Source: a virus. From it: a stretch of 64,000 nucleotides of DNA. The stretch is taken from the IMG/VR virus record IMGVR_UViG_3300029024_000001; one strand, given 5' to 3'. The translations under genes and the position numbers were made by a program. Below the pieces are notes generated by a model. The model had not been told where the DNA came from. It did not search any database and saw only the letters and a program-made list of their open reading frames with translations. Below, piece after piece: positions 1-64,000 of this stretch. Within the stretch, counting starts at the first letter, position 1, and each line of letters opens with the position of its first letter.

Positions 1-1
1 A

Positions 2-3000
2 TATTATGGTGCTCCTTTGTCAGACAAAGATGGATTATCTTATTTCAAGGGCCATTCTTATGGAGGAGTAGATACTTCTACCGTATTTTGCCAACAACCT
101 ATACGTCATTACCGGTTCCCGGATAATAAGCATATACCTTTTATGAACAGTGATGAACGTGGATATGACATAGCTTCTGAAATATATCCGGTAGGTATTA
201 TGGTAGATGAGAACACCATACAAGTGTTTTTGGATTTTGCGGTGGATTCTGGTTTGATTACGCAACAACAAAGAGATACGATTGTAGGATATGAACTGTA
301 TCGTGGAGATAGGAGGCTAAATAGGTCAGTTGTGGCTTCAGGATTAGCCTATGATATGCTTAGATACATAGGAGACGATGGTAATGTAAATATCTATCCT
401 AATTACCCATATAATGACCTATCACAAGATCAATATAATTATACGTCTGGCAAAAGAGACGAGTTTATATCCCATCCTTTCGACAAAGGAGGAAACGTGT
501 GGTATTCATTCTGTTCGCCTGATATTTATTTCAACAAGCCCGAACTTCCAAATGAAGTATGTATAGACGGGTTTCAAAGAGGAATGTCTGTGGGCAGTTT
601 CGTACCTGTCGAAGATCATCCAAAATGGACTATCTTAGGTCCTGCCGCATACACGATGGCTGCGTCACTTGCCGCAGTTGAATCAAGTGCCACAATAGCC
701 GCTATGATAGCAGAAGAGCTTCAGATAAGGGCGCAGTCTGGATACATAGGAGGGTCGGCTGGTCTTACCGGAGGAGGATTCCTAACGAATTTAAGTGTGG
801 CTATGCTGTTTTCTTCAATGGTGTCAACCATCAGTCAAACTCTTGCTAAGGGACCAATATTGTACGGTAAGTACCGTTATGATTGGCTTAATACGTTTAT
901 AAACAATGGACCAAGACGTAATCATGCATGGTATTATACTTCTGTAGGATTATATAATTCAATGATAGGTGTAACAGACCAGGATAAGTATGAACGAAAT
1001 TTTGCTCGTGGTTTATCTTCTGTTAAGTACATGAAGTCCGGTGTATATCCTATGATGGATGCCAGTATGTCATCTAAATGGGGAACCGGTAAAAACGATA
1101 ATGAGGGACGATTCTTATTTGTTAATAATATAGATCGTGAATCTTCGTTATTTTTATCATTTGGTGATCCAGGTGAAAAGGGAGATGGTAAATCGAAATA
1201 TTTATTGGAATATCCGAACTATGTCTACAACTACGACAGTAGCCGTATAGATGATTCGGTTATTGCTGGAAGAGATGTTGTAGCAGGAAGAACATTCGAG
1301 CAATCCAAATCAGTTTCATACATCTGTTCTCCGTATATGAGGCTTATGCGATATAGGCCGGATCAATATGGTCAAATAGAAGATATAAAATGGATTTCCA
1401 TAGGTGGATGTGGATTTTTCACTAATGAAAAGAAACTGATGTTCGGTGGCGATACGGTGATAACCAGGTTTTCGTTAAAGAGAAAATTCCCTATTTTTTA
1501 TAATAGCGCTTTTGGTATTGGAGATATGATACCTTTCCCTTATATGGATTATAGAAATGTCGGATATCCTCGGTATTTTGTCAATTACGACACCGGGGAA
1601 GACGCTCTGGAGGTTACGGACAACGAACGTTTTAACAGTTGGACATCTTCTAATAAAGGACGATATCAGTTCTATCCTAATAGAAAAAGCTTATATGAGC
1701 TAAATGGTGATACGGCCGGCAAGTACGTTGATGGAAGATTTTACACATGGTTTTATGGTATTCCTCAATTCCTTGTAGAGTCTGAAATAAATTGTAATTT
1801 CAGATTAGAGGGACCTCAGCCCCATGAATTATTCTACCCAAAAGTAGGAGATTTTGTTTGGTGGACGCAGGAGAAGAACGTGTCTATACATAGGGATAAT
1901 GATTACAAGATAAGTCCTATCTACTCATCAAGAATGACGTTGACGCCTAATGTATTGCCGGCAACATACGAACGTCGTTTTTATGATTGTGCTTACCAGC
2001 GACCTAATGGTGTTATATGGAGTAGGGCTGACGTATCTGAAAACAGTCAAACAGATCCGTGGCTAACGTACAAGCCTATGGACTATCATGAGTTCCCAAC
2101 CGGTAATGGGAAACTTATTCACATGAAGCGTATTGAATCTGATCAGATTCTTGTCAGGTTCGAGGACCAGGTTTCGCTCCATAACGCCATAGACGTAATC
2201 AAGGAGCGCACCGCCCCAGGGCAGGCTGAGATGGGCACCGGCGGTCTGTTCGCGTCCCGGCCTCTGGAGTACAACACGACCGACCTCGGTTATTCTGGAA
2301 CCCAGAGCACTGAAATAATTAGTTCAGAATTTGGTCATTTCTGGGTAGACACTAAAAGAGCACAGGTGTTTATGACCGATCCGAACGGGCGAAATCTCAA
2401 GGAACTTAGCGTAGGTATCAGACATTGGCTTAAGCGTCATCTTCCGTTTAAGATCCTTAGATACGGAATAACTAATATCTTAACTGGTACTGAGATAACA
2501 GAAGAAGATACGGATAATAAATTTATCGGTCTTGGTCTGTCTCTTGGGTGGGATAATAGGTATAAGAGGGTACTTATCACGAAAAAAGATTATATACCTG
2601 TTAAGAACCCGGCATATTATAAATATGATGGTGGAAAGTTCTTGTATAATGAAACAGAGGTGTTGTCAAACGATAAGGAAATATCCTTAAAAGACGAACA
2701 GTATTTCAAGGATGTGTCGTTCACTATCGGATATTCGTGTCTGAAGCAAGAATGGATATCGTATTACTCATTCTGCCCTGACTATTATATAGAGCAGCAG
2801 CAATATTTCCAGACAGGGATAAACTTCCCGGCGTCAGATGAAGAAGGTGGTTTATGGAGCCATTTGCTGACGAATAAGAGCTTCCAAACATTTTATGGAA
2901 CAACATATCCATTTATATTAGAAGTTCCGATAAAAGAGAAATATAATGGCTCTACGCTGGCTTCTGTAGAATACGAGCTTGATGCAAGGAAATACGTCGA

Positions 3001-3421
3001 TGATGTGAATTACACACTTGACAGAAAAGTGGGTTTGGATACGATAACTATCTACAACGACACAAATAACTCAGGCGAGATCCATCTTGTCCCTGAAGAA
3101 AAAAATAATCTTATGCAGCGAGTGCTGTATCCAAAGGTGGAAGGTAATTATACTGAGGTCTTGGATACTGAAGTTTATAGAAGGCATAAGTTGAATGATT
3201 TCTTTAACCGAGTTGATGATGATAGGTCGGGAACTCCAATATGGATAAAGGATGATAACGATATAAATAAGTCGGTTAATCCTGATGCTCTTAATTTTAG
3301 ACGGTCATGGTTGGATAGGCTGAGAGGAAGCTGGATGCTTATGAGGATAAAAAAAGTTATCAGCAACAGGAAGATTATATTCCAGTGGTTAATTTCGGAA
3401 GATAAGATTAAGAATAGATGA
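2..3421 (+). CDS. Large virion or tail-associated structural protein. The N-terminus is cut off by the window edge.
   Basis: The frame is open back to base 2 with no upstream stop. The tool start at 17 is TTG. The product is at least 1134 aa. It heads a plus-strand block of giant ORFs, and a hairpin plus T-run follows at 3429-3475. Confidence 0.6.
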   Translation, partial: YYGAPLSDKDGLSYFKGHSYGGVDTSTVFCQQPIRHYRFPDNKHIPFMNSDERGYDIASEIYPVGIMVDENTIQVFLDFAVDSGLITQQQRDTIVGYELYRGDRRLNRSVVASGLAYDMLRYIGDDGNVNIYPNYPYNDLSQDQYNYTSGKRDEFISHPFDKGGNVWYSFCSPDIYFNKPELPNEVCIDGFQRGMSVGSFVPVEDHPKWTILGPAAYTMAASLAAVESSATIAAMIAEELQIRAQSGYIGGSAGLTGGGFLTNLSVAMLFSSMVSTISQTLAKGPILYGKYRYDWLNTFINNGPRRNHAWYYTSVGLYNSMIGVTDQDKYERNFARGLSSVKYMKSGVYPMMDASMSSKWGTGKNDNEGRFLFVNNIDRESSLFLSFGDPGEKGDGKSKYLLEYPNYVYNYDSSRIDDSVIAGRDVVAGRTFEQSKSVSYICSPYMRLMRYRPDQYGQIEDIKWISIGGCGFFTNEKKLMFGGDTVITRFSLKRKFPIFYNSAFGIGDMIPFPYMDYRNVGYPRYFVNYDTGEDALEVTDNERFNSWTSSNKGRYQFYPNRKSLYELNGDTAGKYVDGRFYTWFYGIPQFLVESEINCNFRLEGPQPHELFYPKVGDFVWWTQEKNVSIHRDNDYKISPIYSSRMTLTPNVLPATYERRFYDCAYQRPNGVIWSRADVSENSQTDPWLTYKPMDYHEFPTGNGKLIHMKRIESDQILVRFEDQVSLHNAIDVIKERTAPGQAEMGTGGLFASRPLEYNTTDLGYSGTQSTEIISSEFGHFWVDTKRAQVFMTDPNGRNLKELSVGIRHWLKRHLPFKILRYGITNILTGTEITEEDTDNKFIGLGLSLGWDNRYKRVLITKKDYIPVKNPAYYKYDGGKFLYNETEVLSNDKEISLKDEQYFKDVSFTIGYSCLKQEWISYYSFCPDYYIEQQQYFQTGINFPASDEEGGLWSHLLTNKSFQTFYGTTYPFILEVPIKEKYNGSTLASVEYELDARKYVDDVNYTLDRKVGLDTITIYNDTNNSGEIHLVPEEKNNLMQRVLYPKVEGNYTEVLDTEVYRRHKLNDFFNRVDDDRSGTPIWIKDDNDINKSVNPDALNFRRSWLDRLRGSWMLMRIKKVISNRKIIFQWLISEDKIKNR

Positions 3422-3428
3422 TAACTCA

Positions 3429-3475
3429 TTACCCGATAGCTTACTAAGAATAATGCCATCGGGTAATTTATATAA
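3429..3475 (+). terminator. Candidate intrinsic terminator after giant ORF 1
   Basis: A 9-bp stem ttacccgat/atcgggtaa (3429-3437 / 3458-3466) is followed by tttatat. The loop is long, about 20 nt. Confidence 0.4.
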
Positions 3476-3486
3476 AACAGATTGCT

Positions 3487-3885
3487 ATGAAACAGGTATC
3501 GTATAAAAATGACATATATCCTTACAATATAAGGGTATTGCTTGGGGCAGATGAAGAGTATATAGTTAAGACGTTCGCCAACCTGGAAGTAGAAGATCAG
3601 AGCTGGGAGGGGTGGACTGATGATTATGGTGGCAGAACTATTTTCGTAGGAAACCGAACCAATCACAGGAAAGAAATATGTTTCTTGTTTCATTCACTGT
3701 CTAATATGGATGTTAGAACCATAGGACACGAATGTCTGCACGGTCTTTCCCTTTATTGTAAGTATCTTAATATTAACTACAGTTTTGACGCCGGAGAAGA
3801 TGAGCACGCTGCCTATCTAATGGGATGGTTGGTTGACAAGGTTTGTGATGCTTACCACAAATTTAAGAAGGAGGAAGAAAAATGA
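3487..3885 (+). CDS. Small HExxH zincin-like protein, putative metallopeptidase, paralog 1
   Basis: It carries a HECLH motif and a downstream GEDEHAAYLMGW segment, with Glu as a possible third zinc ligand. It is a clear paralog of the next ORF. Confidence 0.55.
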   Translation: MKQVSYKNDIYPYNIRVLLGADEEYIVKTFANLEVEDQSWEGWTDDYGGRTIFVGNRTNHRKEICFLFHSLSNMDVRTIGHECLHGLSLYCKYLNINYSFDAGEDEHAAYLMGWLVDKVCDAYHKFKKEEEK

Positions 3886-4301
3886 AAGAAAAAGAATTTG
3901 ATTTTGTGATATATCCACTAAAGTTGATTATCACCATAGGGTTAGATTACAAAACATTGTGTGATCGTTTTGAGAATGCAGAATTGGATCATGAAGGAGA
4001 ATGGGGAGATGAAGGCGATTTAGATTCAGAAGTCTCTTTTATGAATCTTGTTCGTGATAAGGGAGATGATAGAGCTTTTAAGTTATTATGGAATTTTCAA
4101 AGTGAGAATGATATGACTATACAAAACATATGTCATGAATCATTTCATGCAGCTATGTCGGTATGCCAACATTGTAATATGTCTCTTGGCTTTAAGGTGG
4201 GAGAAGATGAACACGCAGCTTACATAGCCGGATTTGTTGGTAATTGCGCAGGTGAAATGTTTGGATTCTTAGAGGAAGAAAAAAATGGCAAAGAAGAATA
4301 A
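3882..4301 (+). CDS. Small HExxH zincin-like protein, putative metallopeptidase, paralog 2
   Basis: It carries a HESFH motif and GEDEHAAYIAGF, matching paralog 1. Its start makes an ATGA overlap with the previous stop. Confidence 0.55.
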   Translation: MKEKEFDFVIYPLKLIITIGLDYKTLCDRFENAELDHEGEWGDEGDLDSEVSFMNLVRDKGDDRAFKLLWNFQSENDMTIQNICHESFHAAMSVCQHCNMSLGFKVGEDEHAAYIAGFVGNCAGEMFGFLEEEKNGKEE

Positions 4302-6540
4302 ATCAGATTGGAAACCCTCAGAAAATATACTAAAATATTTGAAATCGTGGGAAAAGTTTGAGCCTGAATTATATGACGACAAGAAGGGGAATATAACAAT
4401 CGGGTACGGATTTCATCTTCCTCATCTTCTTAAAAAATACAAGAATGGTATAACAGTAGAAGAGGCCGATAAGGAATTTGAAGGTGTAGTTAATACGTTT
4501 GTTCCGGAATTTATACGAAGAACTCCTAATTTCAAAAATCTAAACAATAATCAGAGAGATGCTTTGTTTAGCTTGTTTTACAATACAGGAGGACCAGAGT
4601 ATTCTAAAAGCCCGATGCTTTTCAAATACCTTAAAGAAGGTGATTATGATAAGGCGGTGAAAGAAATAAATCACAATGAAAACGAGAAAGGTATGGGCGG
4701 CCAGAAGAAGCGCCGTGCCTTCGAGCGCCGGGTGTTCTCTACGCCGACAGACCAGCCCTGGACGGTGGATGATGACAGTAACTATGTCCTGATTGAAGAC
4801 AAGCCTGTAGAGAACGAATCTATAGAAAAAGATACTAATGATTCAAAGTATGAAGACGCTCGTCATGTAGCCGCAAAATACGGTGATACAGGTTATGTAG
4901 GTAGAGGATATGACGGAGATAAGGTCAGGGTGTCTGATTCGAATATAAAATCAGTTGGTATATCCAATAACGCTGATCCTGATAAGTGGTATGAATCCGT
5001 TAATCCAATATTAGACACTGATCCTATTAGTTTAATAGCCGATTTTATTCCTACTGTGAAACGAATGTTGGATCCTAATAGGGAGCGATCAGGGGAAGAT
5101 ACAGCCACAGATTTTGAAGAAAAAATGTGGAAGGCTTACACTGATGGAGATATAAGTAGATTACCGGCGAGCAAGTATCGTTTTGATGACGATGATGATG
5201 ATGCTCAGTATGTAGGATTGCCTCAAGAACAAGCTATTTTGATACAATCTTTATTAGATAAAGAGTATATGAACAACATGCTTGATGAGGCATATAAGGA
5301 CGCTGATGAAAAAAGTAAACGAAAAATAAGAGATTATAAGAAGGTCCTTGATAAACTAAATAAAAATATATTTGAAAATCCAGGAAAATGGATTTTAGTA
5401 AATGAAGGTGTAAGTCCATTTAGAGAAGAGGTATATGGTGACAATTTTGAAAAAGTAAACGAAGCTTCCGGATTAGGTGCGTTGAAGAATTTCAGTGTAA
5501 GATGGGATCCGGATGCTGGTATGTTGGATGTGAAGGATGATTATGATTTTAGCCGAAAAAAGATAGCGGAAGACATCATACCGGAAAGGGATGTTCCTCT
5601 TAGAATAAGGGAACGCATCAAATACGATCCTAAGAAAGGTAGTGTTCTTCGAAATAATGACAAGGCTTTACCTAAAAGGTTTGTAAGGAAATACGAAGAA
5701 GGTGGTGTTGTAAATAAACAACGTGAAGCATACGAATACTTTACTAATAAGCGCGGCATGTCCAAGATACAGGCGCTTGCTATCATAGGTAATCTCATGG
5801 CTGAATCCGGTCTTAAAGATGACATATACGGAGACAACAGAACATCATACGGCATACAGCAATGGCATAATGAGCGTATGGATAAGCTATTCAAGCACGC
5901 CAAAAAGAAAGGTCATTCTACACCAACATTCAAAGACCAACTTGAGTTTTTAGCTGATGAATACGAAGGGAAAACCGGATATTCTAATTTCTTATACACA
6001 AGAAAAGGAAAAGAAGGACCAGGGTATTACAACTACAGCCGGCAGGACTTTATGAACGCCGATAACCTGAAAGATGCTGTAGTAGCTTGGAACCAAGGAG
6101 CAGGACGTCCTCATAAGAGTGTTATAAGAAACGATGACCGTTATAATTATGCTATGGAGGTTGCTAAAAATCTTGGTTTGGAAATTGAAGAAAATTCCGT
6201 ATCTTCGTATGGTCAAATGGGATTCGGAGATGATGCTGAAATAGCAGCATCGGTAACACTTCCAGAGGTAGAAGTGGCAGCCGCCCTTCCTAACCCGGAA
6301 GTCCCGTCCCAGGAGAGACAGTCCGAGGAAGAGAGATTCCGTACATGGACTGAAACGTATGGTAAGGACATCATAAATCATTTACTGACGTTAGACGGGA
6401 AAAAGGATGGTGATGACAGTGATTACAGCATGATGTATAAACAGCATGAAAAAGAAAGCGAAGAGGATAAGAAAATGGCTTTGATTAATGCCGTGCTTCC
6501 CAATATTCAGCTTCGCATTAAAGGCGTCACCGATAATTAG
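4285..6540 (+). CDS. Virion-associated peptidoglycan hydrolase with two lytic domains: an N-terminal GH24 lysozyme-like domain and a tail-tip-lysozyme-like domain
   Basis: The N-terminus reads ITIGYGFH...QRDALFSLFYNTGG, which resembles the T4 lysozyme YTIGIGH...RRCALINMVFQMGETG. Residues around 490-620 read ALAIIGNLMAESGL...YGIQQWHNERMDKL...QLEFLADEYEG, which resembles the phage tail-tip lysozyme family. Confidence 0.65.
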   Translation: MAKKNKSDWKPSENILKYLKSWEKFEPELYDDKKGNITIGYGFHLPHLLKKYKNGITVEEADKEFEGVVNTFVPEFIRRTPNFKNLNNNQRDALFSLFYNTGGPEYSKSPMLFKYLKEGDYDKAVKEINHNENEKGMGGQKKRRAFERRVFSTPTDQPWTVDDDSNYVLIEDKPVENESIEKDTNDSKYEDARHVAAKYGDTGYVGRGYDGDKVRVSDSNIKSVGISNNADPDKWYESVNPILDTDPISLIADFIPTVKRMLDPNRERSGEDTATDFEEKMWKAYTDGDISRLPASKYRFDDDDDDAQYVGLPQEQAILIQSLLDKEYMNNMLDEAYKDADEKSKRKIRDYKKVLDKLNKNIFENPGKWILVNEGVSPFREEVYGDNFEKVNEASGLGALKNFSVRWDPDAGMLDVKDDYDFSRKKIAEDIIPERDVPLRIRERIKYDPKKGSVLRNNDKALPKRFVRKYEEGGVVNKQREAYEYFTNKRGMSKIQALAIIGNLMAESGLKDDIYGDNRTSYGIQQWHNERMDKLFKHAKKKGHSTPTFKDQLEFLADEYEGKTGYSNFLYTRKGKEGPGYYNYSRQDFMNADNLKDAVVAWNQGAGRPHKSVIRNDDRYNYAMEVAKNLGLEIEENSVSSYGQMGFGDDAEIAASVTLPEVEVAAALPNPEVPSQERQSEEERFRTWTETYGKDIINHLLTLDGKKDGDDSDYSMMYKQHEKESEEDKKMALINAVLPNIQLRIKGVTDN

Positions 6541-6803
6541 AACAATATTATTTTATTTCCTCATATTAATAAAGCGAAGCCGGATTTGAGACTCGTTACA
6601 CGGATACCGAAGGTTGAAGAACGTCATCAAGATAATCCGGCTTTTCTGTGCGATTTCGTGAAGGATGGAACTATCATCGCCTTTGTTTAACAGAACAGAC
6701 CTACGTACTTCCACTGTCCTGACAGGCATGGACGCCCGTCTCGCCTACCAGCCTGCCTAATTCTCCACTGGCTACCTAATATAATTATTAACGTCACTCC
6801 ATC

Positions 6804-6828
6804 ACCTATCTCCCTTCAGTCGATAGGT
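6804..6828 (+). repeat. Stem-loop H1: 7-bp stem with 11-nt loop TCCCTTCAGTC
   Basis: acctatc / gataggt flank the loop tcccttcagtc. It is the first of three hairpins with a conserved loop. Confidence 0.6.
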
Positions 6829-6861
6829 TCAGTCGTTTTTAAATATTATAAGTTTTTTCGC

Positions 6862-6882
6862 ATCGTTCCCTTCGGTCACGAT
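6862..6882 (+). repeat. Stem-loop H2: 5-bp stem with 11-nt loop TCCCTTCGGTC
   Basis: atcgt / acgat flank the loop tcccttcggtc. Confidence 0.55.
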
Positions 6883-6953
6883 ACTCAATCTTTTAACACA
6901 ATTAGGCAAACAATACAATAGACGAAAAAAGTAATTTGTCAATCCGTTCACTC

Positions 6954-6978
6954 ACTTAACTCCCTTCGGTCGTTAAGT
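6954..6978 (+). repeat. Stem-loop H3: 7-bp stem with 11-nt loop TCCCTTCGGTC
   Basis: acttaac / gttaagt flank the loop tcccttcggtc. The stem sequence differs from H1 and H2 while the loop is identical. Confidence 0.6.
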
Positions 6979-7201
6979 TCATTCACTGCAAACAATTATA
7001 TGAATAAATGGTAAAGTATATAAAATAATATAAATAATATAATGAGTAAGATCATTAAAAATGGTCTTAATATTAAGGAAAACGGAGACTATTTATAGGC
7101 GTAGTTTTAATTCAAGATTTGTTGTCCCACTCCTGACGGTCAGACGGTTACGTTCAGGGTCATTTTCCCGTCTCTTATCCAAACCGTCATAAAATAAAAA
7201 A

Positions 7202-7255
7202 CCTTGTATCCTATTTCTCTCAAACCGGATACAAGGCAGTGCATTTTCTTCTTTT
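7202..7255 (+). terminator. Intrinsic terminator-like hairpin
   Basis: A perfect 10-bp stem ccttgtatcc/ggatacaagg with a 15-nt loop is followed by a T-rich tract, cattttcttctttttat. Confidence 0.5.
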
Positions 7256-7267
7256 TATGTAAAATCA

Positions 7268-7275
7268 TATATTTG
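7268..7275 (+). promoter_or_regulatory. Bacteroidota sigma-A -7 element TATATTTG, matching the TAnnTTTG consensus
   Basis: It is an exact consensus match about 20 nt upstream of the ATG at 7296. Confidence 0.5.
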
Positions 7276-7295
7276 CACTAAAAAACAAAAACAAT

Positions 7296-8315
7296 ATGGA
7301 GACAAAAATAACTGAAATAATGAATCCTCACAAGTTACACGACAAGCTCTTCAAGAAAGAGCAGGTCTCTCCGATAGAAGTTATATACAATAGCTTCAGC
7401 AACTTAGGGTATAATGTAGTACGCCGTCCATCTGGTCAGTGTTTAGGCAATTTGAGATATTTTAATCTATTTTATGATAAGCATACTCATCATTTCTATC
7501 AGAAAGACAGGAAGTTGAGATATTGTAGCAACTTTCTCATATCTGATTACTGGAAAGATAGAGTGCGATGTTTCATAGTTTGGAACTTTGGATTTGGGAG
7601 ATTCTTTCCATATAATGACTTTATTGAAGCTATGGTTTATGACTATCTTCGATATGGGAGAAAGTCAGTTCCTTATCTTAAAAGCGTGCAAGAGGCTGAA
7701 GAAAAGTGTGTAAGGTTCTATATCCGGTCTCAGATAGACATGCTTCGTAAGGAAGGATATGCTGCATACCGGGCTAAGTTTAAGGAAGAACGTCCTCAGT
7801 ATTTCATCGGAGACGATAGGACGGTGTTTAGATGCCTTGACAGCTCTTTAAAAAGAGAAGAGAAGATTGCTGCATGCGTAGCCCACAAAAGGGCTTTAAA
7901 AGAAGGGATAATGACTTCCTTCATCAATCACCTTAAGAAACATCCTACCACTTTATATTCGTGGTTTTCATCAGAGGTAGATAGCGAAGGAAAGAATAGG
8001 CTCTGTCTATCTGAAAAGGCTGTTTCGTATTTGAATAAGAGACTGGTTCGCAATGGGTTAAAGTCTCTTTCTGCATCATATCTTTTTAGAACGTTTAGAA
8101 AAATGGTGAAGATCTTGTTCGGTTTCAATGTCAGGTCGTTCTTGAATAGCTGTCTGATGTCTGTTTCAACAGAAGAGGTTTTAACCAAATCTATGAAGAA
8201 AATAGTTTCCAAGACGGTGCTGTTTTTGTACAAGAGAGCGCTTAAGAACTATCGCCGGGCATGCGGTCTTAAGTACGACCCTGATTCGGGCGGTTTGTCT
8301 GCCGTACATGATTGA
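7296..8315 (+). CDS. Hypothetical basic, aromatic-rich protein forming an isolated transcription unit inside the structural block
   Basis: It is a 339-aa ORF with its own promoter. A 755-bp non-coding island lies upstream. I recognised no family motif. Confidence 0.55.
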   Translation: METKITEIMNPHKLHDKLFKKEQVSPIEVIYNSFSNLGYNVVRRPSGQCLGNLRYFNLFYDKHTHHFYQKDRKLRYCSNFLISDYWKDRVRCFIVWNFGFGRFFPYNDFIEAMVYDYLRYGRKSVPYLKSVQEAEEKCVRFYIRSQIDMLRKEGYAAYRAKFKEERPQYFIGDDRTVFRCLDSSLKREEKIAACVAHKRALKEGIMTSFINHLKKHPTTLYSWFSSEVDSEGKNRLCLSEKAVSYLNKRLVRNGLKSLSASYLFRTFRKMVKILFGFNVRSFLNSCLMSVSTEEVLTKSMKKIVSKTVLFLYKRALKNYRRACGLKYDPDSGGLSAVHD

Positions 8316-8361
8316 TTTTTAAACGTATCCCATAACGTTGGATTTTCTCGTTCGTTTCTCT

Positions 8362-8369
8362 TATCTTTG
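8362..8369 (+). promoter_or_regulatory. Bacteroidota -7 element TATCTTTG
   Basis: It matches TAnnTTTG and ends 14 nt before the ATG at 8384. It overlaps the GTG start proposed by the ORF track, which argues for the 8384 start. Confidence 0.45.
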
Positions 8370-8383
8370 TGAAAAAAGATAGT

Positions 8384-11227
8384 ATGAGATTACGAATCAT
8401 AAAAAATCGTCCGATATTCGCTCCTGGCGGTAGTGTTCAGGATAAGAGACAGGATATTAATGTATCCTCTACTCAGCCTATTCTTGATTATGGAACGCCT
8501 GTTAATAAATGGGGTGAATCTGATATTCAGAATATATATATGCCTTCTGATGTGACTTTAGAAACAGATGAGGGGGAGATAAATCCATTTAGTAGTATGC
8601 CTACATCCGATCCGTTTTTTGAAAATCATGATGCAGGATATGCAGGATATCTCGCTGATAATAGGGGCATGGTTAAAAACGTAGAGAAATCAGTCGTTGA
8701 TAATGCAATGAATTTAGGTGGTGTTGATGCTGATTCCTCTAAAGAAAAACGTTCCCAAGATGGTAATCCTCTTGATCCTATGACTATGCCATATTATTCG
8801 CCTGATCTTGGAAGTAGGGCTCAAATGTTCGGTACAAGCCTTGGTCGGATAAGAGCCGGTAATAAGATAGGTGCTAATGTGGCTCAAGCCGCCTTGTCTG
8901 GTGTTAGTTTAGGATTAGGTCTTACTCGTAATATCATGGGGGCTTCATCTGCTGCATATGCTGCCAGCAGAGACGAGCAGGCTGCAAGGGAAAAACTTGC
9001 CAAGGAGCGTCGTCAGCAATTCATCAAGTGGGAACGTGAAGGTGGTGGCGTGAATTTAGGTAACGGTCAGAAGATGGATACGTCTGATATGACCGGCGAA
9101 TATATTTATCCTCTTCCCAAGTCTATGGAAGATGCTGCGAATGTAGAGATAGAGAAAGGCGAGTACGTGCTGACTCCTGACTCCGTAGGGCCTATGGAAG
9201 CCAAAGGGGACAGACATGAAAATGGTGGTACTCCGGTTGATTTGCCAGAGGCTTATATTGTTTCCGATTATCGTAAGATAGATGATGAGTTTGCCTCTTA
9301 CGTTAGAGAAAATTATGGTATTAAGGCAACGTCAAAAGATACGTATGCTACACTCCTTGATCGATATAAGAAGAAGATTGGTTTGTCTGATAAGTACGAA
9401 GATCAGGAGCGTGTATATAAGAGATTAGAGAAAAATGAAGATGTAAAAGACAAAAACACATCTAATCTTAATGCTTCTATTCTTTCCAAGTACGTCAATG
9501 AAAACCAGAAAGAGATAGACGAGCTTGAAGCACAATTTCGTTCTTTCGCTGAAATCGTTTATGGCAAACAGGAAGAATCTAAGCGTAACGAGAAGATGGA
9601 TGCTTTTTTCAGGGATGGCGGGGTTGTTGATCTGAATCAGGTAAAGAAACAAGCTAAGGCTTTTAATATTGCAGAATCAGATGCTAAGAACTGGATATAT
9701 GACGAGTATGTTAAGCAAACCAGAAAAATGGCTGAAGGTGGACCTACTCAGAAGGAGCTGGAGGAACTTAGAAAGAATGCTATCGGCTACAATAAGCTTA
9801 TCAATCAGTTATTTGGACGAACTCTTAATATGACTGTATCTGATGTTAGTGGTCGTGAGCAGATTCTTAATCCTGATTCCAGTGTCAATGCCAACCAGAA
9901 TCTCCAACATAGAAGCAATTTAGGATACGGCAGGGTAAATGATAAGGCGGTATCTAATTTGCTCGACATAAACCGATGGGCTAACAAGTACAATACGGAT
10001 GGTGATTTTGATACAGAAGGTTTCCAGAAAGGATACAACAGGCAATTAAATGCATTGTGGGCGTTAGCTGATGTAGGCGCTATTACGAATGCTGATGCAG
10101 CCAAGAAATTCAGAGATGAATACGGATTCTGGGGCCAGGACGCCGGAAGCTACGGAGGGAATCAGACTTATAATTCATTTGCCGTAGATGATAAGTTTGG
10201 TCAGACAACAGCTACTCGTTCTTATTATGGGTTGGACGTTGTTTCGGCAGAGCAAAAAAGATTGTTAAACGAAAAAGGGATAAAGAATTATGTTGACTTA
10301 TTTGGTGATAAATCTGATGCCGCTAAGAAGATTCTGGGCTCCGATTATAATAAGTTTGTTGCTTTAAGAGATAGTGGGTTAATGCCGGAAATAGACTTCG
10401 TTCTTGAGTCTGTTAAACCAGAAATGAAGCCTATTGAGGCCGGTCCCATAGCACCAGGCCTTACACCGCCTAAGATTGGATCTCCTGGAAGGATAGAGGT
10501 AAAACCGAAAGCAAGTACGCCTACGACTGCAACCGACACCGATACAGAGGAGGTGGTTGAAGACAACGGACCTAAAGGACAGGGCAGACCGGCGGCGTTC
10601 GGTCCTATCTTCCCGGAGATGCTGAGAACGCTCGATACAGGCTTGGAGATAGAAGGTCTGGAAAGACATCAGGCTCCGAGAATAGACCCAGTTCTTCAAT
10701 CTGCTGATCAGTATATCAACGAGCTCAACCGCGCTACATCGGCTCAGTTAGACGCAGTAGGTGACGTGCCCGACTCCCAGCGGGCTGCTATTCTGGCTAA
10801 TATGAACGCCATAGCTGGAAGCAATATAGCCAAGTACGTTAATGAAGTAAATTTCAATAACGCAAGGCAAATAAACGAAGCTGATAGATTCAATGAAATG
10901 GCTTATGTTCAGACAGATGATAAGAACATAGCAGAAAGGCAACGTTATGAATCTGGGTTGTTGAAAGCTATGGCTATAAGGGATGAAAATCTTGCTCGTT
11001 ATTATGACAGTATAAACAGCGAGATACAGAATAAGTTTAATGTTCGAACTTCATTAAATACCATAGCATCCATAGCTCCGAATATGAGAATGCTTCCAAG
11101 TGGTCAAATTATTTACGTTCAAGGCAATCAGGATGTGATGAATATGGGTGATTATTCTACACCTTATTTGAAGAGCTTGGAGGATGATGAAGAAGATAAA
11201 TATAAAAAGAGAAGGAGAAATAGCTGA
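8384..11227 (+). CDS. Giant virion or tail-associated protein of about 947 aa
   Basis: It is a long ORF in the structural block. I chose the start at the first ATG after the promoter motif. The stop TGA overlaps the next ATG. Confidence 0.6.
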   Translation: MRLRIIKNRPIFAPGGSVQDKRQDINVSSTQPILDYGTPVNKWGESDIQNIYMPSDVTLETDEGEINPFSSMPTSDPFFENHDAGYAGYLADNRGMVKNVEKSVVDNAMNLGGVDADSSKEKRSQDGNPLDPMTMPYYSPDLGSRAQMFGTSLGRIRAGNKIGANVAQAALSGVSLGLGLTRNIMGASSAAYAASRDEQAAREKLAKERRQQFIKWEREGGGVNLGNGQKMDTSDMTGEYIYPLPKSMEDAANVEIEKGEYVLTPDSVGPMEAKGDRHENGGTPVDLPEAYIVSDYRKIDDEFASYVRENYGIKATSKDTYATLLDRYKKKIGLSDKYEDQERVYKRLEKNEDVKDKNTSNLNASILSKYVNENQKEIDELEAQFRSFAEIVYGKQEESKRNEKMDAFFRDGGVVDLNQVKKQAKAFNIAESDAKNWIYDEYVKQTRKMAEGGPTQKELEELRKNAIGYNKLINQLFGRTLNMTVSDVSGREQILNPDSSVNANQNLQHRSNLGYGRVNDKAVSNLLDINRWANKYNTDGDFDTEGFQKGYNRQLNALWALADVGAITNADAAKKFRDEYGFWGQDAGSYGGNQTYNSFAVDDKFGQTTATRSYYGLDVVSAEQKRLLNEKGIKNYVDLFGDKSDAAKKILGSDYNKFVALRDSGLMPEIDFVLESVKPEMKPIEAGPIAPGLTPPKIGSPGRIEVKPKASTPTTATDTDTEEVVEDNGPKGQGRPAAFGPIFPEMLRTLDTGLEIEGLERHQAPRIDPVLQSADQYINELNRATSAQLDAVGDVPDSQRAAILANMNAIAGSNIAKYVNEVNFNNARQINEADRFNEMAYVQTDDKNIAERQRYESGLLKAMAIRDENLARYYDSINSEIQNKFNVRTSLNTIASIAPNMRMLPSGQIIYVQGNQDVMNMGDYSTPYLKSLEDDEEDKYKKRRRNS

Positions 11228-14200
11228 TGGCTTCACAATATAGTATTCTAAGGCAATATGCCCCGTATGTTAGTCCTTACAACATAGATCTTGTTAAGGA
11301 TGTTATGATGTACAAACAGCAGAAGGTTGATGCTGCTCGTGAAAAGATCTATACCCAGGTAGATTATCTTATGGGTCAAGAAATAGATAAGCCTGAAGCC
11401 CGTGCTTATATGGAAGATAAGATGTCAGGTGTGATTGCTAACATCAATCAAAAATTCAAAGGCGTGGATCTTTCTTCTGATGGTGTTACGAGAGCCATAC
11501 AAGGAGAGATCAGTTCGGTGTTAGATGATACGGTCATTAACGCGATTGCCGGAACAAAAGAAGGCAAGAGGGTTATGAAGGAAATAGAATCTATAAAACA
11601 GAATCATCCTGAACTTTATTCTCCTATTAATGAATGGCATGCTTTGGATCCTTATTACAAATGGAGGTCGGATGGTAAAGCAGGATCAAGGTTAGGAGGT
11701 CTTCATTATTCTCCTTATGTCAATTATACTAAGGAGATAAATAAGCTGGTTAGTGACTTTAGGAAAAATAACGAAGGCAAGAAGATTCAGACAACAGAAT
11801 ATGATGTTAAAGGTAATCCTACTGGTGGTATTATAGAAGTTAATGTAGATGAACTTACAGATTCCCAGATAAGGAATTTTGTGTCTGCTAACTTATCTGA
11901 AAATATGAGGAATCAGATGAGAATAGAAGCATCGTACATGGCAGCCACCAATCCGGTGTTCAGTAATCCGGATTTGGTTAGTCAATACATTGGGTCTTAT
12001 GTAGAAAGATACGATAGGCACATAGGAGCATTGGAAGCAAAAAAGAAATCAGTAGGGGATAATAAGGATATTATTGATCGTATTGACAGTCAGATACAGG
12101 AAGCTAAAAATCAGAAAGCCGGAGCCAAGAGGGAGGCAGATATGATAATAGCTTCGTCAGATCCGGTAGCTGCTGCTAATTTTGTTGTCACCAATAATCT
12201 TTTCGATAAGATGGTTGATGCATGGAGATACGACAATACAAGTTTTGAAAGGAAGAAAGATGATCTTTATTTTGCAAGGTTGGCAGAGGATAGGGCTCAG
12301 CAAAAGTTTTTGACTGATAATGCCAAGTCTATGGTTGAAATATCATTGGCGAATGAGCAGCTTGCTCAGGCTAAGATTGAAACCGAATACATGCGTACTT
12401 ACGGTTCCAAGATGGGCACTGAAAGCTCATCCGGAGGCACAAGAGGAACAGGCGGTGTAGGAGTGCCGATGGCTCCTATGGACGGGCCTACGGCTATCAA
12501 TTCTGGAACGGGTAAGATAGGATCTGTTAATTTGGCTAATATCCCTTATGAACAACTCACATCTTCTTCCACAGAGCGTAGAGCAAATTTATTGAAATTA
12601 TATAATTCATTATCTCCTACAGACAGAAGTAATATCGTTGAAGCATCATACGAAGAAGAAAAAACTGACCCAGGATTGTATGATAATATGACTCCTGAAG
12701 AACGGATATATTCTTATTTAAAAAATAATGGAGGTCAGAAAAACGGATATTTCGGACAAGGAAATAACAGATTGTCTGAAGCTTATGATGCTTTACTTCT
12801 TTCTGATTCTAAGGCAAATGGAGCTGCAAAGGCTATAAATAACATAACTGATTATCAAATAGATAATATAGTTACTAAAAAAAATAAGGATATTATCAGT
12901 AAAGTTCGTAATGCTAAGTTTATGAAAGGAAATTCTTTTATAAATCTTACCGATACAGATGACAAGGCTGGAGCCTTCCTACTCGCCACAGCCATAACAA
13001 CTGGTGTATCTGATGCCGTAGGGTTCAGAGAATACATGATGGACCCTTCAAGAGGAATAGATATTCTTAGTGCTATATCTCCGTCATTAGGAGCTAAGGT
13101 GAGTGCCGGCAAGTTGGGGAAAAACATATCTGATGCTATTACAAGCGAGAATAATGGTTCTTCTACCGGTACATTGGCTCTTATTAATGGAATGAAGAAA
13201 CTCAATGGCGATCCTGATTTTAATATATCTGATTATATTACCATAGATAAGGATGGTGATATAGATTTAAAAGATTATCAGGAGGGTGAACCATTAACTA
13301 TTACCCAGCTAAGATATGCTGAGAAAAATAGTAGGGTGTCTGATATGATAGCGGGTCAGATGCAGGACGAGATAAAAATGTCTGTATCTCCCGATCAGAT
13401 TTCTGATAAGTTATCTCAGTATCATTATCTTGATTCTTACAAAAGATATAATTGGAATGCTGATTCACCGGAAAAGTCTTTACAGAAGGCTCAGTTTAGA
13501 AGATTGTCTGGTTACATGGCAGGAAAGGTAAACAATCTGGATCCTACTGCTATTAATACCATCAACATGGACGCCGAGATAGATAATGGCACTGTCAGAA
13601 GATTTTTGACTGCTCAAGTAGGATCCGGTAGAGACTCTTATGTTACAGAAAGGGTTGAGATTACGAATGATGAACTTCTTAAGGCAGGTATAGATCCTTC
13701 GGTTGAGGAGCGTAATTATCCGGTAGATGGTTACAAATCAAGTTTTGGAACCTGTGATTTTGTAGATACCGGAAAGAAGGAAGGTTATTCTTATGATAAG
13801 TATCTTATACGTAATGGTCTTCCCCGTTTGGCTTCTAAGGCTGATGTCAAGAATGATCTTTATGATATAGTAAAAATACATGGTTCTTACCTTAAGCCAG
13901 AAGAAATGAATGTTGTTAAAACCCTTGTTGATAATTTTATTGACATGTCTGATAATATATCAGTTCAGTTGGAAGGAATGGATGATAGGGGTTCGAGAGA
14001 GGTAGCGGTCAATTTCTATGACAAAAGGACTAAAAATTCTAAAAATCCTGCATTGTTATTCTCGGATTTTGTTCCTTTGGATCCAGGTAATGATGAGTAT
14101 GCGGATTACTGGAATAACATTCACCAGAAGTGTCCTCAGTATTTCTTTGTAAAATACGTGAAGGAAGCTGTTCAGGAGCGTCTTGATCAGATGAGGGATC

Positions 14201-14292
14201 CATATATGAGAGGGATGGATATTACGCCCAACAATAACGATAAGTTTAGTAAGTTGAACGATTTTTTGCAAAAGCTTTATGGCAACAGATAG
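11227..14292 (+). CDS. Giant virion-associated protein of 1021 aa
   Basis: It is a long ORF coupled to its neighbours by ATGA and 14-nt overlaps. Confidence 0.6.
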   Translation: MASQYSILRQYAPYVSPYNIDLVKDVMMYKQQKVDAAREKIYTQVDYLMGQEIDKPEARAYMEDKMSGVIANINQKFKGVDLSSDGVTRAIQGEISSVLDDTVINAIAGTKEGKRVMKEIESIKQNHPELYSPINEWHALDPYYKWRSDGKAGSRLGGLHYSPYVNYTKEINKLVSDFRKNNEGKKIQTTEYDVKGNPTGGIIEVNVDELTDSQIRNFVSANLSENMRNQMRIEASYMAATNPVFSNPDLVSQYIGSYVERYDRHIGALEAKKKSVGDNKDIIDRIDSQIQEAKNQKAGAKREADMIIASSDPVAAANFVVTNNLFDKMVDAWRYDNTSFERKKDDLYFARLAEDRAQQKFLTDNAKSMVEISLANEQLAQAKIETEYMRTYGSKMGTESSSGGTRGTGGVGVPMAPMDGPTAINSGTGKIGSVNLANIPYEQLTSSSTERRANLLKLYNSLSPTDRSNIVEASYEEEKTDPGLYDNMTPEERIYSYLKNNGGQKNGYFGQGNNRLSEAYDALLLSDSKANGAAKAINNITDYQIDNIVTKKNKDIISKVRNAKFMKGNSFINLTDTDDKAGAFLLATAITTGVSDAVGFREYMMDPSRGIDILSAISPSLGAKVSAGKLGKNISDAITSENNGSSTGTLALINGMKKLNGDPDFNISDYITIDKDGDIDLKDYQEGEPLTITQLRYAEKNSRVSDMIAGQMQDEIKMSVSPDQISDKLSQYHYLDSYKRYNWNADSPEKSLQKAQFRRLSGYMAGKVNNLDPTAINTINMDAEIDNGTVRRFLTAQVGSGRDSYVTERVEITNDELLKAGIDPSVEERNYPVDGYKSSFGTCDFVDTGKKEGYSYDKYLIRNGLPRLASKADVKNDLYDIVKIHGSYLKPEEMNVVKTLVDNFIDMSDNISVQLEGMDDRGSREVAVNFYDKRTKNSKNPALLFSDFVPLDPGNDEYADYWNNIHQKCPQYFFVKYVKEAVQERLDQMRDPYMRGMDITPNNNDKFSKLNDFLQKLYGNR

Positions 14293-17200
14293 TAATGTAA
14301 ATAGATATAATCCTGCTGCTAAAACCACTTACGAAGATGTGGCAAGGCAAAGGAAATTAGCCGAAGAAGAAAATTACACTCCGGCTACATTACCAGAGAC
14401 GACAACGCCTCTGGTTCCTAATTATATGCCGGGAGAGGGCGTGTATGCTCAACCTGAATTTCCAGATTATGCATCAAGGATAGCTGCTGCCCAGTATGAA
14501 GAACCGTATATAGCCAAGGAGATAAGCAACAGCTACTCAGAGGCACTGGCCCGCAACAGCTACAGGGGGGCTACACCCGCCCCGCCGCCTCTTAATCCCT
14601 ATGGACCAAAGGTAAGTATCCGTGAAAGTCATCAGATGGGTAATGATGGGGTATGGCGCACAAAATATCCCAATTATATCCCAGGTATAAATAATGAGGA
14701 TTATTATGCCAGAAGGCAAAGTGGTTGGAGTAAGTTTTGGAATGGTGTAGGTAAATTTGCCTTAAAGTCTGCATTGTATGGGGCCCAGGGAACTATATCA
14801 TTACCCGACAAGCTTATTAATATGGCATCTGAGGGAAGTTATAAGGCAGCTTTGAATACGAACATGGATAAGTTTGTTGGTGATCTTGATCAGCGAATAG
14901 ACATGCTTCTTCCACATTATTACAAGAAAGAAGTAGAAGATTACAATTTTGGTCAGAAGCTTTTTAAGGATACTGGTAATTTTTTATGGAATGACGTCCT
15001 TGGCAACGGAATGTCTTTTACCGTAGGAGCCATGATATCAGCATACATGACCGGAGGACTGGGAGTTGGTTCATTAGGTAACATAGGCGCAAAATTAGGT
15101 GGAAGAGTCGGAGCTAAGCTGGCAGCAAGACAAGCTGCCAATAGAGGTATAGGAAGTCTCAAAAGTGTGTTTAACGACTATGTAAGGAAAGGAGTTGCTA
15201 CCGGGAGGAATGTAGGAGAGGCTGCTAAGACCATGACGTTGTTGGCTACCAGTGCCGGCTTTGAGTCATCGGTTGAAGCAAATTCTTTTATGAAACAATC
15301 CGAATCCGACTTCAAGGATTATTATCGTAAAATTTATGGTCGTGATCCTAATGCTGAGGAAATGGCTGTTTTTCGTAATTCTAATGCTGATGTAGGTAGT
15401 GCGATATTTGCAGCTAATATGGGTATAGTAGGATTGTCCAACTGGCTCTTGTTTGGTAAATACATAGGATTAGGAGGAAAGGCTATACCAGGACTGGAAA
15501 AGAAACTTAATAAGCATCTATTTGGATTAGGGACGGAAGTTACAAAGCCAGGAGAGATGGCTATTAAGATAACCAACCCTAACATAGGACAGAAGATAGC
15601 TGGTAATGTTTTCAATATCATGAAAAGACCTGTGTCCGAAGGCTTATGGGAAGAAGGGTCTCAAGGTGCTGTCCAGAACACGGCTGAAGAATATGTTAAG
15701 TCAAGATATGACAATGTGGCTATGAACGGAGCCGTCGATGTTCTTGATGCTATTTCTGAAGGATTTAAAAAGCAATATACATCTAAAGAAGGGTGGACTG
15801 AAATAGGAATCGGTGCTATTATCGGTTCTTTGTTCGGTATGAGGGAAGGCTTCTTTGGAGTGAAAGAGTATAGTAATAGTCGGATATTGCTGGAAAGGCA
15901 AGTAAATGAATATAACAAAGCATCTTCTAATCTTAATACGGCGGCTTTGAATACGTTGAAAAAGTCAATGAGTTTAGGGCCTCAAGTTCGTTCCGATGCT
16001 CAGTCTATGACCGGCAAGGAGCTTGATGATGCTATGTTTGAAAAGATGTCTATTGACAACCAAATGGGAACCTTAGAGGATTCGGCTGAAAATTTCAGGC
16101 AGATGATTGATATGATGCCTATTTCAGAAATAGCCGAAGCTAACGGAATGTCTTTGGAAGAGGCAAAGAAATACAAGGATTCTATTATTGATAATTACAA
16201 CAATCGTCTTTCTGATTTCAGATCTGCCCAGAGTTTTGCCGAAGATCTTATAGGTGATGACTCTAAGATCGAATTTAGAAAATACGTAGCTCGTAATGCC
16301 TTCCTTGGCCTTCAATCAGAATCAAGGATGAAAGACATAGCTTCTGTCATAGAAACGCTTTCGGGGCAGCCTCGCGTGGCGGATGCGCTAAGTACGTTCT
16401 CCCGGCTGTCGGGCAGGGCGAGGGAGCGGGCGATGGCTATCCGTGGCATACGATCAAGGATAGAAGAACTTGAATCCGAAATAGAAGATCTTGCCACCCG
16501 TCCTCGTAACGTAGATGGAAAAGACCCACAAGCTGAATCTATACAACGAAAAACCAAAGAATTGGAAGATCTTAGAACCAATTACAATAATTCGTTGTCT
16601 GAGTTATCAACGTTAATAGGAAAAGAGTTTTCGATAGAAGAGTTGGTAAGTAAAACCGAATCTGTTTTATCATCACCTCTTTCTCCTATAAGCTCACAAG
16701 ATGTAATAGAGGCTTATGATACGCTCGTGGCTTTTGATGATTATTTCAATGTAAAATCAAGACAAGAAAAGGAGTTTACAGCTAAAGATAAAGCCATGAG
16801 ATCCTTGGTAAATGAATACCGTAGGAGTTTGATAGACTATAGGAATATGAATAACTTCTTGTCTAAGATGCTTGATAAAAGATTCTTAGCCGAGGAAAAC
16901 AGAGGATTTTTAAAAGCGTTGTCTTCTTTATGGTCTACTCCTTATAAGGAGGATGACAAGGTTCCTGATTTTGCAGAGCCTAATAAAGTTGGTGAATATG
17001 ATACTGACGAGGTGGTAGATCAGGCTATGTCAGAAGGTAAGATTTCGGAAGACGAAGCTTGGACTATCAAGGCATTTATGCACGCACTTGATAAAGTAAG
17101 AGAAGATAGGGTGAAGGAAGCGGAAGATAATATAAAAGAGTCGCCGCTTACGGAATCTGTATCGGATGAAGATTATGAAGCTGCTATGGATAACCCTATT

Positions 17201-20200
17201 ATGGTTCCAGTCGTGAGGCAGTCTATAATTGATAAATTATATACAGGAAATGCTGATCTTCTTACTGCAAGGGAAAAAGATGTGTATGATAAACACAAAC
17301 AAGATTTTGATGATTATGTGTCGTCTTTAGGTGACAGTCCTATTAATCTCATAAAATCATTATTCGAAAGGGCTGATAGGCTTACAAGTCCAAGATCTGT
17401 GTATGAGGAAAACAAGACCGTTATTGATATGGCTAAATCAAATTTGGAACCAGATCAAAGACAGGAACTTGATGATGCTATTTCTTCGTATGTGGATATA
17501 ATGAACAGACGGGACAAAGGGGAGAAAGTTGACGAAGATAAGCTTGCCGATTCGGTATTTACCATAGAAGATCTTGGCCAGGTTGGAAACATCACGGATC
17601 TTCTTCCTTATATCGAACAAAACAGGATTATTGATAAAGGTCGTATCTCTGAATCTACGTTGAGTAATTTTGGGGAAGATGATGTTAATATAGATTCTCT
17701 TGTAAATGAATTAGACGAATCCGATAATACGCCGGGAGCCAACATAGATAGTGCCCAGAATCCAGAGACGTTGATGGTAAGAATAATATCCAATGATGGC
17801 AATGAAAGGTATGAAATTGCAGGTCTTAGAGCTGACAAATTTGTATCTTCGATAAAATCATTGGTTCCTATTCAAATAAGTTCTGAAACGAACGCTAATG
17901 GCACTAAAAGGTATTCCCTTAACATAGGTGGAGAAACAGCTAATATAATGGAATTGCCTTATCATGCAAGATGGTCTATAGACAAAGAATCGGCTCGTGT
18001 TCTTAACCGTTACACAGATGTGTCTATTCAGGACGTGGGTAATTCATATTCTTTGGTTTATAAGCGTCTTGATTCAGACGAATTGGTTCCGTACAGAACA
18101 GGTGTTGGATTCGGAGAGAATGAAGTAGATAAAATAGATCAGGAAGCATTATCTTCTTTGAAGAAAGGAGATAAGGTTAATCTTGAGATAGATGCAAATG
18201 ATACCTATAATCAGTCTCTTTTTGCCGAATACAATGATGCTGTTCAGTCCGGTGATAAAAAAAGAATAGAATCTGCTGAAAATAAGCTGGTATCCAATAT
18301 GGTTATCAAGGTTATGAGTGGAAACAGATTCGTTTCTGTTGTAAAAGCTGACACAGGGGGCATAGATGGTATAAGTAAAATAAGAAGAACGGCTTTTAAC
18401 AAGTGGAAGAAGGACGCCGGCCGGTCAGCTACCATCGGCGTCGGCACGCATGTTGTTGCCCAGACCCTTCCTGGAAGACCGGTGTTTAACATGAGAGTAA
18501 ACGGTCAAGGATATGGTCAGGTAGAAAATCTCCCTATTACCGAAAAAGGAGCTGAAAAAGTATCTGATGTGGGGTATGTCTTAAATGGCAAAGTCGTGCT
18601 TAAGAACGGTTCTAAATACACAGGATTCCCATTTGCTTATTCTATATTAAATGACAAGGGGAATAATTACAAAAATGTAAGAGTTCCGGTAGTTGTCATC
18701 AAAGGTAAAAACGGTCTTAATTATCTTTTCCCAGTTAGCCTACGTTCTGTGGAATCAGAGGAAGGGCGGAAATGGATGTCTTTTATAGATATGCTGCTTG
18801 AATCCGGTGATTCTGAATTGCTACAGATGGGTCAAGATGATATACAAGATCTTAATGCGTATCTAACCAAGTTAGGTCTTGATCCGGCTTCGTATCAAGT
18901 ATCGTATTTGAATCCTATTTCAGGTCTTAGAAAAGCTCGTGAGGCTATAGAAGAATTATCTACAGTTCCTGATGTTGTTAAGTGGGTAGAAGATGGAAGT
19001 AGGAGTGTGAAAGACATTGTGACGTCTGAAGTAGAATCTGGAATAGATTTCGAAGGTGAGATGTTTGTTGCTCCTAAGATCAGGATTCAGTTTGGTAAAT
19101 CATCTTCCAGACCTAAATCACTTATAGAGGATGATCTTCCTTTCTCTGATGAGGGTAAGACCGTTACTTCTAAAGAAGACGTGGATGTTTATGAAGAGGA
19201 AATGCCAGAGGAAGGGGCTGTCCGGGAGACTCAGCCGGCGCCATTAGCTCAGCCGACTCCTGCGGCACAAGCTGCGCGGTCTTTACCTGGCAAGAAGCGT
19301 ACCTCCAGGAAAAACTTCTCTCTTATGTTAAACGAAATAGAATCTCATATAGAAAAAGAAGGATTGCCGTCTTATGCTAATATTTTTGATTTTATAGCAA
19401 GGAAGATTGTAGGAGGTGATTTGAGGTTTCTTCGTGAGAGAGGTAATCCTAAAAGCCTTAAGGAAGAAATGGGATTAGAACCTAAAGGAACAGTAGGTGA
19501 TAAAATATCCACTCCTTCCAGTAAAGGTGGTAAGACCTTAGAAGAATACGTTTCTTGGCTTCGTTCTCAAACAGATCAGGTGGTGGTTGATTATGTTGGG
19601 CCAAGATCTGACGAACAAATTATATCAGAGTTGAAAAACTTTTTGAAATATATTAATTTTGTTCCAAGCAAGGCTTTGAATTATTCTCTTAGAGTCAATG
19701 GCATGGATACCCTAAAAGAATATGGCACAAAAGAGGAAGTAGAAAAAATGGAATCTGATATCAATAGTTTGGTTTCTAAAGTTTTGCCTACGGTGGATAA
19801 TAAAACTGTAGAAGATGTTTCTACTGCAATAAAATCAAACAACTTGCCTGCCATATGGGAGCCCGTGGAAAGCCTTGATATGACAAACGAGGAAAAAATA
19901 GAGTTTTTGAATAACGTAGCAGATTTCCTTAGCGGCATACCAGAGTATGATGCTGTCGTGGAGTCTATAGAGTCAGAATCAGATAATATTTTAAATGATG
20001 GAAAAGAAGGAAGTGCAGAAGGCGGTGCAGTACGCACTGAGGAAGATGGCGATAAAAAGGGAGATGGAGAAGGCAAAGGACAATCCAGAACAAATGTCGA
20101 AGTTGAAAGAAATGTCGAATTACCTGGATCTGAAGAAGGAAGAGTAGATAACTATAGGAAGAACGGAGATAAGTTCTCTGACATTGCTGAAGTTACTTTA

Positions 20201-20923
20201 TGGCTACTTAGAAGGGCTGCCGGCATAACCTCTATCCCGGAAGGAGAAGAGGTTTATGTAGAGGGAGATGAGGTTAATAGTATTATGACCGATATGGAAT
20301 CAAGGTATGGTATAGACACCATCAATCACTCGCATACGACTAAGGCTATAAGGGACCTTAACGGCGTATCAGGTTATAAAGTAGAATACGGCTTAACCTT
20401 TTTGACATACGATCCTTTTATTAGAATATCCAATCTAAGGAAAGGATCTAAGGCTGCGAAAGACGAACCTCGTATATCCGAAGAGTCGCTTACTCACATA
20501 TCAAGGGTGACAACCCCTTATTTCCTGTACGGCGGCGATGAAGCATATACATCTGTTCCGGCTAAGGTAGAACCTATACCGGAGAAGATAATGGGTCGTA
20601 ATGGCATTAAATTTGGTATGAGTGTAGTCGAGTTAACCAAATTAGGGTACAAAAAAGCTGGTGGAAACTGGATATATAAATTCTATATGAACTCAGGTGT
20701 GTATGATTTGTATAATATCAGTACCGGTGAAGCGTTTAGGGCAAAACCGGATCTTGGAGTTAAGATAAGTTCCAGCGCATTCATCCGTTCTTTATCTCAA
20801 TCTGGTAGGAAAATACAAAATATGATTAGTAATATGAGCCAGGAAGAGATAGATAGGAATAAGAATCTTGTAGAAGGTTCTGATAATTCGGATTCGATAA
20901 ATGAGTTAAATAAGGAGTGTTAA
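14279..20923 (+). CDS. Giant virion-associated protein of 2214 aa. It may be a cargo, ejection or RNA-polymerase-like protein of the kind crAss-like phages carry, but I could not confirm a catalytic motif.
   Basis: It is a 6.6-kb ORF with coiled-coil-rich segments. I could not find a confident DxDGD motif by eye. Confidence 0.6.
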   Translation: MATDSNVNRYNPAAKTTYEDVARQRKLAEEENYTPATLPETTTPLVPNYMPGEGVYAQPEFPDYASRIAAAQYEEPYIAKEISNSYSEALARNSYRGATPAPPPLNPYGPKVSIRESHQMGNDGVWRTKYPNYIPGINNEDYYARRQSGWSKFWNGVGKFALKSALYGAQGTISLPDKLINMASEGSYKAALNTNMDKFVGDLDQRIDMLLPHYYKKEVEDYNFGQKLFKDTGNFLWNDVLGNGMSFTVGAMISAYMTGGLGVGSLGNIGAKLGGRVGAKLAARQAANRGIGSLKSVFNDYVRKGVATGRNVGEAAKTMTLLATSAGFESSVEANSFMKQSESDFKDYYRKIYGRDPNAEEMAVFRNSNADVGSAIFAANMGIVGLSNWLLFGKYIGLGGKAIPGLEKKLNKHLFGLGTEVTKPGEMAIKITNPNIGQKIAGNVFNIMKRPVSEGLWEEGSQGAVQNTAEEYVKSRYDNVAMNGAVDVLDAISEGFKKQYTSKEGWTEIGIGAIIGSLFGMREGFFGVKEYSNSRILLERQVNEYNKASSNLNTAALNTLKKSMSLGPQVRSDAQSMTGKELDDAMFEKMSIDNQMGTLEDSAENFRQMIDMMPISEIAEANGMSLEEAKKYKDSIIDNYNNRLSDFRSAQSFAEDLIGDDSKIEFRKYVARNAFLGLQSESRMKDIASVIETLSGQPRVADALSTFSRLSGRARERAMAIRGIRSRIEELESEIEDLATRPRNVDGKDPQAESIQRKTKELEDLRTNYNNSLSELSTLIGKEFSIEELVSKTESVLSSPLSPISSQDVIEAYDTLVAFDDYFNVKSRQEKEFTAKDKAMRSLVNEYRRSLIDYRNMNNFLSKMLDKRFLAEENRGFLKALSSLWSTPYKEDDKVPDFAEPNKVGEYDTDEVVDQAMSEGKISEDEAWTIKAFMHALDKVREDRVKEAEDNIKESPLTESVSDEDYEAAMDNPIMVPVVRQSIIDKLYTGNADLLTAREKDVYDKHKQDFDDYVSSLGDSPINLIKSLFERADRLTSPRSVYEENKTVIDMAKSNLEPDQRQELDDAISSYVDIMNRRDKGEKVDEDKLADSVFTIEDLGQVGNITDLLPYIEQNRIIDKGRISESTLSNFGEDDVNIDSLVNELDESDNTPGANIDSAQNPETLMVRIISNDGNERYEIAGLRADKFVSSIKSLVPIQISSETNANGTKRYSLNIGGETANIMELPYHARWSIDKESARVLNRYTDVSIQDVGNSYSLVYKRLDSDELVPYRTGVGFGENEVDKIDQEALSSLKKGDKVNLEIDANDTYNQSLFAEYNDAVQSGDKKRIESAENKLVSNMVIKVMSGNRFVSVVKADTGGIDGISKIRRTAFNKWKKDAGRSATIGVGTHVVAQTLPGRPVFNMRVNGQGYGQVENLPITEKGAEKVSDVGYVLNGKVVLKNGSKYTGFPFAYSILNDKGNNYKNVRVPVVVIKGKNGLNYLFPVSLRSVESEEGRKWMSFIDMLLESGDSELLQMGQDDIQDLNAYLTKLGLDPASYQVSYLNPISGLRKAREAIEELSTVPDVVKWVEDGSRSVKDIVTSEVESGIDFEGEMFVAPKIRIQFGKSSSRPKSLIEDDLPFSDEGKTVTSKEDVDVYEEEMPEEGAVRETQPAPLAQPTPAAQAARSLPGKKRTSRKNFSLMLNEIESHIEKEGLPSYANIFDFIARKIVGGDLRFLRERGNPKSLKEEMGLEPKGTVGDKISTPSSKGGKTLEEYVSWLRSQTDQVVVDYVGPRSDEQIISELKNFLKYINFVPSKALNYSLRVNGMDTLKEYGTKEEVEKMESDINSLVSKVLPTVDNKTVEDVSTAIKSNNLPAIWEPVESLDMTNEEKIEFLNNVADFLSGIPEYDAVVESIESESDNILNDGKEGSAEGGAVRTEEDGDKKGDGEGKGQSRTNVEVERNVELPGSEEGRVDNYRKNGDKFSDIAEVTLWLLRRAAGITSIPEGEEVYVEGDEVNSIMTDMESRYGIDTINHSHTTKAIRDLNGVSGYKVEYGLTFLTYDPFIRISNLRKGSKAAKDEPRISEESLTHISRVTTPYFLYGGDEAYTSVPAKVEPIPEKIMGRNGIKFGMSVVELTKLGYKKAGGNWIYKFYMNSGVYDLYNISTGEAFRAKPDLGVKISSSAFIRSLSQSGRKIQNMISNMSQEEIDRNKNLVEGSDNSDSINELNKEC

Positions 20924-20962
20924 GTATGAGAAGGAGATTTTTTTAATGCTGCGGATAATTTT

Positions 20963-21457
20963 GTGGGAGGATGTTATAATAAGTTATCCAATGAAGATAT
21001 AAAAAGGCTTGGAGGAAAAAGACCTTATGTATGTCAGTTTAATAAAATTCATATACATATAGGACCTGTATTAAAAGATCATGATTCTGATGTTAGTTAC
21101 ATAATGTTTAATAGTAATTGGAATTATGGTGGTTATGAATCTATGGTTTATAATCATAGCAATAATGGTATTTTTATATTAGGTGAAAACAAAATTGGTA
21201 ACATAGAAGATCATATACAAGATCTAACATATTGGTACGAATATGATCCAAGCATTAATGAAAATTATTGTTATTTTTATTATGAGGCTAATAACAGCGG
21301 AAATGCTATCAAGTTGAATGGTGAGTTTGGTGATACCAGTACTGTTTTCAACATTCCCAGCTTGGAAGTCACCACTCTTCGTGATGGCAGTTTGAGTTTT
21401 CCGGAGATTTATATAGAAGGAATTTGGGATCCGTCATTGTATAAGTCGGTTTTATAA
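20963..21457 (+). CDS. Hypothetical protein. The start is uncertain.
   Basis: It is a 164-aa ORF. The tool start is GTG and lies inside a TAATTTTG promoter-like motif at 20957-20964, so the true start may be downstream. Confidence 0.4.
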   Translation: MGGCYNKLSNEDIKRLGGKRPYVCQFNKIHIHIGPVLKDHDSDVSYIMFNSNWNYGGYESMVYNHSNNGIFILGENKIGNIEDHIQDLTYWYEYDPSINENYCYFYYEANNSGNAIKLNGEFGDTSTVFNIPSLEVTTLRDGSLSFPEIYIEGIWDPSLYKSVL

Positions 21458-21482
21458 TTAACTTTGCAAAAAAGTTAATTAC
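21455..21482 (+). promoter_or_regulatory. Perfect 11-bp inverted repeat taattaacttt/aaagttaatta with a 6-nt spacer. It overlaps the -7 motif TAACTTTG at 21459-21466 and sits immediately 5' of the ATG at 21484.
   Basis: It is an exact palindrome overlapping a promoter consensus, which makes it a candidate operator or attenuator. Confidence 0.5.
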
Positions 21483-21483
21483 A

Positions 21484-23742
21484 ATGGGTGTCAAATGTCA
21501 GATAGAAAAAAAGGAAAATGAAATAAAACGGGTTAAGGCTCCTAACGGGGAGCCTTCCGTTCTTTACGAAAGTGCTTTAAAAGTATTAGGAAACAGCGAG
21601 CGGGCCCTTCAGGTATGGGCTAAGGCTTACACTCCTGGTTTTTTGTCGTATTACGGTCATTGGAATAACCCGGCTCCAGGGGAGATGTTTAACACCGATC
21701 CCAATGGCGAACCTCTTTTAGAAGATGTGCTGTCGTATATGAAGCGTCAGACTTATTTTGCTGATCCTTTAACGGCTCAGGACATTAAGGATGTAAGGGA
21801 TTTCCTTTTGTCTACTCATTATTTTTTCAATGCGTCTTCATTGTCTAATGCTATTCTCTTCGATTTTTATGTAGATGGCAGTTTGATACTGAATGAGCAG
21901 AAATTAAGGAGATCCGGTTTGTATGATGAAACAGAAATAAGTCGTATTTTATCCGATCCTTCTGTTTTAAACGAGGTTTCGACTTCCATGAGAAAGTTAA
22001 TAGATTCTTCTATTAACGAACATGATAGGGAAAAAGATAATTATTTTATGTCTATTGACTATCAGTATGGTCCTATTGTTTACAAGGAGGGAGTGTTTAA
22101 CCAATTTGGTAAAAAAGTACCATATAATCCTTCTGAGCTTTATTGGGCTATGGGCAAAACAGTAGCCGGCATAAAAAACTTTTCTGAATTTTCATCTGCT
22201 TTTGAATCGTTGAGAAACTCATACCCTGAACTGGTTGAGAAATTCGTTTCTGATAAAGAATTTGCCGAATCTATGTTTGATGAGTTCTCATCTACGAATA
22301 AGATTCCGGTAATAAACATAGAAGGGGATGATGTGGTAGAAGGCAAGAGAAGATCCTTGTCTAAGCTACAAGATCTGTCTTATTACAATTCCGGCAAAAT
22401 AGAGTTCCTAAGAGCTCGTATATCAGCTTATTTACATAGGGCTAATGCCGACACCGAATCCGACTTAAGAAGCATGATATGGGATATAGAAGAGGCTTGT
22501 ACGTGGTTTGGCATAGATATAATAGGGACATCGGAAACTTATGATGGCACAGAAGAATCTTTGAATAAGATAGATAATTTGATGCTGGATCTTGATATTT
22601 ATGTGGCCAGGCATAATGATGTAAATTATGCTCCAACGCTGGCATCTTCTATAGATGATGTTCTTGGTGATAGCACAGATTATTATTTTGGATTATTACC
22701 GGAGTATATGGATAATTTGAATATCGTTTATTCTGAATCCGATATAGACCCAGTAGAGGCATTTGAGAAACATTCATTGCTTAAGGTAGGAGATAATCTA
22801 TATCAAAGGATCAGCAAAGATGATATTAACGAGATGTATCAAATATCAACAGTGTTAGCCAAGCACAACCTAACTCATTTTTCTACTAAAATATATCCTG
22901 AATCTTGTTTTAAGAACGGCGTTTTGGATAAAGAGAAAGTACGGAACGTAGATAATAATACGCTCATGGATTCCATTAAAAAATACGTCAGATCGTTCAT
23001 GGATTCTCAGAACACGGAGGACATGATAATGACCAGGATGGCGTTTGGACACCCGGCGGTACTTGACGTTCCTTACGTGGATGTGGATCGGGAGTATAGT
23101 CGATACATGAACAAAAAACAAGATAGCGAAAACCCATTATCCTTATTCGATTTATACCAATCTTACCTTGACAACAAACTCCATAAAACAAAATTATATG
23201 ATAATGCCTATAAGTATCTTGACTTCAAACCTGGTCCATCTTTGGGTCTTATTTCTGATGATCCTGATATTTTGAAATCAATAGAATTATCTTTATCTGG
23301 AAAAGACAGGTTGATGTTGTTTGATTATAGCATGACCAGTACCGACCCTTCTTTATCAGAATTGTTTTATTTGGAGAGGTATGACCCTTCGTATGCTGGG
23401 AATGATTTTGAACACTATTTTTACACCAGGCACCCGTATTTGTTAAAAGAAAAATCGGGTTCTAATATCGTAGAGCAAGATGGTGTTATAACAGCAGAAG
23501 GTATTTATGATAATTTTATAAGAGTAGGTAATAAGATATGGTCTAAAGTAAGCGAGAGTAGTTCCGGCTCTATCTACCAAAATCTGACAGGAACCGAATC
23601 GGAGGTGAAATACGATTCTACTCAGAAGGCTAAGACGGTAGAAACTGATTACGCTCCATACCAAAACAGATCTGGCTTGACGCAAGACATGACCGTAAGC
23701 AAGTCTGAATTGGATGATCTTAACAAATTGGAATGCAGGTAA
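21484..23742 (+). CDS. Large virion-associated protein of 752 aa
   Basis: It is a long ORF and a terminator-like hairpin lies downstream. Confidence 0.6.
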   Translation: MGVKCQIEKKENEIKRVKAPNGEPSVLYESALKVLGNSERALQVWAKAYTPGFLSYYGHWNNPAPGEMFNTDPNGEPLLEDVLSYMKRQTYFADPLTAQDIKDVRDFLLSTHYFFNASSLSNAILFDFYVDGSLILNEQKLRRSGLYDETEISRILSDPSVLNEVSTSMRKLIDSSINEHDREKDNYFMSIDYQYGPIVYKEGVFNQFGKKVPYNPSELYWAMGKTVAGIKNFSEFSSAFESLRNSYPELVEKFVSDKEFAESMFDEFSSTNKIPVINIEGDDVVEGKRRSLSKLQDLSYYNSGKIEFLRARISAYLHRANADTESDLRSMIWDIEEACTWFGIDIIGTSETYDGTEESLNKIDNLMLDLDIYVARHNDVNYAPTLASSIDDVLGDSTDYYFGLLPEYMDNLNIVYSESDIDPVEAFEKHSLLKVGDNLYQRISKDDINEMYQISTVLAKHNLTHFSTKIYPESCFKNGVLDKEKVRNVDNNTLMDSIKKYVRSFMDSQNTEDMIMTRMAFGHPAVLDVPYVDVDREYSRYMNKKQDSENPLSLFDLYQSYLDNKLHKTKLYDNAYKYLDFKPGPSLGLISDDPDILKSIELSLSGKDRLMLFDYSMTSTDPSLSELFYLERYDPSYAGNDFEHYFYTRHPYLLKEKSGSNIVEQDGVITAEGIYDNFIRVGNKIWSKVSESSSGSIYQNLTGTESEVKYDSTQKAKTVETDYAPYQNRSGLTQDMTVSKSELDDLNKLECR

Positions 23743-23748
23743 TTTTTG

Positions 23749-23764
23749 TATATATATATATATA
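23749..23764. repeat. (TA)8 dinucleotide microsatellite
   Basis: tatatatatatatata lies immediately after the stop of the 752-aa ORF. Confidence 0.8.
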
Positions 23765-23788
23765 GTTTTTTCATAGTTATAATTTGGG

Positions 23789-23820
23789 AAGTGAGGCTTG
23801 TGAAAGTCTCACTTTTCTTA
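23789..23820 (+). terminator. Terminator-like hairpin
   Basis: A 7-bp stem aagtgag/ctcactt is followed by ttcttatatat. Confidence 0.4.
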
Positions 23821-23886
23821 TATATGCACGTATATCAATAACATACAAGAAAAGTTAGATTTTCATTGTTTATGAATTATTTTTGT

Positions 23887-23894
23887 TAAGTTTG
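23887..23894 (+). promoter_or_regulatory. Bacteroidota -7 element TAAGTTTG
   Basis: It is a consensus match inside a roughly 700-bp region with no convincing ORF. A terminator follows about 360 nt downstream. Confidence 0.35.
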
Positions 23895-24253
23895 CAATAT
23901 TAGTTTCAGGAAGGGATTATGGAAATAAGGAAAAAGTAAGAACCGAACGTAACTAATAACAGTAGGAAATGAGAATCAGTACCATCAAACGTAACAACAG
24001 CATTCATCTTATGTATAAAAACATTATGAATGATTTAGGTCAATTAAGAACTGTAGTTTCAAAATCCTATATTTATAATCTGATACAAAATCAAACCGGA
24101 TTAAGTATCAGAACTATATCCCATGTACTTAACCATACCAAAGAACAGGATACGGATTCTTTGTGAAAAGCATGTATTTTCATACATTTGTTCGTTCTTT
24201 AGTTTTAGTAGGGAAAAGTTTTTCATGGTATTTTAGTTTAGATTAGTTGAGGC

Positions 24254-24283
24254 AGGATTCGCAGTGATGCGGATCCTGTTTTG
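24254..24283 (+). terminator. Intrinsic terminator
   Basis: A 10-bp stem with one G:U pair (aggattcgca/tgcggatcct) and a GTGA tetraloop is followed by gtttt. Confidence 0.55.
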
Positions 24284-24335
24284 ATTTACAGCGCTTTACC
24301 CAAAAAAGGAAAAGCGAAAGTTGCTGATTATCAAT

Positions 24336-24357
24336 TTTTCCCCATAAATGGGGAAAA
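24336..24357. repeat. Perfect 9-bp inverted repeat ttttcccca / tggggaaaa with a taaa loop
   Basis: It is an exact palindrome upstream of the 24502 gene. No U-tract follows on either strand. Confidence 0.6.
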
Positions 24358-24501
24358 CTACTCGTTGTATATTATATTTCCGTTTTTACTGAAAATCCTT
24401 CCATTTTATCGGAAACAAACTCAGCCTTGTTCCACCCTGCAATCATGATCTTTGTTACGTGCTTCATGCACGTATGTTTAACAATTAAATACTATAAAAT
24501 T

Positions 24502-25419
24502 ATGGGTGGTGATAAAATCGTCCTTTTAGATGGAGCCGGGGCTAACGGTGGTGGTGCAGCCACTAACGGTCTTCTTTCAATGATTCCCGGCATGTTTGCT
24601 AATTTGATAGGTGGCAATAAAATGGATCCGAATCTGGTGGCGGCTTTGATGAACGGTCGTAACAACCAGGACGGTTTCGGTGGGGCTAACGGTTGGTGGC
24701 TCTGGATAATTGTTTTGTTCTGGCTGTGGGGTGGACGCGGCTTCGGTAACGGTTTTGGAAATGGCGGTGATTGTTGCGCCAATGGTTTGCCGGCTCAGTT
24801 GAATAACGATTACGGTCGTGAACTTTTGATGCAGGCAATTCAAGGTAATCGTAGCGCCATAGATCAGATTGCTTCTGCTTTGAACTGTTCTACTACTCAA
24901 CTTCAGAACGCTATCTGCAACGTACAGGGTGCTATTGATAAAGTAGCTGGTCAGGTAGGTATGACTTCTCAGGCTGTTATCAACGCAGTTCAACAACAAG
25001 GTTGTGAAATAGGAAATCAAATCAGCTCTTGCTGCTGCAATCTGAGTTCGTTGATCAATCAAAGCACTTGCCAGACTCAGGGAATGATTACTCAGCAAGG
25101 TTTTGATAACCAGCTTCGCACGTTGGAACAAACCAATATCTTGCAGAATGGTCTCAACCAAGGTCTGGCTAACAATCGTGAGCAAGCTACAAGCCAATTC
25201 AATATCTTGTCTGCGAAACTTGATGCTCAATCTCAGCAAATTCAGAACGCTTTCTGTGATCTGGAAAAGAGGGAAATGCAGCATACGATCGATTCTTTGC
25301 GTGAGCAGAAACAGACGTTGGAATTGTTCACGGCACAGCAAGCTCAAACTCAAAACTCACATTTAAAGGTGATGGTAAAGAATCTTTTTCATTTAACAGA
25401 GCACTTGTTGAAAATTTAA
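24502..25419 (+). CDS. Gly/Asn/Gln/Cys-rich single-pass membrane protein with a C-terminal Q-rich coiled coil. Function unknown.
   Basis: The N-terminus has GAGANGGGAATNG-type repeats. There is a transmembrane segment, WWLWIIVLFWLW. CC and CCC clusters are present. The antisense 258-aa ORF is judged a low-complexity shadow. Confidence 0.45.
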   Translation: MGGDKIVLLDGAGANGGGAATNGLLSMIPGMFANLIGGNKMDPNLVAALMNGRNNQDGFGGANGWWLWIIVLFWLWGGRGFGNGFGNGGDCCANGLPAQLNNDYGRELLMQAIQGNRSAIDQIASALNCSTTQLQNAICNVQGAIDKVAGQVGMTSQAVINAVQQQGCEIGNQISSCCCNLSSLINQSTCQTQGMITQQGFDNQLRTLEQTNILQNGLNQGLANNREQATSQFNILSAKLDAQSQQIQNAFCDLEKREMQHTIDSLREQKQTLELFTAQQAQTQNSHLKVMVKNLFHLTEHLLKI

Positions 25420-25612
25420 TTGAGACATTTGAAACCATGCAGGATATATACTCCGATAATTATAGGCTTAAGGTTTATACTGGTAATTGCATAATTCAAT
25501 TGAACGTAAATCCAAAGGACCCCAGTGAATCCTTTTTTGACGTATATGATAGAGATGAGATGAAATTGATATACGGAATAAAGATCAGTATTCTGAAAGA
25601 AATGTTTATCAT

Positions 25613-25930
25613 ATGATTACCAAGCAGGACATACAAACAGCAGCATCGTATATTTTCCGAAGCAGTTTTGTCTCGGAGGACCAGGCAAGGAAAGCAATGG
25701 TAAAAGCCGGCAATAACGCTACCAAGATCCTCGTCAAGACCTTTAGAGGCAAGTTGTTCAAGAAAGCTTTTGAAAGAGCCCGTAGAGGAAAGGATATCAG
25801 TTCTTTTGAAAGACAGGAAAAAGAAAGTGGTTTCAATTTTCTACACAATCCTAATAATGGTCGTATGCAAAGCGGTCATATTATAATAGATGGAATTGGT
25901 CTTTTTAAACAAATAATTCATGAAAGGTAA
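25613..25930 (+). CDS. Hypothetical small basic protein of 105 aa
   Basis: It is an ORF in a small-gene cassette. Confidence 0.45.
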   Translation: MITKQDIQTAASYIFRSSFVSEDQARKAMVKAGNNATKILVKTFRGKLFKKAFERARRGKDISSFERQEKESGFNFLHNPNNGRMQSGHIIIDGIGLFKQIIHER

Positions 25931-26090
25931 AAAAGTTGATATTCGTTTAGGCAGAGGTCTGGCGAATCAGATTAAGATAAACAAAACCATCCCAGTGTCT
26001 CATAAACCAAAAGAAGAACGTCTAATGACTTTTATTTGTGGTGATGATATTGCTTCTCTTATAAAGCGGTTTGAAAACGAATCAAAGTAA
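25920..26090 (+). CDS. Hypothetical small protein of 56 aa, not in the ORF track
   Basis: An ATG at 25920 overlaps the previous stop by 11 nt. The product is MKGKKVDIRLGRG...FENESK. It ends 4 nt before a strong terminator. Confidence 0.35.
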   Translation: MKGKKVDIRLGRGLANQIKINKTIPVSHKPKEERLMTFICGDDIASLIKRFENESK

Positions 26091-26094
26091 TATA

Positions 26095-26128
26095 AAATCG
26101 GACATGTATCTTGTCCGATTTTTTTTTT
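26095..26128 (+). terminator. Strong intrinsic terminator
   Basis: A perfect 9-bp stem aaatcggac/gtccgattt with a 9-nt loop is followed by a T10 run. Confidence 0.65.
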
Positions 26129-26135
26129 ATATTTG
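26128..26135 (+). promoter_or_regulatory. Bacteroidota -7 element TATATTTG
   Basis: It is a consensus match ending 4 nt before the ATG at 26140, which implies a leaderless or near-leaderless mRNA. Confidence 0.4.
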
Positions 26136-26139
26136 CGCT

Positions 26140-26463
26140 ATGGCAAGAGGTTATTATTGGATACCGCAGACAGATGAAACGTTAAATGGCATAAGCTATT
26201 ACGTGACTAAGGTAGTAGGAGATATAGTGTTTGATACTAAACGAAAAAGAATAGTGTTTCAAACTACCAGGTATTTCCCAGTAGGCTCCGTATTCCATTT
26301 TACTCACAACTGCTTTAAATACGTCATAACCTGCCGACTTCGTAAGCCGGGGCTTTGGTTTGAAGCCAGGAGAGAGGATTCGGGCCCTATTTGCCCTGAA
26401 GATATTGAGCGCTTTGAATCGGGAAGGTTTATACACCGAGATGGGTACATGCATTACATATAA
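26140..26463 (+). CDS. Hypothetical protein of 107 aa
   Basis: I chose the start at the ATG after the terminator and promoter. The longer tool ORF from 26071 reads through the terminator hairpin. Confidence 0.5.
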   Translation: MARGYYWIPQTDETLNGISYYVTKVVGDIVFDTKRKRIVFQTTRYFPVGSVFHFTHNCFKYVITCRLRKPGLWFEARREDSGPICPEDIERFESGRFIHRDGYMHYI

Positions 26464-26471
26464 GCTGAACT

Positions 26472-26504
26472 TGACGATTTTTCGTCAGATTATATTTTTT
26501 TTTT
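26472..26504 (+). terminator. Intrinsic terminator
   Basis: A stem tgacg/cgtca is followed by a run of T10 or longer. Confidence 0.45.
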
Positions 26505-26516
26505 CATATTATTTTT

Positions 26517-26555
26517 AAGCCATCAGACTGAGAAGTTAGATGGCTTTATTTTCTA
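26517..26555 (+). terminator. Second tandem terminator-like hairpin
   Basis: A perfect 8-bp stem aagccatc/gatggctt is followed by tattttct. Confidence 0.4.
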
Positions 26556-26575
26556 TGATATGCTTGATTTTTAAC

Positions 26576-26583
26576 TACCTTTG
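26576..26583 (+). promoter_or_regulatory. Bacteroidota -7 element TACCTTTG
   Basis: It is a consensus match 23 nt upstream of the ATG at 26607. Confidence 0.45.
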
Positions 26584-26606
26584 TCTCATAACAAAAATGT
26601 TTTACT

Positions 26607-29600
26607 ATGACATCAACGTGTATTATTAAAAGAGATAATAAAAAGAAAGTTGTTTCTGTCTCTACCAGATCAGGGGACAGGTCTATGTTGTTTGATAAAA
26701 TAGCATCTGTTCCCCTTATGGAGAATAGGGAACGGGCTACTACTGTTTTTAAAACCGTATTTTCTAATAAGTTCTTAAAGGCTTTTGGTGACTGGAGAAA
26801 GAGGGTACCTATTAACAAACAGGCTTATAATAAGGTAAAATCCAATATCGACCTTATTCCGGAAGCCTATAGAGAAAGGGTGCTGGATAAGGCTTCTAAG
26901 ATGAGCAACCCTATTCTTGTGTCGAAATCAGATGCACCTTATGGGATTCAAGAATCAGGCTTTGGATTCTATAGCCAAGATCTGGGTGATAATATTATGT
27001 TGGTGGATGCTATGGTCCCGTCAGGTATTTCCGTACCGGAAGAACCGGGAATAGACGCCGGCCAGTATCTACAAGATGCTATATCTTCAGACTTCACTCC
27101 CGTATCTATGGTACAGGATAAGGGTGTTGATTATATGGTTATAAAAGACGGTCTTAAGATATTTAGCCCAGAAGAGCTACCAGAGGCAGATTCTAATCCT
27201 GTGGGTGTAACGTATCAGACTGGAGAGCCTCGTTTGTTTTTCATGAACGATCGTAATCAATTATTTGAAGATTACGGAGAAGCTCTTCGCTCTGGAGGGA
27301 ATGATATCAGAATAGGATTCTTATCTGGCACCGTTCAAGAATCTGCCTGGGATGGCGTGGCAGACATTACTTACAAGGCTGGAAAGTATGTTCTTAATAA
27401 TCCCAAGTCTTTTATACCGGTCATGACCGCTTCTGCTTCTACTTCTTTATCAACAAAAGGCGGTATAATTAACTACCTTATAAAGAAAGGTCTTTTGTCA
27501 GGATCCAAGATATTCAATCCGGAAACAAGAAGCTATTATCTTACAGGAGAAGGACATGCAGGACAAATTAGACTTTTCAATTCAGCCTTAGCTTATACCG
27601 AGCTCCGTAATCATTTTGGTTCCGATGTTTCCATGAACGACCAAGGTATGATAACCATAAGCTCGTTGGATAACAGTAAGGTAACTATGAGGCTCGCCAC
27701 CGGAGGAACGGAAAGGATTAGCAGGGAGCAGATAAAGAACGATCTTAAGTCAGGAAGATACAATGAATTGGACGCCAAGTACGATCATTTTGATGCGCTT
27801 GTAGTTTCATTCATATTAGAAGACAACGATCTTTATGCTGATACTAAAGCTAAGATCGTATCAGATTATAGCAGGCAGGAACGTGACCAACGAAATTCTA
27901 TTGTAGAGATACTGAAAACGCTTGGCGTTAGTGTCATAGGTATGACCGACTATATAGAGAAGTACCAAACCAAATACGGGCATGAACCTTCTGCTAAGGC
28001 ATTGGCGGATATTGCCAATAACGTAATAGCAGTTGGTGAAGATGCTACTTTATCTGATTTAGTAGAAGAAACAGCCCACTTCCTTGTAGAGGCATACAGA
28101 GATCAGAATGCTGTTGAGGCTGTTCTGCAAGATGTAGAAGGTACGGAAGAGTGGAACCAGTATGCAGGTCAGTATTATAATACATACGGTAAGGTATATG
28201 AAGGAGCTGAGCTTGATAATGCTGTTAGGAGAGAAATTCTTGGAAAGATCCTCGCCAGGGAGATGCAGACCGGCACAGCACAGGCGCCGGTAGAGCCCAC
28301 CTCCTTCCTGGGGCGCGTCCGGCAGCTTCTCTCTGGAATCGTAAGCTGGCTTAAATCAGCTTTATCTACTCAAAGACAAGATTTGAATAACGTTATTAAA
28401 AACATTCGTGATCTTGCCATTACTGACATAGATAAAGGATTTGATACCTCTCTGTTAAAGGATAATGACTTTACATTATACTCCCTTTCTTCTATGAACA
28501 AGAACAAGTTTCTTGAGTCTAAGATCCGGGCATTAAGAAAAACCTTAAGAGACTTGCGTCAGATAAGCTCTGATAGGGCTGTAACTACGTCTATGACCCT
28601 TGCTCAGCTTAAGACTATAGAAGATAAGATAAATAAGGTAGAGACCGAAATAGACAAGAATGAGATGGCGGCTGCCATGAATAGCATGATCTCTACAGCC
28701 GAAGCTCAGGTCAGATACTTAAGTAATGTGGTGAACGCCATCCTTCATGGTGATACCGAAGATGGTAAGCTTCACTTCAATACCAATGATCGAAAGAACG
28801 TAGATATTATCAACAATCAGGTTCTTCCGATCATGAACGATCTTCGAGGATATATCCGTAACAGAAGTACCGAATTTGATGAACGTGAAAAGCAGGATTA
28901 TACAAATAGGATCAATACCGTCATTGCCGACATCAATGGTATTCAGTCTGATATTAAATCAGTACAAGACCTTGATGAAAGTACGTTGCTTGATAAGTTA
29001 ATGAACGAACTTCATGTGCCGGCAGATAAGGTAAAGAGAGTAAAAGAATTTTTTGACAAGGTTCAACACGATGTTTCTTGGATAAGTAGGTGGTTCGGTA
29101 TATTAGAGCATTCTTCCAGTCCGTTCAATAACGCTCTTGGAGCTATGATTGCCAAAGACAATTACAATGCGATGGTGAATGCCCAGCCCGCCATATCCGA
29201 CTTCCTGGCATATGCTAAAAAGCATGGTTTTAACAAATCTGAATTTGAAAAACTGCTTCAGAAAGTAGACGGCAAAACTTCTAATTACCTTCGTAGTGCT
29301 CTTGATATGGCTAAATATGATCGTAATAAGAAGTTGGCACAGATGCGTGCGTTTGCTACTGCCATGAACATAGAAATATCAGAAGAAGAAATCAATGATG
29401 TGGTTGACAATAATCGTAATTACGTATTTAAAAGAGAAGTAGTTGACAAGGACGGAAATACGGTTACTGAAAACGCTAAATTTAAACCATCGTCTGACAG
29501 GGTTAATACCGATATTTTTACCATCGAGCAGGAAAAGATCTATACGGAGCAGATGGAAAAGTGGGATGCTGAAAATTCGGAACTGGAATTTAGTGAAAGT

Positions 29601-32600
29601 TATGCCACAAGAATGGAATCCATATACAAAAAGGCCGAAGAAGAATTAGGGCATCCGGTTTCTCAAACAACTAAAGAGTATCTTAATGCTCTTTCCCGGC
29701 AAAAACGGATATTGAGGCAGCCTTTTATTGATAGCGGTGGTAATTTTGATGAGGTTGCTTACTATAAGAGTAGTAACTACGAAGAAGAAGGACTGCTTCG
29801 TAAACAACGTAAGGAAGCAGCTTCGGAATACATATATGTTGGTACCAGACGTGTTGAAAAAACCGGAGACCAGCTTAAGATGGCTAAAGAAATACAAGCC
29901 ATAAATGAAGTTTGGAGAAAAGAATCAAATAATGTCACTAATGCCGTATCAGAATCGTTTTTACAAAAATTGAGAACGATTCAAATCGAGTCAGGAGGAG
30001 AAGCTGCGCTGAAGACACTTATGTTGGGAGGGCACCTGTCATTTAACGATCGGTTTTGGAATGACATAGAATCGGAACAGTCGGCACGTACCGAATCAAA
30101 TAACAAGGCTTCGTATCTCAAAATGGCACAAGACATCATTAGTTCTACGACAAGTGATAGAGATGCGACTGACGTGGATTCCATTGTAAAAGATATAGAA
30201 AAAAATAAGGCCATTATCAAGGAAATAATCGGCAACAACCGTGACGTGGCTGACATCGGAGAAATCAATGAAGCGACATTTACCTCATCTGAAAGAGATG
30301 CTTTTAGGGCTGCATCCGAAGCTATTGAAGCCGATTACGCTATTTTGATAGATTATGCTAAGATGGTGGGTCTTGAAGATATTGATAAATACCTTACTAA
30401 AAGCAGTAAGGCTGAAAACGAAGTCAATCAATCTTATTTAAATGCTCTTGCTGACTCCAAGGAAGTGGAATGGAAGTTTGTGCAACGTCATACTACGGCA
30501 AAGAAAGCAAAAAGGATTCAAGCCTTAAGGGATAAACTATTTAAGGCTGCTGATAACCGATATTTGTTTACTGTATCTGAAACCAACTACTTGTCAGAAA
30601 AGCTTGGAATAAGCAAAGAATTAGACGGTAGAGATTTTAGGAATGCTGTCAATACTAAGATGGCCAGCTTGTTTTTAAATAACACAAGAGAATCAGGTAT
30701 AGAAGAGGCTAATGCTATTGTTAATGAATTTGCCAGAAGTCAAGTCTTTTCATATTACAAACGCATGGCTCCTACCGGATATGCGGCTATGCTTGGTAAA
30801 ATAGGTCGAGGTGAGATAGACGTGGCGCAGATGGTTAAAGACGTACAGAACGGGACATCCACACAAGATTATGGTATGAATATATCGTACCTGTCTTTCG
30901 ACCCTGCAAGAGCGTGGGTGGCTGAATCTGAAGCTGAAAATAGCGGTCGTAACCCAGATTATGTAAAAGATCATGGGTATGGTTATCGTATGCCCAAGAA
31001 GAGCCTGTATCGTGATGAATCGTATTTCAATGACTTCGGCATTAGATATGATGCTGATGGTAATGAGATTGCTACTAAAAACGTAGAGCAATGGAATATG
31101 ATTCAAAAACTTAAGGAAATAAAAAGACAATCCCTTTCCTTATACAAAGAGCAGAGCCCCAATTTGTATGCTATTCCACAGATATCCAAACAAGATATAG
31201 AACGTATGGAGGGATTGGGTATCAACTTCAAAAATACGGTTCGTAATTTTGTATCAGATCTCTGTCTGGACAGAGTAGACGATTCTCTATACGGTAAAAC
31301 CAGACAAGGGGAAGTATATGATCCAGAAGATAGGATTAGGTCTATACCTAAATACTACATATATGAATTAGAGAACCAAGATGACGTATCTCATGATTTT
31401 GGTTATTCTTATTCGATGCTTATGATGCAATCATCGTTATACAACGAAAAGCAGAAGTCTATAGAGCTTGCCCAAGGACTGGAGCAGATGTTACTGAATA
31501 AGCAATTTGAAGGCGGTAAGAAAGCTGAGGCAACTCAAGCATACCAGATGTTTAGAGACTTCTTTAATGACCATTATTATGGCATTAGGATGAACACCAA
31601 GAAACTTACGGTTAACATCGGTGGATACACGATAGATCTTACAAGAATTATGATGGCCGTTGAAAGGTTTATGTCGGTCATGAACTTAGCGCTGTCCCCG
31701 TTTGTGGCAGCTACCGGCGCTCTGACAGGTCATATTAACCTCATCATGGAATCTGCCGTAGGACAATATATAAGCAAAGATTCCCTTAAATATGCATCGG
31801 CTGAGTTTTCACGCCTTGCGCCATCTTGTATAGCAGAAACCGGAGACATAGATAGAAAAAGCAAATTATATGTCATAGGTGAGAGAATGGGGATATTCAA
31901 TATCCGAAATCGTATGTATGGTGCCGGATACAATAGAGTGGCCAGGACCTTAATGCGTTCACCTATGTATGCTTTCATGGAAATCCTGAACTACCCTCTT
32001 GATCCGCAGGTTATGATTGCCACTATGGATAACGTGCGATACTATAAAGGTCGGTTCTACACGTTCCAAGATTTCAAGATGGAAAAAGAACGTGGCAAAG
32101 AACAGAGCACCATAAAAAGAGAATGGGATGCATTAAAAGATCGTACTTTATGGAGTATGGTAGACGTCGTGGATGGAAAGGTGGTTGTAAAGCCGGGATC
32201 GGGTGTTACTGTTGAGGAAGTTGAAACCCAGATGGCTATAACCAGGAATCAAGTCCGTAGCTTGTCGCAGATATGTAACGGATCTTTGAATGAAGAAAAC
32301 CGAACTGCCGCATCGCGCAACTGGATAGCCAGGTTCATGACCGCCCACCGAGGCTGGCTGGTGCTGGCAGCTCAACGTCTGTGGAAAAGACGTGGCTTCA
32401 ATTTCCAGACAATGCAAGAAGAGGAAGGGTTGTCAATTACGTTAAAGAATATGATAGCCAAAACATTTAGCCTGGCTTCCGAGTCTGGTATGAAAAACAT
32501 CATAGATGCCTGGAACGAAAATAAAGACAATATGAATGAGGTAGAAAAAACTAATCTCAAACGCCTCAGTGTCTATGCCGGCACGTTTCTTATCATGCAA

Positions 32601-33029
32601 GCCGTATCTATGCTTCTTGCCGGATGGCGTGATGATGATGAAAACGAAGAAAGTTGGCTTACTCAATTTGGATCCTATGTCGGATTCAGAACCATAAACG
32701 AAATAGCTTCACAGATGCCGTTTATTATGGAGCTTAACGTGGTAGATATCATTAACGACCCGTTTGTCATGGGGCGGAAGTTGAAGGATCTTACTGATCT
32801 TAGGAATTACTCACTTGATAAAGTAACATCCGGCACATACAAAGGAGAGTCTAAGTTATTTAGGCAACTCGCCAAACAGACGTTTATCAAACAATGGTAT
32901 AATATCAAGACGCCGGAAGACGTAGCGCGCGCCTATAATTGGTGGCAGCAGACGAACAACAAGTCAATGATGTTCTTCATCGGCGCTACTCCTGATTCGG
33001 AAGGAGACGATGATGTTAGTTACAAATAG
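26607..33029 (+). CDS. Giant virion-associated protein of 2140 aa
   Basis: It is a 6.4-kb ORF and a strong terminator follows it. Confidence 0.6.
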   Translation: MTSTCIIKRDNKKKVVSVSTRSGDRSMLFDKIASVPLMENRERATTVFKTVFSNKFLKAFGDWRKRVPINKQAYNKVKSNIDLIPEAYRERVLDKASKMSNPILVSKSDAPYGIQESGFGFYSQDLGDNIMLVDAMVPSGISVPEEPGIDAGQYLQDAISSDFTPVSMVQDKGVDYMVIKDGLKIFSPEELPEADSNPVGVTYQTGEPRLFFMNDRNQLFEDYGEALRSGGNDIRIGFLSGTVQESAWDGVADITYKAGKYVLNNPKSFIPVMTASASTSLSTKGGIINYLIKKGLLSGSKIFNPETRSYYLTGEGHAGQIRLFNSALAYTELRNHFGSDVSMNDQGMITISSLDNSKVTMRLATGGTERISREQIKNDLKSGRYNELDAKYDHFDALVVSFILEDNDLYADTKAKIVSDYSRQERDQRNSIVEILKTLGVSVIGMTDYIEKYQTKYGHEPSAKALADIANNVIAVGEDATLSDLVEETAHFLVEAYRDQNAVEAVLQDVEGTEEWNQYAGQYYNTYGKVYEGAELDNAVRREILGKILAREMQTGTAQAPVEPTSFLGRVRQLLSGIVSWLKSALSTQRQDLNNVIKNIRDLAITDIDKGFDTSLLKDNDFTLYSLSSMNKNKFLESKIRALRKTLRDLRQISSDRAVTTSMTLAQLKTIEDKINKVETEIDKNEMAAAMNSMISTAEAQVRYLSNVVNAILHGDTEDGKLHFNTNDRKNVDIINNQVLPIMNDLRGYIRNRSTEFDEREKQDYTNRINTVIADINGIQSDIKSVQDLDESTLLDKLMNELHVPADKVKRVKEFFDKVQHDVSWISRWFGILEHSSSPFNNALGAMIAKDNYNAMVNAQPAISDFLAYAKKHGFNKSEFEKLLQKVDGKTSNYLRSALDMAKYDRNKKLAQMRAFATAMNIEISEEEINDVVDNNRNYVFKREVVDKDGNTVTENAKFKPSSDRVNTDIFTIEQEKIYTEQMEKWDAENSELEFSESYATRMESIYKKAEEELGHPVSQTTKEYLNALSRQKRILRQPFIDSGGNFDEVAYYKSSNYEEEGLLRKQRKEAASEYIYVGTRRVEKTGDQLKMAKEIQAINEVWRKESNNVTNAVSESFLQKLRTIQIESGGEAALKTLMLGGHLSFNDRFWNDIESEQSARTESNNKASYLKMAQDIISSTTSDRDATDVDSIVKDIEKNKAIIKEIIGNNRDVADIGEINEATFTSSERDAFRAASEAIEADYAILIDYAKMVGLEDIDKYLTKSSKAENEVNQSYLNALADSKEVEWKFVQRHTTAKKAKRIQALRDKLFKAADNRYLFTVSETNYLSEKLGISKELDGRDFRNAVNTKMASLFLNNTRESGIEEANAIVNEFARSQVFSYYKRMAPTGYAAMLGKIGRGEIDVAQMVKDVQNGTSTQDYGMNISYLSFDPARAWVAESEAENSGRNPDYVKDHGYGYRMPKKSLYRDESYFNDFGIRYDADGNEIATKNVEQWNMIQKLKEIKRQSLSLYKEQSPNLYAIPQISKQDIERMEGLGINFKNTVRNFVSDLCLDRVDDSLYGKTRQGEVYDPEDRIRSIPKYYIYELENQDDVSHDFGYSYSMLMMQSSLYNEKQKSIELAQGLEQMLLNKQFEGGKKAEATQAYQMFRDFFNDHYYGIRMNTKKLTVNIGGYTIDLTRIMMAVERFMSVMNLALSPFVAATGALTGHINLIMESAVGQYISKDSLKYASAEFSRLAPSCIAETGDIDRKSKLYVIGERMGIFNIRNRMYGAGYNRVARTLMRSPMYAFMEILNYPLDPQVMIATMDNVRYYKGRFYTFQDFKMEKERGKEQSTIKREWDALKDRTLWSMVDVVDGKVVVKPGSGVTVEEVETQMAITRNQVRSLSQICNGSLNEENRTAASRNWIARFMTAHRGWLVLAAQRLWKRRGFNFQTMQEEEGLSITLKNMIAKTFSLASESGMKNIIDAWNENKDNMNEVEKTNLKRLSVYAGTFLIMQAVSMLLAGWRDDDENEESWLTQFGSYVGFRTINEIASQMPFIMELNVVDIINDPFVMGRKLKDLTDLRNYSLDKVTSGTYKGESKLFRQLAKQTFIKQWYNIKTPEDVARAYNWWQQTNNKSMMFFIGATPDSEGDDDVSYK

Positions 33030-33164
33030 ACGAAGAATATCGGACTTGCATTGTTTTTGTATGATTCCAATATGTTATATTAGCATCGTCAAAGAGTAGA
33101 CTATACGTTTTTGTTCTTACTTGGAAGATTATGTAGGTTTAATTTTTTCTGAAATTGTTTTCTT

Positions 33165-33207
33165 ACCGGTTCTCAGTCAGAGATGATAGAGAACCGGTTT
33201 CTTTTAT
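33165..33207 (+). terminator. Intrinsic terminator
   Basis: A perfect 10-bp stem accggttctc/gagaaccggt with a 14-nt loop is followed by ttcttttatg. Confidence 0.55.
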
Positions 33208-33245
33208 GTTGTCAATTATTGCTATCTTGCAAACAAAAAAGAATC

Positions 33246-33968
33246 ATGAGAAGAAGATTTGAAAATAATGTTAAACTATATGAGTATAAGATAGTTAGCA
33301 ATTGTATAGGGGGGGGGGTAATAGTAGAAGGCAAGAAAGTCGGTACCATCCCACAGAGTGGGCAATTTATCTTTCTGTCTAAAAAAGAACGTCTGGATTC
33401 CATAAGTATTCAAGGCGGTGTTCCATTCAATCATAGGTTGTTAAATGATTCTTATACTGAAAACAAAACAGAGATAGAGGGGATTGAGGATCTTAAGCTG
33501 AATGTTCTGCCAAGCAGTTTTAATCCCCGTCTTTTAAATGTTAATTGGGTTAATGGTCCTCTTTATTGTGTCTCTACTCCTATCACATATAATATATATA
33601 CCGTTTATGAGTATCGTGCACCTTCTGATATTAACAATGTTCAACCTGGAGAGCATTATTTAAATTATATTAGAACGTTAAGAGAAGAGGCAACGGAAAC
33701 CCCTGGCGCCGCCGTTAAAGATCAACTTGTTTTATATGACTCAACATGGCATTTAAATATTGTTGGTGGTAATGTTGAACATATGGGTCAATCCGGCATA
33801 CTATATAAAATAAATACGGTAGCTCGGGTAGGTATATCGTCTCCTATACAGATTAACAGTTATATTGTACTTGAAGGTAAACTGTACCTTAGATTAACAG
33901 TGGTAACTACAGGAGAAAAATTAGATGTAATACCTATTACACAACAAGTTCGATATGAATTTAAATAA
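33246..33968 (+). CDS. Beta-rich small virion protein, possibly a fibre or receptor-binding accessory, containing a G10 tract
   Basis: It is a 240-aa ORF. I chose the ATG after the terminator, because the tool start at 33183 lies inside the hairpin. It is the last gene of the plus-strand block. Confidence 0.5.
   Translation: MRRRFENNVKLYEYKIVSNCIGGGVIVEGKKVGTIPQSGQFIFLSKKERLDSISIQGGVPFNHRLLNDSYTENKTEIEGIEDLKLNVLPSSFNPRLLNVNWVNGPLYCVSTPITYNIYTVYEYRAPSDINNVQPGEHYLNYIRTLREEATETPGAAVKDQLVLYDSTWHLNIVGGNVEHMGQSGILYKINTVARVGISSPIQINSYIVLEGKLYLRLTVVTTGEKLDVIPITQQVRYEFK
33309..33318 (+). repeat. G10 homopolymer inside a coding sequence, encoding GGG
   Basis: Ten consecutive G sit at codons 22-24 of the 33246 gene, in a genome of roughly 35% GC. 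Confidence 0.85.
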
Positions 33969-34016
33969 AAAAAACAATCATGGCACCAAGAACTATCGGT
34001 GCCATGATTGTTAAAA
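33966..34016. terminator. Bidirectional intrinsic terminator at the point where the two convergent gene blocks meet
   Basis: A perfect 13-bp stem caatcatggcacc/ggtgccatgattg is flanked by A9 on the plus strand, which is T9 on the minus strand, and by ttaaaacc. Confidence 0.65.
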
Positions 34017-34268
34017 CCGTTTCTTGTAACAAGAGTCTACTACTTTTACCTTTTCTTTTTCTTTCTTACCATGATTAAACTTATACGCATCTTCGAATGA
34101 ATAAAAAACAGCATAACACCACATACCAAACATATCGTATTTTATACTGTTTTTCCATTTTCCAAAAATGTTTTGATATTGACACCAATATTCTACTTCC
34201 CCATTAGTTAATTTCCTTTCAACTATTCTAAGAGGAGTATGGAATAGATTCCTAAACATTAACTTCAT
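34011..34268 (-). CDS. Hypothetical protein of 85 aa
   Basis: ORF. Its stop abuts the bidirectional terminator. Confidence 0.45.
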   Translation of the reverse strand: MKLMFRNLFHTPLRIVERKLTNGEVEYWCQYQNIFGKWKNSIKYDMFGMWCYAVFYSFEDAYKFNHGKKEKEKVKVVDSCYKKRF

Positions 34269-34734
34269 GACCTGTCCTATCTGTGAAAATCAAACCAACA
34301 CCTTCTATAACGTATCCTACTGTAGGAGCTTTATCGTATTCCTCTTTCGTAGCCCACGTAGCATTATCAGGCATCAGTTCCTTAAAGACTTTTGGAACAT
34401 AGCCCTGACACCAAGTATTATTAGATACAACAATACCCTTTCCTTCGATGTTAATATACATCTTTCTCCCTCCGCATCCAAGAGCATTCCATCCACCTGG
34501 TACGATCGCTGCCATAGGTTTGATAATCCAGCTTACGCCATCGATTCTAACCCATCCTGGATTGTCTTTGTGTACGTTGTATATATTCTGCCAGCAGGCG
34601 CACTGAAAGCACCACCCACGTTCTTCCATAATGGTCCTAATGTCCCCTTCTATGAAATCCGAGGCATTCATTGAATGTGTAGAGTTGGGATTGTGCTTGG
34701 CACCACACTTAGGACATACGAGTTTTAAATTCAT
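34252..34734 (-). CDS. Hypothetical zinc-ribbon protein with a weak deaminase-like HxMNA...CxxCA pattern
   Basis: It has an N-terminal CPKCG. THSMNAS...GWCFQCACWQNI loosely resembles the zinc motif of dCMP deaminases, but the catalytic Glu is not evident. Confidence 0.45.
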   Translation of the reverse strand: MNLKLVCPKCGAKHNPNSTHSMNASDFIEGDIRTIMEERGWCFQCACWQNIYNVHKDNPGWVRIDGVSWIIKPMAAIVPGGWNALGCGGRKMYINIEGKGIVVSNNTWCQGYVPKVFKELMPDNATWATKEEYDKAPTVGYVIEGVGLIFTDRTGHEVNV

Positions 34735-35477
34735 GATACTTCCTCCTTGTTTTTAGATTCTGCCTCTTCAAGTATGCTGATCACCTTATCAACAATATAC
34801 GAATCTGACATTTTCTCAATAAAAACATCCATTGCCTTAGTTATGTCATTGGCTTCTTTTTCTTCAAGAGCTATTTCTCCACCGGTAATAGCATCAGATA
34901 ATGATGTAGATAAGTGTCTTATCTTATCAATGCTCATAAACGTAAATGGATTACCACCCCATCCACCACCCATTTCTTTCATGATCTGATATCCACCTGA
35001 AATAAGTCTGCCTGATGTCGTGGCCAAGGAGGATACGATTAGGGACAGTACCGCCGCTTCCGTCCGCTCCTCGGACACGCCCCTCGACCACACGGCTGCC
35101 CTTATAGCGCCGGCCAGATCGTCTATGTATGGCATGAGGCAATCTTCCATAGCTTGTGTTATATCAGCTATAACCTCACTACGCTCTTTATTTATGTAGT
35201 AGATAGAAGCATTGTACCTCTTTATCTCTTTGTCCATATCATTTAAAAGACGCTTGATATTGTGCTTATACATAGGACTGGTTTTAATTACTTCCTTTAG
35301 CTTAAGAATGTAATTATAAGCCTGGTCATTTACGAACAACGTCATGGTCTCAACCGTTGAATGAAGTGTGTTAAGACTGTTAAGAATCTTATCGAAATTG
35401 TTTATCAAATAAGCTCTTCTGGCTTTTGCTGCGTAGTTAATGTTATTAAAATTATTCATTTTATTCATTAGATTCAA
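34731..35477 (-). CDS. Hypothetical protein of 248 aa. Its first 13 or so codons lie inside the right end of the TnpB element.
   Basis: The ORF is continuous from an ATG inside the conserved IS right-end sequence. It contains a sharp GC-rich island at 35035-35120. Confidence 0.5.
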   Translation of the reverse strand: MNLMNKMNNFNNINYAAKARRAYLINNFDKILNSLNTLHSTVETMTLFVNDQAYNYILKLKEVIKTSPMYKHNIKRLLNDMDKEIKRYNASIYYINKERSEVIADITQAMEDCLMPYIDDLAGAIRAAVWSRGVSEERTEAAVLSLIVSSLATTSGRLISGGYQIMKEMGGGWGGNPFTFMSIDKIRHLSTSLSDAITGGEIALEEKEANDITKAMDVFIEKMSDSYIVDKVISILEEAESKNKEEVS

Positions 35478-35620
35478 CCTTATATCACAAAATATTTATT
35501 CTAACCGGATTAAACACAAATCCACTATCGATTATCTTTCCAATGAAAGAATCACCGACTACTTTTCTTGCTATTCCAATTGATCCATTAATATCTGCAT
35601 TGATCAGTTTTCCAATTGAA
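35422..35620 (-). ncRNA. Putative TnpB omega-RNA (right-end-derived RNA) of copy A: a scaffold overlapping the tnpB 3' end and right end, plus about 20 nt of flank as guide
   Basis: IS605 TnpB systems are known to encode the omega-RNA at the right end. The conserved 3' region is shared with copy B. The guide would be ATTAACTACGCAGCAAAAGC. Confidence 0.3.
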
Positions 35621-36676
35621 CTTTGAAACAATCCACGTTTCTTTCTTTTTCCTAAGTAGGATTCCTGTTTCTTTAGAGGTTCAAAAGCAAGATGGTCAAT
35701 CTTTGATGTGTAAGATTCCTCATGAGTAATTACCTCTATCCCTAAAAGATTTGCTTTGTAAACAATCTTATCAATCAATTTAGAATGAGGAATAGAAACA
35801 AAATGTTGGTTATTCCTTTTACCGATATTTATCTCGTTTTTCCATTCTTTGTTTAATCCAATGATGATTGTTCCTATATTGTTAGATTTACAAAAGTCTA
35901 CAATGTATCTACTGATTTTATGCAATTTGTCTTCTATCCAACAATTTCTAAACAAAGTAATTTTTCTTATTCTATTTGAAGTTCCCTTATTACCAACAAA
36001 AGACATCAACTTAGCTTTCTTCTTATTGTACCACTGATTTACTGATTTCATAACCCGTCCGTTTATAATGAAAGAATTAGTTTCTACATTACTAATACAT
36101 GAACATAAATTATTCAATCCTAAATCAATCGAAAGAAAATTGTCTTTGTTTAAACCAAGATCAGTTTCCTTTCTTTCATAAACTACCTCAAGCTACATAA
36201 CATGTAGCTTGAGGGATTATTCTAACTTGTTTTAGTTCGTCTTTCTTTACATTTGTTTTGATAGGTTTGATTATATCTTTAACAAAATAAATACAATTAT
36301 CACCCTTTACCCTACAATTGCAGTTGGTGAAAACAACCATGTTTTGTTTCTTGCCCTTCTTATACGAAGGAAGATGAGGACGATGATTACCGTATTTCGA
36401 AGGATTCTTTTCAAAATCTTTCTTTAATCTCATCCAGGATTTTATGTTTTTAAATACCTGTTTAATCACCTGCTGTGAAACATGATTAGGTAAATTCCTG
36501 AAATCAAATTGGTTTTCTTTGCAAAGTTTGTTTGATAAATCAAATTCCTTTAAATAGTTACCTGAAAAGATTCCTTGACGAATGTTGTAAAGAACATAAT
36601 TATATAACAAGCCGGATTTGAAGCAAATATCCTCAAACCGGTTGTCTTTAACTATATGCCTTTCAACTAATCTCAT
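35485..36676 (-). pseudogene. tnpB: tnpB pseudogene. Fragments 36188-36676 and 35485-36117 are separated by a +1 frameshift.
   Basis: The two ORFs align to the N- and C-terminal halves of the intact copy at 47969-49162, with about 80% amino-acid identity. The RuvC motifs SIDLGLNN, EESYTSK and NADINGSIGI are retained. Confidence 0.7.
36186..36214. repeat. Perfect 13-bp inverted repeat cctcaagctacat / atgtagcttgagg with a 3-nt spacer, located at the tnpB frameshift point
   Basis: It is an exact palindrome. The homologous site in copy B is only a quasi-palindrome, ccacat..attgtgg. Confidence 0.8.
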
Positions 36677-36729
36677 TTGAATGATTTATATCGTAAATGT
36701 AATCGTTATTTGTAAAATAATCAAATTAT

Positions 36730-37272
36730 TCAATCATCGTATTCAAATTTTAGATTTTCAAGTTCATGTATTTGTAACCTAAGAGACTTAATTAAATTCG
36801 TTCTCTGTTCCTCTGCATGTTTTAAAGCCTCTTCCTTGCTTTCAAAAGCACAATCCCCTATCTGATAAGGGGTGTAACGACCAGGAGTGTCGGCTAATAA
36901 AAGACCACCACAATCTTCTATTCTGGCTTTTACCTTTCTTATTTTCCCATCTTTTAGACACATGTCTGTAACCCATACGAATTTACCATATAATTTATCA
37001 TACTCTTCTGATCTCTCTTCTTGCAATTCATACCATTTAAGCTTAGGAAATCTTAATGTGAATTTAACCTCAGTATCTTTTTCTAAGACATTAATATCGT
37101 ATGCTTCCGGCCACAGCTCTTTTATGCTGTCTTCGTCTTCGGCATACGCTACAAGTATGAATGAATCATCGGATTCACCACTACACCAATATGGATATTT
37201 TATAGGCCATTTGACTGGACGGTAGTCGTTACCGCAGTCGGATTTTTTAATGTAAAATCTTGCTCTAATCAT
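36730..37272 (-). CDS. Hypothetical protein of 180 aa
   Basis: ORF. Confidence 0.5.
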   Translation of the reverse strand: MIRARFYIKKSDCGNDYRPVKWPIKYPYWCSGESDDSFILVAYAEDEDSIKELWPEAYDINVLEKDTEVKFTLRFPKLKWYELQEERSEEYDKLYGKFVWVTDMCLKDGKIRKVKARIEDCGGLLLADTPGRYTPYQIGDCAFESKEEALKHAEEQRTNLIKSLRLQIHELENLKFEYDD

Positions 37273-37279
37273 ATCGTTA

Positions 37280-37591
37280 TTAATCTAATAATTTTTCTAT
37301 TTTAATTGATTTTGATGATAGATACATATTCCACGTTCCTCTGCCTCTATCACCTTTTTCGTTTTGTTTTTGGATTGTCAAGTACAGATCTCCGTCTTCA
37401 CATACTTCAACTTTTTTCAAGAAGCCTATCATTTCATCTCCTGCTTCGTGTAAAATACGGATCTTATCTCCTTCTTTTAACCCATAATTGGAATCAAAAT
37501 ATTCTTTTTTGATTCTATCAATATTGTCTTTATGGTTTTTTATAGCATAAAGCTCTTTTCTTAATAAATAATTTAGTTGTTCTATTGTCAT
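37280..37591 (-). CDS. Hypothetical protein of 103 aa
   Basis: ORF. Confidence 0.45.
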   Translation of the reverse strand: MTIEQLNYLLRKELYAIKNHKDNIDRIKKEYFDSNYGLKEGDKIRILHEAGDEMIGFLKKVEVCEDGDLYLTIQKQNEKGDRGRGTWNMYLSSKSIKIEKLLD

Positions 37592-38145
37592 TTCTTTTCC
37601 TCCTTATTTAATGGTATCAACCCTTTTCCATGCTTGTCATACCACAGCATAGCTATGCAGTTCCATGCACATTGTGCAAGATGAAAACATCCTGTATCGG
37701 AATCCACTCTTTCCCCTTTCATGTATTCCATCAGGTGTCGAAACATCGCAGCACGGTACCGTTCAAATCCGTTGTCAAGGTTCTGCCAAGTATTAGGATC
37801 GTACTTTTTGGCTCCGGCATGATAGACTTTTACAATGTCCTCAATCTCTTCCATTGGAAGCAAATCCCATCGTAGTTTATCATCAATGATGTCATTTTTC
37901 ACCGATTTGTTTTCTATGGGGTCTTTGGTAAGAATAATATCCATAATATCCGTTTCTATGACGAACGTCTCCCCATTGCAACAAACCTCAGCATATTTAT
38001 CATTTACTTCTATGTCTGATACTGCCTCCGCTATAGCTCCTTTGACGATTTTAAATTCGGCACTGATTATATCATCTTTTAATATGCGAAAAATAGATCC
38101 TTTTGGATAAAGGATATTTTTAGTATTATCATCCATCTTTTCCAT
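37588..38145 (-). CDS. Protein with a C-terminal domain resembling the phage dATP/dGTP diphosphohydrolase domain, a likely nucleotide pyrophosphohydrolase
   Basis: RWDLLPMEEIEDIVKVYHAGAKKYDPNTWQN...RYRAAMFRHLMEY...DSDTGCFHLAQCAWNCIAMLWY matches my memory of that family, with a KY..NW motif, RH, and E.G..HLA. Confidence 0.4.
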   Translation of the reverse strand: MEKMDDNTKNILYPKGSIFRILKDDIISAEFKIVKGAIAEAVSDIEVNDKYAEVCCNGETFVIETDIMDIILTKDPIENKSVKNDIIDDKLRWDLLPMEEIEDIVKVYHAGAKKYDPNTWQNLDNGFERYRAAMFRHLMEYMKGERVDSDTGCFHLAQCAWNCIAMLWYDKHGKGLIPLNKEEKK

Positions 38146-38197
38146 TGCTTTATCGTTGTTTTACCTCATTTCGATAGTAATATAATCCATCTTCGTC

Positions 38198-38485
38198 TTA
38201 TACCCTATCATTTCTGTTTTTCTCAAAATACTGTCTTACGGCTTCAATCGCCTTATCGTCATCAAAAGCCTCTACAAACCCCTCATAGAATCTATTTCGC
38301 TCCATAGAGAACGTATTGCTTCCATCCGGAATGGTTCTGAACACAACTACCTTCTCTCCATCTACGTTCGTTCCTATGATGTTGTTATGGAGAATAATAG
38401 AATACCGCCCAGAGTTTTTGTTCTGGACGACACTATGTTCGAGATTGTAGAGTCTAAGTAGTTCTCTTATTTCTTTTACTCCCAT
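38198..38485 (-). CDS. Hypothetical protein of 95 aa
   Basis: ORF. Confidence 0.45.
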   Translation of the reverse strand: MGVKEIRELLRLYNLEHSVVQNKNSGRYSIILHNNIIGTNVDGEKVVVFRTIPDGSNTFSMERNRFYEGFVEAFDDDKAIEAVRQYFEKNRNDRV

Positions 38486-38486
38486 A

Positions 38487-39203
38487 TTATTTTACGTTTT
38501 TAGAAGTTACAGCCTCTTCTCCCCATTTCTTTACATATATAGATCTCATCATGTTCATTAAATTAGAGAAAGAAGAGATGGTTCCCATCTCTATGCAGAA
38601 TGCAAGATTAGACTGTAGGGTTTCAAGTTCTTTCAACTGCTCTTGAGTTGCTCTGTTATCTAAAACATATTTATGTTTATTGAATACAATCCAGTTTAAC
38701 TTATCAGCCATTTCTATATAATCAACATCTTCAAATTTTGATACAGACCTTGAAAGAGTATTGTATTTATCCCCTATCTCTATTCTATCCAAAATAAGTT
38801 TATCATTTAACCATCCAGTAACTTCTGCATACAGCATAGGATTTAATTCTATAGCGACTAATACCCATATGTAGGGATCACACATAACATTCCTGTTTGT
38901 TCCTCTTCCTGTAGTCTTATAGGCATTATACCACTTCATTACTTTTATCAAAGAGTTGTTTTCCACTATATCCATAAACTCTTTCAAGTTTTCACTTTTT
39001 ATGTATTTCTGTTTTTTAAGAATATAAAATATCCTTTCTGCACTCTCCTTGTTCGAAAGAATATTTTCTATTCTCTTATCATTCCACCCCATCTCTACTC
39101 TTTTTCTTGTATATGCCTCTTGTAATCCAGTTAATGACATAAAGGAAGTTTTAATGTCTTGTCTGATTACCACTCCATACAATAACCTGTCTTTAGAAAT
39201 CAT
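38487..39203 (-). CDS. KilA-N domain protein
   Basis: GRGTNRNVMCDPYIWVLVAIELNPMLYAEVTGWL fits the KilA-N pattern GTW.hP.la..fA.Wl.p.f...v..W. Confidence 0.45.
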   Translation of the reverse strand: MISKDRLLYGVVIRQDIKTSFMSLTGLQEAYTRKRVEMGWNDKRIENILSNKESAERIFYILKKQKYIKSENLKEFMDIVENNSLIKVMKWYNAYKTTGRGTNRNVMCDPYIWVLVAIELNPMLYAEVTGWLNDKLILDRIEIGDKYNTLSRSVSKFEDVDYIEMADKLNWIVFNKHKYVLDNRATQEQLKELETLQSNLAFCIEMGTISSFSNLMNMMRSIYVKKWGEEAVTSKNVK

Positions 39204-39224
39204 ACCTTTTAAATTATCTAATAA

Positions 39225-39290
39225 AATACGCTTGTATTAAAATTACACGACGTAAAAATATAGATTGTGTAACTTTAATACAAGCGTATT
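39225..39290. repeat. Long hairpin or cruciform: a perfect 17-bp arm aatacgcttgtattaaa / tttaatacaagcgtatt plus an inner 6-bp arm ttacac/gtgtaa
   Basis: It is a stem of about 23 bp with one mismatch and an 18-nt loop. It lies between the stop of 39301-39645 and the start of the KilA-N gene. An AT-rich tract follows on the minus strand. Confidence 0.6.
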
Positions 39291-39300
39291 GTGTTAAATT

Positions 39301-39645
39301 TTACTTATAGTGTTGGTTACACTTTACAAGCCGCTTCCCGTCGTGGAAAAAGTAAGAGTGGTTGCCAAAAGAAAGGAAAATAAGTTCTTTAATACAAGCT
39401 TTTGGTATGGTCATTATACCAGAAGCTTGTTCTAATGTATTGGAATTACCAACAGCATAATGACCAGCTACAGATATAGATCTCTCATTTTCATGTACAA
39501 CAATACCATAGCTCTCTATTTCTGATATATCTGTTTCGTAATCCTCCAGATCTACCCATGTTCTTTCTGATAGGTTGGAATCTATCCACTTAACTAATAC
39601 CCGCTTGTTTAAAAGCGATTCTTTTTTATGTCTATTCTTTTTCAT
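39301..39645 (-). CDS. Hypothetical protein of 114 aa
   Basis: ORF. Confidence 0.45.
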   Translation of the reverse strand: MKKNRHKKESLLNKRVLVKWIDSNLSERTWVDLEDYETDISEIESYGIVVHENERSISVAGHYAVGNSNTLEQASGIMTIPKACIKELIFLSFGNHSYFFHDGKRLVKCNQHYK

Positions 39646-39678
39646 AACTTGTTATATTGATTTTTTAGTAAACGAAAA

Positions 39679-39708
39679 GAGATTGTGCCAGCATTTTGAC
39701 ACAATCTC
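39679..39708 (-). terminator. Terminator-like hairpin
   Basis: A perfect 9-bp stem gagattgtg/cacaatctc is followed on the minus strand by tcttttcgttt. Confidence 0.4.
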
Positions 39709-39777
39709 AATTATATGGGAATAATACTAAGGAAAAGTGTAAAGTGTTATATAATTACCATAGTGTTTTTTATGGAC

Positions 39778-40134
39778 TCACATTATTCCTACCAAATTTA
39801 CTTTTATAGAACCATTTATGGTTTTAATGCTCCCATCTATGGTTGAAATCACATCATCTATATCATTTATAATACCTTCCATGTCATCAACCACCTCCTC
39901 CATATCAGTTACAGCCTGATCTGATTCCCAATATCTTTCTGAGTCTTGTAACGATTCCGGTATATTATCTCTCGCCTCAGTCTCTTCATCTAAAATCATA
40001 TCAACATCATCTTTGGCTGAATTTATGTTGTGCTTCAACTCCGACAACTTTGATTTGATGTATTCAAAATCTGTTTTATACTTATTTACGTTGTTAATAA
40101 CATCCGATATTTTTTTTCTTCTCTTGTTGTTCAT
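39778..40134 (-). CDS. Hypothetical acidic protein of 118 aa
   Basis: ORF. Confidence 0.45.
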   Translation of the reverse strand: MNNKRRKKISDVINNVNKYKTDFEYIKSKLSELKHNINSAKDDVDMILDEETEARDNIPESLQDSERYWESDQAVTDMEEVVDDMEGIINDIDDVISTIDGSIKTINGSIKVNLVGIM

Positions 40135-41555
40135 GCCTTTATCTTATTATAATATTCGATAATCTTTTCTTTCCTGTCTCCTGGTTTTACTGCCATATTC
40201 TCAGCCAAGAACCTAAAATACGACACTGGTATGTCCTTGAATCTAATTCCTTCATATTTTCCAAACCACATTATTATACTGTCAAGATCGTCTTCTCTCC
40301 TACCATCTCCATTCACAGATTTAAGCGAGGCTGCCCGGCGAAGGATCTCGTCTTTGGTAATAATATCACCCATCCTTATATTAGACAGAAGTTGATCTCC
40401 GGCAAACATACACCAGCCCTTAGAAGGGAATTGTTCGATTGTCAAGTCTTCTATCCGACCGAAACGCCTCATGTTGTCGCAGCAATCAACTATCAGCGCC
40501 TCTTTCTTGTCAGGATGGATGCGGACGGCTCGGCCTAATATTTGGTAATACGTTGAATATGAGAACGTTGGTCGACCAAACATCACACAATCAAGTTCAG
40601 GAAAGTCAAATCCGGTAGCAAGCGTTGAATAATTAAAAACCACCTTCAACTTACCTTCTTTGAAATCGGATATAATTTGTTCTCTTTTCTTTTTGGTTGT
40701 TAGCGATGTTACGACACCGGTTATGGCTCCCATCCTGGCATTCATGAACTCTGATATTCTATTACATGATTCGATAGAATCCATACAGACCAAAATGGCT
40801 TTACGTTCGTTCATAAGTTGAAGAAGGCGCTTGTAGATAGAGTTGTTTAAGCCGTTTCGTACAATACTTTCTTTAATAGATTCGTTGGTGTATTCAGCTC
40901 CGGTACTGTTTAACATCAGAGCCGATTCATCAAACGACCATCGTTCGTACTTAAGTGGACACCAAAACCCTTGAGAGGTTAGTTCTTGTATTTGAGTCAC
41001 ATGAACTATTTTCTTGAAGAAATTATGCTCGTCTTTCGTCAGCATATTGAGCTTGCTATAGTTTCCTTCCAGCATGGAACTGTAGGTTCTGAGGCGGCAG
41101 GGAGTGGCGGTGAAGCCCAGCACCTTCGCCTCTGGGAACCTGTTCATAAACTCCATAAATTCAGAACCTTCTTCAGGAGAATATCCTGAATGACATTCGT
41201 CTATCAATAAGGTATCTATCCCTATATCCTTCAACCTCGCTACATCTTTCTTTATGCTCTTTAATGTTGCATAAGTCATAGCCGACAGCTCCTTTATACC
41301 ACATGAAGCAGAATATATAGTAGGTTTAGAACCGAATGATACGGCCTTTGCATAATTCTGCTCCAGAATCTCTTTTGAGGGCTGTAATACTAATGTCGGT
41401 CTATTTATTTCATGTGCTATCTTGGATATCAGAAGGCTCTTTCCACATCCGCATGGGGCTACGATTATGCCAGGCTTCTTAGATCTTCCTGTAAGAAACT
41501 TAAGCCCGGCATCTACTGCCTCTTTTTGGTAAGGTCTAAGTTCAAAGCCCATCAC
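40131..41555 (-). CDS. Superfamily-2 DEAD/DEAH-type DNA helicase
   Basis: It has LRPYQ, motif I APCGCGKS, motif II LLIDECH, motif III GFTATP and motif VI QILGRAVR. Confidence 0.8.
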   Translation of the reverse strand: MMGFELRPYQKEAVDAGLKFLTGRSKKPGIIVAPCGCGKSLLISKIAHEINRPTLVLQPSKEILEQNYAKAVSFGSKPTIYSASCGIKELSAMTYATLKSIKKDVARLKDIGIDTLLIDECHSGYSPEEGSEFMEFMNRFPEAKVLGFTATPCRLRTYSSMLEGNYSKLNMLTKDEHNFFKKIVHVTQIQELTSQGFWCPLKYERWSFDESALMLNSTGAEYTNESIKESIVRNGLNNSIYKRLLQLMNERKAILVCMDSIESCNRISEFMNARMGAITGVVTSLTTKKKREQIISDFKEGKLKVVFNYSTLATGFDFPELDCVMFGRPTFSYSTYYQILGRAVRIHPDKKEALIVDCCDNMRRFGRIEDLTIEQFPSKGWCMFAGDQLLSNIRMGDIITKDEILRRAASLKSVNGDGRREDDLDSIIMWFGKYEGIRFKDIPVSYFRFLAENMAVKPGDRKEKIIEYYNKIKA

Positions 41556-41928
41556 AATCTATTATATTATTTTTTGAAAGTTCTATTATCGCCTCTTTCA
41601 ACATCTCCCTTGCTTTATTCTCATTATCTTCAAACAGGCATACACTGCATGTAGCACCTTTGGAGGGGTAGTCTCTGTAGGCTTCTGCTCTTTCTACAAC
41701 GTACTCACAACAATAGTCGTGACTCATGTCTTTTGCTATATTTATAAAATGATCTTCTCCATCCATCAACACACAATATTCAGCATCGTTTTCGCATGCA
41801 ATAACACCTTTGTTTTTTAAAATGGATAGCACTTTGTTTCCAAAAAGTCCAATATAGACCCATATATCTTTCCCTGCATTTTTGTAAAAAATATCCATTC
41901 CTTCTTTGATTGTGACTTTCTTTTCCAT
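41542..41928 (-). CDS. Hypothetical Cys-rich protein of 128 aa
   Basis: ORF. Confidence 0.45.
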   Translation of the reverse strand: MEKKVTIKEGMDIFYKNAGKDIWVYIGLFGNKVLSILKNKGVIACENDAEYCVLMDGEDHFINIAKDMSHDYCCEYVVERAEAYRDYPSKGATCSVCLFEDNENKAREMLKEAIIELSKNNIIDCDGL

Positions 41929-41934
41929 AATCCC

Positions 41935-42258
41935 TTATTTTATATCAGTAATTAAAACATATATTTTAGCAATATCTTCAAGACTCACAGAAGAACGTAT
42001 ATATAGTTTTTCTTCGTACTCATATAGAGCGTACCCTTCTTTTACGTCTAATATCTTAATCACATGCTTGCCTCTTTCAAATGGATCCTCAAAGTAGTTC
42101 TTATGTTCGTATCTTTGACCGACTTTTATTTTGTCAGTTTTCTTCTTCATCTTATAACGATCTACTGCTCTACCTGTTTTTATGAAAGCTGTCGTGAGTA
42201 AGTATAATAAAACTAAATACAAAAGGATCGCTACTCCACATATTAGATCTTCTTTCAT
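41935..42258 (-). CDS. Hypothetical membrane-anchored protein of 107 aa
   Basis: It has an N-terminal transmembrane helix. Confidence 0.45.
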   Translation of the reverse strand: MKEDLICGVAILLYLVLLYLLTTAFIKTGRAVDRYKMKKKTDKIKVGQRYEHKNYFEDPFERGKHVIKILDVKEGYALYEYEEKLYIRSSVSLEDIAKIYVLITDIK

Positions 42259-42428
42259 TGGACTCCCTTTAAGTAGTTAAACCATATATCCTCCAGCTTC
42301 TCCTGAAGCTCAAATGCTTTCTTAAAATTCCCGCATCTTACAGCAACGTCTCTCATGTATGTCAAGTTTATAACTTCCGGATCTTGCCGGTATTTTGTTC
42401 TTAACTTTTGAACATCCTCGTATTTCAT
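42255..42428 (-). CDS. Hypothetical small protein of 57 aa, not in the ORF track
   Basis: Its ATG makes an ATGA overlap with the upstream stop, and its TGA makes an ATGA overlap with the downstream start. The product is MKYEDVQKLRTKYRQDPEVINLTYMRDVAVRCGNFKKAFELQEKLEDIWFNYLKGVQ. Confidence 0.4.
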   Translation of the reverse strand: MKYEDVQKLRTKYRQDPEVINLTYMRDVAVRCGNFKKAFELQEKLEDIWFNYLKGVQ

Positions 42429-43444
42429 CGCTTTATCTTTTTAGACGGATCCCAATCTGAAGAGAAAGGGCATTCGTTTTTGTTATGTAATCCAAAGTCA
42501 CAATAATAACACAGTGCCGACGGGCAGGGTAGCTTGTTTTGCGAAACAGGCTGGCTTAGGGTGGCACGCCGCTTGCTATACCTGGCTCCTTCTGCTCCCT
42601 GGATGTACGCTTGAAATGATTTTACACTATTATCTTCAAAATCATACATTTTAGATAAAGTGTCATTTAGCATCTCTATAGATTTTGTTTTACGTTCCTC
42701 ATCCACTTTAACCTTTTGGTATTGTCTGGTCCTGGTAAAGAAATAGATGTTCATATCTGGCAGAACTCCACCATATTTTCTATAGATGTAAAACGAATAT
42801 ATAGGATGCTGTAAATTCGTTTCCAACTTCTTAGAATCAAAAACCTTATTACCTGATTTCCAATCTATGACATAATGGTGAACTACGTTCTTGCTCTTTA
42901 TAGCCAGATGAAGATCTACCGATCCTACTATGTACACATGTGTATGAACGTCACCATTTATATCAACAGGCTTAGGAAGACGATACGGCAGCACAAAATC
43001 TTCTTCGACTCCAATTATAGCGCCGTGTCTGATAAGTTTCTCACAGGGATTAAGATCACTATCAGCTATCATAAACCTATTGCCGTCTTTTTTGAACAGA
43101 TCCACAATCCAAGCAAGAAGCTCCCCAGATTGTTTCATGGCTATCATCATATTTTCCGGTGATTGCCAAGGTATGTCTTCTTGATAGGAATAGTAACTTA
43201 TCGCTTCTCCAAGGTCTTTACCAGAAGGCTGTCTTCCGTTCTTAAAGAAGTATTCCAGTGTTTTATGGATAACCGTACCATAAGATGTAGCTTCTTGTTT
43301 TTCTGTAGACCTTTTACCCTCTACGTAAGTCTTATACCATTTCATTGGACAAGTAAGAAACGTATCTATCTGGGAATAAGATATGGCAAGACGTTTCACA
43401 CCATTAAACTCCTTATATAGCAAATGTGTTTCCGGGACCATCAT
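42425..43444 (-). CDS. Cas4-like or RecB-family PD-(D/E)xK exonuclease with a 4-Cys Fe-S cluster signature
   Basis: The N-terminus has SYSQIDTFLTCPMKWY. It has IDWKSG as the (D/E)xK motif and QHPIYSFYIY as the QxxxY motif. A C-terminal CPSALCYYC together with the N-terminal Cys gives four Fe-S ligands. Confidence 0.65.
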   Translation of the reverse strand: MMVPETHLLYKEFNGVKRLAISYSQIDTFLTCPMKWYKTYVEGKRSTEKQEATSYGTVIHKTLEYFFKNGRQPSGKDLGEAISYYSYQEDIPWQSPENMMIAMKQSGELLAWIVDLFKKDGNRFMIADSDLNPCEKLIRHGAIIGVEEDFVLPYRLPKPVDINGDVHTHVYIVGSVDLHLAIKSKNVVHHYVIDWKSGNKVFDSKKLETNLQHPIYSFYIYRKYGGVLPDMNIYFFTRTRQYQKVKVDEERKTKSIEMLNDTLSKMYDFEDNSVKSFQAYIQGAEGARYSKRRATLSQPVSQNKLPCPSALCYYCDFGLHNKNECPFSSDWDPSKKIKR

Positions 43445-43800
43445 AAGTCATTGTCTTTAAATCCTTCCGGGTAATATACGACATACTTCTTACCGTCTTC
43501 TGGTGTCATGGCAAACTGCATGTAGTTATTACGATTACGATGCTTGCCATCTAATCCTCGCTTCCAATACAGAATCCCGTCTATCTCCACATAAGACCGT
43601 CCGCGTTCGGCTCTAACTACGTCCGTGTGTAGCAGATACCCGTCGGAAGACACGATCCATACTTTATCACCTTTGTTTAAATAAGATATTCTTTTTCTTA
43701 CAACAACCTTTTTCTTATTATCCAATACAAATTCCTCATCAGTCATACTCTTCATCCTCCTCTTCTTCTGTTTCAAAATCAATTCCATAACACTGATCAT
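43441..43800 (-). CDS. Hypothetical protein. The start is uncertain and may be at MKSMTDEE.
   Basis: ORF. Confidence 0.45.
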   Translation of the reverse strand: MISVMELILKQKKRRMKSMTDEEFVLDNKKKVVVRKRISYLNKGDKVWIVSSDGYLLHTDVVRAERGRSYVEIDGILYWKRGLDGKHRNRNNYMQFAMTPEDGKKYVVYYPEGFKDNDL

Positions 43801-43934
43801 AATGCTTGGTCAGTTCTTCTGGTTCTAAATCTTGTCCAAAATCCATGTTAAAAATATCGTAATTAGTAAAGCACTTAAAAGCACTGTTTCCGCCGGCAGG
43901 AAATCTATGAATGCTGCTTTTATTTCTTCAATTA

Positions 43935-43956
43935 GGCCCAAGTGTAACCTTGGGCC
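43935..43956. other. Perfect 8-bp hairpin ggcccaag/cttgggcc with loop tgtaac
   Basis: It lies 8 nt past the flotillin-like gene's stop. The T-run is on the plus strand only. Confidence 0.4.
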
Positions 43957-43963
43957 ATTGTAT

Positions 43964-45637
43964 TTATTTTTTGTCATCTCCCTTTAACTTCTTTAAAGTA
44001 TCTGCAATCGGAAGCTGATCAATGACTCCCAATGCCGGAGCGACGGTCTTGACAACATTGTTAAGGAAATTACCGGTACTGTTCTGACCGCCGTCAAATA
44101 CCGTGATATTTCCGAGGTTAATGTGCTCAAATGCCTTAACCTGTTCTCCGGCAATTTCTTTCCACTGATTAACCATCTTGTACTGGATGGCGATCTGAGG
44201 ATTGGATTCTGCTGCTTCCACCATAGCCTTAAATCCGTCGGCTTCTGCCATCAACGATTTTTTCTTACCTTCGGCTTCTGCCTCCAGCTTCATCTGAATA
44301 GCTTTTGCCTCCGCCTCAGCTTTTGCCAAATGTGCTGCTGCCTCTGCCTCAGCATCAGCTTGCAAGATAGCCTCTTCCTTCTGGGTTTCAGCCGGCACAA
44401 TCTTTTCAGCCTTAAGCGCAGCCTGAACTTTCTTAGCCTTAGCTTCTTCCACTTCTTTATCAGCAAGTTCTTTTGCCGTTTTTACAGCCGCTTCCGATTT
44501 AACTTTTTCTTCTCCGGCCTTCTTCTCTGATTGAGCTTTGATGATCTGTAATTCTGATACCGATACAGCAACCTCCTTCTGGGCATTGTTGTATCCTATA
44601 GACGCATTTTTCTCAGCCTCAGCCTTCTTAATCTGAGCTTCAGAGTCTTGTATTGCTATAGCTGCTTCCTTGTCAGCTTCAGCCTTATTCTTCCCAACTT
44701 CTTCCATTCTTTCGGCTTCAGCTTTGTTTACTTCAAGTTCTGCCTTAGATCTTACAATCGCCGATTCCTTGTCGGTTAAAGTTTTTGCGATAACCGCAGC
44801 CCTGTCTCTATCTGCTTGAGCTACGCCGATCTGTTTCTCTTTATCGGTTAAAGCCAAGGCTATTTCTTTTTCTTTCTTCGTTTCAGCTACTATCGTTTCC
44901 TTTTCTTTTTCAGTACAAGCAATTTGAATCTCTTGTTCTTTTTTGGTATTAGCCACAGCCGTTTCTTTCTCCTTCTGCTGTACAGCAATCTTAATAGCAC
45001 CCAGCTTCTCCTGTTCTTCGATATTAGCCTGTGCTTCGTTCAGGGCCTTACTTTCAGCTTCTTTGCCAAGATTCATGATATAGCCGGCTTCGTCTCTGAT
45101 GTCACTGATGTTGATATTTAGGAGGTAAAGGCCTAACTTATTAAGTTCGTTATCAATGTTTTTTCTTGCCTTATCCAAAAACTCATCCCTGTCAGAATTA
45201 AGTTTTTCAATCGTCATTTCAGCAATGATCAAACGCATTTGGCCATAAACAATATCCGTAATAAGATTTTCAGTAGATTCAGTATCCATCCCCAAAAGCC
45301 TTTCTGCTGCATTCTGCATAATTTCAGGATTTGTGCTGATTGCTACTGTAATAGTAGTAGGTACATCCACTCTGATATTTTGAGACGACAAAGCACCGGT
45401 GAGCCTACAATCTATTTGCATAGGCTCCATAGACAAAATATCATAGCTTTGAATAATAGGCAAGACGAATGCCGCTCCACCATGATATAATTTTGCCGAC
45501 TTCTTTTCCCCACCTGTCTTACCATAAACGACCAAGACCTGATTAGGCTTACATCTACGATACCTTGATAAGACTCCGATGATTGTTAAAATAATCACTA
45601 CAGCTAAGATAGCTGACACGTACATGATTGTTGTCAT
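43964..45637 (-). CDS. SPFH/band-7, flotillin-like membrane protein
   Basis: It has an N-terminal transmembrane helix, an SPFH-type core and a long Ala/Glu/Lys-rich coiled coil, as in FloT/YqiK. Confidence 0.65.
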   Translation of the reverse strand: MTTIMYVSAILAVVIILTIIGVLSRYRRCKPNQVLVVYGKTGGEKKSAKLYHGGAAFVLPIIQSYDILSMEPMQIDCRLTGALSSQNIRVDVPTTITVAISTNPEIMQNAAERLLGMDTESTENLITDIVYGQMRLIIAEMTIEKLNSDRDEFLDKARKNIDNELNKLGLYLLNINISDIRDEAGYIMNLGKEAESKALNEAQANIEEQEKLGAIKIAVQQKEKETAVANTKKEQEIQIACTEKEKETIVAETKKEKEIALALTDKEKQIGVAQADRDRAAVIAKTLTDKESAIVRSKAELEVNKAEAERMEEVGKNKAEADKEAAIAIQDSEAQIKKAEAEKNASIGYNNAQKEVAVSVSELQIIKAQSEKKAGEEKVKSEAAVKTAKELADKEVEEAKAKKVQAALKAEKIVPAETQKEEAILQADAEAEAAAHLAKAEAEAKAIQMKLEAEAEGKKKSLMAEADGFKAMVEAAESNPQIAIQYKMVNQWKEIAGEQVKAFEHINLGNITVFDGGQNSTGNFLNNVVKTVAPALGVIDQLPIADTLKKLKGDDKK

Positions 45638-45670
45638 AACTTTTAAAATTTAACTGTTGATAAAAAAAAA

Positions 45671-46165
45671 TTAGATACTTAATTCTCCTTCTTCATATTT
45701 TATATTCGCCTTGTCGCCGTTTTTGTAGGTTTTTCCAGACAAGCATCTTACTCTCATTTGCTCCTGTCTTCCATTTTTCGAAATATTTACCATATAATGG
45801 TTCTTCCCTGATCTAAATACTATCTCCACCTCTCTGCCATTCAAATCTTCCGGACATTCGTACACCATTTCTTGCTTTAACTTAAGAAGTAACTTATATA
45901 CGTAAAACAAAACGATAAAGAAAAACGACCCTATCACAACCCCTACTAAATGGGAACCCGAAAAGTAAGTAGTCCAGCTATATCCAAGAATGAAATGTGT
46001 TATGCCCTTGAATGATATGATGTCCGACAAAGACATGCTTAAATCAGAAGCACTGTCAATGTCAATATCCGTATCCAGATCAGATCCTAATATCGACAAC
46101 AAAAACTGTATAACAAAAGCAAATGACGCTATTAAAGCCATGCATAAAATTATATCACTTCCCAT
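45671..46165 (-). CDS. NfeD-like membrane protein, the usual partner of an SPFH protein
   Basis: It has three transmembrane helices and a small C-terminal beta-rich domain. It lies immediately upstream of the SPFH gene, in the same arrangement as yuaF-floT and yqiJ-yqiK. Confidence 0.5.
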   Translation of the reverse strand: MGSDIILCMALIASFAFVIQFLLSILGSDLDTDIDIDSASDLSMSLSDIISFKGITHFILGYSWTTYFSGSHLVGVVIGSFFFIVLFYVYKLLLKLKQEMVYECPEDLNGREVEIVFRSGKNHYMVNISKNGRQEQMRVRCLSGKTYKNGDKANIKYEEGELSI

Positions 46166-46406
46166 ATCCTTCTGTTATTATTTTGTAAACAAGATCAGTC
46201 ATATCTTTGATGGTCTCCATATCATAATCAATAATAACAATATTGAATTTTTGTTCCACCATCATTTCAAGTTCAATTTGATCAAGAGAATCTAATCCAA
46301 GTTCTTTAAACGTCACATCTTCTTCATGAACTATATCCATTTCTGAATTAAGAAACTGAGTAATAATTATATCCTCTATTATCTTTCTGATTCTTACTTT
46401 TTCCAT
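46155..46406 (-). CDS. acpP: Acyl carrier protein
   Basis: It is 83 aa. LGLDSLDQIELEMMVEQKF matches the E. coli ACP segment LGADSLDTVELVMALEEEF, including the phosphopantetheine-attachment Ser in DSL. Confidence 0.8.
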   Translation of the reverse strand: MEKVRIRKIIEDIIITQFLNSEMDIVHEEDVTFKELGLDSLDQIELEMMVEQKFNIVIIDYDMETIKDMTDLVYKIITEGYGK

Positions 46407-47107
46407 TGCTTTCTAATTTTGTTAAATAAATACGTTTTTATGTTTTTCAATCTCTCTTTGTCTGTTTCAGAACTTCCGGTAAACAAATAATCCGGATTGC
46501 CTTTAGCCGGCGGCGTAGGCAATTTAGATACGGCAAACAACCAATCCATTTCCTTATTCTTCTTAGACTCCAAATAAGGCTCGGTAGCGATCTTAAATTT
46601 TTCAGCTATTAAGTCAAAGAGCTTTGAATTTTTAAGGTTCATATGGACTGAAAAAGCCTGAGAAGGCGGTTTCCATATGAAGTTACATAAGCTCATTGTA
46701 TAATCTCCTGACTCTGCTATATAAGATTCCGTTACCTGAAGTATGACCTCTTTCTTGAATGAGGTGTTACCCATAAACCAACACAATCTGGATTCCGCTT
46801 CTTTTCTGCTGACACCTATGTCTTTTGAATATGATTCGTACATTCCTATCATAATCTTCAACGTTTCCAGAACCTCGTCCGTCATTTCCGGTGTCTCTAT
46901 ATAATTCACAAAAGACGTTCCTTTGTTGGTTAATCTCATCACGCCTGATTTTAATTTCTCAACCAGGCCAAGCTCTATATACCTCCCAGCATCTTCTTCC
47001 GGCATGGCTTCGATCATAACCGTATCCTTCTGTCTTATGGCAAGAAGATTAGCAAGATCATTAGGAGTCATGTCTGATGCTGCAAGTTGTCTGAAATTGA
47101 TGTACAT
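46394..47107 (-). CDS. Hypothetical protein of 237 aa
   Basis: ORF overlapping the ACP gene start. Confidence 0.5.
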   Translation of the reverse strand: MYINFRQLAASDMTPNDLANLLAIRQKDTVMIEAMPEEDAGRYIELGLVEKLKSGVMRLTNKGTSFVNYIETPEMTDEVLETLKIMIGMYESYSKDIGVSRKEAESRLCWFMGNTSFKKEVILQVTESYIAESGDYTMSLCNFIWKPPSQAFSVHMNLKNSKLFDLIAEKFKIATEPYLESKKNKEMDWLFAVSKLPTPPAKGNPDYLFTGSSETDKERLKNIKTYLFNKIRKQWKK

Positions 47108-47109
47108 AC

Positions 47110-47307
47110 CTAATCAGCTTTAATAAAAATAACATTCTTGTTATCTTGTCTATCAACATGTCCACATGGACCAACAATTATGTCTGTACATGAACAAGAA
47201 TCGTAATCTTCGAATATACACCTATCGCATATATCACCTTCCACACATTTTAATCTTACAAGTCCGGCATCAAATACTTCTCCTACTTTAAATTCCTTCT
47301 TTTCCAT
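47110..47307 (-). CDS. Hypothetical Cys-rich small protein of 65 aa
   Basis: ORF. Confidence 0.4.
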   Translation of the reverse strand: MEKKEFKVGEVFDAGLVRLKCVEGDICDRCIFEDYDSCSCTDIIVGPCGHVDRQDNKNVIFIKAD

Positions 47308-47322
47308 ATTCCCTCCTTGTTT

Positions 47323-47925
47323 TTAACTGTTGTACCCTTCTTTAATAATCGAATTTCTACCGGTAGATACCGACTGGCGAAGATCGTCATGTACAGAATC
47401 TACCGTAGAATACTTGTTTCTGGTTGTAAAAATCACTTCCAGCATCTCCTTATAATCACCTAAAGCTACTTCATATCTCGGATCTACTTTGGCTTTTCTT
47501 TCAGCTTCGGCATTACTCTTAGCCAGCTCCCGGTCAAGAAGATCTTCTTTGATTCGATCAGCAATCATATCAAGCTCTTTTTTGATTACTTCGCCAGCTG
47601 CCCGAAGTTGACCTTCTACATCACCAAGCTGGTCTTGGATAGTTCCTATTTCTTTCTTTAAACGATCATATTCGTTAATCATACCCATATCACCTGCATA
47701 GCCGGAAAAGTCCTTGATTATTCTGGTTCCTTCTTTAAGGAGCTCAATGACTCGTCTTTTACGTTCTCTGCTTATTAAAGACGGAAGACGATAATTCATA
47801 TCCGCTACCGCCTTGTCATGTATGGAGTTGATTAAAAACATCTCTCTCTCATCCCCTGCAAACTCCGTAAGAACCAAAAGGAACTTACTTATCAGGTATT
47901 CGTTTTCTTCTACTGTAAGTCTCAC
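47323..47925 (-). CDS. Hypothetical coiled-coil protein. It has a GTG start abutting the TnpB right end.
   Basis: ORF. Confidence 0.45.
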   Translation of the reverse strand: MRLTVEENEYLISKFLLVLTEFAGDEREMFLINSIHDKAVADMNYRLPSLISRERKRRVIELLKEGTRIIKDFSGYAGDMGMINEYDRLKKEIGTIQDQLGDVEGQLRAAGEVIKKELDMIADRIKEDLLDRELAKSNAEAERKAKVDPRYEVALGDYKEMLEVIFTTRNKYSTVDSVHDDLRQSVSTGRNSIIKEGYNS

Positions 47926-48110
47926 GTTATTAAAATTTTAAATTTTATTCATTAAATTCACATCTATATTACAAAATGTTTACTCTAATCGGGTTAAACG
48001 CAAACCCACTATCGATTATCATGTTTACAAATGAATCACCGAATACTTTTCTACCTATCCCAATAGCTCCATTGATATCCGCATTTAACAACTTTCCAAC
48101 TGAGCTTTGG
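47906..48110 (-). ncRNA. Putative TnpB omega-RNA of copy B
   Basis: Inferred from IS605 TnpB biology and the conserved right-end region. The guide would be GTGAGACTTACAGTAGAAGA. Confidence 0.3.
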
Positions 48111-49200
48111 AATAATCCACGTTTCTTTCTTTTGCCTAAGTAAACATCATGCTTCCCTAATTTCTCAAAAGCTAAATGATCAACCTTTGATGTATAGGAT
48201 TCTTCATTAATTTGAAAGCTGATACCTACCAACTTACATTTATAGGATATTTTGTCTATAAGTCTTGAAAAAGGTATTTCAACAAACTTTTGATTAATCT
48301 TCTTTCCAAGATTAATCTTTTGTTTCCATCCTTTATTTAAACCTATTACGATACTACCAATGTTGTTAGTAATACAATAATTGACAATATATCGACTAAC
48401 CTTGTGGATGTAGTCTTCTATCCAAAAATTCCTATAATTATTTAGCTGTCTAAGTCTTTCAGAAGTACCCTTACCTCCAACATAAGACATTAACTTAGCT
48501 TTCCTCTTATTGTACCACTGATTAAAAGATTTCATAATCCGCCCGTTTACAATGAAAGGAACCAATCCGGCATTGCTGATACATGAACATAAATTATTCA
48601 ATCCTAAATCAATCGAAAGAACATTATCCTTATCAAGACTTAGATTATGTTCTTTCTTTTCATAAATTACTTCAACCACATAGCATGTAGATTGTGGAAT
48701 GATTCTAACCTGACATAATTTACTATCTCCTATTTCAGTTTTAATTGGTTGAATTATATTTTTAACAAAATGAATACAACCATCCTTCTTTAGCCTACAA
48801 GCAGAAGTTGTGAACACAACCATGTTCTGTTTCTTGCCTTTCTTGTACGAAGGTAGATGAGGACAACAATTATCGTATTTGGAAGGATTGTTTTCAAAAT
48901 CCTTCTTGAGTCTAATCCATGATTTTATATTTTTAAAAACTTGGCCAACTACTTGTTGAGAAACAGAAGTGGGCAAATTCCTGGAATCAAATTGATTTTC
49001 TCTACAAAGTTTGGTTGAAAATTCATATTCATTCAGATATTCTTTATTGAAGATACCTTTACGCGCATTATACAAGACATAATTATATAGCAATCCTGAT
49101 TTGAGGCAAATATCTTCAAATCTGTTATCTTTAATAATATGTTTTTCAACCAATCTCATCAATCAATTTTACTATTTGAAATTTCAATTTTATTACCTTT
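47926..49200 (-). mobile_element. IS200/IS605-family TnpB-only element, copy B, intact. Boundaries are approximate.
   Basis: It holds an intact tnpB. The right-end core gttattaaaatt (47926-47937) is shared with copy A. The left end fits into the 38 nt after the DnaB-like gene's stop. Confidence 0.6.
47969..49162 (-). CDS. tnpB: TnpB, the OrfB_IS605 RuvC-like RNA-guided nuclease family
   Basis: It is 397 aa with RuvC-I SIDLGLNN, RuvC-II INEESYTSK and RuvC-III NADINGAIGI. Confidence 0.8.
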   Translation of the reverse strand: MMRLVEKHIIKDNRFEDICLKSGLLYNYVLYNARKGIFNKEYLNEYEFSTKLCRENQFDSRNLPTSVSQQVVGQVFKNIKSWIRLKKDFENNPSKYDNCCPHLPSYKKGKKQNMVVFTTSACRLKKDGCIHFVKNIIQPIKTEIGDSKLCQVRIIPQSTCYVVEVIYEKKEHNLSLDKDNVLSIDLGLNNLCSCISNAGLVPFIVNGRIMKSFNQWYNKRKAKLMSYVGGKGTSERLRQLNNYRNFWIEDYIHKVSRYIVNYCITNNIGSIVIGLNKGWKQKINLGKKINQKFVEIPFSRLIDKISYKCKLVGISFQINEESYTSKVDHLAFEKLGKHDVYLGKRKKRGLFQSSVGKLLNADINGAIGIGRKVFGDSFVNMIIDSGFAFNPIRVNIL

Positions 49201-50310
49201 TTAATATACTGACTGTTCTTGATTATCCGTAACGTCTTCCACAGTATAGAGCTTGGGCGGCGTCGGCGGCTGGTTGGGATTCACGAACTTCGTCCCTCCC
49301 TCCCCGTACATCCATCCATGCCCTGGCAGAATCTCTGGGTGGATTGTGTTAGTAAGCTCTTCCATGCTAACCTGCCTTACTTTCAGTATATGATGAAACA
49401 CCAGTCCGGCTGTTCTGAATGATGTTTTGTTTTCAGTTTTAAACCGATCAAGAGTCTGATACCAGTCTTTCCCAAATATCATATACTTATCCAGCCCGTA
49501 CCGACGAGGATTATGCAAACCTATCATTAACGTACATAACTGACCCAGTGTATCAGATTGGTAAAAATCAGAAAGACGCGGAGGCTGCTCTTGTGGACTT
49601 TTTATCCTTCCTTCTATCTCTCTGTTGAATTGGGATATGATGAGGAAAAATATGTTTTTATATACTAATTTAGCCTCATTTATAACCGCCACCAAATCAT
49701 CTATAGCCGACTTAGGATCTAATCCCATTCTTTTTATCAAAGCAATATGATCGACTTTAAATATTATAAGACGTTTGTCTTTATGTTTGGTAGCTATATG
49801 ATACACAGCCGCCTCAAACTCTTTTACCGTACACGGAGCATCGATGTATATTATATTATTTCTGATTTCACCTTGAAGGATTTCAAACATCCTCATCTCT
49901 TCTACTGTATTAGAATCTTGCCTTCTTAATATTTCAGGAGCTCGCTTTTTCATATCCTGGCTCATTCTGCGAAGAAGAAGATCTTGAGGATTCATTTCGA
50001 ACTCGCAATTAACAAGAAAATAATCTTCTGCTTGCGGGTTGATCATCGGATTCATAACATTTTCCAATATCTTTTGGGCCACATACGATTTACCTACAGA
50101 TGGCCGGGCCCCTATAGCAATAGCATGCTGAGGAAAAATACCTCCAAGCAAAGCCTCATCAATATAATCGTATCCTGTTTTAGCGGGGATAAGCTCTCCC
50201 CGCCTGTATTTCAAGATATTCTCATACGCCTCTTCCATAACCTGTTTAGAGGTCTTGAATATCCTTCTTATATCTATCCTATTTGCTATCTCCTCTTGCA
50301 TTTTTGTCAC
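49201..50310 (-). CDS. DnaB-family replicative helicase, RecA-like C-terminal domain
   Basis: It has Walker A AIGARPSVGKS, Walker B LIIFKVDHIAL, an H3 motif ISQFNRE and an Arg-finger-like HNPRRYG. Confidence 0.7.
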   Translation of the reverse strand: MTKMQEEIANRIDIRRIFKTSKQVMEEAYENILKYRRGELIPAKTGYDYIDEALLGGIFPQHAIAIGARPSVGKSYVAQKILENVMNPMINPQAEDYFLVNCEFEMNPQDLLLRRMSQDMKKRAPEILRRQDSNTVEEMRMFEILQGEIRNNIIYIDAPCTVKEFEAAVYHIATKHKDKRLIIFKVDHIALIKRMGLDPKSAIDDLVAVINEAKLVYKNIFFLIISQFNREIEGRIKSPQEQPPRLSDFYQSDTLGQLCTLMIGLHNPRRYGLDKYMIFGKDWYQTLDRFKTENKTSFRTAGLVFHHILKVRQVSMEELTNTIHPEILPGHGWMYGEGGTKFVNPNQPPTPPKLYTVEDVTDNQEQSVY

Positions 50311-50557
50311 CTTTTGTATCCGATTTGGATCCCCTATTAGCTTTTACTGATTTATACCTAAGACCGTTCTTGGTATGAGAACAATCCTTGCCTTTCCTCC
50401 AGCCCTTGCCCTTTTTCTTGTCCGTTTCGTAGTTTTTACGACCAAGTTCCCGGCGTTTTGCTTTCTGTTCCGGTCTGGCATTTATTTCCTTGTCCTTTTT
50501 AGCCTTTTTCTTCCTGGCTTCGGGATGAGTCCTGTAGTACTCCGTCGATCTACCCAT
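50279..50557 (-). CDS. Highly basic Lys/Arg-rich small protein, possibly DNA-binding
   Basis: It is a 92-aa low-complexity basic ORF overlapping the helicase gene's 5' end. Confidence 0.4.
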   Translation of the reverse strand: MGRSTEYYRTHPEARKKKAKKDKEINARPEQKAKRRELGRKNYETDKKKGKGWRKGKDCSHTKNGLRYKSVKANRGSKSDTKGDKNARGDSK

Positions 50558-50609
50558 GTGCTTATATTTTTTTTGATTAATAATAGCACAAAGATAGGCA
50601 ATTCGCGCC

Positions 50610-51176
50610 CTATTTCAACCTGCCGTAGCTCATATCAGGATCACACCAGACATACCCATCTTTCTCATCATGGAGATACTCAGGACATCCTCTGCATGCG
50701 CTACTTCCTGACACTATTTGATTGTTTTTATTAGGACACTTATCTCCAGGTTTATGCCATTCTATTCTCGAACCTGATCGTTCTTTGTTTACATGACAGA
50801 ACTGAAATACTTTTCCCATCGTCTTCTCGCCGAACATACCTATATGCGTGTATTCTTCTGGTATAGATAAAAATTCGGATAAATCTTTATACATCCTTTC
50901 CCGTTCTTCCGGCGTAGACCATAGTCTATCAAGTTCGGCATGGACTCTTACCTTAAGAGACCTCAGTGATGGTCCTGCAAGCCGGCCTTTAGCTTTTCCC
51001 TTATTTGGCCCTGATTCATGAACACCGACATAAGCATTGCATGGTTTACACATCATAACCATCCCTAAGCCTTTTCTGTTATATATTTTATCGGCATTGA
51101 CCAGCTCGGTTTCCCTTCCGCAATAAGGACAAATTTCGCCTCTTAAAATCCGTTGTTGGCGCTCATTAAGTTCCAT
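50610..51176 (-). CDS. Zinc-ribbon protein, DUF3268-like
   Basis: CPYCG...CKPCNAYVGVH...LW resembles the DUF3268 zinc-finger family as I remember it. Confidence 0.4.
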   Translation of the reverse strand: MELNERQQRILRGEICPYCGRETELVNADKIYNRKGLGMVMMCKPCNAYVGVHESGPNKGKAKGRLAGPSLRSLKVRVHAELDRLWSTPEERERMYKDLSEFLSIPEEYTHIGMFGEKTMGKVFQFCHVNKERSGSRIEWHKPGDKCPNKNNQIVSGSSACRGCPEYLHDEKDGYVWCDPDMSYGRLK

Positions 51177-51418
51177 ACCCTATTCTTTTGTTTTTCTTTA
51201 AACTTTTCATACAAACTGCTTTCAGTTTCCATTTCTGAGATCTCTACCTCTACGTCCTCTCTTTTGAAAATTACTTTCTTGGCTGTCGGATACGCGCATT
51301 TAGAGATACGAATAGCATTACGAATAGCGTAAACAAAATACGTTTCTGGTGACGATTCGATCACCACTACCTCGTTTAAAGTGTTTTTGTAATTTTCCAT
51401 ATTATCTGCTTGCTTCAA
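51143..51418 (-). CDS. Hypothetical protein of 91 aa
   Basis: ORF. Confidence 0.45.
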   Translation of the reverse strand: MKQADNMENYKNTLNEVVVIESSPETYFVYAIRNAIRISKCAYPTAKKVIFKREDVEVEISEMETESSLYEKFKEKQKNRVWNLMSANNGF

Positions 51419-51752
51419 TTATATAACCTGGATTATCTTCACACGCCTCTTTGTATTCGATAAGAAACTTAAGAAATGAATCATAAGACCCCCATCCGTT
51501 TTCCGGCTCGTATCTCAAAAGACTTTTTCTCTTAGAGATCATAATACATATACCTTTTGTAAGTACATTCTTCATCTCATCGGTATCTATTTCCCTACCC
51601 AATTCTTCTGGTCTCCAAACATAATCGTATAGCGTTTCTTTATTTTCTGATACGAATATTCTTTGTGCCATCTTGTTCATGTTGTGGGTAATGTTTGCAA
51701 CCCATTCACGATCTTCTTTCTTCTTGTTCTTAATATAAACGTCCAGGCTCAT
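51402..51752 (-). CDS. Hypothetical protein of 116 aa
   Basis: ORF. Confidence 0.45.
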   Translation of the reverse strand: MSLDVYIKNKKKEDREWVANITHNMNKMAQRIFVSENKETLYDYVWRPEELGREIDTDEMKNVLTKGICIMISKRKSLLRYEPENGWGSYDSFLKFLIEYKEACEDNPGYIIEASR

Positions 51753-52743
51753 AATATTTTTCTTTTACCTTGTTATTGATTATCAAATCTGCCACATCAT
51801 CTCCGTCTCCTACATTTTCAACACTTTGAAGATAGTCTGATACTTTTATCCTTGACTTCATCATCATCCCATCTATCTTTTTACTCCATGTCTCAAATGC
51901 TTGTCCTTTGTCCGGAAAGGCTACAGTCTTTCTATCTTTTAAAACATCTATCACTTCCGGCCTTAGATTCTGCAACCCACCGGTAGCCACAAATAACTCA
52001 TCCGGTTTATTTACGGCACATATAATAGCCGTCTTTTCTGATTCCACCAAATTAACCACCTTATCCGGATACTGGCTTAGAAGATGCTCTCCGAACAGGC
52101 ATTGTCTAAACAAGAAATCTCTTGCATGCAACGAGTGATAAAACATAACATGAGGCCGCTCATTGTCACCGTCTTTTTCCTTCACTCTTTTTACATCAAT
52201 CTCATTCCCCTGGCTGTCGGTCTTTATACAAAAGTCCATGATCTTGCCGGTTCTGCATACAAAATCTTTGTCTATCTGCCAGAATATACAACACCCTTTC
52301 CATCCCCATAAGTCCATTGTTCCGACATGATACCTTCTGAATACATCAGATACCCTTTCTTTTCCCCATAGAGACGATAAAAATCTAAATACGGTGTTTC
52401 TATCGTCTGGGACTACAGTCCTCTCAAACTCGCTAAAAGGTATGTAATTTACAACGTCAGGATTTATAGGAGGACGATAAGCTCTTATACACTTATTTCC
52501 CGAAATCCAAAGATCTTTGTCACCTACATCCTTACCAGTGGGTCGTTTATCGTAACCGCAAGTCCGTTCGTGATCGCATCTTCCGAACTCGTTTCCAACA
52601 ACCTGACCTGTTGCCACATCAATATAAGGAGTGAGGCACCGGCTTTTCCCGCAAGCTGGGCAGGTTAGCTTCAGTCGGCTCCTGCCCGGCCTGCGGTCAA
52701 GTTGAAACCGAGGTACGTTTTCGTATTTTCTAAAATCAAGCAT
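51730..52743 (-). CDS. Putative DNA primase with a zinc ribbon and a TOPRIM-like domain
   Basis: The N-terminus has CPACG...C.HERTC. The C-terminus has ESEKTAIICA and VGDGDDVADLI, which resemble a TOPRIM Glu and DxD. It lies near the DnaB-like helicase. Confidence 0.4.
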   Translation of the reverse strand: MLDFRKYENVPRFQLDRRPGRSRLKLTCPACGKSRCLTPYIDVATGQVVGNEFGRCDHERTCGYDKRPTGKDVGDKDLWISGNKCIRAYRPPINPDVVNYIPFSEFERTVVPDDRNTVFRFLSSLWGKERVSDVFRRYHVGTMDLWGWKGCCIFWQIDKDFVCRTGKIMDFCIKTDSQGNEIDVKRVKEKDGDNERPHVMFYHSLHARDFLFRQCLFGEHLLSQYPDKVVNLVESEKTAIICAVNKPDELFVATGGLQNLRPEVIDVLKDRKTVAFPDKGQAFETWSKKIDGMMMKSRIKVSDYLQSVENVGDGDDVADLIINNKVKEKYYEPGRLY

Positions 52744-53086
52744 TTTTAACTCCTCTCATCGCCTCTATGATTCTATCTGCTATAGTTATAGACCATGACA
52801 CCACATCTGGTACATATACTCCGCAATCTATTTCACCTTTTCTATTTTGTGCTTTAACAAACTCAATAGAATAAGCCTTGATAAGATCGAATCTACGTTG
52901 CTCCCAGTCTACATCTTTGTTTTCGTCATTTACAGGAAGGGTATCGAGATAAAAATTTAAACTCTCACTTATCACATTCCCATTATCACCATAGAACTGT
53001 ATTCTGTCATGGTCGCTTCTTGTAGTTGAGCTACTGAAAGTGATTACGTCTATTATCTCTCCTGTTCTTCTAATTTTTCTTTTCAT
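52736..53086 (-). CDS. Hypothetical protein of 116 aa
   Basis: ORF. Confidence 0.45.
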   Translation of the reverse strand: MKRKIRRTGEIIDVITFSSSTTRSDHDRIQFYGDNGNVISESLNFYLDTLPVNDENKDVDWEQRRFDLIKAYSIEFVKAQNRKGEIDCGVYVPDVVSWSITIADRIIEAMRGVKNA

Positions 53087-53316
53087 ACTCTTCTTGTATT
53101 TCTGACCAATATAGGCATTATTATTTCGATGGTCTTGCCATATTTCTTATGAGATGCAAGTACACATATTGCATATTTATCTCCTATTCTCAAATCTTTC
53201 GATAATCTTAATTTTGAACCCCTTTCGATGTTAATAAAACAATCACCAAAAGGGTTGATATGTATCGGTTTTACAATTTCCACAAAATCTCCTTCAGGAA
53301 TAATAACATCGCTCAT
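53083..53316 (-). CDS. Hypothetical protein of 77 aa
   Basis: ORF. Confidence 0.4.
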   Translation of the reverse strand: MSDVIIPEGDFVEIVKPIHINPFGDCFINIERGSKLRLSKDLRIGDKYAICVLASHKKYGKTIEIIMPILVRNTRRV

Positions 53317-54629
53317 ATTATAAATCTTTTAGACATTTCCTCTGTAATATCATATACAACCGTATGATCCTCTTCATTGTATGGTTTATTGATATTCAGC
53401 ACTCCTTTTCTCACTTTAAACTTCTTATCTTTTCTAAGGTGATTCAACATACCTTGTTGGAACACGCAATCCGCCTTTTCAAGTGCTATACTGTCTTCTG
53501 TCCATTCTTTCAGCGTATATCCTTTGCTGCTCGTGCTTTTTGGAGAAAAGTTCATAATACGTGCATCAATCCCATACCATGCTTTAACCATTCTTCTTTC
53601 AGCTTCTAATTGAAATGCGTATGATTCCCATATTCCCCCTGATTTAAAGTCGAGAATAACCACTTCTTCCTTCTCCACTTCTCTTACCTCCTTCTTCGGA
53701 TCGCCTTTTTTAAACTGCCCTGTAGCCCTTTGATACACGGCTCCAAAATAACCTTCTTCTTTGTATTTGAATGTCATTTTAACCATCGCATCTATCGGCG
53801 TAGCTACCAAATAATCTTCTAATGACAATATTCTTTCAATCATCATCGGCTTAACCTTATACTCCGAACAAAACTTAGCAAACTTCATAACTCTGACAAT
53901 CATATCATCAAGATCATCTATGCTACCAAAGAATTTGTCAAGATTCTTTTTCGATATCTTCAGCTTGCCTTCTTGTACTGTTTTGATGATAAAGCTTCGA
54001 TTTAAGACTATATCTCTACCTGTTAGGTACAATCCGTACATATAGTGCATGATCGTTCCCTTATCAGCTTCATACTGTGCCACCTCTTCCGGATTGCGAC
54101 CAAGCATCTTCATCTCTTGCTTCCATTCCTGAAGTGCGGTCTTATCATCTACATACCCATCTTTGATTAAAGTTGTTACCGAAGCATATATCTTGGCCGT
54201 CCCATCATCCATCTTCCTTACATAAAAACGATTATCGTCTAATGTCAATCTTACGAATTTAGGAGTCTCAATCTTCTTCAACTCATCGCAGATATAAAAT
54301 GGCTCTAATGTTTCCTGATTTTCTATAAACGGATTCGAATCTTCTTCTCCAGGGTTAGGAGCGGCTTCCTCCGCCTGAGCTTCCGGTTCCTCCTTCTGGG
54401 CCTGCTCTGGCTCAGGCGCCGGCTCTTCAACTACTGGAACCTGTCCACCTTTTTCTGCTATGTCTCTGTTCTTTATTAAAGACATAACCTCCTTCTTCAA
54501 CTGCTCTGGTGTTTGGTTAGGATCTGACACCGACATCACAACATCGTTCATTCTAAACAACGTATTTCCTTCTCCTTCTACCATAGGCGCAAACCCTAAA
54601 TCTGTCAATATTTTTATCTTCTCTTTCAT
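53313..54629 (-). CDS. Putative PD-(D/E)xK recombination nuclease, lambda-exonuclease or YqaJ-like
   Basis: ATPIDAMVKM, then 40 aa, then VVILDFKSGG gives the D...(D/E)xK pattern. YAFQLEAERRM gives a QxxxE/Y motif. The N-terminus has an acidic Pro/Glu-rich linker. Confidence 0.4.
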   Translation of the reverse strand: MKEKIKILTDLGFAPMVEGEGNTLFRMNDVVMSVSDPNQTPEQLKKEVMSLIKNRDIAEKGGQVPVVEEPAPEPEQAQKEEPEAQAEEAAPNPGEEDSNPFIENQETLEPFYICDELKKIETPKFVRLTLDDNRFYVRKMDDGTAKIYASVTTLIKDGYVDDKTALQEWKQEMKMLGRNPEEVAQYEADKGTIMHYMYGLYLTGRDIVLNRSFIIKTVQEGKLKISKKNLDKFFGSIDDLDDMIVRVMKFAKFCSEYKVKPMMIERILSLEDYLVATPIDAMVKMTFKYKEEGYFGAVYQRATGQFKKGDPKKEVREVEKEEVVILDFKSGGIWESYAFQLEAERRMVKAWYGIDARIMNFSPKSTSSKGYTLKEWTEDSIALEKADCVFQQGMLNHLRKDKKFKVRKGVLNINKPYNEEDHTVVYDITEEMSKRFII

Positions 54630-54811
54630 GATCTTCCTCTAATCAATTCTTCTTTAATACAATGTAACACTGTTTCCACTTCATCTTTATCTCTATCTTT
54701 CACTGCGATAGCTATATCCTTGCCATAACTCTCTCTTTGTATGTGAGCATAAAAGATAGTTTCATTGTCAGCTTCTATTCTTATTTTATAAAGCTTTCTC
54801 ATATCTGTCAA
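54626..54811 (-). CDS. Hypothetical protein of 61 aa
   Basis: ORF. Confidence 0.35.
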   Translation of the reverse strand: MTDMRKLYKIRIEADNETIFYAHIQRESYGKDIAIAVKDRDKDEVETVLHCIKEELIRGRS

Positions 54812-55310
54812 TTATTTCAATAATTAATCTACCTCTTTCTTTAATCATCCCCCTGCTTTCCATATCCAGCACCTTCTTTACCGCATACTTCCATACAAAA
54901 GGAAATTCTGTTTCAAGTTTATCAAATTCCATCCGGTCAAGATACATGTCGAATACCGTATGCTCCGATTCATGTAGAAAAACTATATTATCTCTGCAAG
55001 TGGCAACCGACTTATATATCCTTTTTGGAAGTATGTGACAGACGTTACATACTGTAGGAAAATGAATAGCCTTACCAGTCATAGACATTCGAATGCTACC
55101 CAACTCCTCCAACATAAGACGAAAAAACCCAGATAAATCCGGGTTCTCTAACTTTTTCTTCTTGCTGCTGTTTTTAATGGATGTAATTCTGTTTTTTTTC
55201 TTCGGAGTCAACTCTTTGCTCCTACAAGCCTGGCATAAGCCATGACTTCTTATCATCACTTTTCGTCCGCATCGTTCGCAGACGTATAGCTTCTTTTCCT
55301 TGCTTTCCAT
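54786..55310 (-). CDS. Hypothetical zinc-ribbon protein of 174 aa
   Basis: It has CERCG...CQAC. Confidence 0.45.
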   Translation of the reverse strand: MESKEKKLYVCERCGRKVMIRSHGLCQACRSKELTPKKKNRITSIKNSSKKKKLENPDLSGFFRLMLEELGSIRMSMTGKAIHFPTVCNVCHILPKRIYKSVATCRDNIVFLHESEHTVFDMYLDRMEFDKLETEFPFVWKYAVKKVLDMESRGMIKERGRLIIEIIDRYEKAL

Positions 55311-55495
55311 TCGAATAATAATGATATTATTGAAAAGAACAATCCCGCTGAAGCCAGTAGATAAGGTACGTTCATTAATAATTTAGATACCTCGTCTGTC
55401 TTAATCACTATCAGAAGGAAAGCGCCTGCTGAAAGCAATGATATTATCGCCACAACAAGCGCTATGTTGGAAACTACATCAGCCTTACTCTTCAC
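55256..55495 (-). CDS. Small two-transmembrane-helix membrane protein of 79 aa
   Basis: It has two hydrophobic helices. Confidence 0.4.
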   Translation of the reverse strand: MKSKADVVSNIALVVAIISLLSAGAFLLIVIKTDEVSKLLMNVPYLLASAGLFFSIISLLFEWKARKRSYTSANDADEK

Positions 55496-55955
55496 TCTTC
55501 TTCTCGCCTAATTTTTCAGCTCCCTTCTGAAGATCGTATTTGAATACATCAATGATCTTCGTTTCAGCAATAGCTTCGCAATTCCAGTCTCCTAACGTGC
55601 CCTGCATACCTTTAGTTAACACAGCCTCAGCGTCTTTCGGATTGCCGGCCTGGACATACATATAGCATGGCGTTTTCTTTTCTTTACCTTTCTTTTCATC
55701 CAGTGTAATGTAATTCACCTTACACTTATACCAGTACTCAGCTTCTCCGTTGAAGAAGATTTCCGACACTTTAATAGGATTTATTTTAATAATGTCGAAC
55801 ACTTGAAATAAATCCTTGAAAATCTCTAAAGATCTTGATTCTGCCTCTGTATAAGACAAGGCATCTACCAAATACTTTTCAGTTACTTTCTTTTTTTTGC
55901 CGTTCTCGATATTATCAATCTCGGCTTTTACCGTAATTTCAAACCAGCGATTCAT
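55485..55955 (-). CDS. DUF4494-family protein, common in Bacteroides and their phages
   Basis: WFEITVKAEIDNIENGKKKKVTEKYLVDALSYTEAE matches the DUF4494 N-terminal signature as I recall it. Confidence 0.5.
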   Translation of the reverse strand: MNRWFEITVKAEIDNIENGKKKKVTEKYLVDALSYTEAESRSLEIFKDLFQVFDIIKINPIKVSEIFFNGEAEYWYKCKVNYITLDEKKGKEKKTPCYMYVQAGNPKDAEAVLTKGMQGTLGDWNCEAIAETKIIDVFKYDLQKGAEKLGEKKSEE

Positions 55956-55966
55956 TGTATTAATAT

Positions 55967-56242
55967 TTAATTAGTTGATTTCTTTCCTTTCTCTATACTA
56001 TTTTTAAATCTTTCAGAACACCACTGCAAAACATCCATCATCATCATCTCATTATTAGATAAGATGCCTTTTATAATTAACGCCAATTGATGCTGTGACA
56101 TTCTTAGGCTCATATCAAATCTTCTTTCCTCTTCATTTACTATCGTGGCTACGAAATACTTACACCCCTCTAAGTGCGTCAGGGCTTCAATCATAGCTTC
56201 TTTTATCTCTTTTTCTTCCATTTTGTTTGTTTTTTTGGACAA
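55967..56242 (-). CDS. Hypothetical protein of 91 aa
   Basis: ORF. Confidence 0.45.
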   Translation of the reverse strand: MSKKTNKMEEKEIKEAMIEALTHLEGCKYFVATIVNEEERRFDMSLRMSQHQLALIIKGILSNNEMMMMDVLQWCSERFKNSIEKGKKSTN

Positions 56243-56297
56243 AGATATGTCTTTTGATAATAAAAAAGATTCAAAATGATTTAATTTAGCTTAATTA

Positions 56298-56963
56298 CTA
56301 CTCTTTTGATTCGTCCGGCATAGGCATGTCAAACTTTTTCCTGATAAACGATTCTGTTTCTTCATTGAATGGATAGGCCTCCTTAATAAAATTCATAGCT
56401 ACCTCCATATCACCGTCTGCTATATCTTTATACCTTTCAAAGATACCAACCAGGTCATTGTTATATGAACGCTCTTGTTTTATGTTGTACACGTATTTCA
56501 ACACCCTGTCTTTAATTTCATTGGCATTTTTCAAAGTGTTATTGAAGGAATTTATACTTTCCAATTCTGGATCTTGGTTTTCCTTGTTTACCTTATCAAA
56601 CTCTTCTTTGCTATACCCCGCTTCCCCTTTAATAGCCGGGCAAACACTTTCTTTTATGATCCAAAACTGTTCATACGATCCTGTCAGAAACCTTGATTCT
56701 ATTTTAAATGCATTATATTTAACAAGCAAATTAGCCACCTCAGTTGCACCTTCTATGGTTCTAAAACCGATGCCGACATCTTTTAACATAAATACTGGAA
56801 CTCCCGTTCTTGGATACACGACTTCTTTTTCGTTCTTTATATTCCAATTTTTAGCTTCAATTGGAATACCCTTACCAACAAGCTCTTTGTCTATATACAG
56901 ACTTATCTCTTCGTCTGTCAATGCCACAATCTCATCTCTGCTTAAATCAAAAACTGTTTTCAT
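56298..56963 (-). CDS. Hypothetical protein of 221 aa
   Basis: ORF. Confidence 0.5.
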   Translation of the reverse strand: MKTVFDLSRDEIVALTDEEISLYIDKELVGKGIPIEAKNWNIKNEKEVVYPRTGVPVFMLKDVGIGFRTIEGATEVANLLVKYNAFKIESRFLTGSYEQFWIIKESVCPAIKGEAGYSKEEFDKVNKENQDPELESINSFNNTLKNANEIKDRVLKYVYNIKQERSYNNDLVGIFERYKDIADGDMEVAMNFIKEAYPFNEETESFIRKKFDMPMPDESKE

Positions 56964-57163
56964 TTCTTTTTATTTATTAAATTAAACAATCTACCTCTTT
57001 GTTCAGGCTCCGTATATTCCACCCATATATCGGCTGCCACATTTCTAAGAAATTCCATAAAGTCTTGATGATCCCTGTATTCAACAGAATCAACTTTTCT
57101 CACAAAACTTAGAATTTCCTTTAACATCTTATTGTTTTCTTCAAGAAGTTCTCTGTCGGTCAT
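56960..57163 (-). CDS. Hypothetical protein of 67 aa
   Basis: ORF. Confidence 0.4.
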   Translation of the reverse strand: MTDRELLEENNKMLKEILSFVRKVDSVEYRDHQDFMEFLRNVAADIWVEYTEPEQRGRLFNLINKKK

Positions 57164-57184
57164 GATCTCGTGAAAATATATTAT

Positions 57185-57520
57185 TCAACATGTAATAGGC
57201 AGTAAATTTTCGATGTAGGCCCATCTTACGATATGGAAAATTCTAACAGCTATTTTCCAATTAGAGTTATTTGGCCCACAGACAATAGGAGTTCCATCTT
57301 GTTTAATAGCAATCAACATTCCACTGTGTTGTGGTGTTTCGCTTGCATCATGCCACGCGCTGCTGATGCTCCATTCTGCACCTGCCATGAAGTCTTCATA
57401 GCAATTATCCTTGCGTAAAACATAATCGTCTGCATCCACTTCTTTGAGAACGTTTCGCCGAAAATGTGTTTTACCTATGGTATAATCTTTTGCTGCTTTT
57501 TCAATATCTTCTCGTTTCAT
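57185..57520 (-). CDS. Hypothetical protein of 111 aa
   Basis: ORF. Confidence 0.45.
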   Translation of the reverse strand: MKREDIEKAAKDYTIGKTHFRRNVLKEVDADDYVLRKDNCYEDFMAGAEWSISSAWHDASETPQHSGMLIAIKQDGTPIVCGPNNSNWKIAVRIFHIVRWAYIENLLPITC

Positions 57521-57537
57521 TTCTTTTTAGTTATTCG

Positions 57538-57798
57538 TTAAATACAATTTGTTCGATATGTGTATTCATCAATCATATCATTACCGATAATCTCAGGTAG
57601 CTCAAAAAATCTTGTAACCGGACAAACATGTGCTTCAATCTCCACACAAAGACCGTCACCCGGTATATAGGCACAACCTACGTTATTATTCCAGTTTATA
57701 TGCTTTTGGGCTGCTTTAGCTACTTTATCGCAAGCTGATAAGTATTCAGTATATTTACTGTTAGCTCTTTTTATTTTCCTGAATAGTATATCGTTCAT
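57538..57798 (-). CDS. Hypothetical protein of 86 aa
   Basis: ORF. Confidence 0.4.
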   Translation of the reverse strand: MNDILFRKIKRANSKYTEYLSACDKVAKAAQKHINWNNNVGCAYIPGDGLCVEIEAHVCPVTRFFELPEIIGNDMIDEYTYRTNCI

Positions 57799-57812
57799 TT
57801 CTTTTTATATTA

Positions 57813-58076
57813 TTACCAATCTCCGCCATCATTCGGTATTCCATCAATGATGGTTATACTATTTTCAATGTTACTGCCTCCATATTGCGTAAATTCCGGT
57901 GTGGGATTATAGTTTGTATCTCCATGCATCATTACATGTAATGTTCCGCTTGCTGAATATATCCATAATCGTTTCCCATCTTTCTTCCATTTTTTGGCAA
58001 GCCTCTTAAATGAATCAATTAGCTTGCATTCTTCTTCCGTGCATTCTATTCCGGCTTCTGTTCTGTATTTGCTCAT
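57813..58076 (-). CDS. Hypothetical protein of 87 aa
   Basis: ORF. Confidence 0.4.
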   Translation of the reverse strand: MSKYRTEAGIECTEEECKLIDSFKRLAKKWKKDGKRLWIYSASGTLHVMMHGDTNYNPTPEFTQYGGSNIENSITIIDGIPNDGGDW

Positions 58077-58082
58077 ATCTTT

Positions 58083-58223
58083 TTAAAGTTTATCTATTAT
58101 TTTGTCACCCATTTCCTGCCATTCATCACTCACGCTTATAACCAATCCTATGACAGTGAGTGATAATAACAACGTAAAAATAAGCCATAACAGAAAGCAG
58201 ATAAAAACACATATATACCTCAT
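58083..58223 (-). CDS. Small single-pass membrane protein of 46 aa, not in the ORF track
   Basis: An ATG at 58223 fills the 153-bp gap exactly, leaving 6 nt to each neighbouring gene. The product is MRYICVFICFLLWLIFTLLLSLTVIGLVISVSDEWQEMGDKIIDKL. Confidence 0.45.
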   Translation of the reverse strand: MRYICVFICFLLWLIFTLLLSLTVIGLVISVSDEWQEMGDKIIDKL

Positions 58224-58229
58224 GATTTT

Positions 58230-58982
58230 TTAGTTGTTAGATAAAAGCAAAATCGGTTCATTTGACTCCGCAATTGCTTTTATTTGTTCTGGATTGATAA
58301 AACTCTTAATTTGTTCACTTATCTTACAAATAGATTTGATCATATCAACGAATAATTTTGAGGTGCATTCGTTGCATTCCACTTCCATTACCGGCTTATA
58401 TCGATTGTATGACATACCTGCTACACAATTCAGCCAGTGTGTATAAGTTCCTTTTTCTGCATTCAATCTATCGTATTCTACTTTTTTCTCTCCATTACCA
58501 TATTCAATTACTCTTTTTAGAAATGGTTTTGCATAAATACTAAAACCGAAAGGTTCGGCATTTAAAGCATCTAAACGAGAAGTTCCATCTCTCCATTCTC
58601 CATTCTCATAGTTCCCTGTCCATTCCACAGAGGGGTTAGGAACAATGTCTCCGTTTTTGTCATAGGCAAATAAACAGAGAGTTTCTAACTGATACTTAAT
58701 AACAGGTACTTCTTCTACTATTTTATAGCTTAAACACCTCTCCAGGACTTTCCTGATTTGATTTTCCAGATCAGAAAGTGATGTGCTATTGAAATATCCT
58801 TCGTTGCCTAATCTGTTGACAGGTAATTTGATCTTATAAGAATGAATCTTGTCCACATCTTCTTTTGATAAAGTAGTGGTAAACACTCCTTCTTTGGTGA
58901 CATTCACTTTAACAGTTACAGATAAACTGTTATTGGTATTCTTTTCCGTTATATTTAGTGTTGTTAATGCTGCCATAATCAA
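58230..58982 (-). CDS. Hypothetical protein of 250 aa
   Basis: ORF. Confidence 0.5.
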   Translation of the reverse strand: MIMAALTTLNITEKNTNNSLSVTVKVNVTKEGVFTTTLSKEDVDKIHSYKIKLPVNRLGNEGYFNSTSLSDLENQIRKVLERCLSYKIVEEVPVIKYQLETLCLFAYDKNGDIVPNPSVEWTGNYENGEWRDGTSRLDALNAEPFGFSIYAKPFLKRVIEYGNGEKKVEYDRLNAEKGTYTHWLNCVAGMSYNRYKPVMEVECNECTSKLFVDMIKSICKISEQIKSFINPEQIKAIAESNEPILLLSNN

Positions 58983-58994
58983 ATCTTTTTAAAA

Positions 58995-59246
58995 TCAATT
59001 TGAATAAATATAATGCATTCCTGCTTCATATACCTTATGTATATCAGGGTCATTCTTGTCTTCCGGTTCCAATTCACTCTCTTCAAGAGTATAATCCCAT
59101 TCAGAGTTGTAGTACATATTCTCATTTGTTTTCTCCAAGGAGCAATCTTTCATCAAATTCAGATATTCTCCCCAAACTGCAACTTCCTGCTGTTGCTCTT
59201 CTTCTGTCATAAGAGATATTTTGTCTTTCAATTCTTTCCAAGTCAT
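58995..59246 (-). CDS. Hypothetical acidic protein of 83 aa
   Basis: ORF. Confidence 0.4.
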   Translation of the reverse strand: MTWKELKDKISLMTEEEQQQEVAVWGEYLNLMKDCSLEKTNENMYYNSEWDYTLEESELEPEDKNDPDIHKVYEAGMHYIYSN

Positions 59247-59275
59247 AGCTTGATTTATAAAAGGTGATTACTAAT

Positions 59276-59659
59276 TTATTCCACATCAAAAAGTTGATCC
59301 AATACCAATAATTCTGCATTCATATCTTCATCTTTTTGGAAACGAACCTTTATGTTTCCGAACTTAGATGTTTTAAATAAGATGTAAGGATTCATATCTT
59401 CGGCAGTCACCGGCTTATACTCCTTAACTTCCGACATCTTGAGATACCAGTCACCTATTTTCACAAATTTGGAGAAGACAGAACACAAATGCGCTTTCAC
59501 GGACAGTATTTCCCTTTTATCTTTAAAGGGTATAATTTCCTCCTTCCCTCTTATCCTGATTGATAGGAAAGGACGAATGTTGTCTGTTTCATTTTGGAAT
59601 CTGAAGCCTGTTATGGCTTGCTTTGGGATTCTTCTCCCCATTAATACAAAATAGCTCAT
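59276..59659 (-). CDS. Hypothetical protein of 127 aa
   Basis: ORF. Confidence 0.45.
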   Translation of the reverse strand: MSYFVLMGRRIPKQAITGFRFQNETDNIRPFLSIRIRGKEEIIPFKDKREILSVKAHLCSVFSKFVKIGDWYLKMSEVKEYKPVTAEDMNPYILFKTSKFGNIKVRFQKDEDMNAELLVLDQLFDVE

Positions 59660-59671
59660 TGTTGAAAATAT

Positions 59672-60469
59672 TTAATTAGACATAAATATACAAGTTTTAC
59701 TAAGATATCCTTCTGTCATCTCTATGAAATTCACACAATCTAATTTGCTTAACTTGTAAATCAATGCCGGATTGTGTACTATGGCTATAATTTGTGTTTG
59801 TGGTTTATGGAATGACAATACATTATAAATTTGCATTATGTTATCAATATCAAGATTCCTGTCTGGCTCATCCATGAGAACCGTGTATTCAAAACTGCTT
59901 TTTGTTAATGCTATGCGGTTTCTTTTATAATACTTCAACAGGTTATCAATTCTTTTAATCCAAAACGCATTTGATTTTTTCTTGTATTCTACAAGATCTT
60001 GTATTGGAAACGTATAATCCTTCTGACTGAACATTAAATTGAAAAGCGATTCCAATGATAACACCACTTTCTCTCCATAAGATTTTCGAATATTATTCAC
60101 ATACAAATCTAAATTGCTGATGTTTTTCAATATACTATCTCGATTCATCTCCGCCGATGGCAATAAACGGAATACTTTCCCTGCATAATCGGATGATATG
60201 TCAATCCCATCAAAAACCTTATCATCGTCATCAAATATAGGTGGAAAATCCAGTGCCTCGGTCGGCATTTCAGAGCACATGGATTTCTCGCATAACGCAT
60301 ACATTGATATGATGTTAAGCAAGGTTGATTTTCCGCTACCGTTTTTACCTATAATTACATTCACTCCTGGCTTGAAAATAAATTTCTTGCCATTTTCAAA
60401 TGCTTCTATATCCGAAACATATTCAAATGGAGTTTTTGTATTGTCTTTTATTTTTACCGATGTTATCAT
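59672..60469 (-). CDS. ABC-type (AAA_21-like) ATPase, standalone
   Basis: It has Walker A GKNGSGKSTLLNII, a Walker B and D-loop VLMDEPDRNLD, and an H-loop IIAIVHNP. Confidence 0.6.
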   Translation of the reverse strand: MITSVKIKDNTKTPFEYVSDIEAFENGKKFIFKPGVNVIIGKNGSGKSTLLNIISMYALCEKSMCSEMPTEALDFPPIFDDDDKVFDGIDISSDYAGKVFRLLPSAEMNRDSILKNISNLDLYVNNIRKSYGEKVVLSLESLFNLMFSQKDYTFPIQDLVEYKKKSNAFWIKRIDNLLKYYKRNRIALTKSSFEYTVLMDEPDRNLDIDNIMQIYNVLSFHKPQTQIIAIVHNPALIYKLSKLDCVNFIEMTEGYLSKTCIFMSN

Positions 60470-60480
60470 TGTAATTCTTT

Positions 60481-61353
60481 TTAAAAATCAATTACCGTCC
60501 GAACCATGTCTCCGATGTGCTTGTTGCCGGTGCCCGTGAGACCACTGGAGAAGACCACGTACCACGCGACGGCCTGGCTGCTCTCAGTACTGGACCAATA
60601 CCACGTCGAGGAGAGGGGAGATGCCGAAACATAAGTGAATGCTTTGTTTAGTTCGTCCATATAATGGGCCATTAAATTTAATTGACCAAGAGATGGTATA
60701 TACTCGCCATCTTCCAGCAGATTTCTCAATTTTGGATTTCTGGCTACAAGGCGTTCCGTATTGCCGCGTCCGTCAATGTCAAACAGCGCATCACATTCAC
60801 GTTCGTAATATGTCCCACTTCCGGATTCTTCACGGCTATCATCGTCAAGCAATTGTACGATATCATGTTCCGTCAGTGAGATTGCAAATGACATGTATCT
60901 GTGCTTCAACCCAATGTATCGTACACAATCTTTGGAGTTATCGCCGGTAAACGGCTCTACATGTCCATCTTTGTAGATTATATACAGTCCATCAGTTGAC
61001 TTTTTCTTATCCTCTTCGGATGGTACTCTGTTTTCACATGTACATTTCTCACTTTTGGATCTTACGATTATATTCAACTCATTTAATACATGATCCCTGA
61101 TGACGCTCTCGCACGCTCTTCTTACAAAATTATGATCTCTTTGTTTAAGCTCATCTGTTACCATACATCTGATCCAATGTTCTATCTGATTGTTTCCTCC
61201 GTATGTATTAAGCATACACCGTTTTACGAGTTTTTCCAATAATGGCTCTATGTTTTTGATTATATCTTCTTTGGTAAGGTGAAGTTCATTTAATATATAG
61301 TTCCTTACTGCCTTGTATTCTTTACTTGTGCTCATAATATACCGATTTAACAT
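60481..61353 (-). CDS. DUF1566 (Lcl C-terminal domain) protein
   Basis: The C-terminus reads TWYWSSTESSQAVAWYVVFSSGLTGTGNKHIGDMVRTVIDF, preceded by YIPSLGQLNLMAHYMDEL. This matches the DUF1566 YWSST...AW.V.F..G....K.....VR.V signature. A sharp GC-rich island is embedded at 60488-60610. Confidence 0.5.
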   Translation of the reverse strand: MLNRYIMSTSKEYKAVRNYILNELHLTKEDIIKNIEPLLEKLVKRCMLNTYGGNNQIEHWIRCMVTDELKQRDHNFVRRACESVIRDHVLNELNIIVRSKSEKCTCENRVPSEEDKKKSTDGLYIIYKDGHVEPFTGDNSKDCVRYIGLKHRYMSFAISLTEHDIVQLLDDDSREESGSGTYYERECDALFDIDGRGNTERLVARNPKLRNLLEDGEYIPSLGQLNLMAHYMDELNKAFTYVSASPLSSTWYWSSTESSQAVAWYVVFSSGLTGTGNKHIGDMVRTVIDF

Positions 61354-61814
61354 TGTGAATCATATTTTCTTTCTCTCCCGCTGTCTTCCCCTATCGGATT
61401 GTCCCATCCATATTTTACAGCCGTAGCTTTAAATAGAGGGAGTCCATAAAATGCATAATCATCCTCACTCCAGCCTTCAAGACCTTCTTCCAGAATGTAG
61501 TTCCACATCATCACACATTCAAACATCAAACTGGCTGATATTCCTCTCTGATTTAATGCCTTTTCAAAACCGAATCTTACGTCTTCTTCAAGCTGTTTCA
61601 GGACATTTTCTCTGGTAAATTCAACTACAGTACTGTTCCACTTTTCCTCGTTGTCATATTCTTCATTCGGCTCCATACCGAAATCCTTTATCATGCTATA
61701 TGGAACAAATTTAGCCAGTCTGTTAAAATCTCTACCGTCTAAACATTTTGATGTTAATTCTTTAAGTTGTTCTAATGTTTTCATAAGCAATTTTGTTTTA
61801 TAGGTTAATCCCAT
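61347..61814 (-). CDS. Hypothetical protein of 155 aa
   Basis: ORF. Confidence 0.45.
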   Translation of the reverse strand: MGLTYKTKLLMKTLEQLKELTSKCLDGRDFNRLAKFVPYSMIKDFGMEPNEEYDNEEKWNSTVVEFTRENVLKQLEEDVRFGFEKALNQRGISASLMFECVMMWNYILEEGLEGWSEDDYAFYGLPLFKATAVKYGWDNPIGEDSGRERKYDSQC

Positions 61815-62482
61815 CCTCCAGTAGCATACAAAGATACATCTTCCTCATCTACATTTACACCTTTAAGAGCCTGTAGAAGTTTTTTCTTTGTCTCCCGGCA
61901 CATATTGTAACCATATCCTTTATACCGATATGAGCGTTCCCATGTGCTTACTGGAAAAGGAATATTTTCATCAATGACCAGTCTCTTCATATGAAGATGT
62001 TCGAAGAATTTCTCATGGTAGAGTAGTTTGTACTCGTATGCTACTATACTTGCAGATGAGAATGGAAAATAATCATCTTCCTCTTCTTCGTATTCCTCTT
62101 CTTCGTATTTAGGCTCCTTGTAGTAAGCCATTTTTGCCACAGTAAAGTCGAAGCTCCTGAGAATCTCTTCTGGCTTTCCGAACTCTGACTCTATGAACTC
62201 TACCCATACCTTTTCTCCCTCTTTCTGGAATGCGCATACCTTCTCATTCCTGTACTTAAATTTCCATCCTTCTTTCTGATGTTTTTCATCATTGAACAAA
62301 TCAACAGCTTCCTGAAAATCGTCTTCGCTTTCAAAGAAAATATCAATATCTTTTACTTTTTCTCCGGAAAGGATATTCTTAAAACATCCACCAGCTATGA
62401 ATCCTTTGTGGCCTTCCATATACTTGTCAAGCCATCTTATTTGCCAGAAATTATCTGGAGTATCTATTACAAAATTATTCAT
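61805..62482 (-). CDS. Pol-beta-superfamily nucleotidyltransferase resembling the head domain of CCA-adding enzymes or poly(A) polymerases
   Basis: AGGCFKNILSGEKVKDIDIFF fits the GGxVRDxLLGxxxxDxD motif. RSFDFTVAKMAY fits RRDFTINA. The product is only 225 aa. Confidence 0.45.
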   Translation of the reverse strand: MNNFVIDTPDNFWQIRWLDKYMEGHKGFIAGGCFKNILSGEKVKDIDIFFESEDDFQEAVDLFNDEKHQKEGWKFKYRNEKVCAFQKEGEKVWVEFIESEFGKPEEILRSFDFTVAKMAYYKEPKYEEEEYEEEEDDYFPFSSASIVAYEYKLLYHEKFFEHLHMKRLVIDENIPFPVSTWERSYRYKGYGYNMCRETKKKLLQALKGVNVDEEDVSLYATGGWD

Positions 62483-62797
62483 ATTGTTTATGTTTTGCCG
62501 TTACCAAGCGAGATAAAAATTCCGCTTCACAATAATACAATGAGTGTAATTACTCAGGTCGATTCCGTTGTCCGTAAATGCATCCAGGACCCGTTTTTCC
62601 ACGTATTTGAGTTTTACTGTTATCCCCTTCTCAAACACTTCTATTAACTTCTCATTGCACTCAATAGGTCCAATAAGACAGTATCTATTCGAGGGACTGT
62701 CTTATATACAATATGTCTGACATCCTAACATGTTGCTTAAAATATTCTCATACATATTTTCTATATTTTACAATTCTTAGCTATGTTACTTAATTCA

Positions 62798-62827
62798 GCG
62801 GTCATTATCAAATCTGATAGTGACCGC
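62798..62827. promoter_or_regulatory. Near-perfect 13-bp inverted repeat gcggtcattatca / tgatagtgaccgc with a 4-nt spacer, in a 398-bp intergenic region
   Basis: 12 of 13 arm positions pair. GC-rich flanks, ccccgcatgc, sit in an AT-rich context. A T-run follows on the plus strand. It could be an operator or an origin. Confidence 0.45.
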
Positions 62828-62880
62828 CCCGCATGCACATTTTTGAATAAATTTTACTTTTAATAATTTTCTCATTAGAG

Positions 62881-63156
62881 TTATCCTCTATTTACTTTTT
62901 TCTTTATTTCTTCCGCGATCTCTTCTAATGTTGTTGGAGATAAATAATCATCTACCCTCAACTCTCTTACATAACCTAAGCAATCCAGACCCTTAGCGTC
63001 TATTTTCTGCCTCTCTTCGTCGACCCATCTTAAAGTGCCATTTTCTCCACATTCCGGGCATTTATCTGCCCCACATGGAAGAAGCATTTGCGCCCCACAT
63101 AAGACACATCTCACCCAGTCTCCATGCTGCACCCCTTTGTATGTTATTGTTTTCAT
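62881..63156 (-). CDS. Zinc-ribbon protein of 91 aa
   Basis: It has CVLCG...CPECG. Confidence 0.45.
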   Translation of the reverse strand: MKTITYKGVQHGDWVRCVLCGAQMLLPCGADKCPECGENGTLRWVDEERQKIDAKGLDCLGYVRELRVDDYLSPTTLEEIAEEIKKKVNRG

Positions 63157-63161
63157 ATTTG

Positions 63162-63905
63162 TTATCCATTTTTATTAGTTCCTAAAAGATGCTCATTTCC
63201 TTGGTATGGAATACACTCTTTGTATCTCAAACCTCCCAAGCATTCATATTTGTATTCTTCTTCTCTTACTCTGGCAAATAAGTGTAGATTCCAATTTCCC
63301 AAATTGCTTGCTCTCACCAAGACTTGATCGAATGGCTTAAAATCGCATTTCTTTTCTTTAGTCAGCAAGTATTCGTACTCACTTAGATATTGTTTTATTA
63401 TTCCTGCTTTTTTAAGGTTTTCTGTATTAGCAATTCTTTCAGCAAAAGATTTTTTCTCTTCCTCTGTGGCTAATCTAACATACTTGGATTTATCCTCACC
63501 ACACACACTTGTCCATATTGGAACTTCTTCAGATGTAATCTCGCCATATGCCGATATACCATATATGCATCCCATATCTCCTTCTCTATTAATAATACCA
63601 TTATATATAAATGGGTTCCCAAGCGTGCTTATTAATACATCTCCTTTCTTAAAATACGCTCCAGCCTCTACTTCCAATTCCAGAACGTTGTTGAAAAAAG
63701 TACGACCTTCTGTATCGGCATATATAGCACTTATCCCAGATTCATCTTTTTTTACAAAAAGTAAATTATAACGATCTGCACAGTCTTTTGACTCATATAC
63801 AAATTCTATTTTAATATTACCAATTAATACTGAACCTTCTATTTCTCCGCTTTTAATTTTTCTCGCCGTATTTAAATCAAACGGAACAATAATTGGATTT
63901 TCCAT
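63162..63905 (-). CDS. Hypothetical protein of 247 aa
   Basis: ORF. It is the first gene of a minus-strand operon, and an AT-rich putative promoter region lies at 63906-64000. Confidence 0.5.
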   Translation of the reverse strand: MENPIIVPFDLNTARKIKSGEIEGSVLIGNIKIEFVYESKDCADRYNLLFVKKDESGISAIYADTEGRTFFNNVLELEVEAGAYFKKGDVLISTLGNPFIYNGIINREGDMGCIYGISAYGEITSEEVPIWTSVCGEDKSKYVRLATEEEKKSFAERIANTENLKKAGIIKQYLSEYEYLLTKEKKCDFKPFDQVLVRASNLGNWNLHLFARVREEEYKYECLGGLRYKECIPYQGNEHLLGTNKNG

Positions 63906-64000
63906 ATCTTTTTATTTTTAATTACTTGAGTTCAACTTATAAATGCAACTTTTTGGGTGCGGATAATAAGCAATAAAAACATTTATTTTTCAGAGAGGAA

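Follow-up and report, generated by a model that had tools for sequence, protein, structure and literature searches.

Three conserved minus-strand hairpins in a gene-free island of an apparent Epsilon crAss-like phage: most likely part of a new structured non-coding RNA of putative function

Known hairpin signals and the present locus

In the boxB element of phage lambda and the put element of HK022, small phage RNA hairpins are read by a protein or by RNA polymerase through a purine-rich cap rather than through the stem; their site of action is the sense strand of the operon under their control, ahead of terminators. The CsrB/RsmZ-type non-coding RNAs (ncRNAs) carry several copies of a short recognition motif on hairpins within one molecule, and the GGA motifs of the CsrA type sit in open loops; to our knowledge, CsrA is not a Bacteroidota system. 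In type III systems, the ToxI antitoxin consists of RNA repeats that adjoin the gene of the partner protein, with a terminator between the two, and these are direct repeats on the toxN strand that are cut by ToxN. The oriV of RSF1010 combines AT-rich with GC-rich sequence, a setting that the locus described here resembles.

Among hairpins that act as single-stranded DNA (ssDNA), the early promoters P1-P3 of the phage N4 virion RNA polymerase (vRNAP) lie as three copies in one region, each with a short hairpin on the template strand; the stems must pair but are otherwise free in sequence, the conserved cap has a purine-rich 3-nt loop (GGA or GAA) closed by C-G, and the complementary strand forms a weaker hairpin (PMC4496689, PMC13037366). 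In these promoters, stems of 5-7 bp are directly capped by the triloop, the hairpins span -17 to +1 of early genes that lie at the end of the genome, transcription begins about 11 nt past the centre of the loop, and a T7-like vRNAP is needed. The mini-hairpin CCGAAGG of RSF1010 ssiA is recognised by the RepB' primase, the complementary-strand origin of G4 has several adjacent hairpins with mini-hairpin motifs, and DNA mini-hairpins of extraordinary stability are typified by GNA triloops closed by C-G and by tandem G·A pairs (PMC13037366). Such ssi signals serve ssDNA or strand-displacement replicons with a dedicated primase.

The locus analysed here lies in a window of 64,000 nucleotides (the whole stretch of DNA under study) from a ~150-kb dsDNA phage that appears to belong to the Epsilon crAss-like group. 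Epsilon-type phages make up 13-18% of crAss-like phage reads and are abundant in the human gut (PMC7886860), and the expression and replication of their genomes are poorly known. A 755-bp gene-free island (6541-7295) carries three hairpins, H1-H3, followed by the gene of a basic ORFan. As at the N4 promoters, three short hairpins with free but paired, covarying stems stand on one strand, with triloops (GAA, GGA or GUA) closed by C-G and a weaker complementary hairpin; unlike N4, a conserved tandem G·A plus 2-bp element separates the triloop from a 7-bp stem, GA dinucleotides flank the module, one lineage has a GUGA tetraloop, and other minus-strand RNA signals accompany the hairpins. The cap heptamer CCGAAGG is identical to that of ssiA and several hairpins are adjacent as in G4, but the island is dispensable and variably present in a large dsDNA phage, with its three copies on one strand and a structure of more than 250 nt. 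Motif copies on hairpins and AGGA/YAGG-rich sequence recall the CsrB/RsmZ type. In contrast to ToxI, the stems differ, the RNA would run divergently to the ORF and no toxin family matches the ORFan, and in contrast to boxB and put, the hairpins are antisense to all neighbouring genes, which lie on the plus strand, and downstream of a terminator.

The island and its three hairpins

Direct reading of the sequence bore out the presence of three hairpins with the same 11-nt centre and unrelated 7-bp stems. In the plus-strand reading, H1 (6804-6828) is acctatc-TCCCTTCAGTC-gataggt, H3 (6954-6978) is acttaac-TCCCTTCGGTC-gttaagt, and H2 (6862-6882) is atcgt-TCCCTTCGGTC-acgat, extended to 7 bp (6860-6884) once one pair, C·A on the plus and U·G on the minus strand, is allowed. 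The copies lie 56 and 94 nt apart, within a block of structural genes. A scan of the 64-kb window for the 11-mer with at most one mismatch returned the three hairpin sites only. This count alone is not significant, at least three matches being found in 13 of 100 shuffles, and about one match per shuffled window is expected for the cap C[CT]GNAGG with a flanking stem of at least 5 bp, the hairpins here having 7-bp stems. Unlike the bare 11-mer count, the hairpin context is significant, since a covariance model singled out the three sites with 53-64 bits (E ≤ 4e-13) and gave at most 11 bits (E > 1) elsewhere in the 64 kb.

The claim of a preliminary interpretation of this DNA (hereafter, the sequence-only reading) that the island has no credible ORF also held: the longest ORF in 6541-7295 encodes 58 aa, no reading frame is open throughout 26 homologous islands, and no small protein is conserved among them. 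Rfam 15 gave no match at gathering thresholds in the whole window and chance-level matches only (E > 3) in 6000-8000, ARAGORN found zero tRNAs or tmRNAs in the window, and literature searches on the phage name and on the motif returned nothing relevant. H1-H3 are not themselves intrinsic terminators, that is, GC-rich hairpins directly followed by a U-tract: a U-run directly after them is absent on both strands, and a consensus scan of 6300-7500 called no terminator-like sites.

Strand and cap structure

The sequence-only reading had placed the hairpins on the plus strand, which the natural variation contradicts. Across 16 distinct natural hairpin variants, pairing reaches 96.6% of the cells on the minus strand, where 7 pair positions include G·U, as against 88.1% and zero G·U on the plus strand (6 unpaired cells versus 21/176). 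The would-be plus-strand equivalents of the G·U pairs are A·C, and in ~112 unique island sequences each natural stem transition yields a wobble on the minus strand only. Since every wobble pair is G·U there, the hairpin structure belongs to the minus strand. Each hairpin folds ~4-7 kcal/mol better on the minus than on the plus strand (H1, -10.9 vs -7.3; H2, -11.8 vs -5.0; H3, -10.8 vs -6.8 kcal/mol), and the whole-island fold reaches -195 kcal/mol (z -3.4) on the minus strand vs -152 kcal/mol (z -2.2) on the plus strand. The three hairpins are very stable, evolutionarily conserved and formed on the minus strand. The island is, moreover, the sole stretch of a 34-kb block of plus-strand genes with minus-strand G and purine excess, which elsewhere in the window follows the sense strand. 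In genome scans, both strands need testing; the wobble pattern here reverses the obvious reading.

Selection on a structure at the single-strand level, as had been proposed, is supported by double-sided changes at 8/11 pairs among the 16 variants and by the retention of the hairpins through compensatory changes in four diverged lineages, so that relatives carry the motif on changing but paired stems. With no conserved small protein in the island either, neither of the outcomes that the sequence-only reading had named as refuting it was seen. The presumed invariant 11-nt loop is a shared centre, as described, but not an open loop, since position 3 pairs with 9 and position 4 with 8, and both pairs covary. 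In minus sense, the cap begins with tandem G·A, continues with CC/GG and ends in a GNA triloop (GA-CC-GAA-GG-GA); at the tandem G·A sites, the plus strand would be left with pyrimidine-pyrimidine mismatches. The complete module, in minus sense, is 5'-YGA-[7 bp]-GA-CC-GNA-GG-GA-[7 bp]-GAR-3', and the previously noticed cactc and ttca(g/t)tc flanking motifs are real, being the complements of the conserved minus-strand GA dinucleotides that flank the stems. Cap pair 3-9 is C-G, G-C (hairpin a of L200) or, by eye, A-U (H3 of L204/L322), and pair 4-8 is C-G, U·G or U-A; the heptamers among natural variants are CCGAAGG, CCGGAGG, CCGTAGG, GCGAAGC and CTGAAGG. In L350, the cap (GACGUGAGGA) has switched to GA-C-GUGA-G-GA in both detectable copies. 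Because GNA triloops and tandem G·A mark stable DNA mini-hairpins, the conserved cap also fits an ssDNA element.

Signals surrounding the hairpins

The left boundary of the island is a terminator-like hairpin of the upstream lysozyme operon on the plus strand (6577-6643; arms 6577-6586 and 6634-6643, then TTTTC). Its stem covaries (agccggatt/aatccggct in the window vs agccgagcc/ggctcggct in L204), in the variant aatccggTtt the T-run is longer and a plus-strand G·T is formed, and the conserved 47-nt interior includes a plus-strand CCGAAGG (6607-6613), which is kept in L204. The GC-rich patch of the sequence-only reading is confirmed (58% GC at 6690-6779) and coincides with a conserved block that is G-rich on the minus strand (6700-6777; GC 58%, negative GC skew), with repeated YAGG/AGGA motifs in the alignments and a covarying hairpin at 6721-6740 (RNAalifold pairs 727-747 in the alignment: GC<->AU, UG/UA). 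To its right, all on the minus strand, lie H1 (6797-6835; stem 6804-6810/6822-6828; cap GA-CU-GAA-GG-GA at 6811-6821; flanking GA dinucleotides; 56.2 bits in the covariance model), H2 (6853-6891; 7-bp stem 6860-6866/6878-6884 including one U·G; cap GA-CC-GAA-GG-GA at 6867-6877; 53.1 bits) and H3 (6947-6985; stem 6954-6960/6972-6978; cap as in H2, at 6961-6971; 63.7 bits), the last with two outer pairs beyond the second tandem G·A. A minus-strand segment of the H3-H2 spacer (6903-6919) is predicted to pair with the G-rich block (~6709-6747) in a long-range helix that encloses H2 and H1. Its 12 pairs, many of them U·G, are 97.4% paired in 26 sequences, and three show double-sided changes between paralogues, a covariation that rests on essentially two clades; as the helix was predicted on the same alignment, the evidence for it is only moderate.

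Further right, an AT-rich spacer with no assigned strand (6990-7080; GC 12-28%) keeps its AT-richness in all lineages with poorly conserved sequence, and a conserved minus-strand block follows (7111-7163; ...CGTAAC..CTGA-NNN-TCAG-GGTGGGACAA...ATCTTGAAT in minus sense), with an invariant 4-bp putative mini-hairpin in which no covariation was seen. The inverted repeat at 7202, previously described as a 10-bp terminator ending the island, is real, but its orientation is the opposite one: since its A-run (plus 7191-7201) is upstream on the plus strand, it is an intrinsic terminator of minus-strand transcripts (7190-7236; 10-bp stem with arms 7227-7236/7202-7211, a conserved 15-nt loop, then U6-7). 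Its pairs (128-137/153-162 in the alignment) undergo CG<->UA and CG<->AU double changes, its U·G wobbles correspond to A·C on the plus strand, and the lineages have four different stems between them and all retain the U-run. Like the G-rich-block hairpin and the predicted long-range helix, it is a minus-strand-only helix beyond H1-H3.

The -7 consensus of Bacteroides promoters is TAnnTTTG. A -7 box of this Bacteroidota type, found as a promoter-motif match, precedes the ORFan on the plus strand (TATATTTG, 7268-7275); in 6/7 lineages the box lies 26-33 nt upstream of the start codon, the exception being a contig that has only 94 nt of upstream sequence. A second box, TATTTTTG (minus strand, 7303-7310), is located inside ORF codons 3-5 and points leftwards to the terminator and the island, which makes it a candidate divergent promoter, P_as. 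In the window, L200, L350 and L352, a perfect minus-strand TAnnTTTG lies across or directly beside the start codon. Inspection by eye showed this box in further p1 variants as well (aligned as TAACTTTG); in L204 and L242, again judged by eye, no more than 7/8 positions match. Neither motif scans nor inspection by eye revealed a minus-strand host-type promoter in the stretch from the terminator to H3, the island interior has no host-type -7 box on either strand, and no clear minus-strand terminator follows H1.

The neighbouring ORFan and the distribution of the cassette

The basic ORFan (339 aa, pI 9.7; plus strand, 7296-8315) is always found directly downstream of this island type. It matches no Pfam family, and its fold gave no nucleic-acid-binding match; another 339-aa ORF of the window (42425-43444), considered as a paralogue, is unrelated. 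Island and ORFan form a cassette that occurs in at least three different gene neighbourhoods, often twice per genome, and is variably present: it is missing at this site in MT837925.1, its second copy is missing in csAssE-Sib, and the whole hairpin block is deleted in one genome (L058). Individual genomes have gained or lost hairpin units by duplication or deletion (L143, L162, L216, L058, L237), and a TnpB fragment (Cas12f1-like TNB) has been inserted, as a separate insertion, in the island of L051/L138. The paralogues are old (60% protein identity), and since they keep the cap sequence, the stem pairing and the flanking GA dinucleotides through many compensatory changes, the structure is under purifying selection. 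The ORFan family is phage-only, and the distribution suggests that island and ORFan are a candidate RNA-protein or ssDNA-protein pair.

A proposed divergently transcribed structured RNA

Judged from sequence comparison, the island is most likely a new structured ncRNA of putative function. In its full form, to which a probability of about 0.5 is assigned, this reading holds that the island encodes a divergently transcribed, structured minus-strand ncRNA whose hairpins are repeated sites for a co-evolving factor, probably the ORFan. The host-type promoter overlapping the ORFan start codon (-7 box 7310-7303) would fire leftwards. Some transcripts would stop at the terminator (7236-7190), giving an RNA of ~100 nt that overlaps the ORFan 5' end, and others would read through into a purine-rich RNA of ~0.5 kb with three copies of the hairpin module, whose G-rich domain may pair back onto the H3-H2 spacer. 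With a single rigid cap carried on dissimilar stems, the three hairpins would offer one trans-acting factor the same docking site three times. The leading candidate for this factor, the basic 339-aa ORFan, may bind them, as we infer purely from its constant linkage with the hairpins. The role of such an RNA would be accessory, because the cassette is variably present.

Since the hairpins lie beyond an apparently good terminator, most RNA started at the proposed promoter might end short of them, and the outward-facing terminators on both sides could equally insulate a DNA-level element from transcription. Covariation in four lineages and strict strand specificity make this a well-supported structured non-coding element; Rfam has no counterpart of it. 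Unexplained long ncRNAs have already been seen in the crAss-like phage phi14:2, to which an ncRNA from this island would add; an ssDNA signal would instead extend hairpin-directed initiation to Crassvirales. The sequence-only reading had listed protein-binding RNA hairpins, an N4-like promoter, a primase or origin signal and an ncRNA as candidate functions, a list that includes both the best explanation and its main rival.

Alternative explanations

The main rival, regarded as possible though doubtful, is that the minus-strand hairpins act as ssDNA, either as priming signals of the ssi or origin kind or as N4-like template-strand hairpin promoters, with the ORFan as initiator, primase or loader, or polymerase cofactor; synthesis would run rightwards to the AT-rich stretch and the ORFan. 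The cap heptamers belong exactly to the d(GCGNAGC)/CC..GG mini-hairpin class, and the resemblance to ssiA, to the G4 origin and to the N4 promoters, including the poor folding of the complementary pyrimidine strand, points in this direction. So do the adjoining AT-rich stretch (GC 12-15%), the second CCGAAGG, on the plus strand at 6607, and an interior free of host-type -7 boxes between terminators that would block transcription from either side. However, the minus-strand terminator and -7 box are RNA-level signals and indicate that the strand is transcribed at least in part, and a conserved fold that exceeds 250 nt and contains many G·U/G·T pairs is unusual for a dsDNA phage. All three hairpins, moreover, stand on one strand.

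Regarding priming, Epsilon crAss-like phages have no DNA polymerase and minimal replication genes (PMC7886860), so they must recruit host enzymes. General replication origins are essential, universal in a lineage and often placed at a skew switch; by comparison, the losses of the cassette or its hairpin block in MT837925.1, csAssE-Sib and L058 are odd for an essential origin, and the GC-skew switch of this genome is at ~34 kb, away from the island. With respect to promoters, the virion RNAP of phi14:2 shows a preference for ssDNA, with early promoters yet to be defined (bioRxiv 10.1101/2020.03.07.982082), but the long, highly transcribed intergenic regions of phi14:2 contain no similar hairpins. 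This idea is further weakened because the Epsilon group is reported to have no crAss transcription gene block (PMC7886860). The large ORFs of the 64-kb window yielded no match to a polymerase family, and its two giant ORFs match no solved polymerase. A more specific proposal, drawn by analogy and held to be rather unlikely, is that the mini-hairpins would recruit a polymerase or primase to an ssDNA template, with the ORFan as a new hairpin-specific initiator co-evolving with the cap (GA-CC-GAA-GG-GA vs GA-C-GUGA-G-GA).

It is considered improbable that the hairpins are incidental or selfish, that is, a diverged tandem repeat or a mobile-element remnant (MITE-like, or with IS200/IS605-like subterminal hairpins) travelling with the ORFan and having no phage function beyond its own spread. 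The different loci and variable presence of the cassette, the gain and loss of hairpin units and the tolerance of an inserted TnpB fragment would suit such an element, but the structure is kept by compensatory changes in old paralogues, the motif is confined to exactly three copies in the 64 kb rather than scattered, and the sequence showed neither terminal inverted repeats nor target duplications, nor any transposase or HUH motif. Elements of the IS200/IS605 type have hairpins at both ends and an HUH/TnpB transposase; here, no hairpin was found 3' of the ORFan, a protein without a Pfam family. In a single-hairpin pattern scan, the out-of-lineage matches listed had 6/7 stem pairs and lay in coding, often GC-rich or collagen-like sequence, and they were judged to be due to chance.

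The weakest alternative, that the hairpins act in plus-strand RNA as a 5' leader or as processing or anti-terminator sites for downstream genes, is very improbable, for although all neighbouring genes are on that strand, the hairpins form there too (-5 to -7 kcal/mol) and CUUCGG could give a C(UUCG)G tetraloop, the plus strand has the more unpaired cells, zero G·U and the pyrimidine-pyrimidine mismatches, a recurrent G->A change breaks the UUCG loop yet gives a minus-strand U·G, the upstream operon is terminated at 6577-6646, and the ORFan promoter lies downstream of the hairpins.

Other candidates were considered and rejected. A CRISPR array or RNA anti-CRISPR repeat mimic would not fit the unrelated stems of the three copies, and the sole Rfam CRISPR match is at chance level and elsewhere. 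A link to a diversity-generating retroelement (DGR) or retron was discarded, as no template- or variable-repeat-like duplicate of the island occurs in the window and just one paralogue has an RT gene nearby. In csAssE-Sib, a Ro60-like gene and a pair of tRNAs lie ~3 kb upstream; a Y RNA for Ro60 was rejected because the island is present in the window, which has neither a Ro60-like gene nor tRNAs. In a motif-pair scan of IMG/VR, the out-of-lineage matches turned out to be simple tandem arrays of TCCCTTCAGTC or short direct repeats, and they were judged irrelevant.

Hairpins of the island and their strand

The island (6541-7295) lies between a tail lysozyme gene of 751 aa (4285-6540) and the ORFan, a basic ORF of 339 aa (7296-8315; pI 9.7), and this region is 97% identical to that of the human gut phage csAssE-Sib (OR575929.1, 151 kb). 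About 200 near-identical relatives of the phage are found in IMG/VR. The island contains no credible ORF, as the sequence-only reading had stated, its longest being of 58 aa, and no coding frame is open across the homologous islands, which argues against a conserved small protein. The three hairpins claimed in the same reading are present exactly as described, each around TCCCTTC(A/G)GTC: H1 (6804-6828) with the stem acctatc/gataggt, H2 (6862-6882) with atcgt/acgat and H3 (6954-6978) with acttaac/gttaagt, all in plus-strand letters. The 11-mer is unremarkable by itself, at least three matches with at most one mismatch occurring in 13 of 100 shuffles. A covariance model built from natural variants scored H1-H3 at 53-64 bits (E ≤ 4e-13), and in the scan proposed earlier only these three exceeded 11 bits in the 64-kb window. 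Neither an Rfam family nor ARAGORN matched the island.

In a set of 112 unique island sequences (90-99.5% identical), few stretches vary as little as the hairpins, and each substitution in a stem would leave A·C mismatched on the plus strand but makes a G·U wobble on the minus strand, as in acttaac/gtCaagt, actCaac, acCtaac, the g-to-a change at 6972 and the reference H2 itself. When 16 distinct hairpin sequences from three lineages were compared under the structure ...((..(((((((..((...))..)))))))..))..., the minus strand was 96.6% paired, 8 of 11 pairs had double-sided changes and seven pair positions showed G·U; the plus strand gave 88.1% and no G·U, and slid controls gave 36-46%. Each hairpin folds at -10.8 to -11.8 kcal/mol on the minus strand versus -5.0 to -7.3 on the plus strand; for the complete island the values are -195 (minus) and -152 kcal/mol (plus). 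Therefore, the hairpin structure belongs to the minus strand; the element had been seen correctly but assigned to the wrong strand, since the G·U wobbles and better folds occur only or mainly on the minus strand, and action of the hairpins in plus-strand RNA is improbable. In addition, nowhere else in the 34-kb block of plus-strand genes does the minus strand have an excess of G.

The centre, previously described as an invariant 11-nt loop, proved to be folded rather than open and to vary among relatives. On the minus strand it reads G1 A2 C3 C4 G5 A6 A7 G8 G9 G10 A11, in which positions 4 and 8 pair as C-G, as U·G (H1) or as U-A (15 variants), positions 3 and 9 as C-G, as G-C in paralogue hairpin a (GAGCGAAGCGA) or, by eye, as A-U in the L322/L204 sequence (GAACGUAGUGA), and the triloop is GAA, GGA or GUA. 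Position 1, opposite A11, changes from G to U in three variants, and G1·A11 and A2·G10 stand where they could form sheared G·A pairs in tandem. At the outer end of the 7-bp stem, a second GA/GA pair is followed by two more covarying pairs (A-U/U-A/C-G), the minus-strand consensus being 5'-YGA-[7 bp]-GA-CC-GNA-GG-GA-[7 bp]-GAR-3'. The flanking cactc and ttcagtc motifs noticed earlier are real and are the complements of the GA-containing minus-strand flanks.

Terminators, promoters and long-range folding

A left hairpin (arms 6577-6586/6634-6643), whose stems covary between lineages and of which one variant shows G·T on the plus strand and a longer T-run, behaves as a plus-strand terminator of the lysozyme operon. 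Its 47-nt conserved interior carries a plus-strand CCGAAGG mini-hairpin motif at 6607-6613, kept in L204. The 10-bp hairpin with arms at 7202-7211/7227-7236 has four different stem sequences across lineages, a conserved 14-15-nt loop, U·G pairs on the minus strand only and a minus-strand run of U6-9 in every lineage, features that mark it as an intrinsic terminator of that strand. Thus, the terminator earlier placed at 7202 is real and conserved, and belongs to the minus strand.

Bacteroides promoters carry a Bacteroidota-type -7 box, TAnnTTTG, which is found ahead of the ORFan at 7268-7275; an exact minus-strand box lies within the first codons of the ORFan (7303-7310). Exact minus-strand boxes over the first codons or start codon also occur at matching positions in L200, which carries the paralogue cassette, L350 and L352, while other window-type islands show TAACTTTG by eye and L204 and L242 near matches only. 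This suggests a divergent promoter at the ORFan start, whose transcript would run leftwards into the terminator.

RNAalifold on 26 island sequences of both paralogues yielded a hairpin with covariation inside the G-rich block (6721-6740) and a 12-bp helix between the H3-H2 spacer (~6903-6919) and this block (~6709-6747). Although 97% of its pairing is preserved, three of its pairs change on both sides and U·G pairs are numerous, the helix weighs only moderately as evidence because it was predicted on the same alignment that scores it. The G-rich block (6700-6777, minus strand) contains GG-N2-GG-N2-GG-N2-GG (GGCAGGCTGGTAGG) and many YAGG/AGGA motifs, and that of the paralogue (L200, ~4250-4440) reads GGGCAGGGCAGGTAGG; a G-quadruplex or GGA-type protein-binding potential, competing with the predicted long-range helix, is possible.

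Linkage of island and ORFan

The ORFan belongs to neither a Pfam nor a PHROG family, has only 23 relatives among 1.84 billion representative proteins and none in 185,579 genomes of bacteria and archaea, and gave no informative fold match. Its paralogue P0008 (60% identical) has entirely other neighbours, with DUF6808 upstream and DUF5977 downstream, and yet follows a 760-nt island that is non-coding, is homologous to that of the window and shows three hairpins, an AT-rich stretch and the same hairpin-plus-A-run and promoter box. Judging from shared contig names, the two cassettes of island and ORFan lie ~36 kb apart on the same strand on many IMG/VR contigs, for example at ~46.6 and ~84.2 kb in 3300045988_103017 (among L207-L244); a second cassette would fall outside the window. 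One cassette only is present in csAssE-Sib, and in MT837925.1, a distant relative, both island and ORFan are missing between the lysozyme gene and the structural gene that follows it. Since the paralogous cassettes are also alike downstream of the ORFan (window 8320-8369, L200 6050-6115), sharing CCATAAC..., TTTCT.TATCTTTG and the next gene's -7 box, duplication may have covered a unit that reaches as far as this promoter.

The cassette arrangement is kept in the L204/L322 lineage, at 83% protein identity, and in the L350 lineage, where the homologue, P0017, is more distant. Both detectable copies in L350 have changed their cap to GACGUGAGGA, namely tandem G·A, C-G and a GUGA tetraloop, and the two hairpins fold at -21 and -12 kcal/mol on the minus strand versus -8.8 and -4.3 on the plus strand. 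The still more distant L352 (416-aa homologue) has a 1.1-kb island without H1-H3-type hairpins and the same terminator-promoter-ORF junction as the window. That island (L352 1405-2500) is non-coding and G-rich on the plus strand (GTAGG/TAGGG repeats), with TGAGCGA repeated about five times. The gene directly upstream of that island in L353 encodes 362 aa, the length of the ORFan homologue P0018. Outside the lineage, the matches listed for the hairpin pattern were only chance ones in coding DNA.

The hairpin unit is duplicated in L143, L162 and L216, while L058 lacks 6766-7054 and L237 one hairpin; a purely selfish repeat is an improbable explanation of the hairpins. Additionally, L051 (2780-3333) and L138 carry an insertion of ~550 bp at window ~6623-6626, an IS200/IS605-type relic whose minus strand encodes a 140-aa fragment matching the Cas12f1-like TNB (TnpB) domain (E 1e-11).

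Possible function

We favour the reading that the island encodes a structured ncRNA on its minus strand, in which the hairpins are a docking site repeated three times, because of the strand-specific pairing along its whole length, the minus-strand promoter box and intrinsic terminator, the purine-rich composition and the absence of a coding frame. Transcription fired leftwards from the putative divergent promoter would reach the hairpins by read-through of the terminator. The hairpins would then dock a co-evolving trans-acting partner, most simply perhaps the neighbouring ORFan, because the island is strictly linked to this basic, phage-only protein and because the cap switch in L350 affects both copies, those of one lineage remaining alike. 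Being variably present and duplicated, the cassette bears the mark of an accessory. The weak point of the ncRNA reading is that H1-H3 lie downstream of the minus-strand terminator, and neither an internal promoter nor a distal minus-strand terminator was found in the island.

It is unlikely that H1-H3 are a priming or promoter signal in single-stranded DNA, with synthesis running rightwards, even though the caps CCGAAGG, CCGGAGG, CCGTAGG and GCGAAGC are textbook DNA mini-hairpins and the insulated, promoter-less interior with its adjoining AT-rich stretch would suit such a signal. H2 and H3 share the CCGAAGG cap with RSF1010 ssiA, the G4 origin has several hairpins of mini-hairpin type (PMC13037366), and in N4 the virion-RNAP promoters are hairpins of the template strand, with GGA/GAA loops and conserved bases, the cap being conserved on free stems as in H1-H3 (PMC13037366; PMC4496689). 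If this were right, the plus-strand CCGAAGG at 6607-6613 would be their opposite-strand partner. However, the cassette is dispensable, the fold is extended, H1-H3 all lie on one strand, the skew switch is elsewhere and no suitable polymerase was found within the window. Distant relatives of the structural proteins occur in Cellulophaga phages phi4:1 and phi17:2, and the latter belongs to the Epsilon group of crAss-like phages, with genomes of ~150 kb and minimal replication genes without DNA polymerase, in which a published survey reports the crAss transcription gene block as absent (PMC7886860).

The element may work in the manner of multi-hairpin recognition arrays already known, although it could be placed in none of the specific families considered; no curated RNA family matched it and no description was found in the literature. 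It is genuine, conserved and lineage-specific, a structured non-coding module of an abundant group of gut phages.

Neighbouring features

At ~34000, gene orientation and GC/AT skew change sign where plus-strand structural genes meet minus-strand genes, and this convergent junction is a more conventional candidate than the island for a replication terminus or origin landmark. An insertion in csAssE-Sib (3229-5198, versus window 3421-4285) lies between the muzzle protein and lysozyme genes and comprises a Ro60-related (Rsr-like) gene as well as two tRNAs, annotated as Tyr and Lys. The window has two phrog_1365 small ORFs at this site instead, lacks the Ro60-like gene and these tRNAs, and contains no tRNA genes according to ARAGORN. 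In csAssE-Sib, the phage Ro60 and adjacent tRNA-like genes could be a Y-RNA/YrlA-type system.

Follow-up and report, generated by a model that had tools for sequence, protein, structure and literature searches.

TnpB/IS605 elements silence their own insertions either by splicing, as IStrons do, or by landing between genes. By definition, in a TnpB/omega RNA element, a motif abuts the left end and the guide is derived from the flank of the right end (PMC13565253, PMC8612924). TnpB genes have been noted in the phage csAssE-Sib, whose description lists only two TnpB-type "transposases." A separate literature concerns quasipalindromes, which are established hotspots of replication template switching and whose signature is a clustered complex change that copies the other arm exactly (PMC7202029). 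Errors of this kind rise during break-repair synthesis (bioRxiv 10.1101/2023.08.09.552703).

Here, we describe two TnpB copies in a 64,000-nucleotide stretch of DNA (the window) from a phage related to csAssE-Sib: the inactivated copy A and the intact copy B (Table 1). It is quite probable, in our assessment, that copy A is a TnpB element that inserted after the start ATG of a gene, was killed by a template switch, and has a right end that restarts the gene downstream.

The element and its ends

Judged by its sequence, copy A is an IS1341-like member of the IS200/IS605 superfamily: a TnpB/omega-RNA element with no TnpA, from a family of epsilon crAss-like gut phages. Both of its junctions were set against the empty site of csAssE-Sib (L001) and six IMG/VR empty alleles, the true ones kept from a search whose 16-nt pattern was too short and matched mostly unrelated contigs. 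The 5' start of the element, RTTGAA, is corroborated at two further sites with many empty alleles. As the original prediction held, copy A aligns end to end with copy B and is split by a +1 insertion: positions 35442 to 36676 are colinear with 47926 to 49159 at 75.4% nucleotide identity, with a single extra base in copy A, and homology between the two copies ends at 35442. Deleting one base joins the two open reading frames (36188-36676 and 35485-36117) into one of 396 aa that has no other stop and is 72% identical, without gaps, to the copy B protein. Copy A is thus TnpB-only, and its single lesion is the extra base at 36192. Besides those of copies A and B, the 64-kb window holds no right ends standing alone.

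The copy B protein (396/397 aa) carries the Pfam domains OrfB_IS605 and Cas12f1-like_TNB (PF01385, 1.5e-16; PF07282, 1.3e-07), both of which are also present in the C-terminal fragment of copy A. Among 61 unique family proteins, D184 (S[IV]DLG) is conserved in 60, D361 (NADING) in 59, and E319/E320 (EESYTSK) in 58, with one more, KESYTSK, keeping the second Glu. The canonical RuvC-II position is occupied by Gly, and the conserved Glu lies 46 to 47 residues downstream, at E319/E320. This pattern matches the "rearranged catalytic site" class, members of which have been shown to be active (PMC10312701), and the family is a putative nuclease family. Its TNB domain is without zinc-finger cysteines, and its similarity to solved structures is weak, the best PDB match being Cas12f (E = 3e-5). 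Across 57 intact genes, variability is in excess at third codon positions (166/121/330).

No second open reading frame is present in the 1,293-bp element, and no Y1 (HUH) TnpA was found within it. The family is almost confined to phage contigs. A scan of cellular genomes gave only three relatives, at 35 to 42% identity, and thus did not point to a bacterial source linked to TnpA.

A structure resembling an omega RNA scaffold extends over the 3' end of tnpB and into the right end, as evidenced by a 46-haplotype consensus fold of 38 pairs that is 98.9% paired, compared with at most 58% in slid controls. Compensatory changes occur in eight pairs versus 2.0 in shuffles (0/500), and a 6-bp A/T hairpin (helix 7) lies 5 nt from the 3' end of the element. 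A Rfam scan of 34000-50500 (E ≤1) returned two chance-level matches, with no omega RNA and no intron family. Left-end folds are weak and not conserved (z of -2.3 to +0.5), and a search for a left-end hairpin gave no convincing candidate. Left ends homologous to that of copy A, 57 to 59 nt long, are present at other sites, and the one in copy A contains a TTTG...TACATTTA motif resembling a Bacteroidota-type promoter, for which it is a candidate. A sigma-70 promoter scan showed no enrichment; the host is probably a member of the Bacteroidota, which the sigma-70 model does not cover.

Table 1. Features of copies A and B and of the flanking genes in the window
Feature	Coordinates	Strand	Remarks
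Copy A, whole inserted element	35442-36734	-	1,293 bp, from 5'-ATTGAATAA to TTTTAATAAC-3'; set by empty-site comparison
Left end of copy A	36677-36734	-	58 nt upstream of tnpB; AT-rich; missing in empty alleles
tnpB-A, N-terminal ORF fragment	36188-36676	-	162 aa; ends at a TGA made by the frameshift
tnpB-A, C-terminal part, shifted frame	35485-36187	-	RuvC-I D (SIDLG), EESYTSK, NADING; includes stop 35485-35487
Perfect 13+3+13 palindrome	36186-36214	.	cctcaagctacat aac atgtagcttgagg; extra base 36192, second templated difference 36190
Structured region, tnpB 3' end and right end	35447-35629	-	Omega RNA scaffold-like; 46-haplotype consensus fold
Right-end segment after tnpB stop	35442-35484	-	In-frame starts TTG 35475-35477, ATG 35466-35468, ATG 35457-35459
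Predicted guide segment	35422-35441	-	20 nt past right end (ATTAACTACGCAGCAAAAGC); codons 2-8 of native gene
Native body of downstream gene, codon 2 to stop	34731-35441	-	93% nucleotide identity to csAssE-Sib 237-aa gene
Orphaned native ATG of downstream gene	36735-36737	-	Now opens 3-codon mini-ORF ATG ATT GAA TAA
New TGA stop of upstream 180-aa gene (36730-37272)	36730-36732	-	Element bases, replacing native TAA
Copy B, intact element	47923-49188	-	ATTGAAATTTC (29-nt left end); tnpB 47969-49159; right end finishing AATAAC GTG
Terminal GTG of copy B	47923-47925	-	Start codon of 200-aa downstream gene (47323-47925); empty versus occupied alleles

Insertion between the start codon and codon 2

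We found the family at 17 distinct sites in epsilon crAss-like phages. At each site where empty alleles are informative, the insertion is directly 3' of the start ATG, on the coding strand and exactly between that codon and codon 2. A clean left junction exists at four sites only (A, L023, L053, and L054). Each of the four has ATG as the last triplet of its left flank, and the bases before the ATG vary (G, C/T, T, and T, respectively). Seven empty alleles inform site A. At L023, about 104 empty alleles stand against 24 occupied ones, and CATG/GCAAGG becomes CATG/ATTGAATAA...AACGTG/GCAAGG (slashes mark junctions). The counts are 47 versus 5 at L053 and 83 versus 60 at L054, where occupied alleles have the ATG mutated to ATA. 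No target-site duplication accompanies insertion, as evidenced by the lack of duplicated bases between empty and occupied alleles at L023 and L053; copy A has an ATT at either junction, made up of the first three bases of the element on one side and of native codon 2 on the other. Two sites, B and L010, show the change of ATG to GTG on the right-end side, with the native ATG and about 8 to 11 nt before it absent on the left. For instance, 110 empty alleles of the copy B site read ATG AGA CTR ACA, and nine IMG/VR occupied alleles, together with copy B itself, read AATAAC GTG AGA CTT ACA.

The 5' end of the element, RTTGAATAA, would immediately halt ribosomes coming from the upstream gene or started at the orphaned ATG. 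Its 3' end carries the omega-RNA-like scaffold and normally finishes in ...TAAC-GTG, in which the GTG lies in the frame of codon 2 and would restart the displaced gene. This terminal GTG is in frame with the displaced gene at 15 of the 17 sites, the resulting ORFs ranging from 64 to >818 codons. Over 71 non-redundant contexts, the terminal triplet is GTG in 65, ATT in 5, ATA in 1, and ATG in none.

Two other placements were considered and dropped. Insertion between the first and second bases of the start codon (R/TG, with ends TTGAA...AACG) was initially favored and predicted native ATGATGGCAAGG at L023 and ATGGTGGATAGG at L053; about 150 empty alleles read ATG/GCAAGG and ATG/GATAGG instead. 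Likewise, TTGAA as a target-derived motif, by analogy with TTGAT of ISDra2, is absent from every empty allele.

Copy A is the exception in its family, as it is without the terminal GTG. The seven empty alleles of its site read ...GAATACGATG/ATT AAY TAY GC..., and the window reads ...GATG/ATTGAATAA...element...AATAAC/ATT AAC TAC GC..., which places the insertion exactly after the ATG of the downstream gene. On the other side, the 3' end of the upstream gene changes from GAT GAT TAA to GAT GAT TGA. With the native ATG orphaned, no canonical ATG precedes codon 2 in frame except those in the right end. In the sub-lineage of copy A, the terminal GTG is lost and the right end holds an open leader, ATG AAT AAA ATG AAT AAT TTT AAT AAC, so that the gene would gain 6 to 9 N-terminal residues from the two ATGs or 12 from TTG 35477. 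The native protein begins MINYAAKAR, and the protein in the window would begin M(NK M)NNFNN-INYAAKAR. Depending on the start chosen, the N-terminus upon right-end initiation would read MNNFNNINYAAK or MNKMNNFNN....

These observations support a start of the 248-aa gene (34731-35477 with its right-end starts) that is probably at an ATG inside the right end of copy A. The prediction had located this ATG in the conserved right end, and ATG 35468, ATG 35459, and TTG 35477 do all fall within 35442-35484, a segment 100% conserved between the window and L084, L386, L401, and L394. It had also held that the element donates the 5' end of the gene. The empty alleles agree, as they put the native ATG on the far side of the element; the start would be supplied by the element, but this is not peculiar to copy A, the architecture being family-wide.

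Translation might instead begin within the native sequence, at TTG 35406-35408 or ATT 35439-35441, with the element giving spacing alone. The TTG is a permitted start, in frame and 11 codons into the native sequence, and could yield a product lacking 11 residues of the native protein; moreover, Shine-Dalgarno-type evidence is not expected in Bacteroidota phages either way. However, we regard such an internal start as unlikely. From the junction to the TTG, the 11 codons vary among alleles by only three synonymous changes and one conservative (R/K) change, and at 15 other sites, the last codon of the element is an in-frame GTG adjoining codon 2. Also, the right-end frame is open with two ATGs exactly in the GTG-less sub-lineage, whereas in copy B it is closed by a TAA.

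The decay of the element at site A bears on the same question. Occupied alleles there form a series of intact (L386), +1 (the window and L084), -1 (L401), and 5'-truncated fossil (L394) copies, all of which have an identical right end adjoining codon 2. The fossil keeps just the last ~236 bp of the element, and its retention of precisely the right end further argues against an internal start. Under right-end initiation, the right end of copy A would not be losable, because the downstream gene depends on it.

The placement of the element next to an ATG invites a proposal about targeting. The position of the guide segment (35422-35441) is predicted by analogy with TnpB/omega RNA biology, and empty alleles differ from this segment at 1 to 2 positions. 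We infer that the target-adjacent motif of the nuclease may be (N)ATG, that the terminal GTG may serve as a start codon that does not recreate this motif beside the guide-matching target, and that the family may spread by RNA-guided homing between co-infecting phages. An ATG motif would make every gene start a potential landing site, and the GTG would keep the nuclease from cutting occupied alleles while allowing the gene to be expressed again. In the copy A lineage, loss of the GTG would have cost the guide register, leaving an element useless to itself and decaying, with its right end preserved by the host gene. The apparent ATG motif is confounded with selection, because a phage with such dense coding may tolerate no insertions other than those at start codons. 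Taken together, a translationally seamless RNA-guided homing element with an ATG motif, a stop-capped 5' end, and a motif-invisible GTG restart, of which copy A is a decaying example, is a tentative reading that falls somewhat short of being likely.

The elements could also be domesticated phage genes, TldR-type guide-RNA regulators of the adjacent gene that are no longer mobile. In keeping with domestication, TnpA was not found in the element, some sites lack a left end and have the tnpB ATG 1 to 3 nt past the upstream stop, and the guide would match the first codons of the neighboring gene. Nevertheless, this alternative is very unlikely, given presence/absence polymorphism with clean empty alleles at no fewer than five sites (≥5) and 17 different insertion sites with near-identical ends. 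The loss of RuvC catalytic residues that marks TldRs is not seen; the residues are conserved, in a configuration that is rearranged but of an active type. Moreover, the target in occupied alleles is flanked by GTG or AAC rather than by the inferred motif.

The perfect palindrome and the frameshift

The extra base that inactivates copy A is a minus-strand C in GTAG-C-TTGAGG (a plus-strand g at 36192), and it lies within an exact 13+3+13 palindrome, as the first reading of the sequence had described. This is the only perfect inverted repeat with arms ≥13 and loop ≤6 in the 64-kb window, compared with 0.03 per window in shuffled sequences. Folded as single-stranded DNA, it reaches -12.7 kcal/mol (z = -8.8). 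The extra base is absent from 82 of 82 other family copies. Copy B, which had been taken to carry a quasi-palindrome at the homologous site, has hardly any palindrome there (-2.6 kcal/mol, z = -0.97), and the informative comparators are closer relatives.

Two such relatives have the unshifted allele. L386 has a copy of the element at site A whose 396-aa tnpB is intact, and L401 has 99.65% identity to the window copy. At the palindrome site, both have the sequence ...ATGTAG-TAGAGG (GTAG-TAGAGG at its core), which still forms an imperfect hairpin (-5.7 kcal/mol, z = -4). Relative to them, the window has +C at 36192 and, 2 nt away on the same minus strand, A>T at 36190; both changes match arm 1. 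Arm 2 thereby goes from ATGTAG-TAGAGG (or -TTGAGG) to ATGTAGCTTGAGG, the reverse complement of arm 1, CCTCAAGCTACAT. The window and L401 differ at 5 positions over 1,419 nt, and by our calculation the chance that two of these fall within 2 nt is p ~0.03.

Such a pair of changes fits the footprint of a quasipalindrome template switch, a mechanism that we read from the footprint itself. The source would be tnpB coding sequence (PQATCYVVEV), in which the gene would have been killed by one event: a nascent strand would copy ATGTAG, snap back on arm 1, and copy CTTGAGG in place of TAGAGG, adding one base, changing another, and perfecting the hairpin. The arms show no covariation across the family, so that the quasi-palindrome is a by-product of coding sequence rather than a conserved structure. 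Outgroups allow another history as well. L002 and the family consensus read GTAG-TTGAGG, with T already at the second position, and therefore a two-change template switch is as parsimonious as +C alone with a separate T>A in the sister alleles. The +C perfects the palindrome in the latter history too.

This second history leaves room for an ordinary random insertion, with the nearby T/A difference an unrelated substitution and the perfect palindrome a coincidence. A single change would then suffice on the window branch, as the T of the outgroups indicates, in a quasi-palindrome that exists for coding reasons and lacks covariation. We give this explanation some weight and judge it improbable on balance: by our estimate, only ~1/4,000 of the possible single-base insertions in the 1.19-kb gene perfects the hairpin, the site is not a homopolymer, and the two differences from L401 lie 2 nt apart, both matching arm 1. 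A stepwise intermediate on the site-A background would read GTAGCTAGAGG or GTAG-TTGAGG.

The same allele occurs in a second IMG/VR contig, L084, which has an identical 29-nt palindrome and is 96.4% identical to the window over 1.86 kb, with 67 differing columns (64 substitutions and a 3-nt gap) and none within 150 nt of the palindrome. No donors for the divergent patches were found among the sampled copies. The +1 allele is thus not an assembly error, because a diverged contig carries it. Palindromes do trip polymerases and assemblers, the +1 allele was seen in just one other contig, and a scan of JGI metagenome contigs for both palindrome alleles gave zero matches, so one might suspect a sequencing or assembly artifact at a hairpin-forming sequence and a tnpB-A that is truly intact. 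In view of the independent L084 contig, this is extremely unlikely. Moreover, two positions rather than one set the window allele apart from its nearest relatives, and the other dead copies at site A were killed by unrelated lesions, which makes decay the norm at this site. After the template switch, the dead copy A would have been inherited and recombined among phages.

Finally, the perfected hairpin might have been kept as useful, as a terminator-like or other regulatory structure or as an adaptive off-switch that stopped TnpB from binding and processing the start region of the downstream gene, inactivation then being selected rather than neutral. The hairpin has a terminator-like score on the coding strand, where the 13-bp stem is followed by UAGUUUAUGA, and in the copy A sub-lineage the start codons fall within the last scaffold hairpin. 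Also, 4/5 occupied site-A copies are dead, by independent routes, versus 2/80 in the remaining family, although this comparison is biased because the 80 loci of the family survey were picked as best full-length matches. A terminator within the operon would lower transcription of the downstream gene too, and we consider selected retention, in either form, quite unlikely. It is compatible with a template-switch origin and does not exclude it.

Significance and comparison with known systems

If the account given here is true, the first codon boundary of a gene, entered by an element that brings its own stop and start codons, is a third harmless route into genes, and it would account for the persistence of such elements in phage genomes nearly devoid of non-coding DNA. 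If the motif is indeed ATG, a compact class of 396-aa nucleases could address any gene start and would discriminate self from non-self by a single A/G difference while start-codon function is kept. The site-A decay series would be a clean natural case of a host gene dependent on the end of a selfish element. Likewise, the frameshift allele, found together with its likely precursors, would be an unusually well-documented quasipalindrome template switch in the wild.

The family resembles ISDra2, IS608, and the IS1341 group in its RuvC-fold TnpB and in the structured RNA over the 3' end of tnpB and the right end. As in ISDra2 and IS608, insertion occurs without target-site duplication and directly 3' of a fixed short motif, and the right-end flank would, by analogy, serve as the guide. 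However, the motif here is an ATG start codon, whereas theirs is T-rich and 4 to 5 nt long (TTAC or TTGAT, for example). The last codon of the right end here is an in-frame GTG from which the interrupted gene would restart, TnpA is lacking, and the left end is 0 to 59 nt long with no convincing hairpin. The Gly at the canonical Glu position and the rearranged RuvC-II glutamate are shared with TvoTnpB and ApmFanzor, although this family is only weakly similar to solved structures and its TNB domain is without zinc-finger cysteines.

In IStrons, too, a TnpB insertion is phenotypically silent, and one transcript serves both the omega RNA and the host gene (PMC10690162). IStrons combine a group I intron with an IS605/IS607 TnpB; in contrast, silence here would be translational, through a 5' stop and a 3' restart with no splicing, and no group I intron match is present in 34000-50500 (Rfam, E ≤1).

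The free-standing homing endonuclease genes of T-even phages are likewise selfish nuclease genes set between conserved phage genes. Their intronless homing is paralleled by the presence/absence polymorphism in related phages and by the expected spread through break repair in co-infection (PMC13565253). Recognition in the TnpB family would, however, be RNA guided, and insertion is at a codon boundary within a gene rather than intergenic as in the T-even case; homing of the family is a proposal.

As for copy A itself, its lesion resembles those recovered in E. coli and yeast quasipalindrome reporters, in which a clustered, arm-copying change makes an imperfect repeat perfect, here with a frameshift as the result. 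Unlike the reporter alleles, that of copy A is a natural one in a phage population, standing beside its likely precursors, with a mechanism read from its footprint.

A family of elements placed behind start codons

The window comes from a crAss-like gut phage. Its region 33000-39500 is ~92% identical to phage csAssE-Sib (OR575929.1), an epsilon crAss-like phage according to the genome's authors, who mentioned two TnpB-family "transposase" genes without analysing them further (PMC11054128). Both GC skew and AT skew reverse sign near 34 kb in the window, coincident with a switch from plus-strand to minus-strand genes. Two copies of a TnpB element occupy the minus strand: copy A at site A (35442-36734) and the intact copy B at site B (47923-49188).

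A protein-seeded scan of IMG/VR yielded 80 family loci from 159 hits, located on phage contigs of ~14 to 188 kb (mostly 50 to 160 kb) and representing 17 distinct insertion sites. At 15 of the 17, the conserved right end (the part after the tnpB stop) finishes ...TTTTA(A/G)T(A/G)AC GTG, and this terminal GTG shares its frame with a downstream ORF (64 to >818 codons). Across 71 non-redundant contexts (L004-L083 and L085-L606; window example, 47923-47925), the terminal triplet is GTG in 65, ATT in 5, ATA in 1, and ATG in 0. At sites B, L010, and L054 (sites are named after a locus), the empty alleles have ATG where the occupied ones have GTG; for site B, the empty alleles came from 110 contigs and csAssE-Sib. 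Site L010 is unoccupied in the window (26552-26610, plus strand), at the start of a 2,140-aa ORF with its ATG at 26607, while in the L010 locus a family element sits at the same gene start and ATG ACA has become GTG GCA.

The left junction was defined from sites having many close empty alleles. At L023, CATG/GCAAGG (empty; slashes mark junctions) corresponds to CATG/ATTGAATAA...AACGTG/GCAAGG (occupied), and at L053, TATG/GATAGG corresponds to TATG/GTTGAATAA...AACGTG/GATAGG. The inserted unit is therefore RTTGAA...AACGTG, directly 3' of the start ATG and without target duplication. At site L054, the upstream gene's stop overlapped the start (ATGA) and was lost through insertion; all occupied alleles (L052-L083 and L489, among others) carry ATG>ATA, making TAG and regaining the stop, which suggests compensation for the insertion.

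In L559, a site L054 allele, a deletion fuses the tnpB 3' end (...GATAGTGGGTTAGCG) in frame straight to downstream codon 2, taking out the remaining omega-RNA region and the right end. At sites L047/L020 and L049/L039, there is no left end, and the tnpB ATG lies 1-3 nt past the upstream stop, as if the start codon of the target gene itself now served TnpB.

The element's final ~190 nt share a conserved fold of 38 pairs (98.9% paired), with compensatory changes in 8 pairs versus 2.0 in shuffles (0/500) and slid controls at ≤58%. An omega RNA scaffold would be expected to look like this; no Rfam family matches the 3' structure. The copy B product (396/397 aa) has Pfam OrfB_IS605 and Cas12f1-like TNB domains, and variation among 57 intact genes falls mostly at third codon positions. 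Family proteins keep D184, E319/E320, and D361. In TnpB-B (47969-49159) and the family, Gly occupies the canonical RuvC-II Glu position (residue 273, in IVIG), and a conserved EE follows 46-47 residues further on. This is the rearranged catalytic site whose activity has been demonstrated in TvoTnpB and in a Fanzor (PMC10312701). CxxC zinc-finger cysteines are missing from the TNB region of these proteins. A 156-nt part of tnpB-B (48191-48346) is 70% identical to Prevotella megaphage Lak-A1 records, which suggests that Lak phages carry related TnpB genes.

Site A and the start of the downstream gene

Site A is empty in csAssE-Sib and six IMG/VR contigs, where the minus strand reads ...GAA TAC GAT GAT TAA, overlapped by ATG ATT AAY TAY GCN. 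The occupied site in the window reads ...GATG/ATTGAATAA...[1,293 bp]...TTTTAATAAC/ATT AAC TAC GCA. Copy A therefore lies exactly between the native ATG and codon 2 of the downstream gene (34731-35477, 248 aa), in a stop-then-restart architecture: the orphaned ATG now begins ATG ATT GAA TAA, and the upstream gene's C-terminus is kept because the first bases of copy A rebuild GAT TGA. Canonical ATGs in frame upstream of codon 2 exist only at 35468 and 35459, and these two, like a TTG at 35477, fall inside the right end (35442-35484), which both supports and sharpens the original prediction that this end supplies the gene's start. The native protein MINYAAKAR... would accordingly read M(NKM)NNFNN-INYAAKAR... 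in the window. The gene may instead start at an internal TTG (35406-35408), but the 11 codons ahead of that triplet vary among alleles only at three synonymous positions and through one conservative R/K replacement, which argues against that start.

The terminal GTG is absent from copy A, L002 (MT835500), and L239. Copy A and L002 have an open leader, ATG AAT AAA ATG AAT AAT TTT AAT AAC, of which L239 retains the second ATG only. Copies at site A form a decay series: L386 is intact, the window and L084 have the +1 at the palindrome, L401 has a -1, and L394 is a 5'-truncated fossil. The fossil (L394:13531-13826) is a "solo tail" of the last ~236 bp, comprising the scaffold region and right end, joined to an unrelated upstream gene and abutting ATT AAC TAC. 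Throughout the series, the right end is identical and adjoins codon 2, as would be expected once a host gene has come to rely on the tail of the element.

Features at site A
Feature	Position	Strand	Sequence	Basis or remark
Exact 13+3+13 palindrome	36186-36214		cctcaagctacat-aac-atgtagcttgagg	contains lesion
Orphaned native ATG	36735-36737	-		empty-allele comparison
Native codon 2 of downstream gene	35439-35441	-		empty-allele comparison
Copy A tnpB ORF fragments	36188-36676 and 35485-36117	-		ORF calls

A single lesion within a perfected palindrome

The alignment of copy A (35442-36676) with copy B (47926-49159) is colinear, at 75.4% identity. Removal of the extra base, which is the C of GTAG-C-TTGAGG on the minus strand (g at 36192 on the plus strand), gives a gapless 396-aa frame with no other stop, 72% identical to B. 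Copy A tnpB thus has exactly one lesion, and the +1 insertion originally described as splitting this homolog of copy B is confirmed.

The extra base is absent from 82/82 other aligned family copies (21 haplotypes). The palindrome at the frameshift proved exact, as claimed, and is the sole perfect inverted repeat of such size in 64 kb (0.03 per window in shuffles). The homologous site in copy B had been called a quasi-palindrome; it has little palindromic character (-2.6 kcal/mol, z = -0.97). The family consensus, CCTCAAGCTACATGCTATGTGG-TTGAGG, codes PQATCYVVEV and is a quasi-palindrome without covariation, and so a by-product of coding sequence. An exact-pattern scan of IMG/VR found the identical 29-nt palindrome in one other contig, L084, at the same genomic site and with 96.4% identity to the window over 1.86 kb. 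Because this diverged contig shares the allele, the +C was inherited and is not an assembly error.

The unshifted allele, for which the original prediction looked to population data, occurs in L386 and L401; both read ATGTAG-TAGAGG. L386 has the element at site A with an intact tnpB (396 aa). Over 1,419 nt, L401 matches the window copy at 99.65% identity; it is unshifted at the palindrome position, but a -1 frameshift of its own, within an AAA run, disrupts its tnpB. The window differs from both by two changes separated by 2 nt, namely +C (36192) and A>T (36190) on the minus strand, which together turn arm 2 into the exact complement of arm 1. Window/L401 differences total five, and the calculated chance of two within 2 nt is p ~0.03. 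The likely precursor allele still forms a hairpin, though an imperfect one (-5.7 kcal/mol, z = -4.05; product, -12.7 kcal/mol).

Quasipalindrome template switching is an established mutation mechanism (PMC7202029), reportedly far commoner in break-repair synthesis (bioRxiv 10.1101/2023.08.09.552703). Here, the nascent strand would copy ATGTAG, fold back on CTACAT, and copy CTTGAGG off arm 1, giving the extra base and the perfected hairpin. The window allele matches the footprint expected of such a switch, in agreement with the original prediction. An equally short history, with the same number of events, has +C only, plus an independent synonymous T>A in L386/L401, since GTAG-TTGAGG is already the reading in L002 and the family consensus, which serve as outgroups. 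The hairpin is perfected by +C whichever history holds, and the frameshift by itself is a neat but minor mutational footprint.

Two patches (36353-36506 and 35578-35665) are 14-16% divergent inside otherwise identical copies, with the window sharing its patch haplotype with L401 and L084 with L386. Since both backgrounds carry the palindrome allele (a four-gamete pattern), element copies have recombined. No donor of the patches was found among sampled family copies.

Proposed mobility and relation to known elements

By definition, the IS605 target-adjacent motif is the sequence abutting the left end (PMC13565253). Since nothing but ATG is constant at that position here, we propose ATG as the motif of the nuclease. 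The terminal GTG would start translation without recreating that motif beside a guide-matching target, which would explain why ATG, the better start codon and only one transition away, is never seen there. Spread among co-infecting phages may proceed through RNA-guided breaks and repair, as shown in bacterial IS605 elements (PMC10690162). Start-codon specificity could reflect either targeting or only the survival of harmless insertions.

L165, an empty site L023 allele, has a GTG start in place of ATG (GGATTGACGTG/GCAAGG); this could be a motif-escape (resistance) allele or an excision scar from recombination of the ..GAC/ATG left flank with the ..AAC/GTG right end. At position 6 after the start codon, every sampled empty site-B allele (110) has CTA/CTG versus CTT in the predicted guide of copy B (47905-47922), all Leu, and this synonymous, motif-proximal mismatch could reduce cleavage.

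The start-codon architecture is the main interest of the finding. Full-text searches, mainly on TnpB elements in phages and where they insert, in a collection covering a minority of subscription-journal papers, gave no description of TnpB elements inserting at start codons or ending in one, which is absence of evidence only. The family element has the properties of a TnpB/omega-RNA element. It also has most of those of an IS1341-like IS200/IS605 member, with no TnpA in the element and unconvincing left-end hairpins upon search. It is not an IStron, because no intron was found by an Rfam scan of 34000-50500, and it is not a TldR, because the catalytic residues are retained.

Follow-up and report, generated by a model that had tools for sequence, protein, structure and literature searches.

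TnpB proteins and their guide RNAs are known as a transposon-maintenance system of bacterial chromosomes, and in the human gut crAss-like phages are one of the most abundant phage groups. The stretch of crAss-like phage DNA analysed here (the window, 64,000 nucleotides) carries an intact tnpB gene, copy B, and a tnpB pseudogene, copy A. TnpB genes occur in some Epsilonunovirus genomes, where the crAssE-Sib paper notes their presence only (PMC11054128), and full-text literature searches found no paper on a TnpB architecture that docks at start codons.

The described systems with which the locus can be compared share different parts of it. For IS607-type elements a dinucleotide crossover mechanism is described, and in ISXfa1 the invariant base after the right end is part of the RNA scaffold (PMC10711439). 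The phage elements resemble IS607 in having neither inverted repeats nor target duplication, the same dinucleotide at both junctions and, as in ISXfa1, an invariant base after the right end; the HTH-plus-resolvase TnpA of their autonomous relatives overlaps tnpB, and copy B TnpB shares 40% identity along its entire length with the IS607 TnpB carried by an H. pylori phage. They differ in that the crossover dinucleotide would be TG, whereas IS607 usually has GG, and in that the target motif ends in ATG, whereas IS607 motifs are AGGAG, GAGGG or GGG (PMC11061315). The G-rich motif is replaced by GATG or HATG junctions, the RAGATH-18 reRNA is unmatched, the window copies are without TnpA, and the family lives in phage genomes. 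ISFba1 TnpB has the canonical D194/E290/D371, whereas copy B has an alternative glutamate and no zinc finger. With IS200/IS605 elements (ISDra2, IS1341-type) the phage family shares a guide scaffold encoded by the gene 3' end and the right end, a guide that would come from the flank, insertion 3' of a short motif without duplication, and common TnpB-only copies; in contrast to them, no Y1 HUH transposase was found in the relatives of the phage copies, and the element-end hairpins are mostly at chance level.

Three further systems bear on how such an element might live in a phage. The T-even Seg and Mob homing endonucleases are likewise intergenic, co-oriented with their neighbours and patchy among close phage relatives, and their expected route of spread is cleavage, during co-infection, of the allele that lacks them (PMC13565253). 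Unlike these enzymes, the phage TnpB would recognise its target by RNA and tell self from non-self through the interrupted motif-plus-target, and it belongs to an element that is bounded by defined transposon ends and takes the place of a start codon. IStrons, which combine a group I intron with an IS605 or IS607 TnpB, also insert while sparing host gene expression, but by RNA splicing, whereas the phage family docks on start codons at the DNA level; no group I intron was matched in the window with Rfam, and the left ends are merely 38-58 nt. The Fanzor2 and 'pro-Fanzor' TnpBs share with copy B a glutamate six residues before the first zinc-finger cysteine position (E319...V326). The alternative-glutamate 'pro-Fanzor' lineage is linked to IS607, and the arrangement is catalytically active in Fanzors and related TnpBs (PMC10711439). 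Copy B differs in its RuvC-I motif, DLG rather than DPG, in the loss of the zinc-finger cysteines, and in belonging to a family of gut phages and not of cyanobacteria or eukaryotes.

The two copies and their insertion sites

Copy B lies between two phage genes of the same orientation, and the site reads as follows.

47323..47925, minus strand: downstream gene, 200 aa, which now begins at the element's GTG
47903..47922, minus strand: putative guide-encoding flank (AGACTTACAGTAGAAGAAAA), coinciding with codons 2-8 of the downstream gene; conservation within the family stops at 47923
47923..47925, minus strand: terminal GTG of copy B, the last conserved right-end triplet and the start codon of the downstream gene
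47926..48143, minus strand: predicted omega-RNA (reRNA) scaffold with seven helices, from an RNAalifold consensus and covariation
47969..49162, minus strand: intact tnpB copy B, an ORF of 397 aa from TTG; from the ATG at 49159 it spans 47969..49159, 396 aa plus stop
49160..49197, minus strand: copy B left-end remnant (GGTAATAAAATTGAAATTTCAAATAGTAAAATTGATTG), delimited against the crAssE-Sib empty site, L012 (a relative with an identical left-end subtype) and the full 58-nt left end
49201..50310, minus strand: upstream gene, a DnaB-like replicative helicase (Pfam DnaB_C 1.1e-16; PHROG 37407 1.5e-40)

The helicase gene ends in a TAA at 49203..49201 and has an annotated orthologue in crAssE-Sib, the phage nearest to the window. 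The 200-aa downstream gene has no match in Pfam, NCBIfam or PHROG; its crAssE-Sib orthologue opens with ATG AGA CTA ACA at the junction.

By profile matches over the RuvC and TNB domains, the copy B product is an intact TnpB. It matched OrfB_IS605 (PF01385; 1.5e-16, 61 bits against a cut-off of 30.5), Cas12f1-like_TNB (PF07282; 1.3e-7, 32 bits against 26.3) and NCBIfam guided_TnpB (NF040570; 141 bits against 100). The preliminary description had proposed a 397-aa TnpB with the motifs SIDLGLNN, INEESYTSK and NADINGAIGI and had suggested an OrfB_IS605 search; all three motifs are present in the intact ORF, and the search agrees. The RuvC residues D184, E319/E320 and D361 are invariant or nearly so among 65 distinct family sequences. 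The canonical RuvC-II glutamate position is a glycine in copy B (VIGLNKGW), and E319/E320 stands at the alternative glutamate position, kept in 64-65 of the 65. The CxxC...CxxC zinc finger between RuvC-II and RuvC-III is absent, with no cysteine in residues 309-396; H. pylori IS607 TnpB has the same zinc-finger loss and the same glutamate arrangement. Purifying selection on the family is strong (median dN/dS of 0.08 over 114 pairs of members). An AlphaFold2 model built from a 27-sequence family alignment had a pLDDT of 45, too low to judge the geometry of these residues, and phmmer of copy B TnpB against the PDB reached only Cas12f (3e-5) and not ISDra2 TnpB. This zinc-finger-less, alternative-glutamate TnpB may be catalytically active in this phage clade.

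Copy A is a like element from a sister subfamily, inactivated recently by one frameshift. Its parts are the following.

35442..35484, minus strand: right-end tail, ending ...AATAAC, with the terminal start triplet gone (covariance-model match 35439..35681, 224 bits)
35485..36676, minus strand: tnpB copy A, a pseudogene with a single +1 frameshift after codon 162
36677..36734, minus strand: full-length 58-nt left end (ATTGAATAATTTG...CATTCAA), from comparison with the crAssE-Sib empty site
36735..36737, minus strand: orphan ATG at the left junction (crAssE-Sib empty site GAATACG ATG ATT AAT TAC; window GAATACG ATG|ATTGAATAA)

The frameshift is the only lesion, the two halves being otherwise open and the RuvC motifs undamaged, and of the 16 checkable relatives with an element at this site, 11 have an intact 399-aa gene and the other five a decayed one. 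The orphan ATG, which overlaps the end of the upstream gene, is where the downstream gene originally started; the first bases of the left end rebuild a stop for the upstream gene (TGA, 36732..36730). Two ATGs in the tail, at 35468 and 35459, share the reading frame of the downstream gene (34731..). An alternative parse of copy A with an AT crossover was dropped because it made the left-end starts inconsistent between sites.

Comparison of the two copies and of their sites bears on several points of the preliminary description. One copy had been called intact and one decaying, as found here. Their identity, put at about 80%, measures 69-74% for protein and 75% for DNA. The shared right-end core holds: homology runs from the tnpB ATG to ...TTTTAATAAC, 43 nt past the stop, and then ends. 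Left ends of 38 and 53 nt had been described; the gaps after the preceding stop codons have these lengths, but the copy B end is not a compact functional end. It is an eroded remnant that lacks the first bases and an internal segment of the family's left end of about 58 nt, which copy A retains in full. At site B the original ATG of the host gene and about 11 nt upstream of it were lost as well.

Both copies are true insertions, as had been supposed. In crAssE-Sib, with flanks 96-97% identical, both sites are empty, and this phage and related contigs define the empty alleles for both copies. Site B is occupied in five of 115 related contigs and empty in 110, and site A is occupied in 22 of 119; since both are polymorphic among close relatives, the elements have moved recently. 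Of two sites used by other family members, the L014 site is occupied in 12 of 116 contigs and the L011 site in 5 of 53. Occupied alleles of site A fall on at least four right-flank and at least three left-flank haplotypes, each of which also exists empty. The L014 insertion is clean, with TTGACATG|GCAAGG becoming TTGACATG|ATTGAAT...AACGTG|GCAAGG and no duplication or loss. The L011 insertion is not: here microhomology has removed 18 nt of flank from the occupied allele, together with about 12 nt of the left end, and TTGAAA, considered at this site as the start of the left end, proved to be flank.

Start codons at the element junctions

At each of the 15 independent sites of the copy-B family, the ORF that follows the element (64 to more than 984 aa) is read in frame from the terminal GTG, and at all seven sites for which empty alleles were found an ATG stands exactly at the junction position. 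These two regularities indicate that the element is joined to the TG of an existing start codon and brings a replacement for it. In terms of the aligned alleles, it is inserted exactly between the A and the TG of the next phage gene's start codon, so that X-ATG-Y becomes X-ATG-[element]-(G/A)TG-Y. Both junctions thus carry the dinucleotide TG, inverted repeats are absent and the target is not duplicated. The terminal GTG is proposed to hold the TG crossover dinucleotide. The downstream gene retains a start codon because the right end finishes in G+TG, and its native leader is replaced by the A-rich right end. The start-codon junction, together with the element's own start codon, is the main feature that the preliminary description did not contain.

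The bases in front of the junction ATG differ between the subfamilies. Left junctions of the copy-A subfamily read GATG at eight of eight independent sites, and at seven sites of the copy-B family position -4 is C, T or A and never G. From these junctions the target-adjacent motif is inferred to be H-ATG for the copy-B family and GATG for the copy-A family. A simpler idea, that the right-end GTG destroys an ATG target motif, was rejected because elements of the copy-A subfamily terminate in ATG although their TnpB is intact; it was replaced by a four-base comparison, GATG with CATG and HATG with CGTG. At about half of the sites of the copy-A subfamily, and of a more distant autonomous group, no long ORF is fused to the element, so the docking may reflect tolerated insertions at NATG that survived and not targeting of start codons as such.

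The right-end RNA and the wider family

The preliminary description had suggested an omega-RNA at the right end, and a predicted structured RNA, supported by covariation, does extend from the gene's 3' end into the right end. The scaffold, about 220 nt in total, covers the last ~175 nt of the copy B ORF and the 43-nt non-coding tail (47968..47926), and conservation of the right end stops at ...TTTTAATAAC-GTG. Of its positions predicted to pair, 98% are paired across the alignment, with 11 compensatory pairs against 3.6+-1.3 in shuffles. The covariance model R1 recovered the same structure in relatives at 39-48% protein identity, where 26 of 41 pairs are compensatory. Synonymous-codon identity is 0.88 in the last 20 codons and about 0.65 elsewhere. 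No Rfam family matched at gathering thresholds over the whole window or at E<=10 in the right-end region, and the scaffold is thus not a catalogued omega-RNA or RAGATH-18. Past the right end, the flanks of copies A and B are unrelated, as had been noted; for that reason they would be guides. The search for additional right ends or guide targets that had been proposed was negative for the window: no further right or left ends lie within it, and all guide matches have at least three mismatches, which is chance level. The terminus TTTTAATAAC-GTG is ancient and older than the copy-B family.

The IS605-family label given earlier does not hold. The nearest transposase-bearing relatives carry a serine recombinase, and on this ground the copy B lineage is IS607-type and not IS605-type. 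Serine-recombinase-bearing relatives include H. pylori IS607 (TnpB identity 40%), Bacteroidota MAGs (35%) and autonomous copies on phage contigs (67%). In one of the last (L291, 5187..5771) TnpA, with Resolvase (6.8e-20) and HTH_17 domains, overlaps a TnpB 67% identical to that of copy B; such a TnpA is absent from both window copies and present in the autonomous phage-borne members. No Y1 HUH transposase was found among any of the relatives, and the DNA hairpins at the element ends are weak and A/T-based (-2 to -6 kcal/mol), in most cases not exceeding what shuffled sequence gives. A search of 185,579 cellular genomes found no close relative, only relatives at 35-42% identity, and the same peptide patterns are present in 159 viral relatives. 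The family is a large set of mobile elements in gut crAss-like phages, with 7,000 or more members.

Proposed homing between phages and its alternatives

Copy B is probably a transposase-less IS607 derivative, docked at a start codon in crAss-like phages, that acts as an RNA-guided homing nuclease. The junction geometry agrees with the IS607 mechanism, in which a serine recombinase crosses over where dinucleotides match; for this family the dinucleotide would be TG, whereas GG is usual. Complete recombinase-bearing elements of sister phages could mobilise the short copies in trans. A read-through transcript would yield an omega-RNA with the 16-20 nt that follow the start codon as its guide. TnpB with this RNA would then cut the empty allele of a co-infecting phage, in which a target motif ending in ATG is followed by the same codons, and recombinational repair would copy the element in, as for the free-standing homing endonucleases of T4. 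Since the right end is one base off the target motif, the occupied allele would escape cutting; judged from the junction statistics, this would set CGTG against H-ATG in the copy-B family and CATG against GATG in the copy-A family. We extend this only tentatively, at somewhat less than an even chance, to the wider proposal that a phage-restricted IS607 lineage docks on start codons without silencing essential genes of a densely packed, lytic-type phage genome and spreads as an RNA-guided gene drive, with self and non-self separated by a single base.

The present state of the sites qualifies the homing reading for copy B itself. All 110 sampled empty alleles of site B read AGACT[A/G]ACAG and mismatch the copy B guide at position 6 (target sequences bearing on the mismatch: AGACTTACAG..., AGACTAACAG... 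and AGACTGACAG...), and copy B may for this reason be unable to home into the circulating alleles; its eroded left end makes recombinase-mediated movement doubtful too. At the L014 and L011 sites many perfectly guide-matching empty alleles persist, so that any drive would be weak or co-infection rare.

The same mismatch counts against the alternative that comes closest, in which TnpB is a phage weapon that cuts the starts of essential genes in element-free competitors (marker exclusion), the carrier benefits and element copying is a by-product. Strong purifying selection in phages, confinement of the family to phage contigs, guides in the 5' ends of replication and structural genes, and the frequent erosion of left ends, set against a right end and RNA that are never lost, would all suit a weapon. 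Yet occupancy per site is low (4-18%), copies decay (copy A, and five of 16 relatives at site A), the copy B guide mismatches every sampled empty allele, and the data are inseparable from homing; we consider this explanation unlikely.

Less probable again is that the elements are passive passengers, ordinary IS607 insertions moved only by the serine recombinase, with TnpB merely restoring the element after excision. Insertions would then be seen at start codons because nowhere else in a compact phage genome would an insertion that ends in NTG be tolerated, and the autonomous TnpA copies in sister phages, the location of some insertions of related subfamilies away from gene starts, and a right-end terminus that predates the copy-B family fit such an origin. 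Against it counts that TnpB-only copies with eroded left ends keep a dN/dS of ~0.08 and their catalytic residues, that the RNA scaffold is conserved, and that the site A element is found on several flank haplotypes. A TldR-like RNA-guided regulator, which would bind DNA or RNA where the downstream gene begins, so controlling its expression without cutting, is very improbable: the canonical RuvC-II glutamate and the zinc finger are missing and the guide and scaffold overlap the next start codon, but D184, E319/E320 and D361 are conserved at dN/dS ~0.08 so that the RuvC catalytic residues are not lost, the alternative glutamate is active in Fanzors and related TnpBs (PMC10711439), the transposon-borne H. 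pylori IS607 TnpB shares the arrangement, and the window holds no second guide target.

If homing is the correct reading, these elements are a natural case of the machinery of TnpB and guide RNA operating within virus populations and offer a testable system for RNA-guided homing between phages. The exchange of one start codon for another would explain how a 1.2-kb selfish element persists in a compact genome. TnpBs of this compact size (396 aa), lacking the zinc finger and perhaps using a very short ATG-type motif, would be of interest for genome editing. For annotation, crAss-like phage genes that start with GTG right after a "transposase" would be intact genes with a donated start codon.

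Two further positions in the window correspond to docking sites that are occupied elsewhere.

3882..3884, plus strand: unoccupied docking site, an ATG overlapping the upstream gene's stop; of the 80 related loci, 24 (L052 type) have an element at the orthologous, diverged position
26607..26609, plus strand: unoccupied docking site, the ATG of a 2140-aa ORF; a family member is present here in a related phage (L010)

TnpB copies, their relatives and IS607 affiliation

Copy B, the intact tnpB of the window, is best read as an IS607 derivative that has no transposase and that maintains itself and spreads as an RNA-guided homing nuclease gene. Its TnpB would cleave and home by means of a guide consisting of the opening codons of the gene that follows the element. 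The product of copy B matched the Pfam HMMs OrfB_IS605 and Cas12f1-like_TNB, both above their gathering scores, as well as NCBIfam NF040570 ("RNA-guided endonuclease TnpB family"; 141 bits, cut-off 100) and PHROG 506, confirming a TnpB element in the window. The replication setting given in the preliminary description also holds, as a gene for a DnaB-like helicase and, farther away, a primase-like gene lie upstream. The two copies are as follows.

49159..47969, minus strand: tnpB copy B, 396 aa (397 aa if begun, as by the ORF finder, at a TTG one codon upstream)
36676..35485, minus strand: tnpB copy A, frameshifted (sole lesion, a +1 frameshift after codon 162)

The copies are 75% identical in DNA, and the two halves of copy A are 74% and 69% identical to copy B in protein (tblastn); an earlier estimate of about 80% was too high. 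Genes for a flotillin-like protein (557 aa) and an acyl-carrier-protein-like ORF, annotated so in the phage crAssE-Sib, occupy 43964..46406 of the window and are unusual cargo adjoining replication genes.

The closest deposited phage is the 151-kb epsilon crAss-like phage crAssE-Sib (OR575929.1), whose flanks are 96–97% identical; it carries neither copy. Of 115 IMG/VR contigs, 5 have the element at site B (the insertion point of copy B), and 22 of 119 have it at site A (that of copy A); 16 of these 22 were checkable, and 11 of the 16 have an intact 399-aa gene. Because the sites are polymorphic in IMG/VR and both empty in crAssE-Sib, copies A and B are not ancestral core genes, the outcome that would have spoken against mobility; judged by these comparisons, both are insertions. 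On this subject the crAssE-Sib paper notes only the presence of TnpB genes in some Epsilonunovirus genomes. Immediately upstream of site A, crAssE-Sib has a DNA (cytosine-5)-methyltransferase gene (~1.1 kb) that is missing from the window (window 36730..37600 compared with L002 2749..3876; flanks otherwise 97–99% identical).

The family is restricted to phages. Peptide patterns identified 159 relatives in viral contigs, 80 of which were fetched (79–100% identical, contigs of 13–188 kb); the same patterns found no close relative in 185,579 prokaryotic species (one genome each), and the top cellular matches reached only 35–42% identity. A search of a large protein database resulted in >7,000 clusters at E ≤ 1e-10, the top 120 being at least 81% identical and on contigs of up to 158 kb. 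The ORF is intact (394–396 aa) in 77 of the 80 fetched loci and under purifying selection, with a median dN/dS of 0.08 (114 pairs of copies at different sites). D184, E319/E320, and D361 show little or no variation across 65 distinct sequences. In the copy B protein, glycine takes the canonical RuvC-II glutamate position (VIGLNKGW), zinc-finger cysteines are missing, and glutamates sit six residues ahead of where the first such cysteine would be. This corresponds to the "alternative E" arrangement known from Fanzors and some TnpBs (PMC10711439). A phmmer search of the PDB reached nothing but Cas12f.

The preliminary description was right as to the kind of element and wrong in assigning it to the IS605 family, as the serine recombinases of its relatives mark the lineage as IS607-type. 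An overlapping serine recombinase precedes the homologue in an H. pylori phage (40% identical) and each of the homologues in Bacteroidota MAGs (35% identical). A tblastn search with these recombinases over all 4.2 Mb of the fetched phage DNA revealed autonomous elements in phage contigs. One example is locus L291, where the gene for a 194-aa TnpA (HTH_17; Resolvase, 6.8e-20) overlaps that for a TnpB of 394 aa, which shares 67% identity with copy B; the right end of this element is of the copy-A type. A wider scan found related TnpA at 46 phage loci. A distant autonomous IS607 group was also observed in phage contigs L548, L552, L553, L555, L556, L558, L561, and L564. Its TnpB is 39–40% identical to copy B, and it has the same right-end terminus, ACTTTTAATAAC-GTG/GTA; its left end starts ATAATAAC, in which the right-end AATAAC recurs.

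Docking on the start codon

The main feature of these elements, docking on a start codon, was missed in the preliminary description, and full-text literature searches found no description of such a TnpB architecture. At 15 of 15 independent copy-B-family sites, the terminal GTG is in frame with an ORF, whose length ranges from 64 to >984 aa. Seven sites could be compared with empty alleles, all with an ATG exactly at the junction save for one exceptional allele.

Start codon at the junction in empty alleles
Site B: crAssE-Sib and 110 contigs, ATG
Site A: crAssE-Sib and 97 contigs, ATG
L010-type site: window 26607, ATG
L052-type site: window 3882, ATG
L018-type site: in L048, ATG
L014 site: ATG in 103 of 104 empty alleles, GTG in L170
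L011 site: 48 empty alleles, ATG

The L170 allele reads TTGACGTG/GCAAGG (slash, junction), and its GTG may be a footprint left when the element was lost through AC microhomology, or the allele may be resistant by its motif. The unoccupied site at 26607 precedes a 2140-aa ORF and is occupied in a related phage; that at 3882 is an ATGA stop/start overlap, occupied in related phages.

At the L014 site, empty TTGACATG/GCAAGG becomes TTGACATG/ATTGAAT...AATAACGTG/GCAAGG, with no duplication and no loss. The host ATG stays at the left junction and is closed two codons on by left-end bases (ATG-ATT-GAA-TAA), while the element's own GTG would take over as the translational start at the right. This geometry would be the product of IS607-type recombination at a matching dinucleotide, if the dinucleotide is TG. 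Before TG, the element contributes a G in members of the copy-B family and an A in those of the copy-A family; for ISXfa1, the RNA scaffold has been demonstrated to include the invariant flanking base (PMC10711439). Beyond the copy-B family, the start-codon rule is looser, with roughly half of the copy-A-subfamily sites, and 4 of 8 right ends in the distant autonomous group, not fused to a long ORF. Because the distant group has the same TTTTAATAAC-GT(G/A) terminus, the terminal triplet is old. Docking may be the outcome of NATG insertions tolerated by a compact genome and not start-codon recognition as such. Loci L057 and L059 share a left flank and element, but a 133-aa gene is absent from L057; the deletion begins directly behind the element's GTG and ends directly behind the ATG of the following gene. 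This suggests either that the right end was joined to an ATG (adjacent deletion) or that in-frame fusions are strongly selected.

The copy-A subfamily has GATG at 8 of 8 independent left junctions and a right end of CATG; members of the copy-B family have C, T, or A, never G, directly ahead of the ATG (seven sites), and their right end finishes CGTG. In both subfamilies the right end is a start codon one base off the junction motif, a difference by which the occupied allele may avoid its own nuclease. The full left end (~58 nt) reads (A/G)TTGAATAAATT...AAGATATTAAA up to the tnpB ATG and includes a promoter-like TAnnTTTG box of Bacteroidota type, a putative promoter. The left end is of full length in copy A. 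Copy B retains a 38-nt remnant, having lost the host ATG together with ~11 nt that preceded it, the initial bases of the left end, and an internal stretch. Comparable losses with microhomology junctions occur at the L010, L018, and L011 sites, and some copies (e.g., L039) have no left end; the right end is retained in all 80 related loci and both window copies. In copy B, TAAAATTG lies 4 nt ahead of the ATG. A promoter-like TAnnTTTG box stands only 3–4 nt before the ATG in L089 (crAssE-Sib 64190..65413) and L088 (Bacteroides phage C3_41T2LP), whose TnpBs, of the same clade, are 43% and 48% identical; this spacing suggests leaderless or near-leaderless transcripts.

A conserved RNA scaffold

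Family conservation continues 43 nt past the tnpB stop, to ...TTTTA(A/G)T(A/G)AC-GTG, and the sequence beyond the terminal GTG is unrelated from site to site. Synonymous-codon identity, ~0.65 before that, reaches 0.88 over the final 20 tnpB codons. Using 28 family members, RNAalifold predicted seven helices with 41 pairs; 98% of the alignment cells pair, and 11 pairs are compensatory, versus 3.6±1.3 in shuffles (0 of 500) and 0–4 in slid controls. The RNA region had no match in Rfam, and a covariance model was made from the 28-member alignment; this home-built model found the same 3'-end region in relatives with 39–48% protein identity, in support of an omega-RNA-like structured RNA.

Covariance-model matches
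H. pylori IS607: 90.7 bits
A Bacteroides phage: 76.6 bits
Other TnpB of crAssE-Sib: 60.6 bits
Archaeal MAG: 53.3 bits

With distant relatives added, in an alignment that is fitted to the model and over a region that is partly coding, 26 of the 41 pairs are compensatory (10.6±2.2 in shuffles, 5–10 in slid controls), and helices 4 and 5 pair in 97–100% of cells with all of their pairs varying. A weak match at 52943..53078 (minus strand; 21 bits, E ~0.01) lies in an unrelated 116-aa ORF and is probably due to chance.

Guide matches and spread

We infer transcription through the right end, the guide length, and the target motif; the copy-B guide would be 47903..47922, within the first codons of the downstream gene. 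Codon 3 of that gene is CTT in 5 of 5 genomes occupied at site B and CTA or CTG in 110 of 110 empty ones (loci L321 onwards), and because of this codon every sampled empty allele mismatches the guide at position 6. The split reflects either simple linkage or a situation in which only resistant alleles have stayed empty. The mismatch in all 110 empty alleles counts against strong drive, as does the persistence of many empty alleles with a perfect guide match at sites L014 and L011. Elements at site A occur on at least 4 right-flank and at least 3 left-flank haplotypes, which also occur empty, a diversity that favours horizontal spread.
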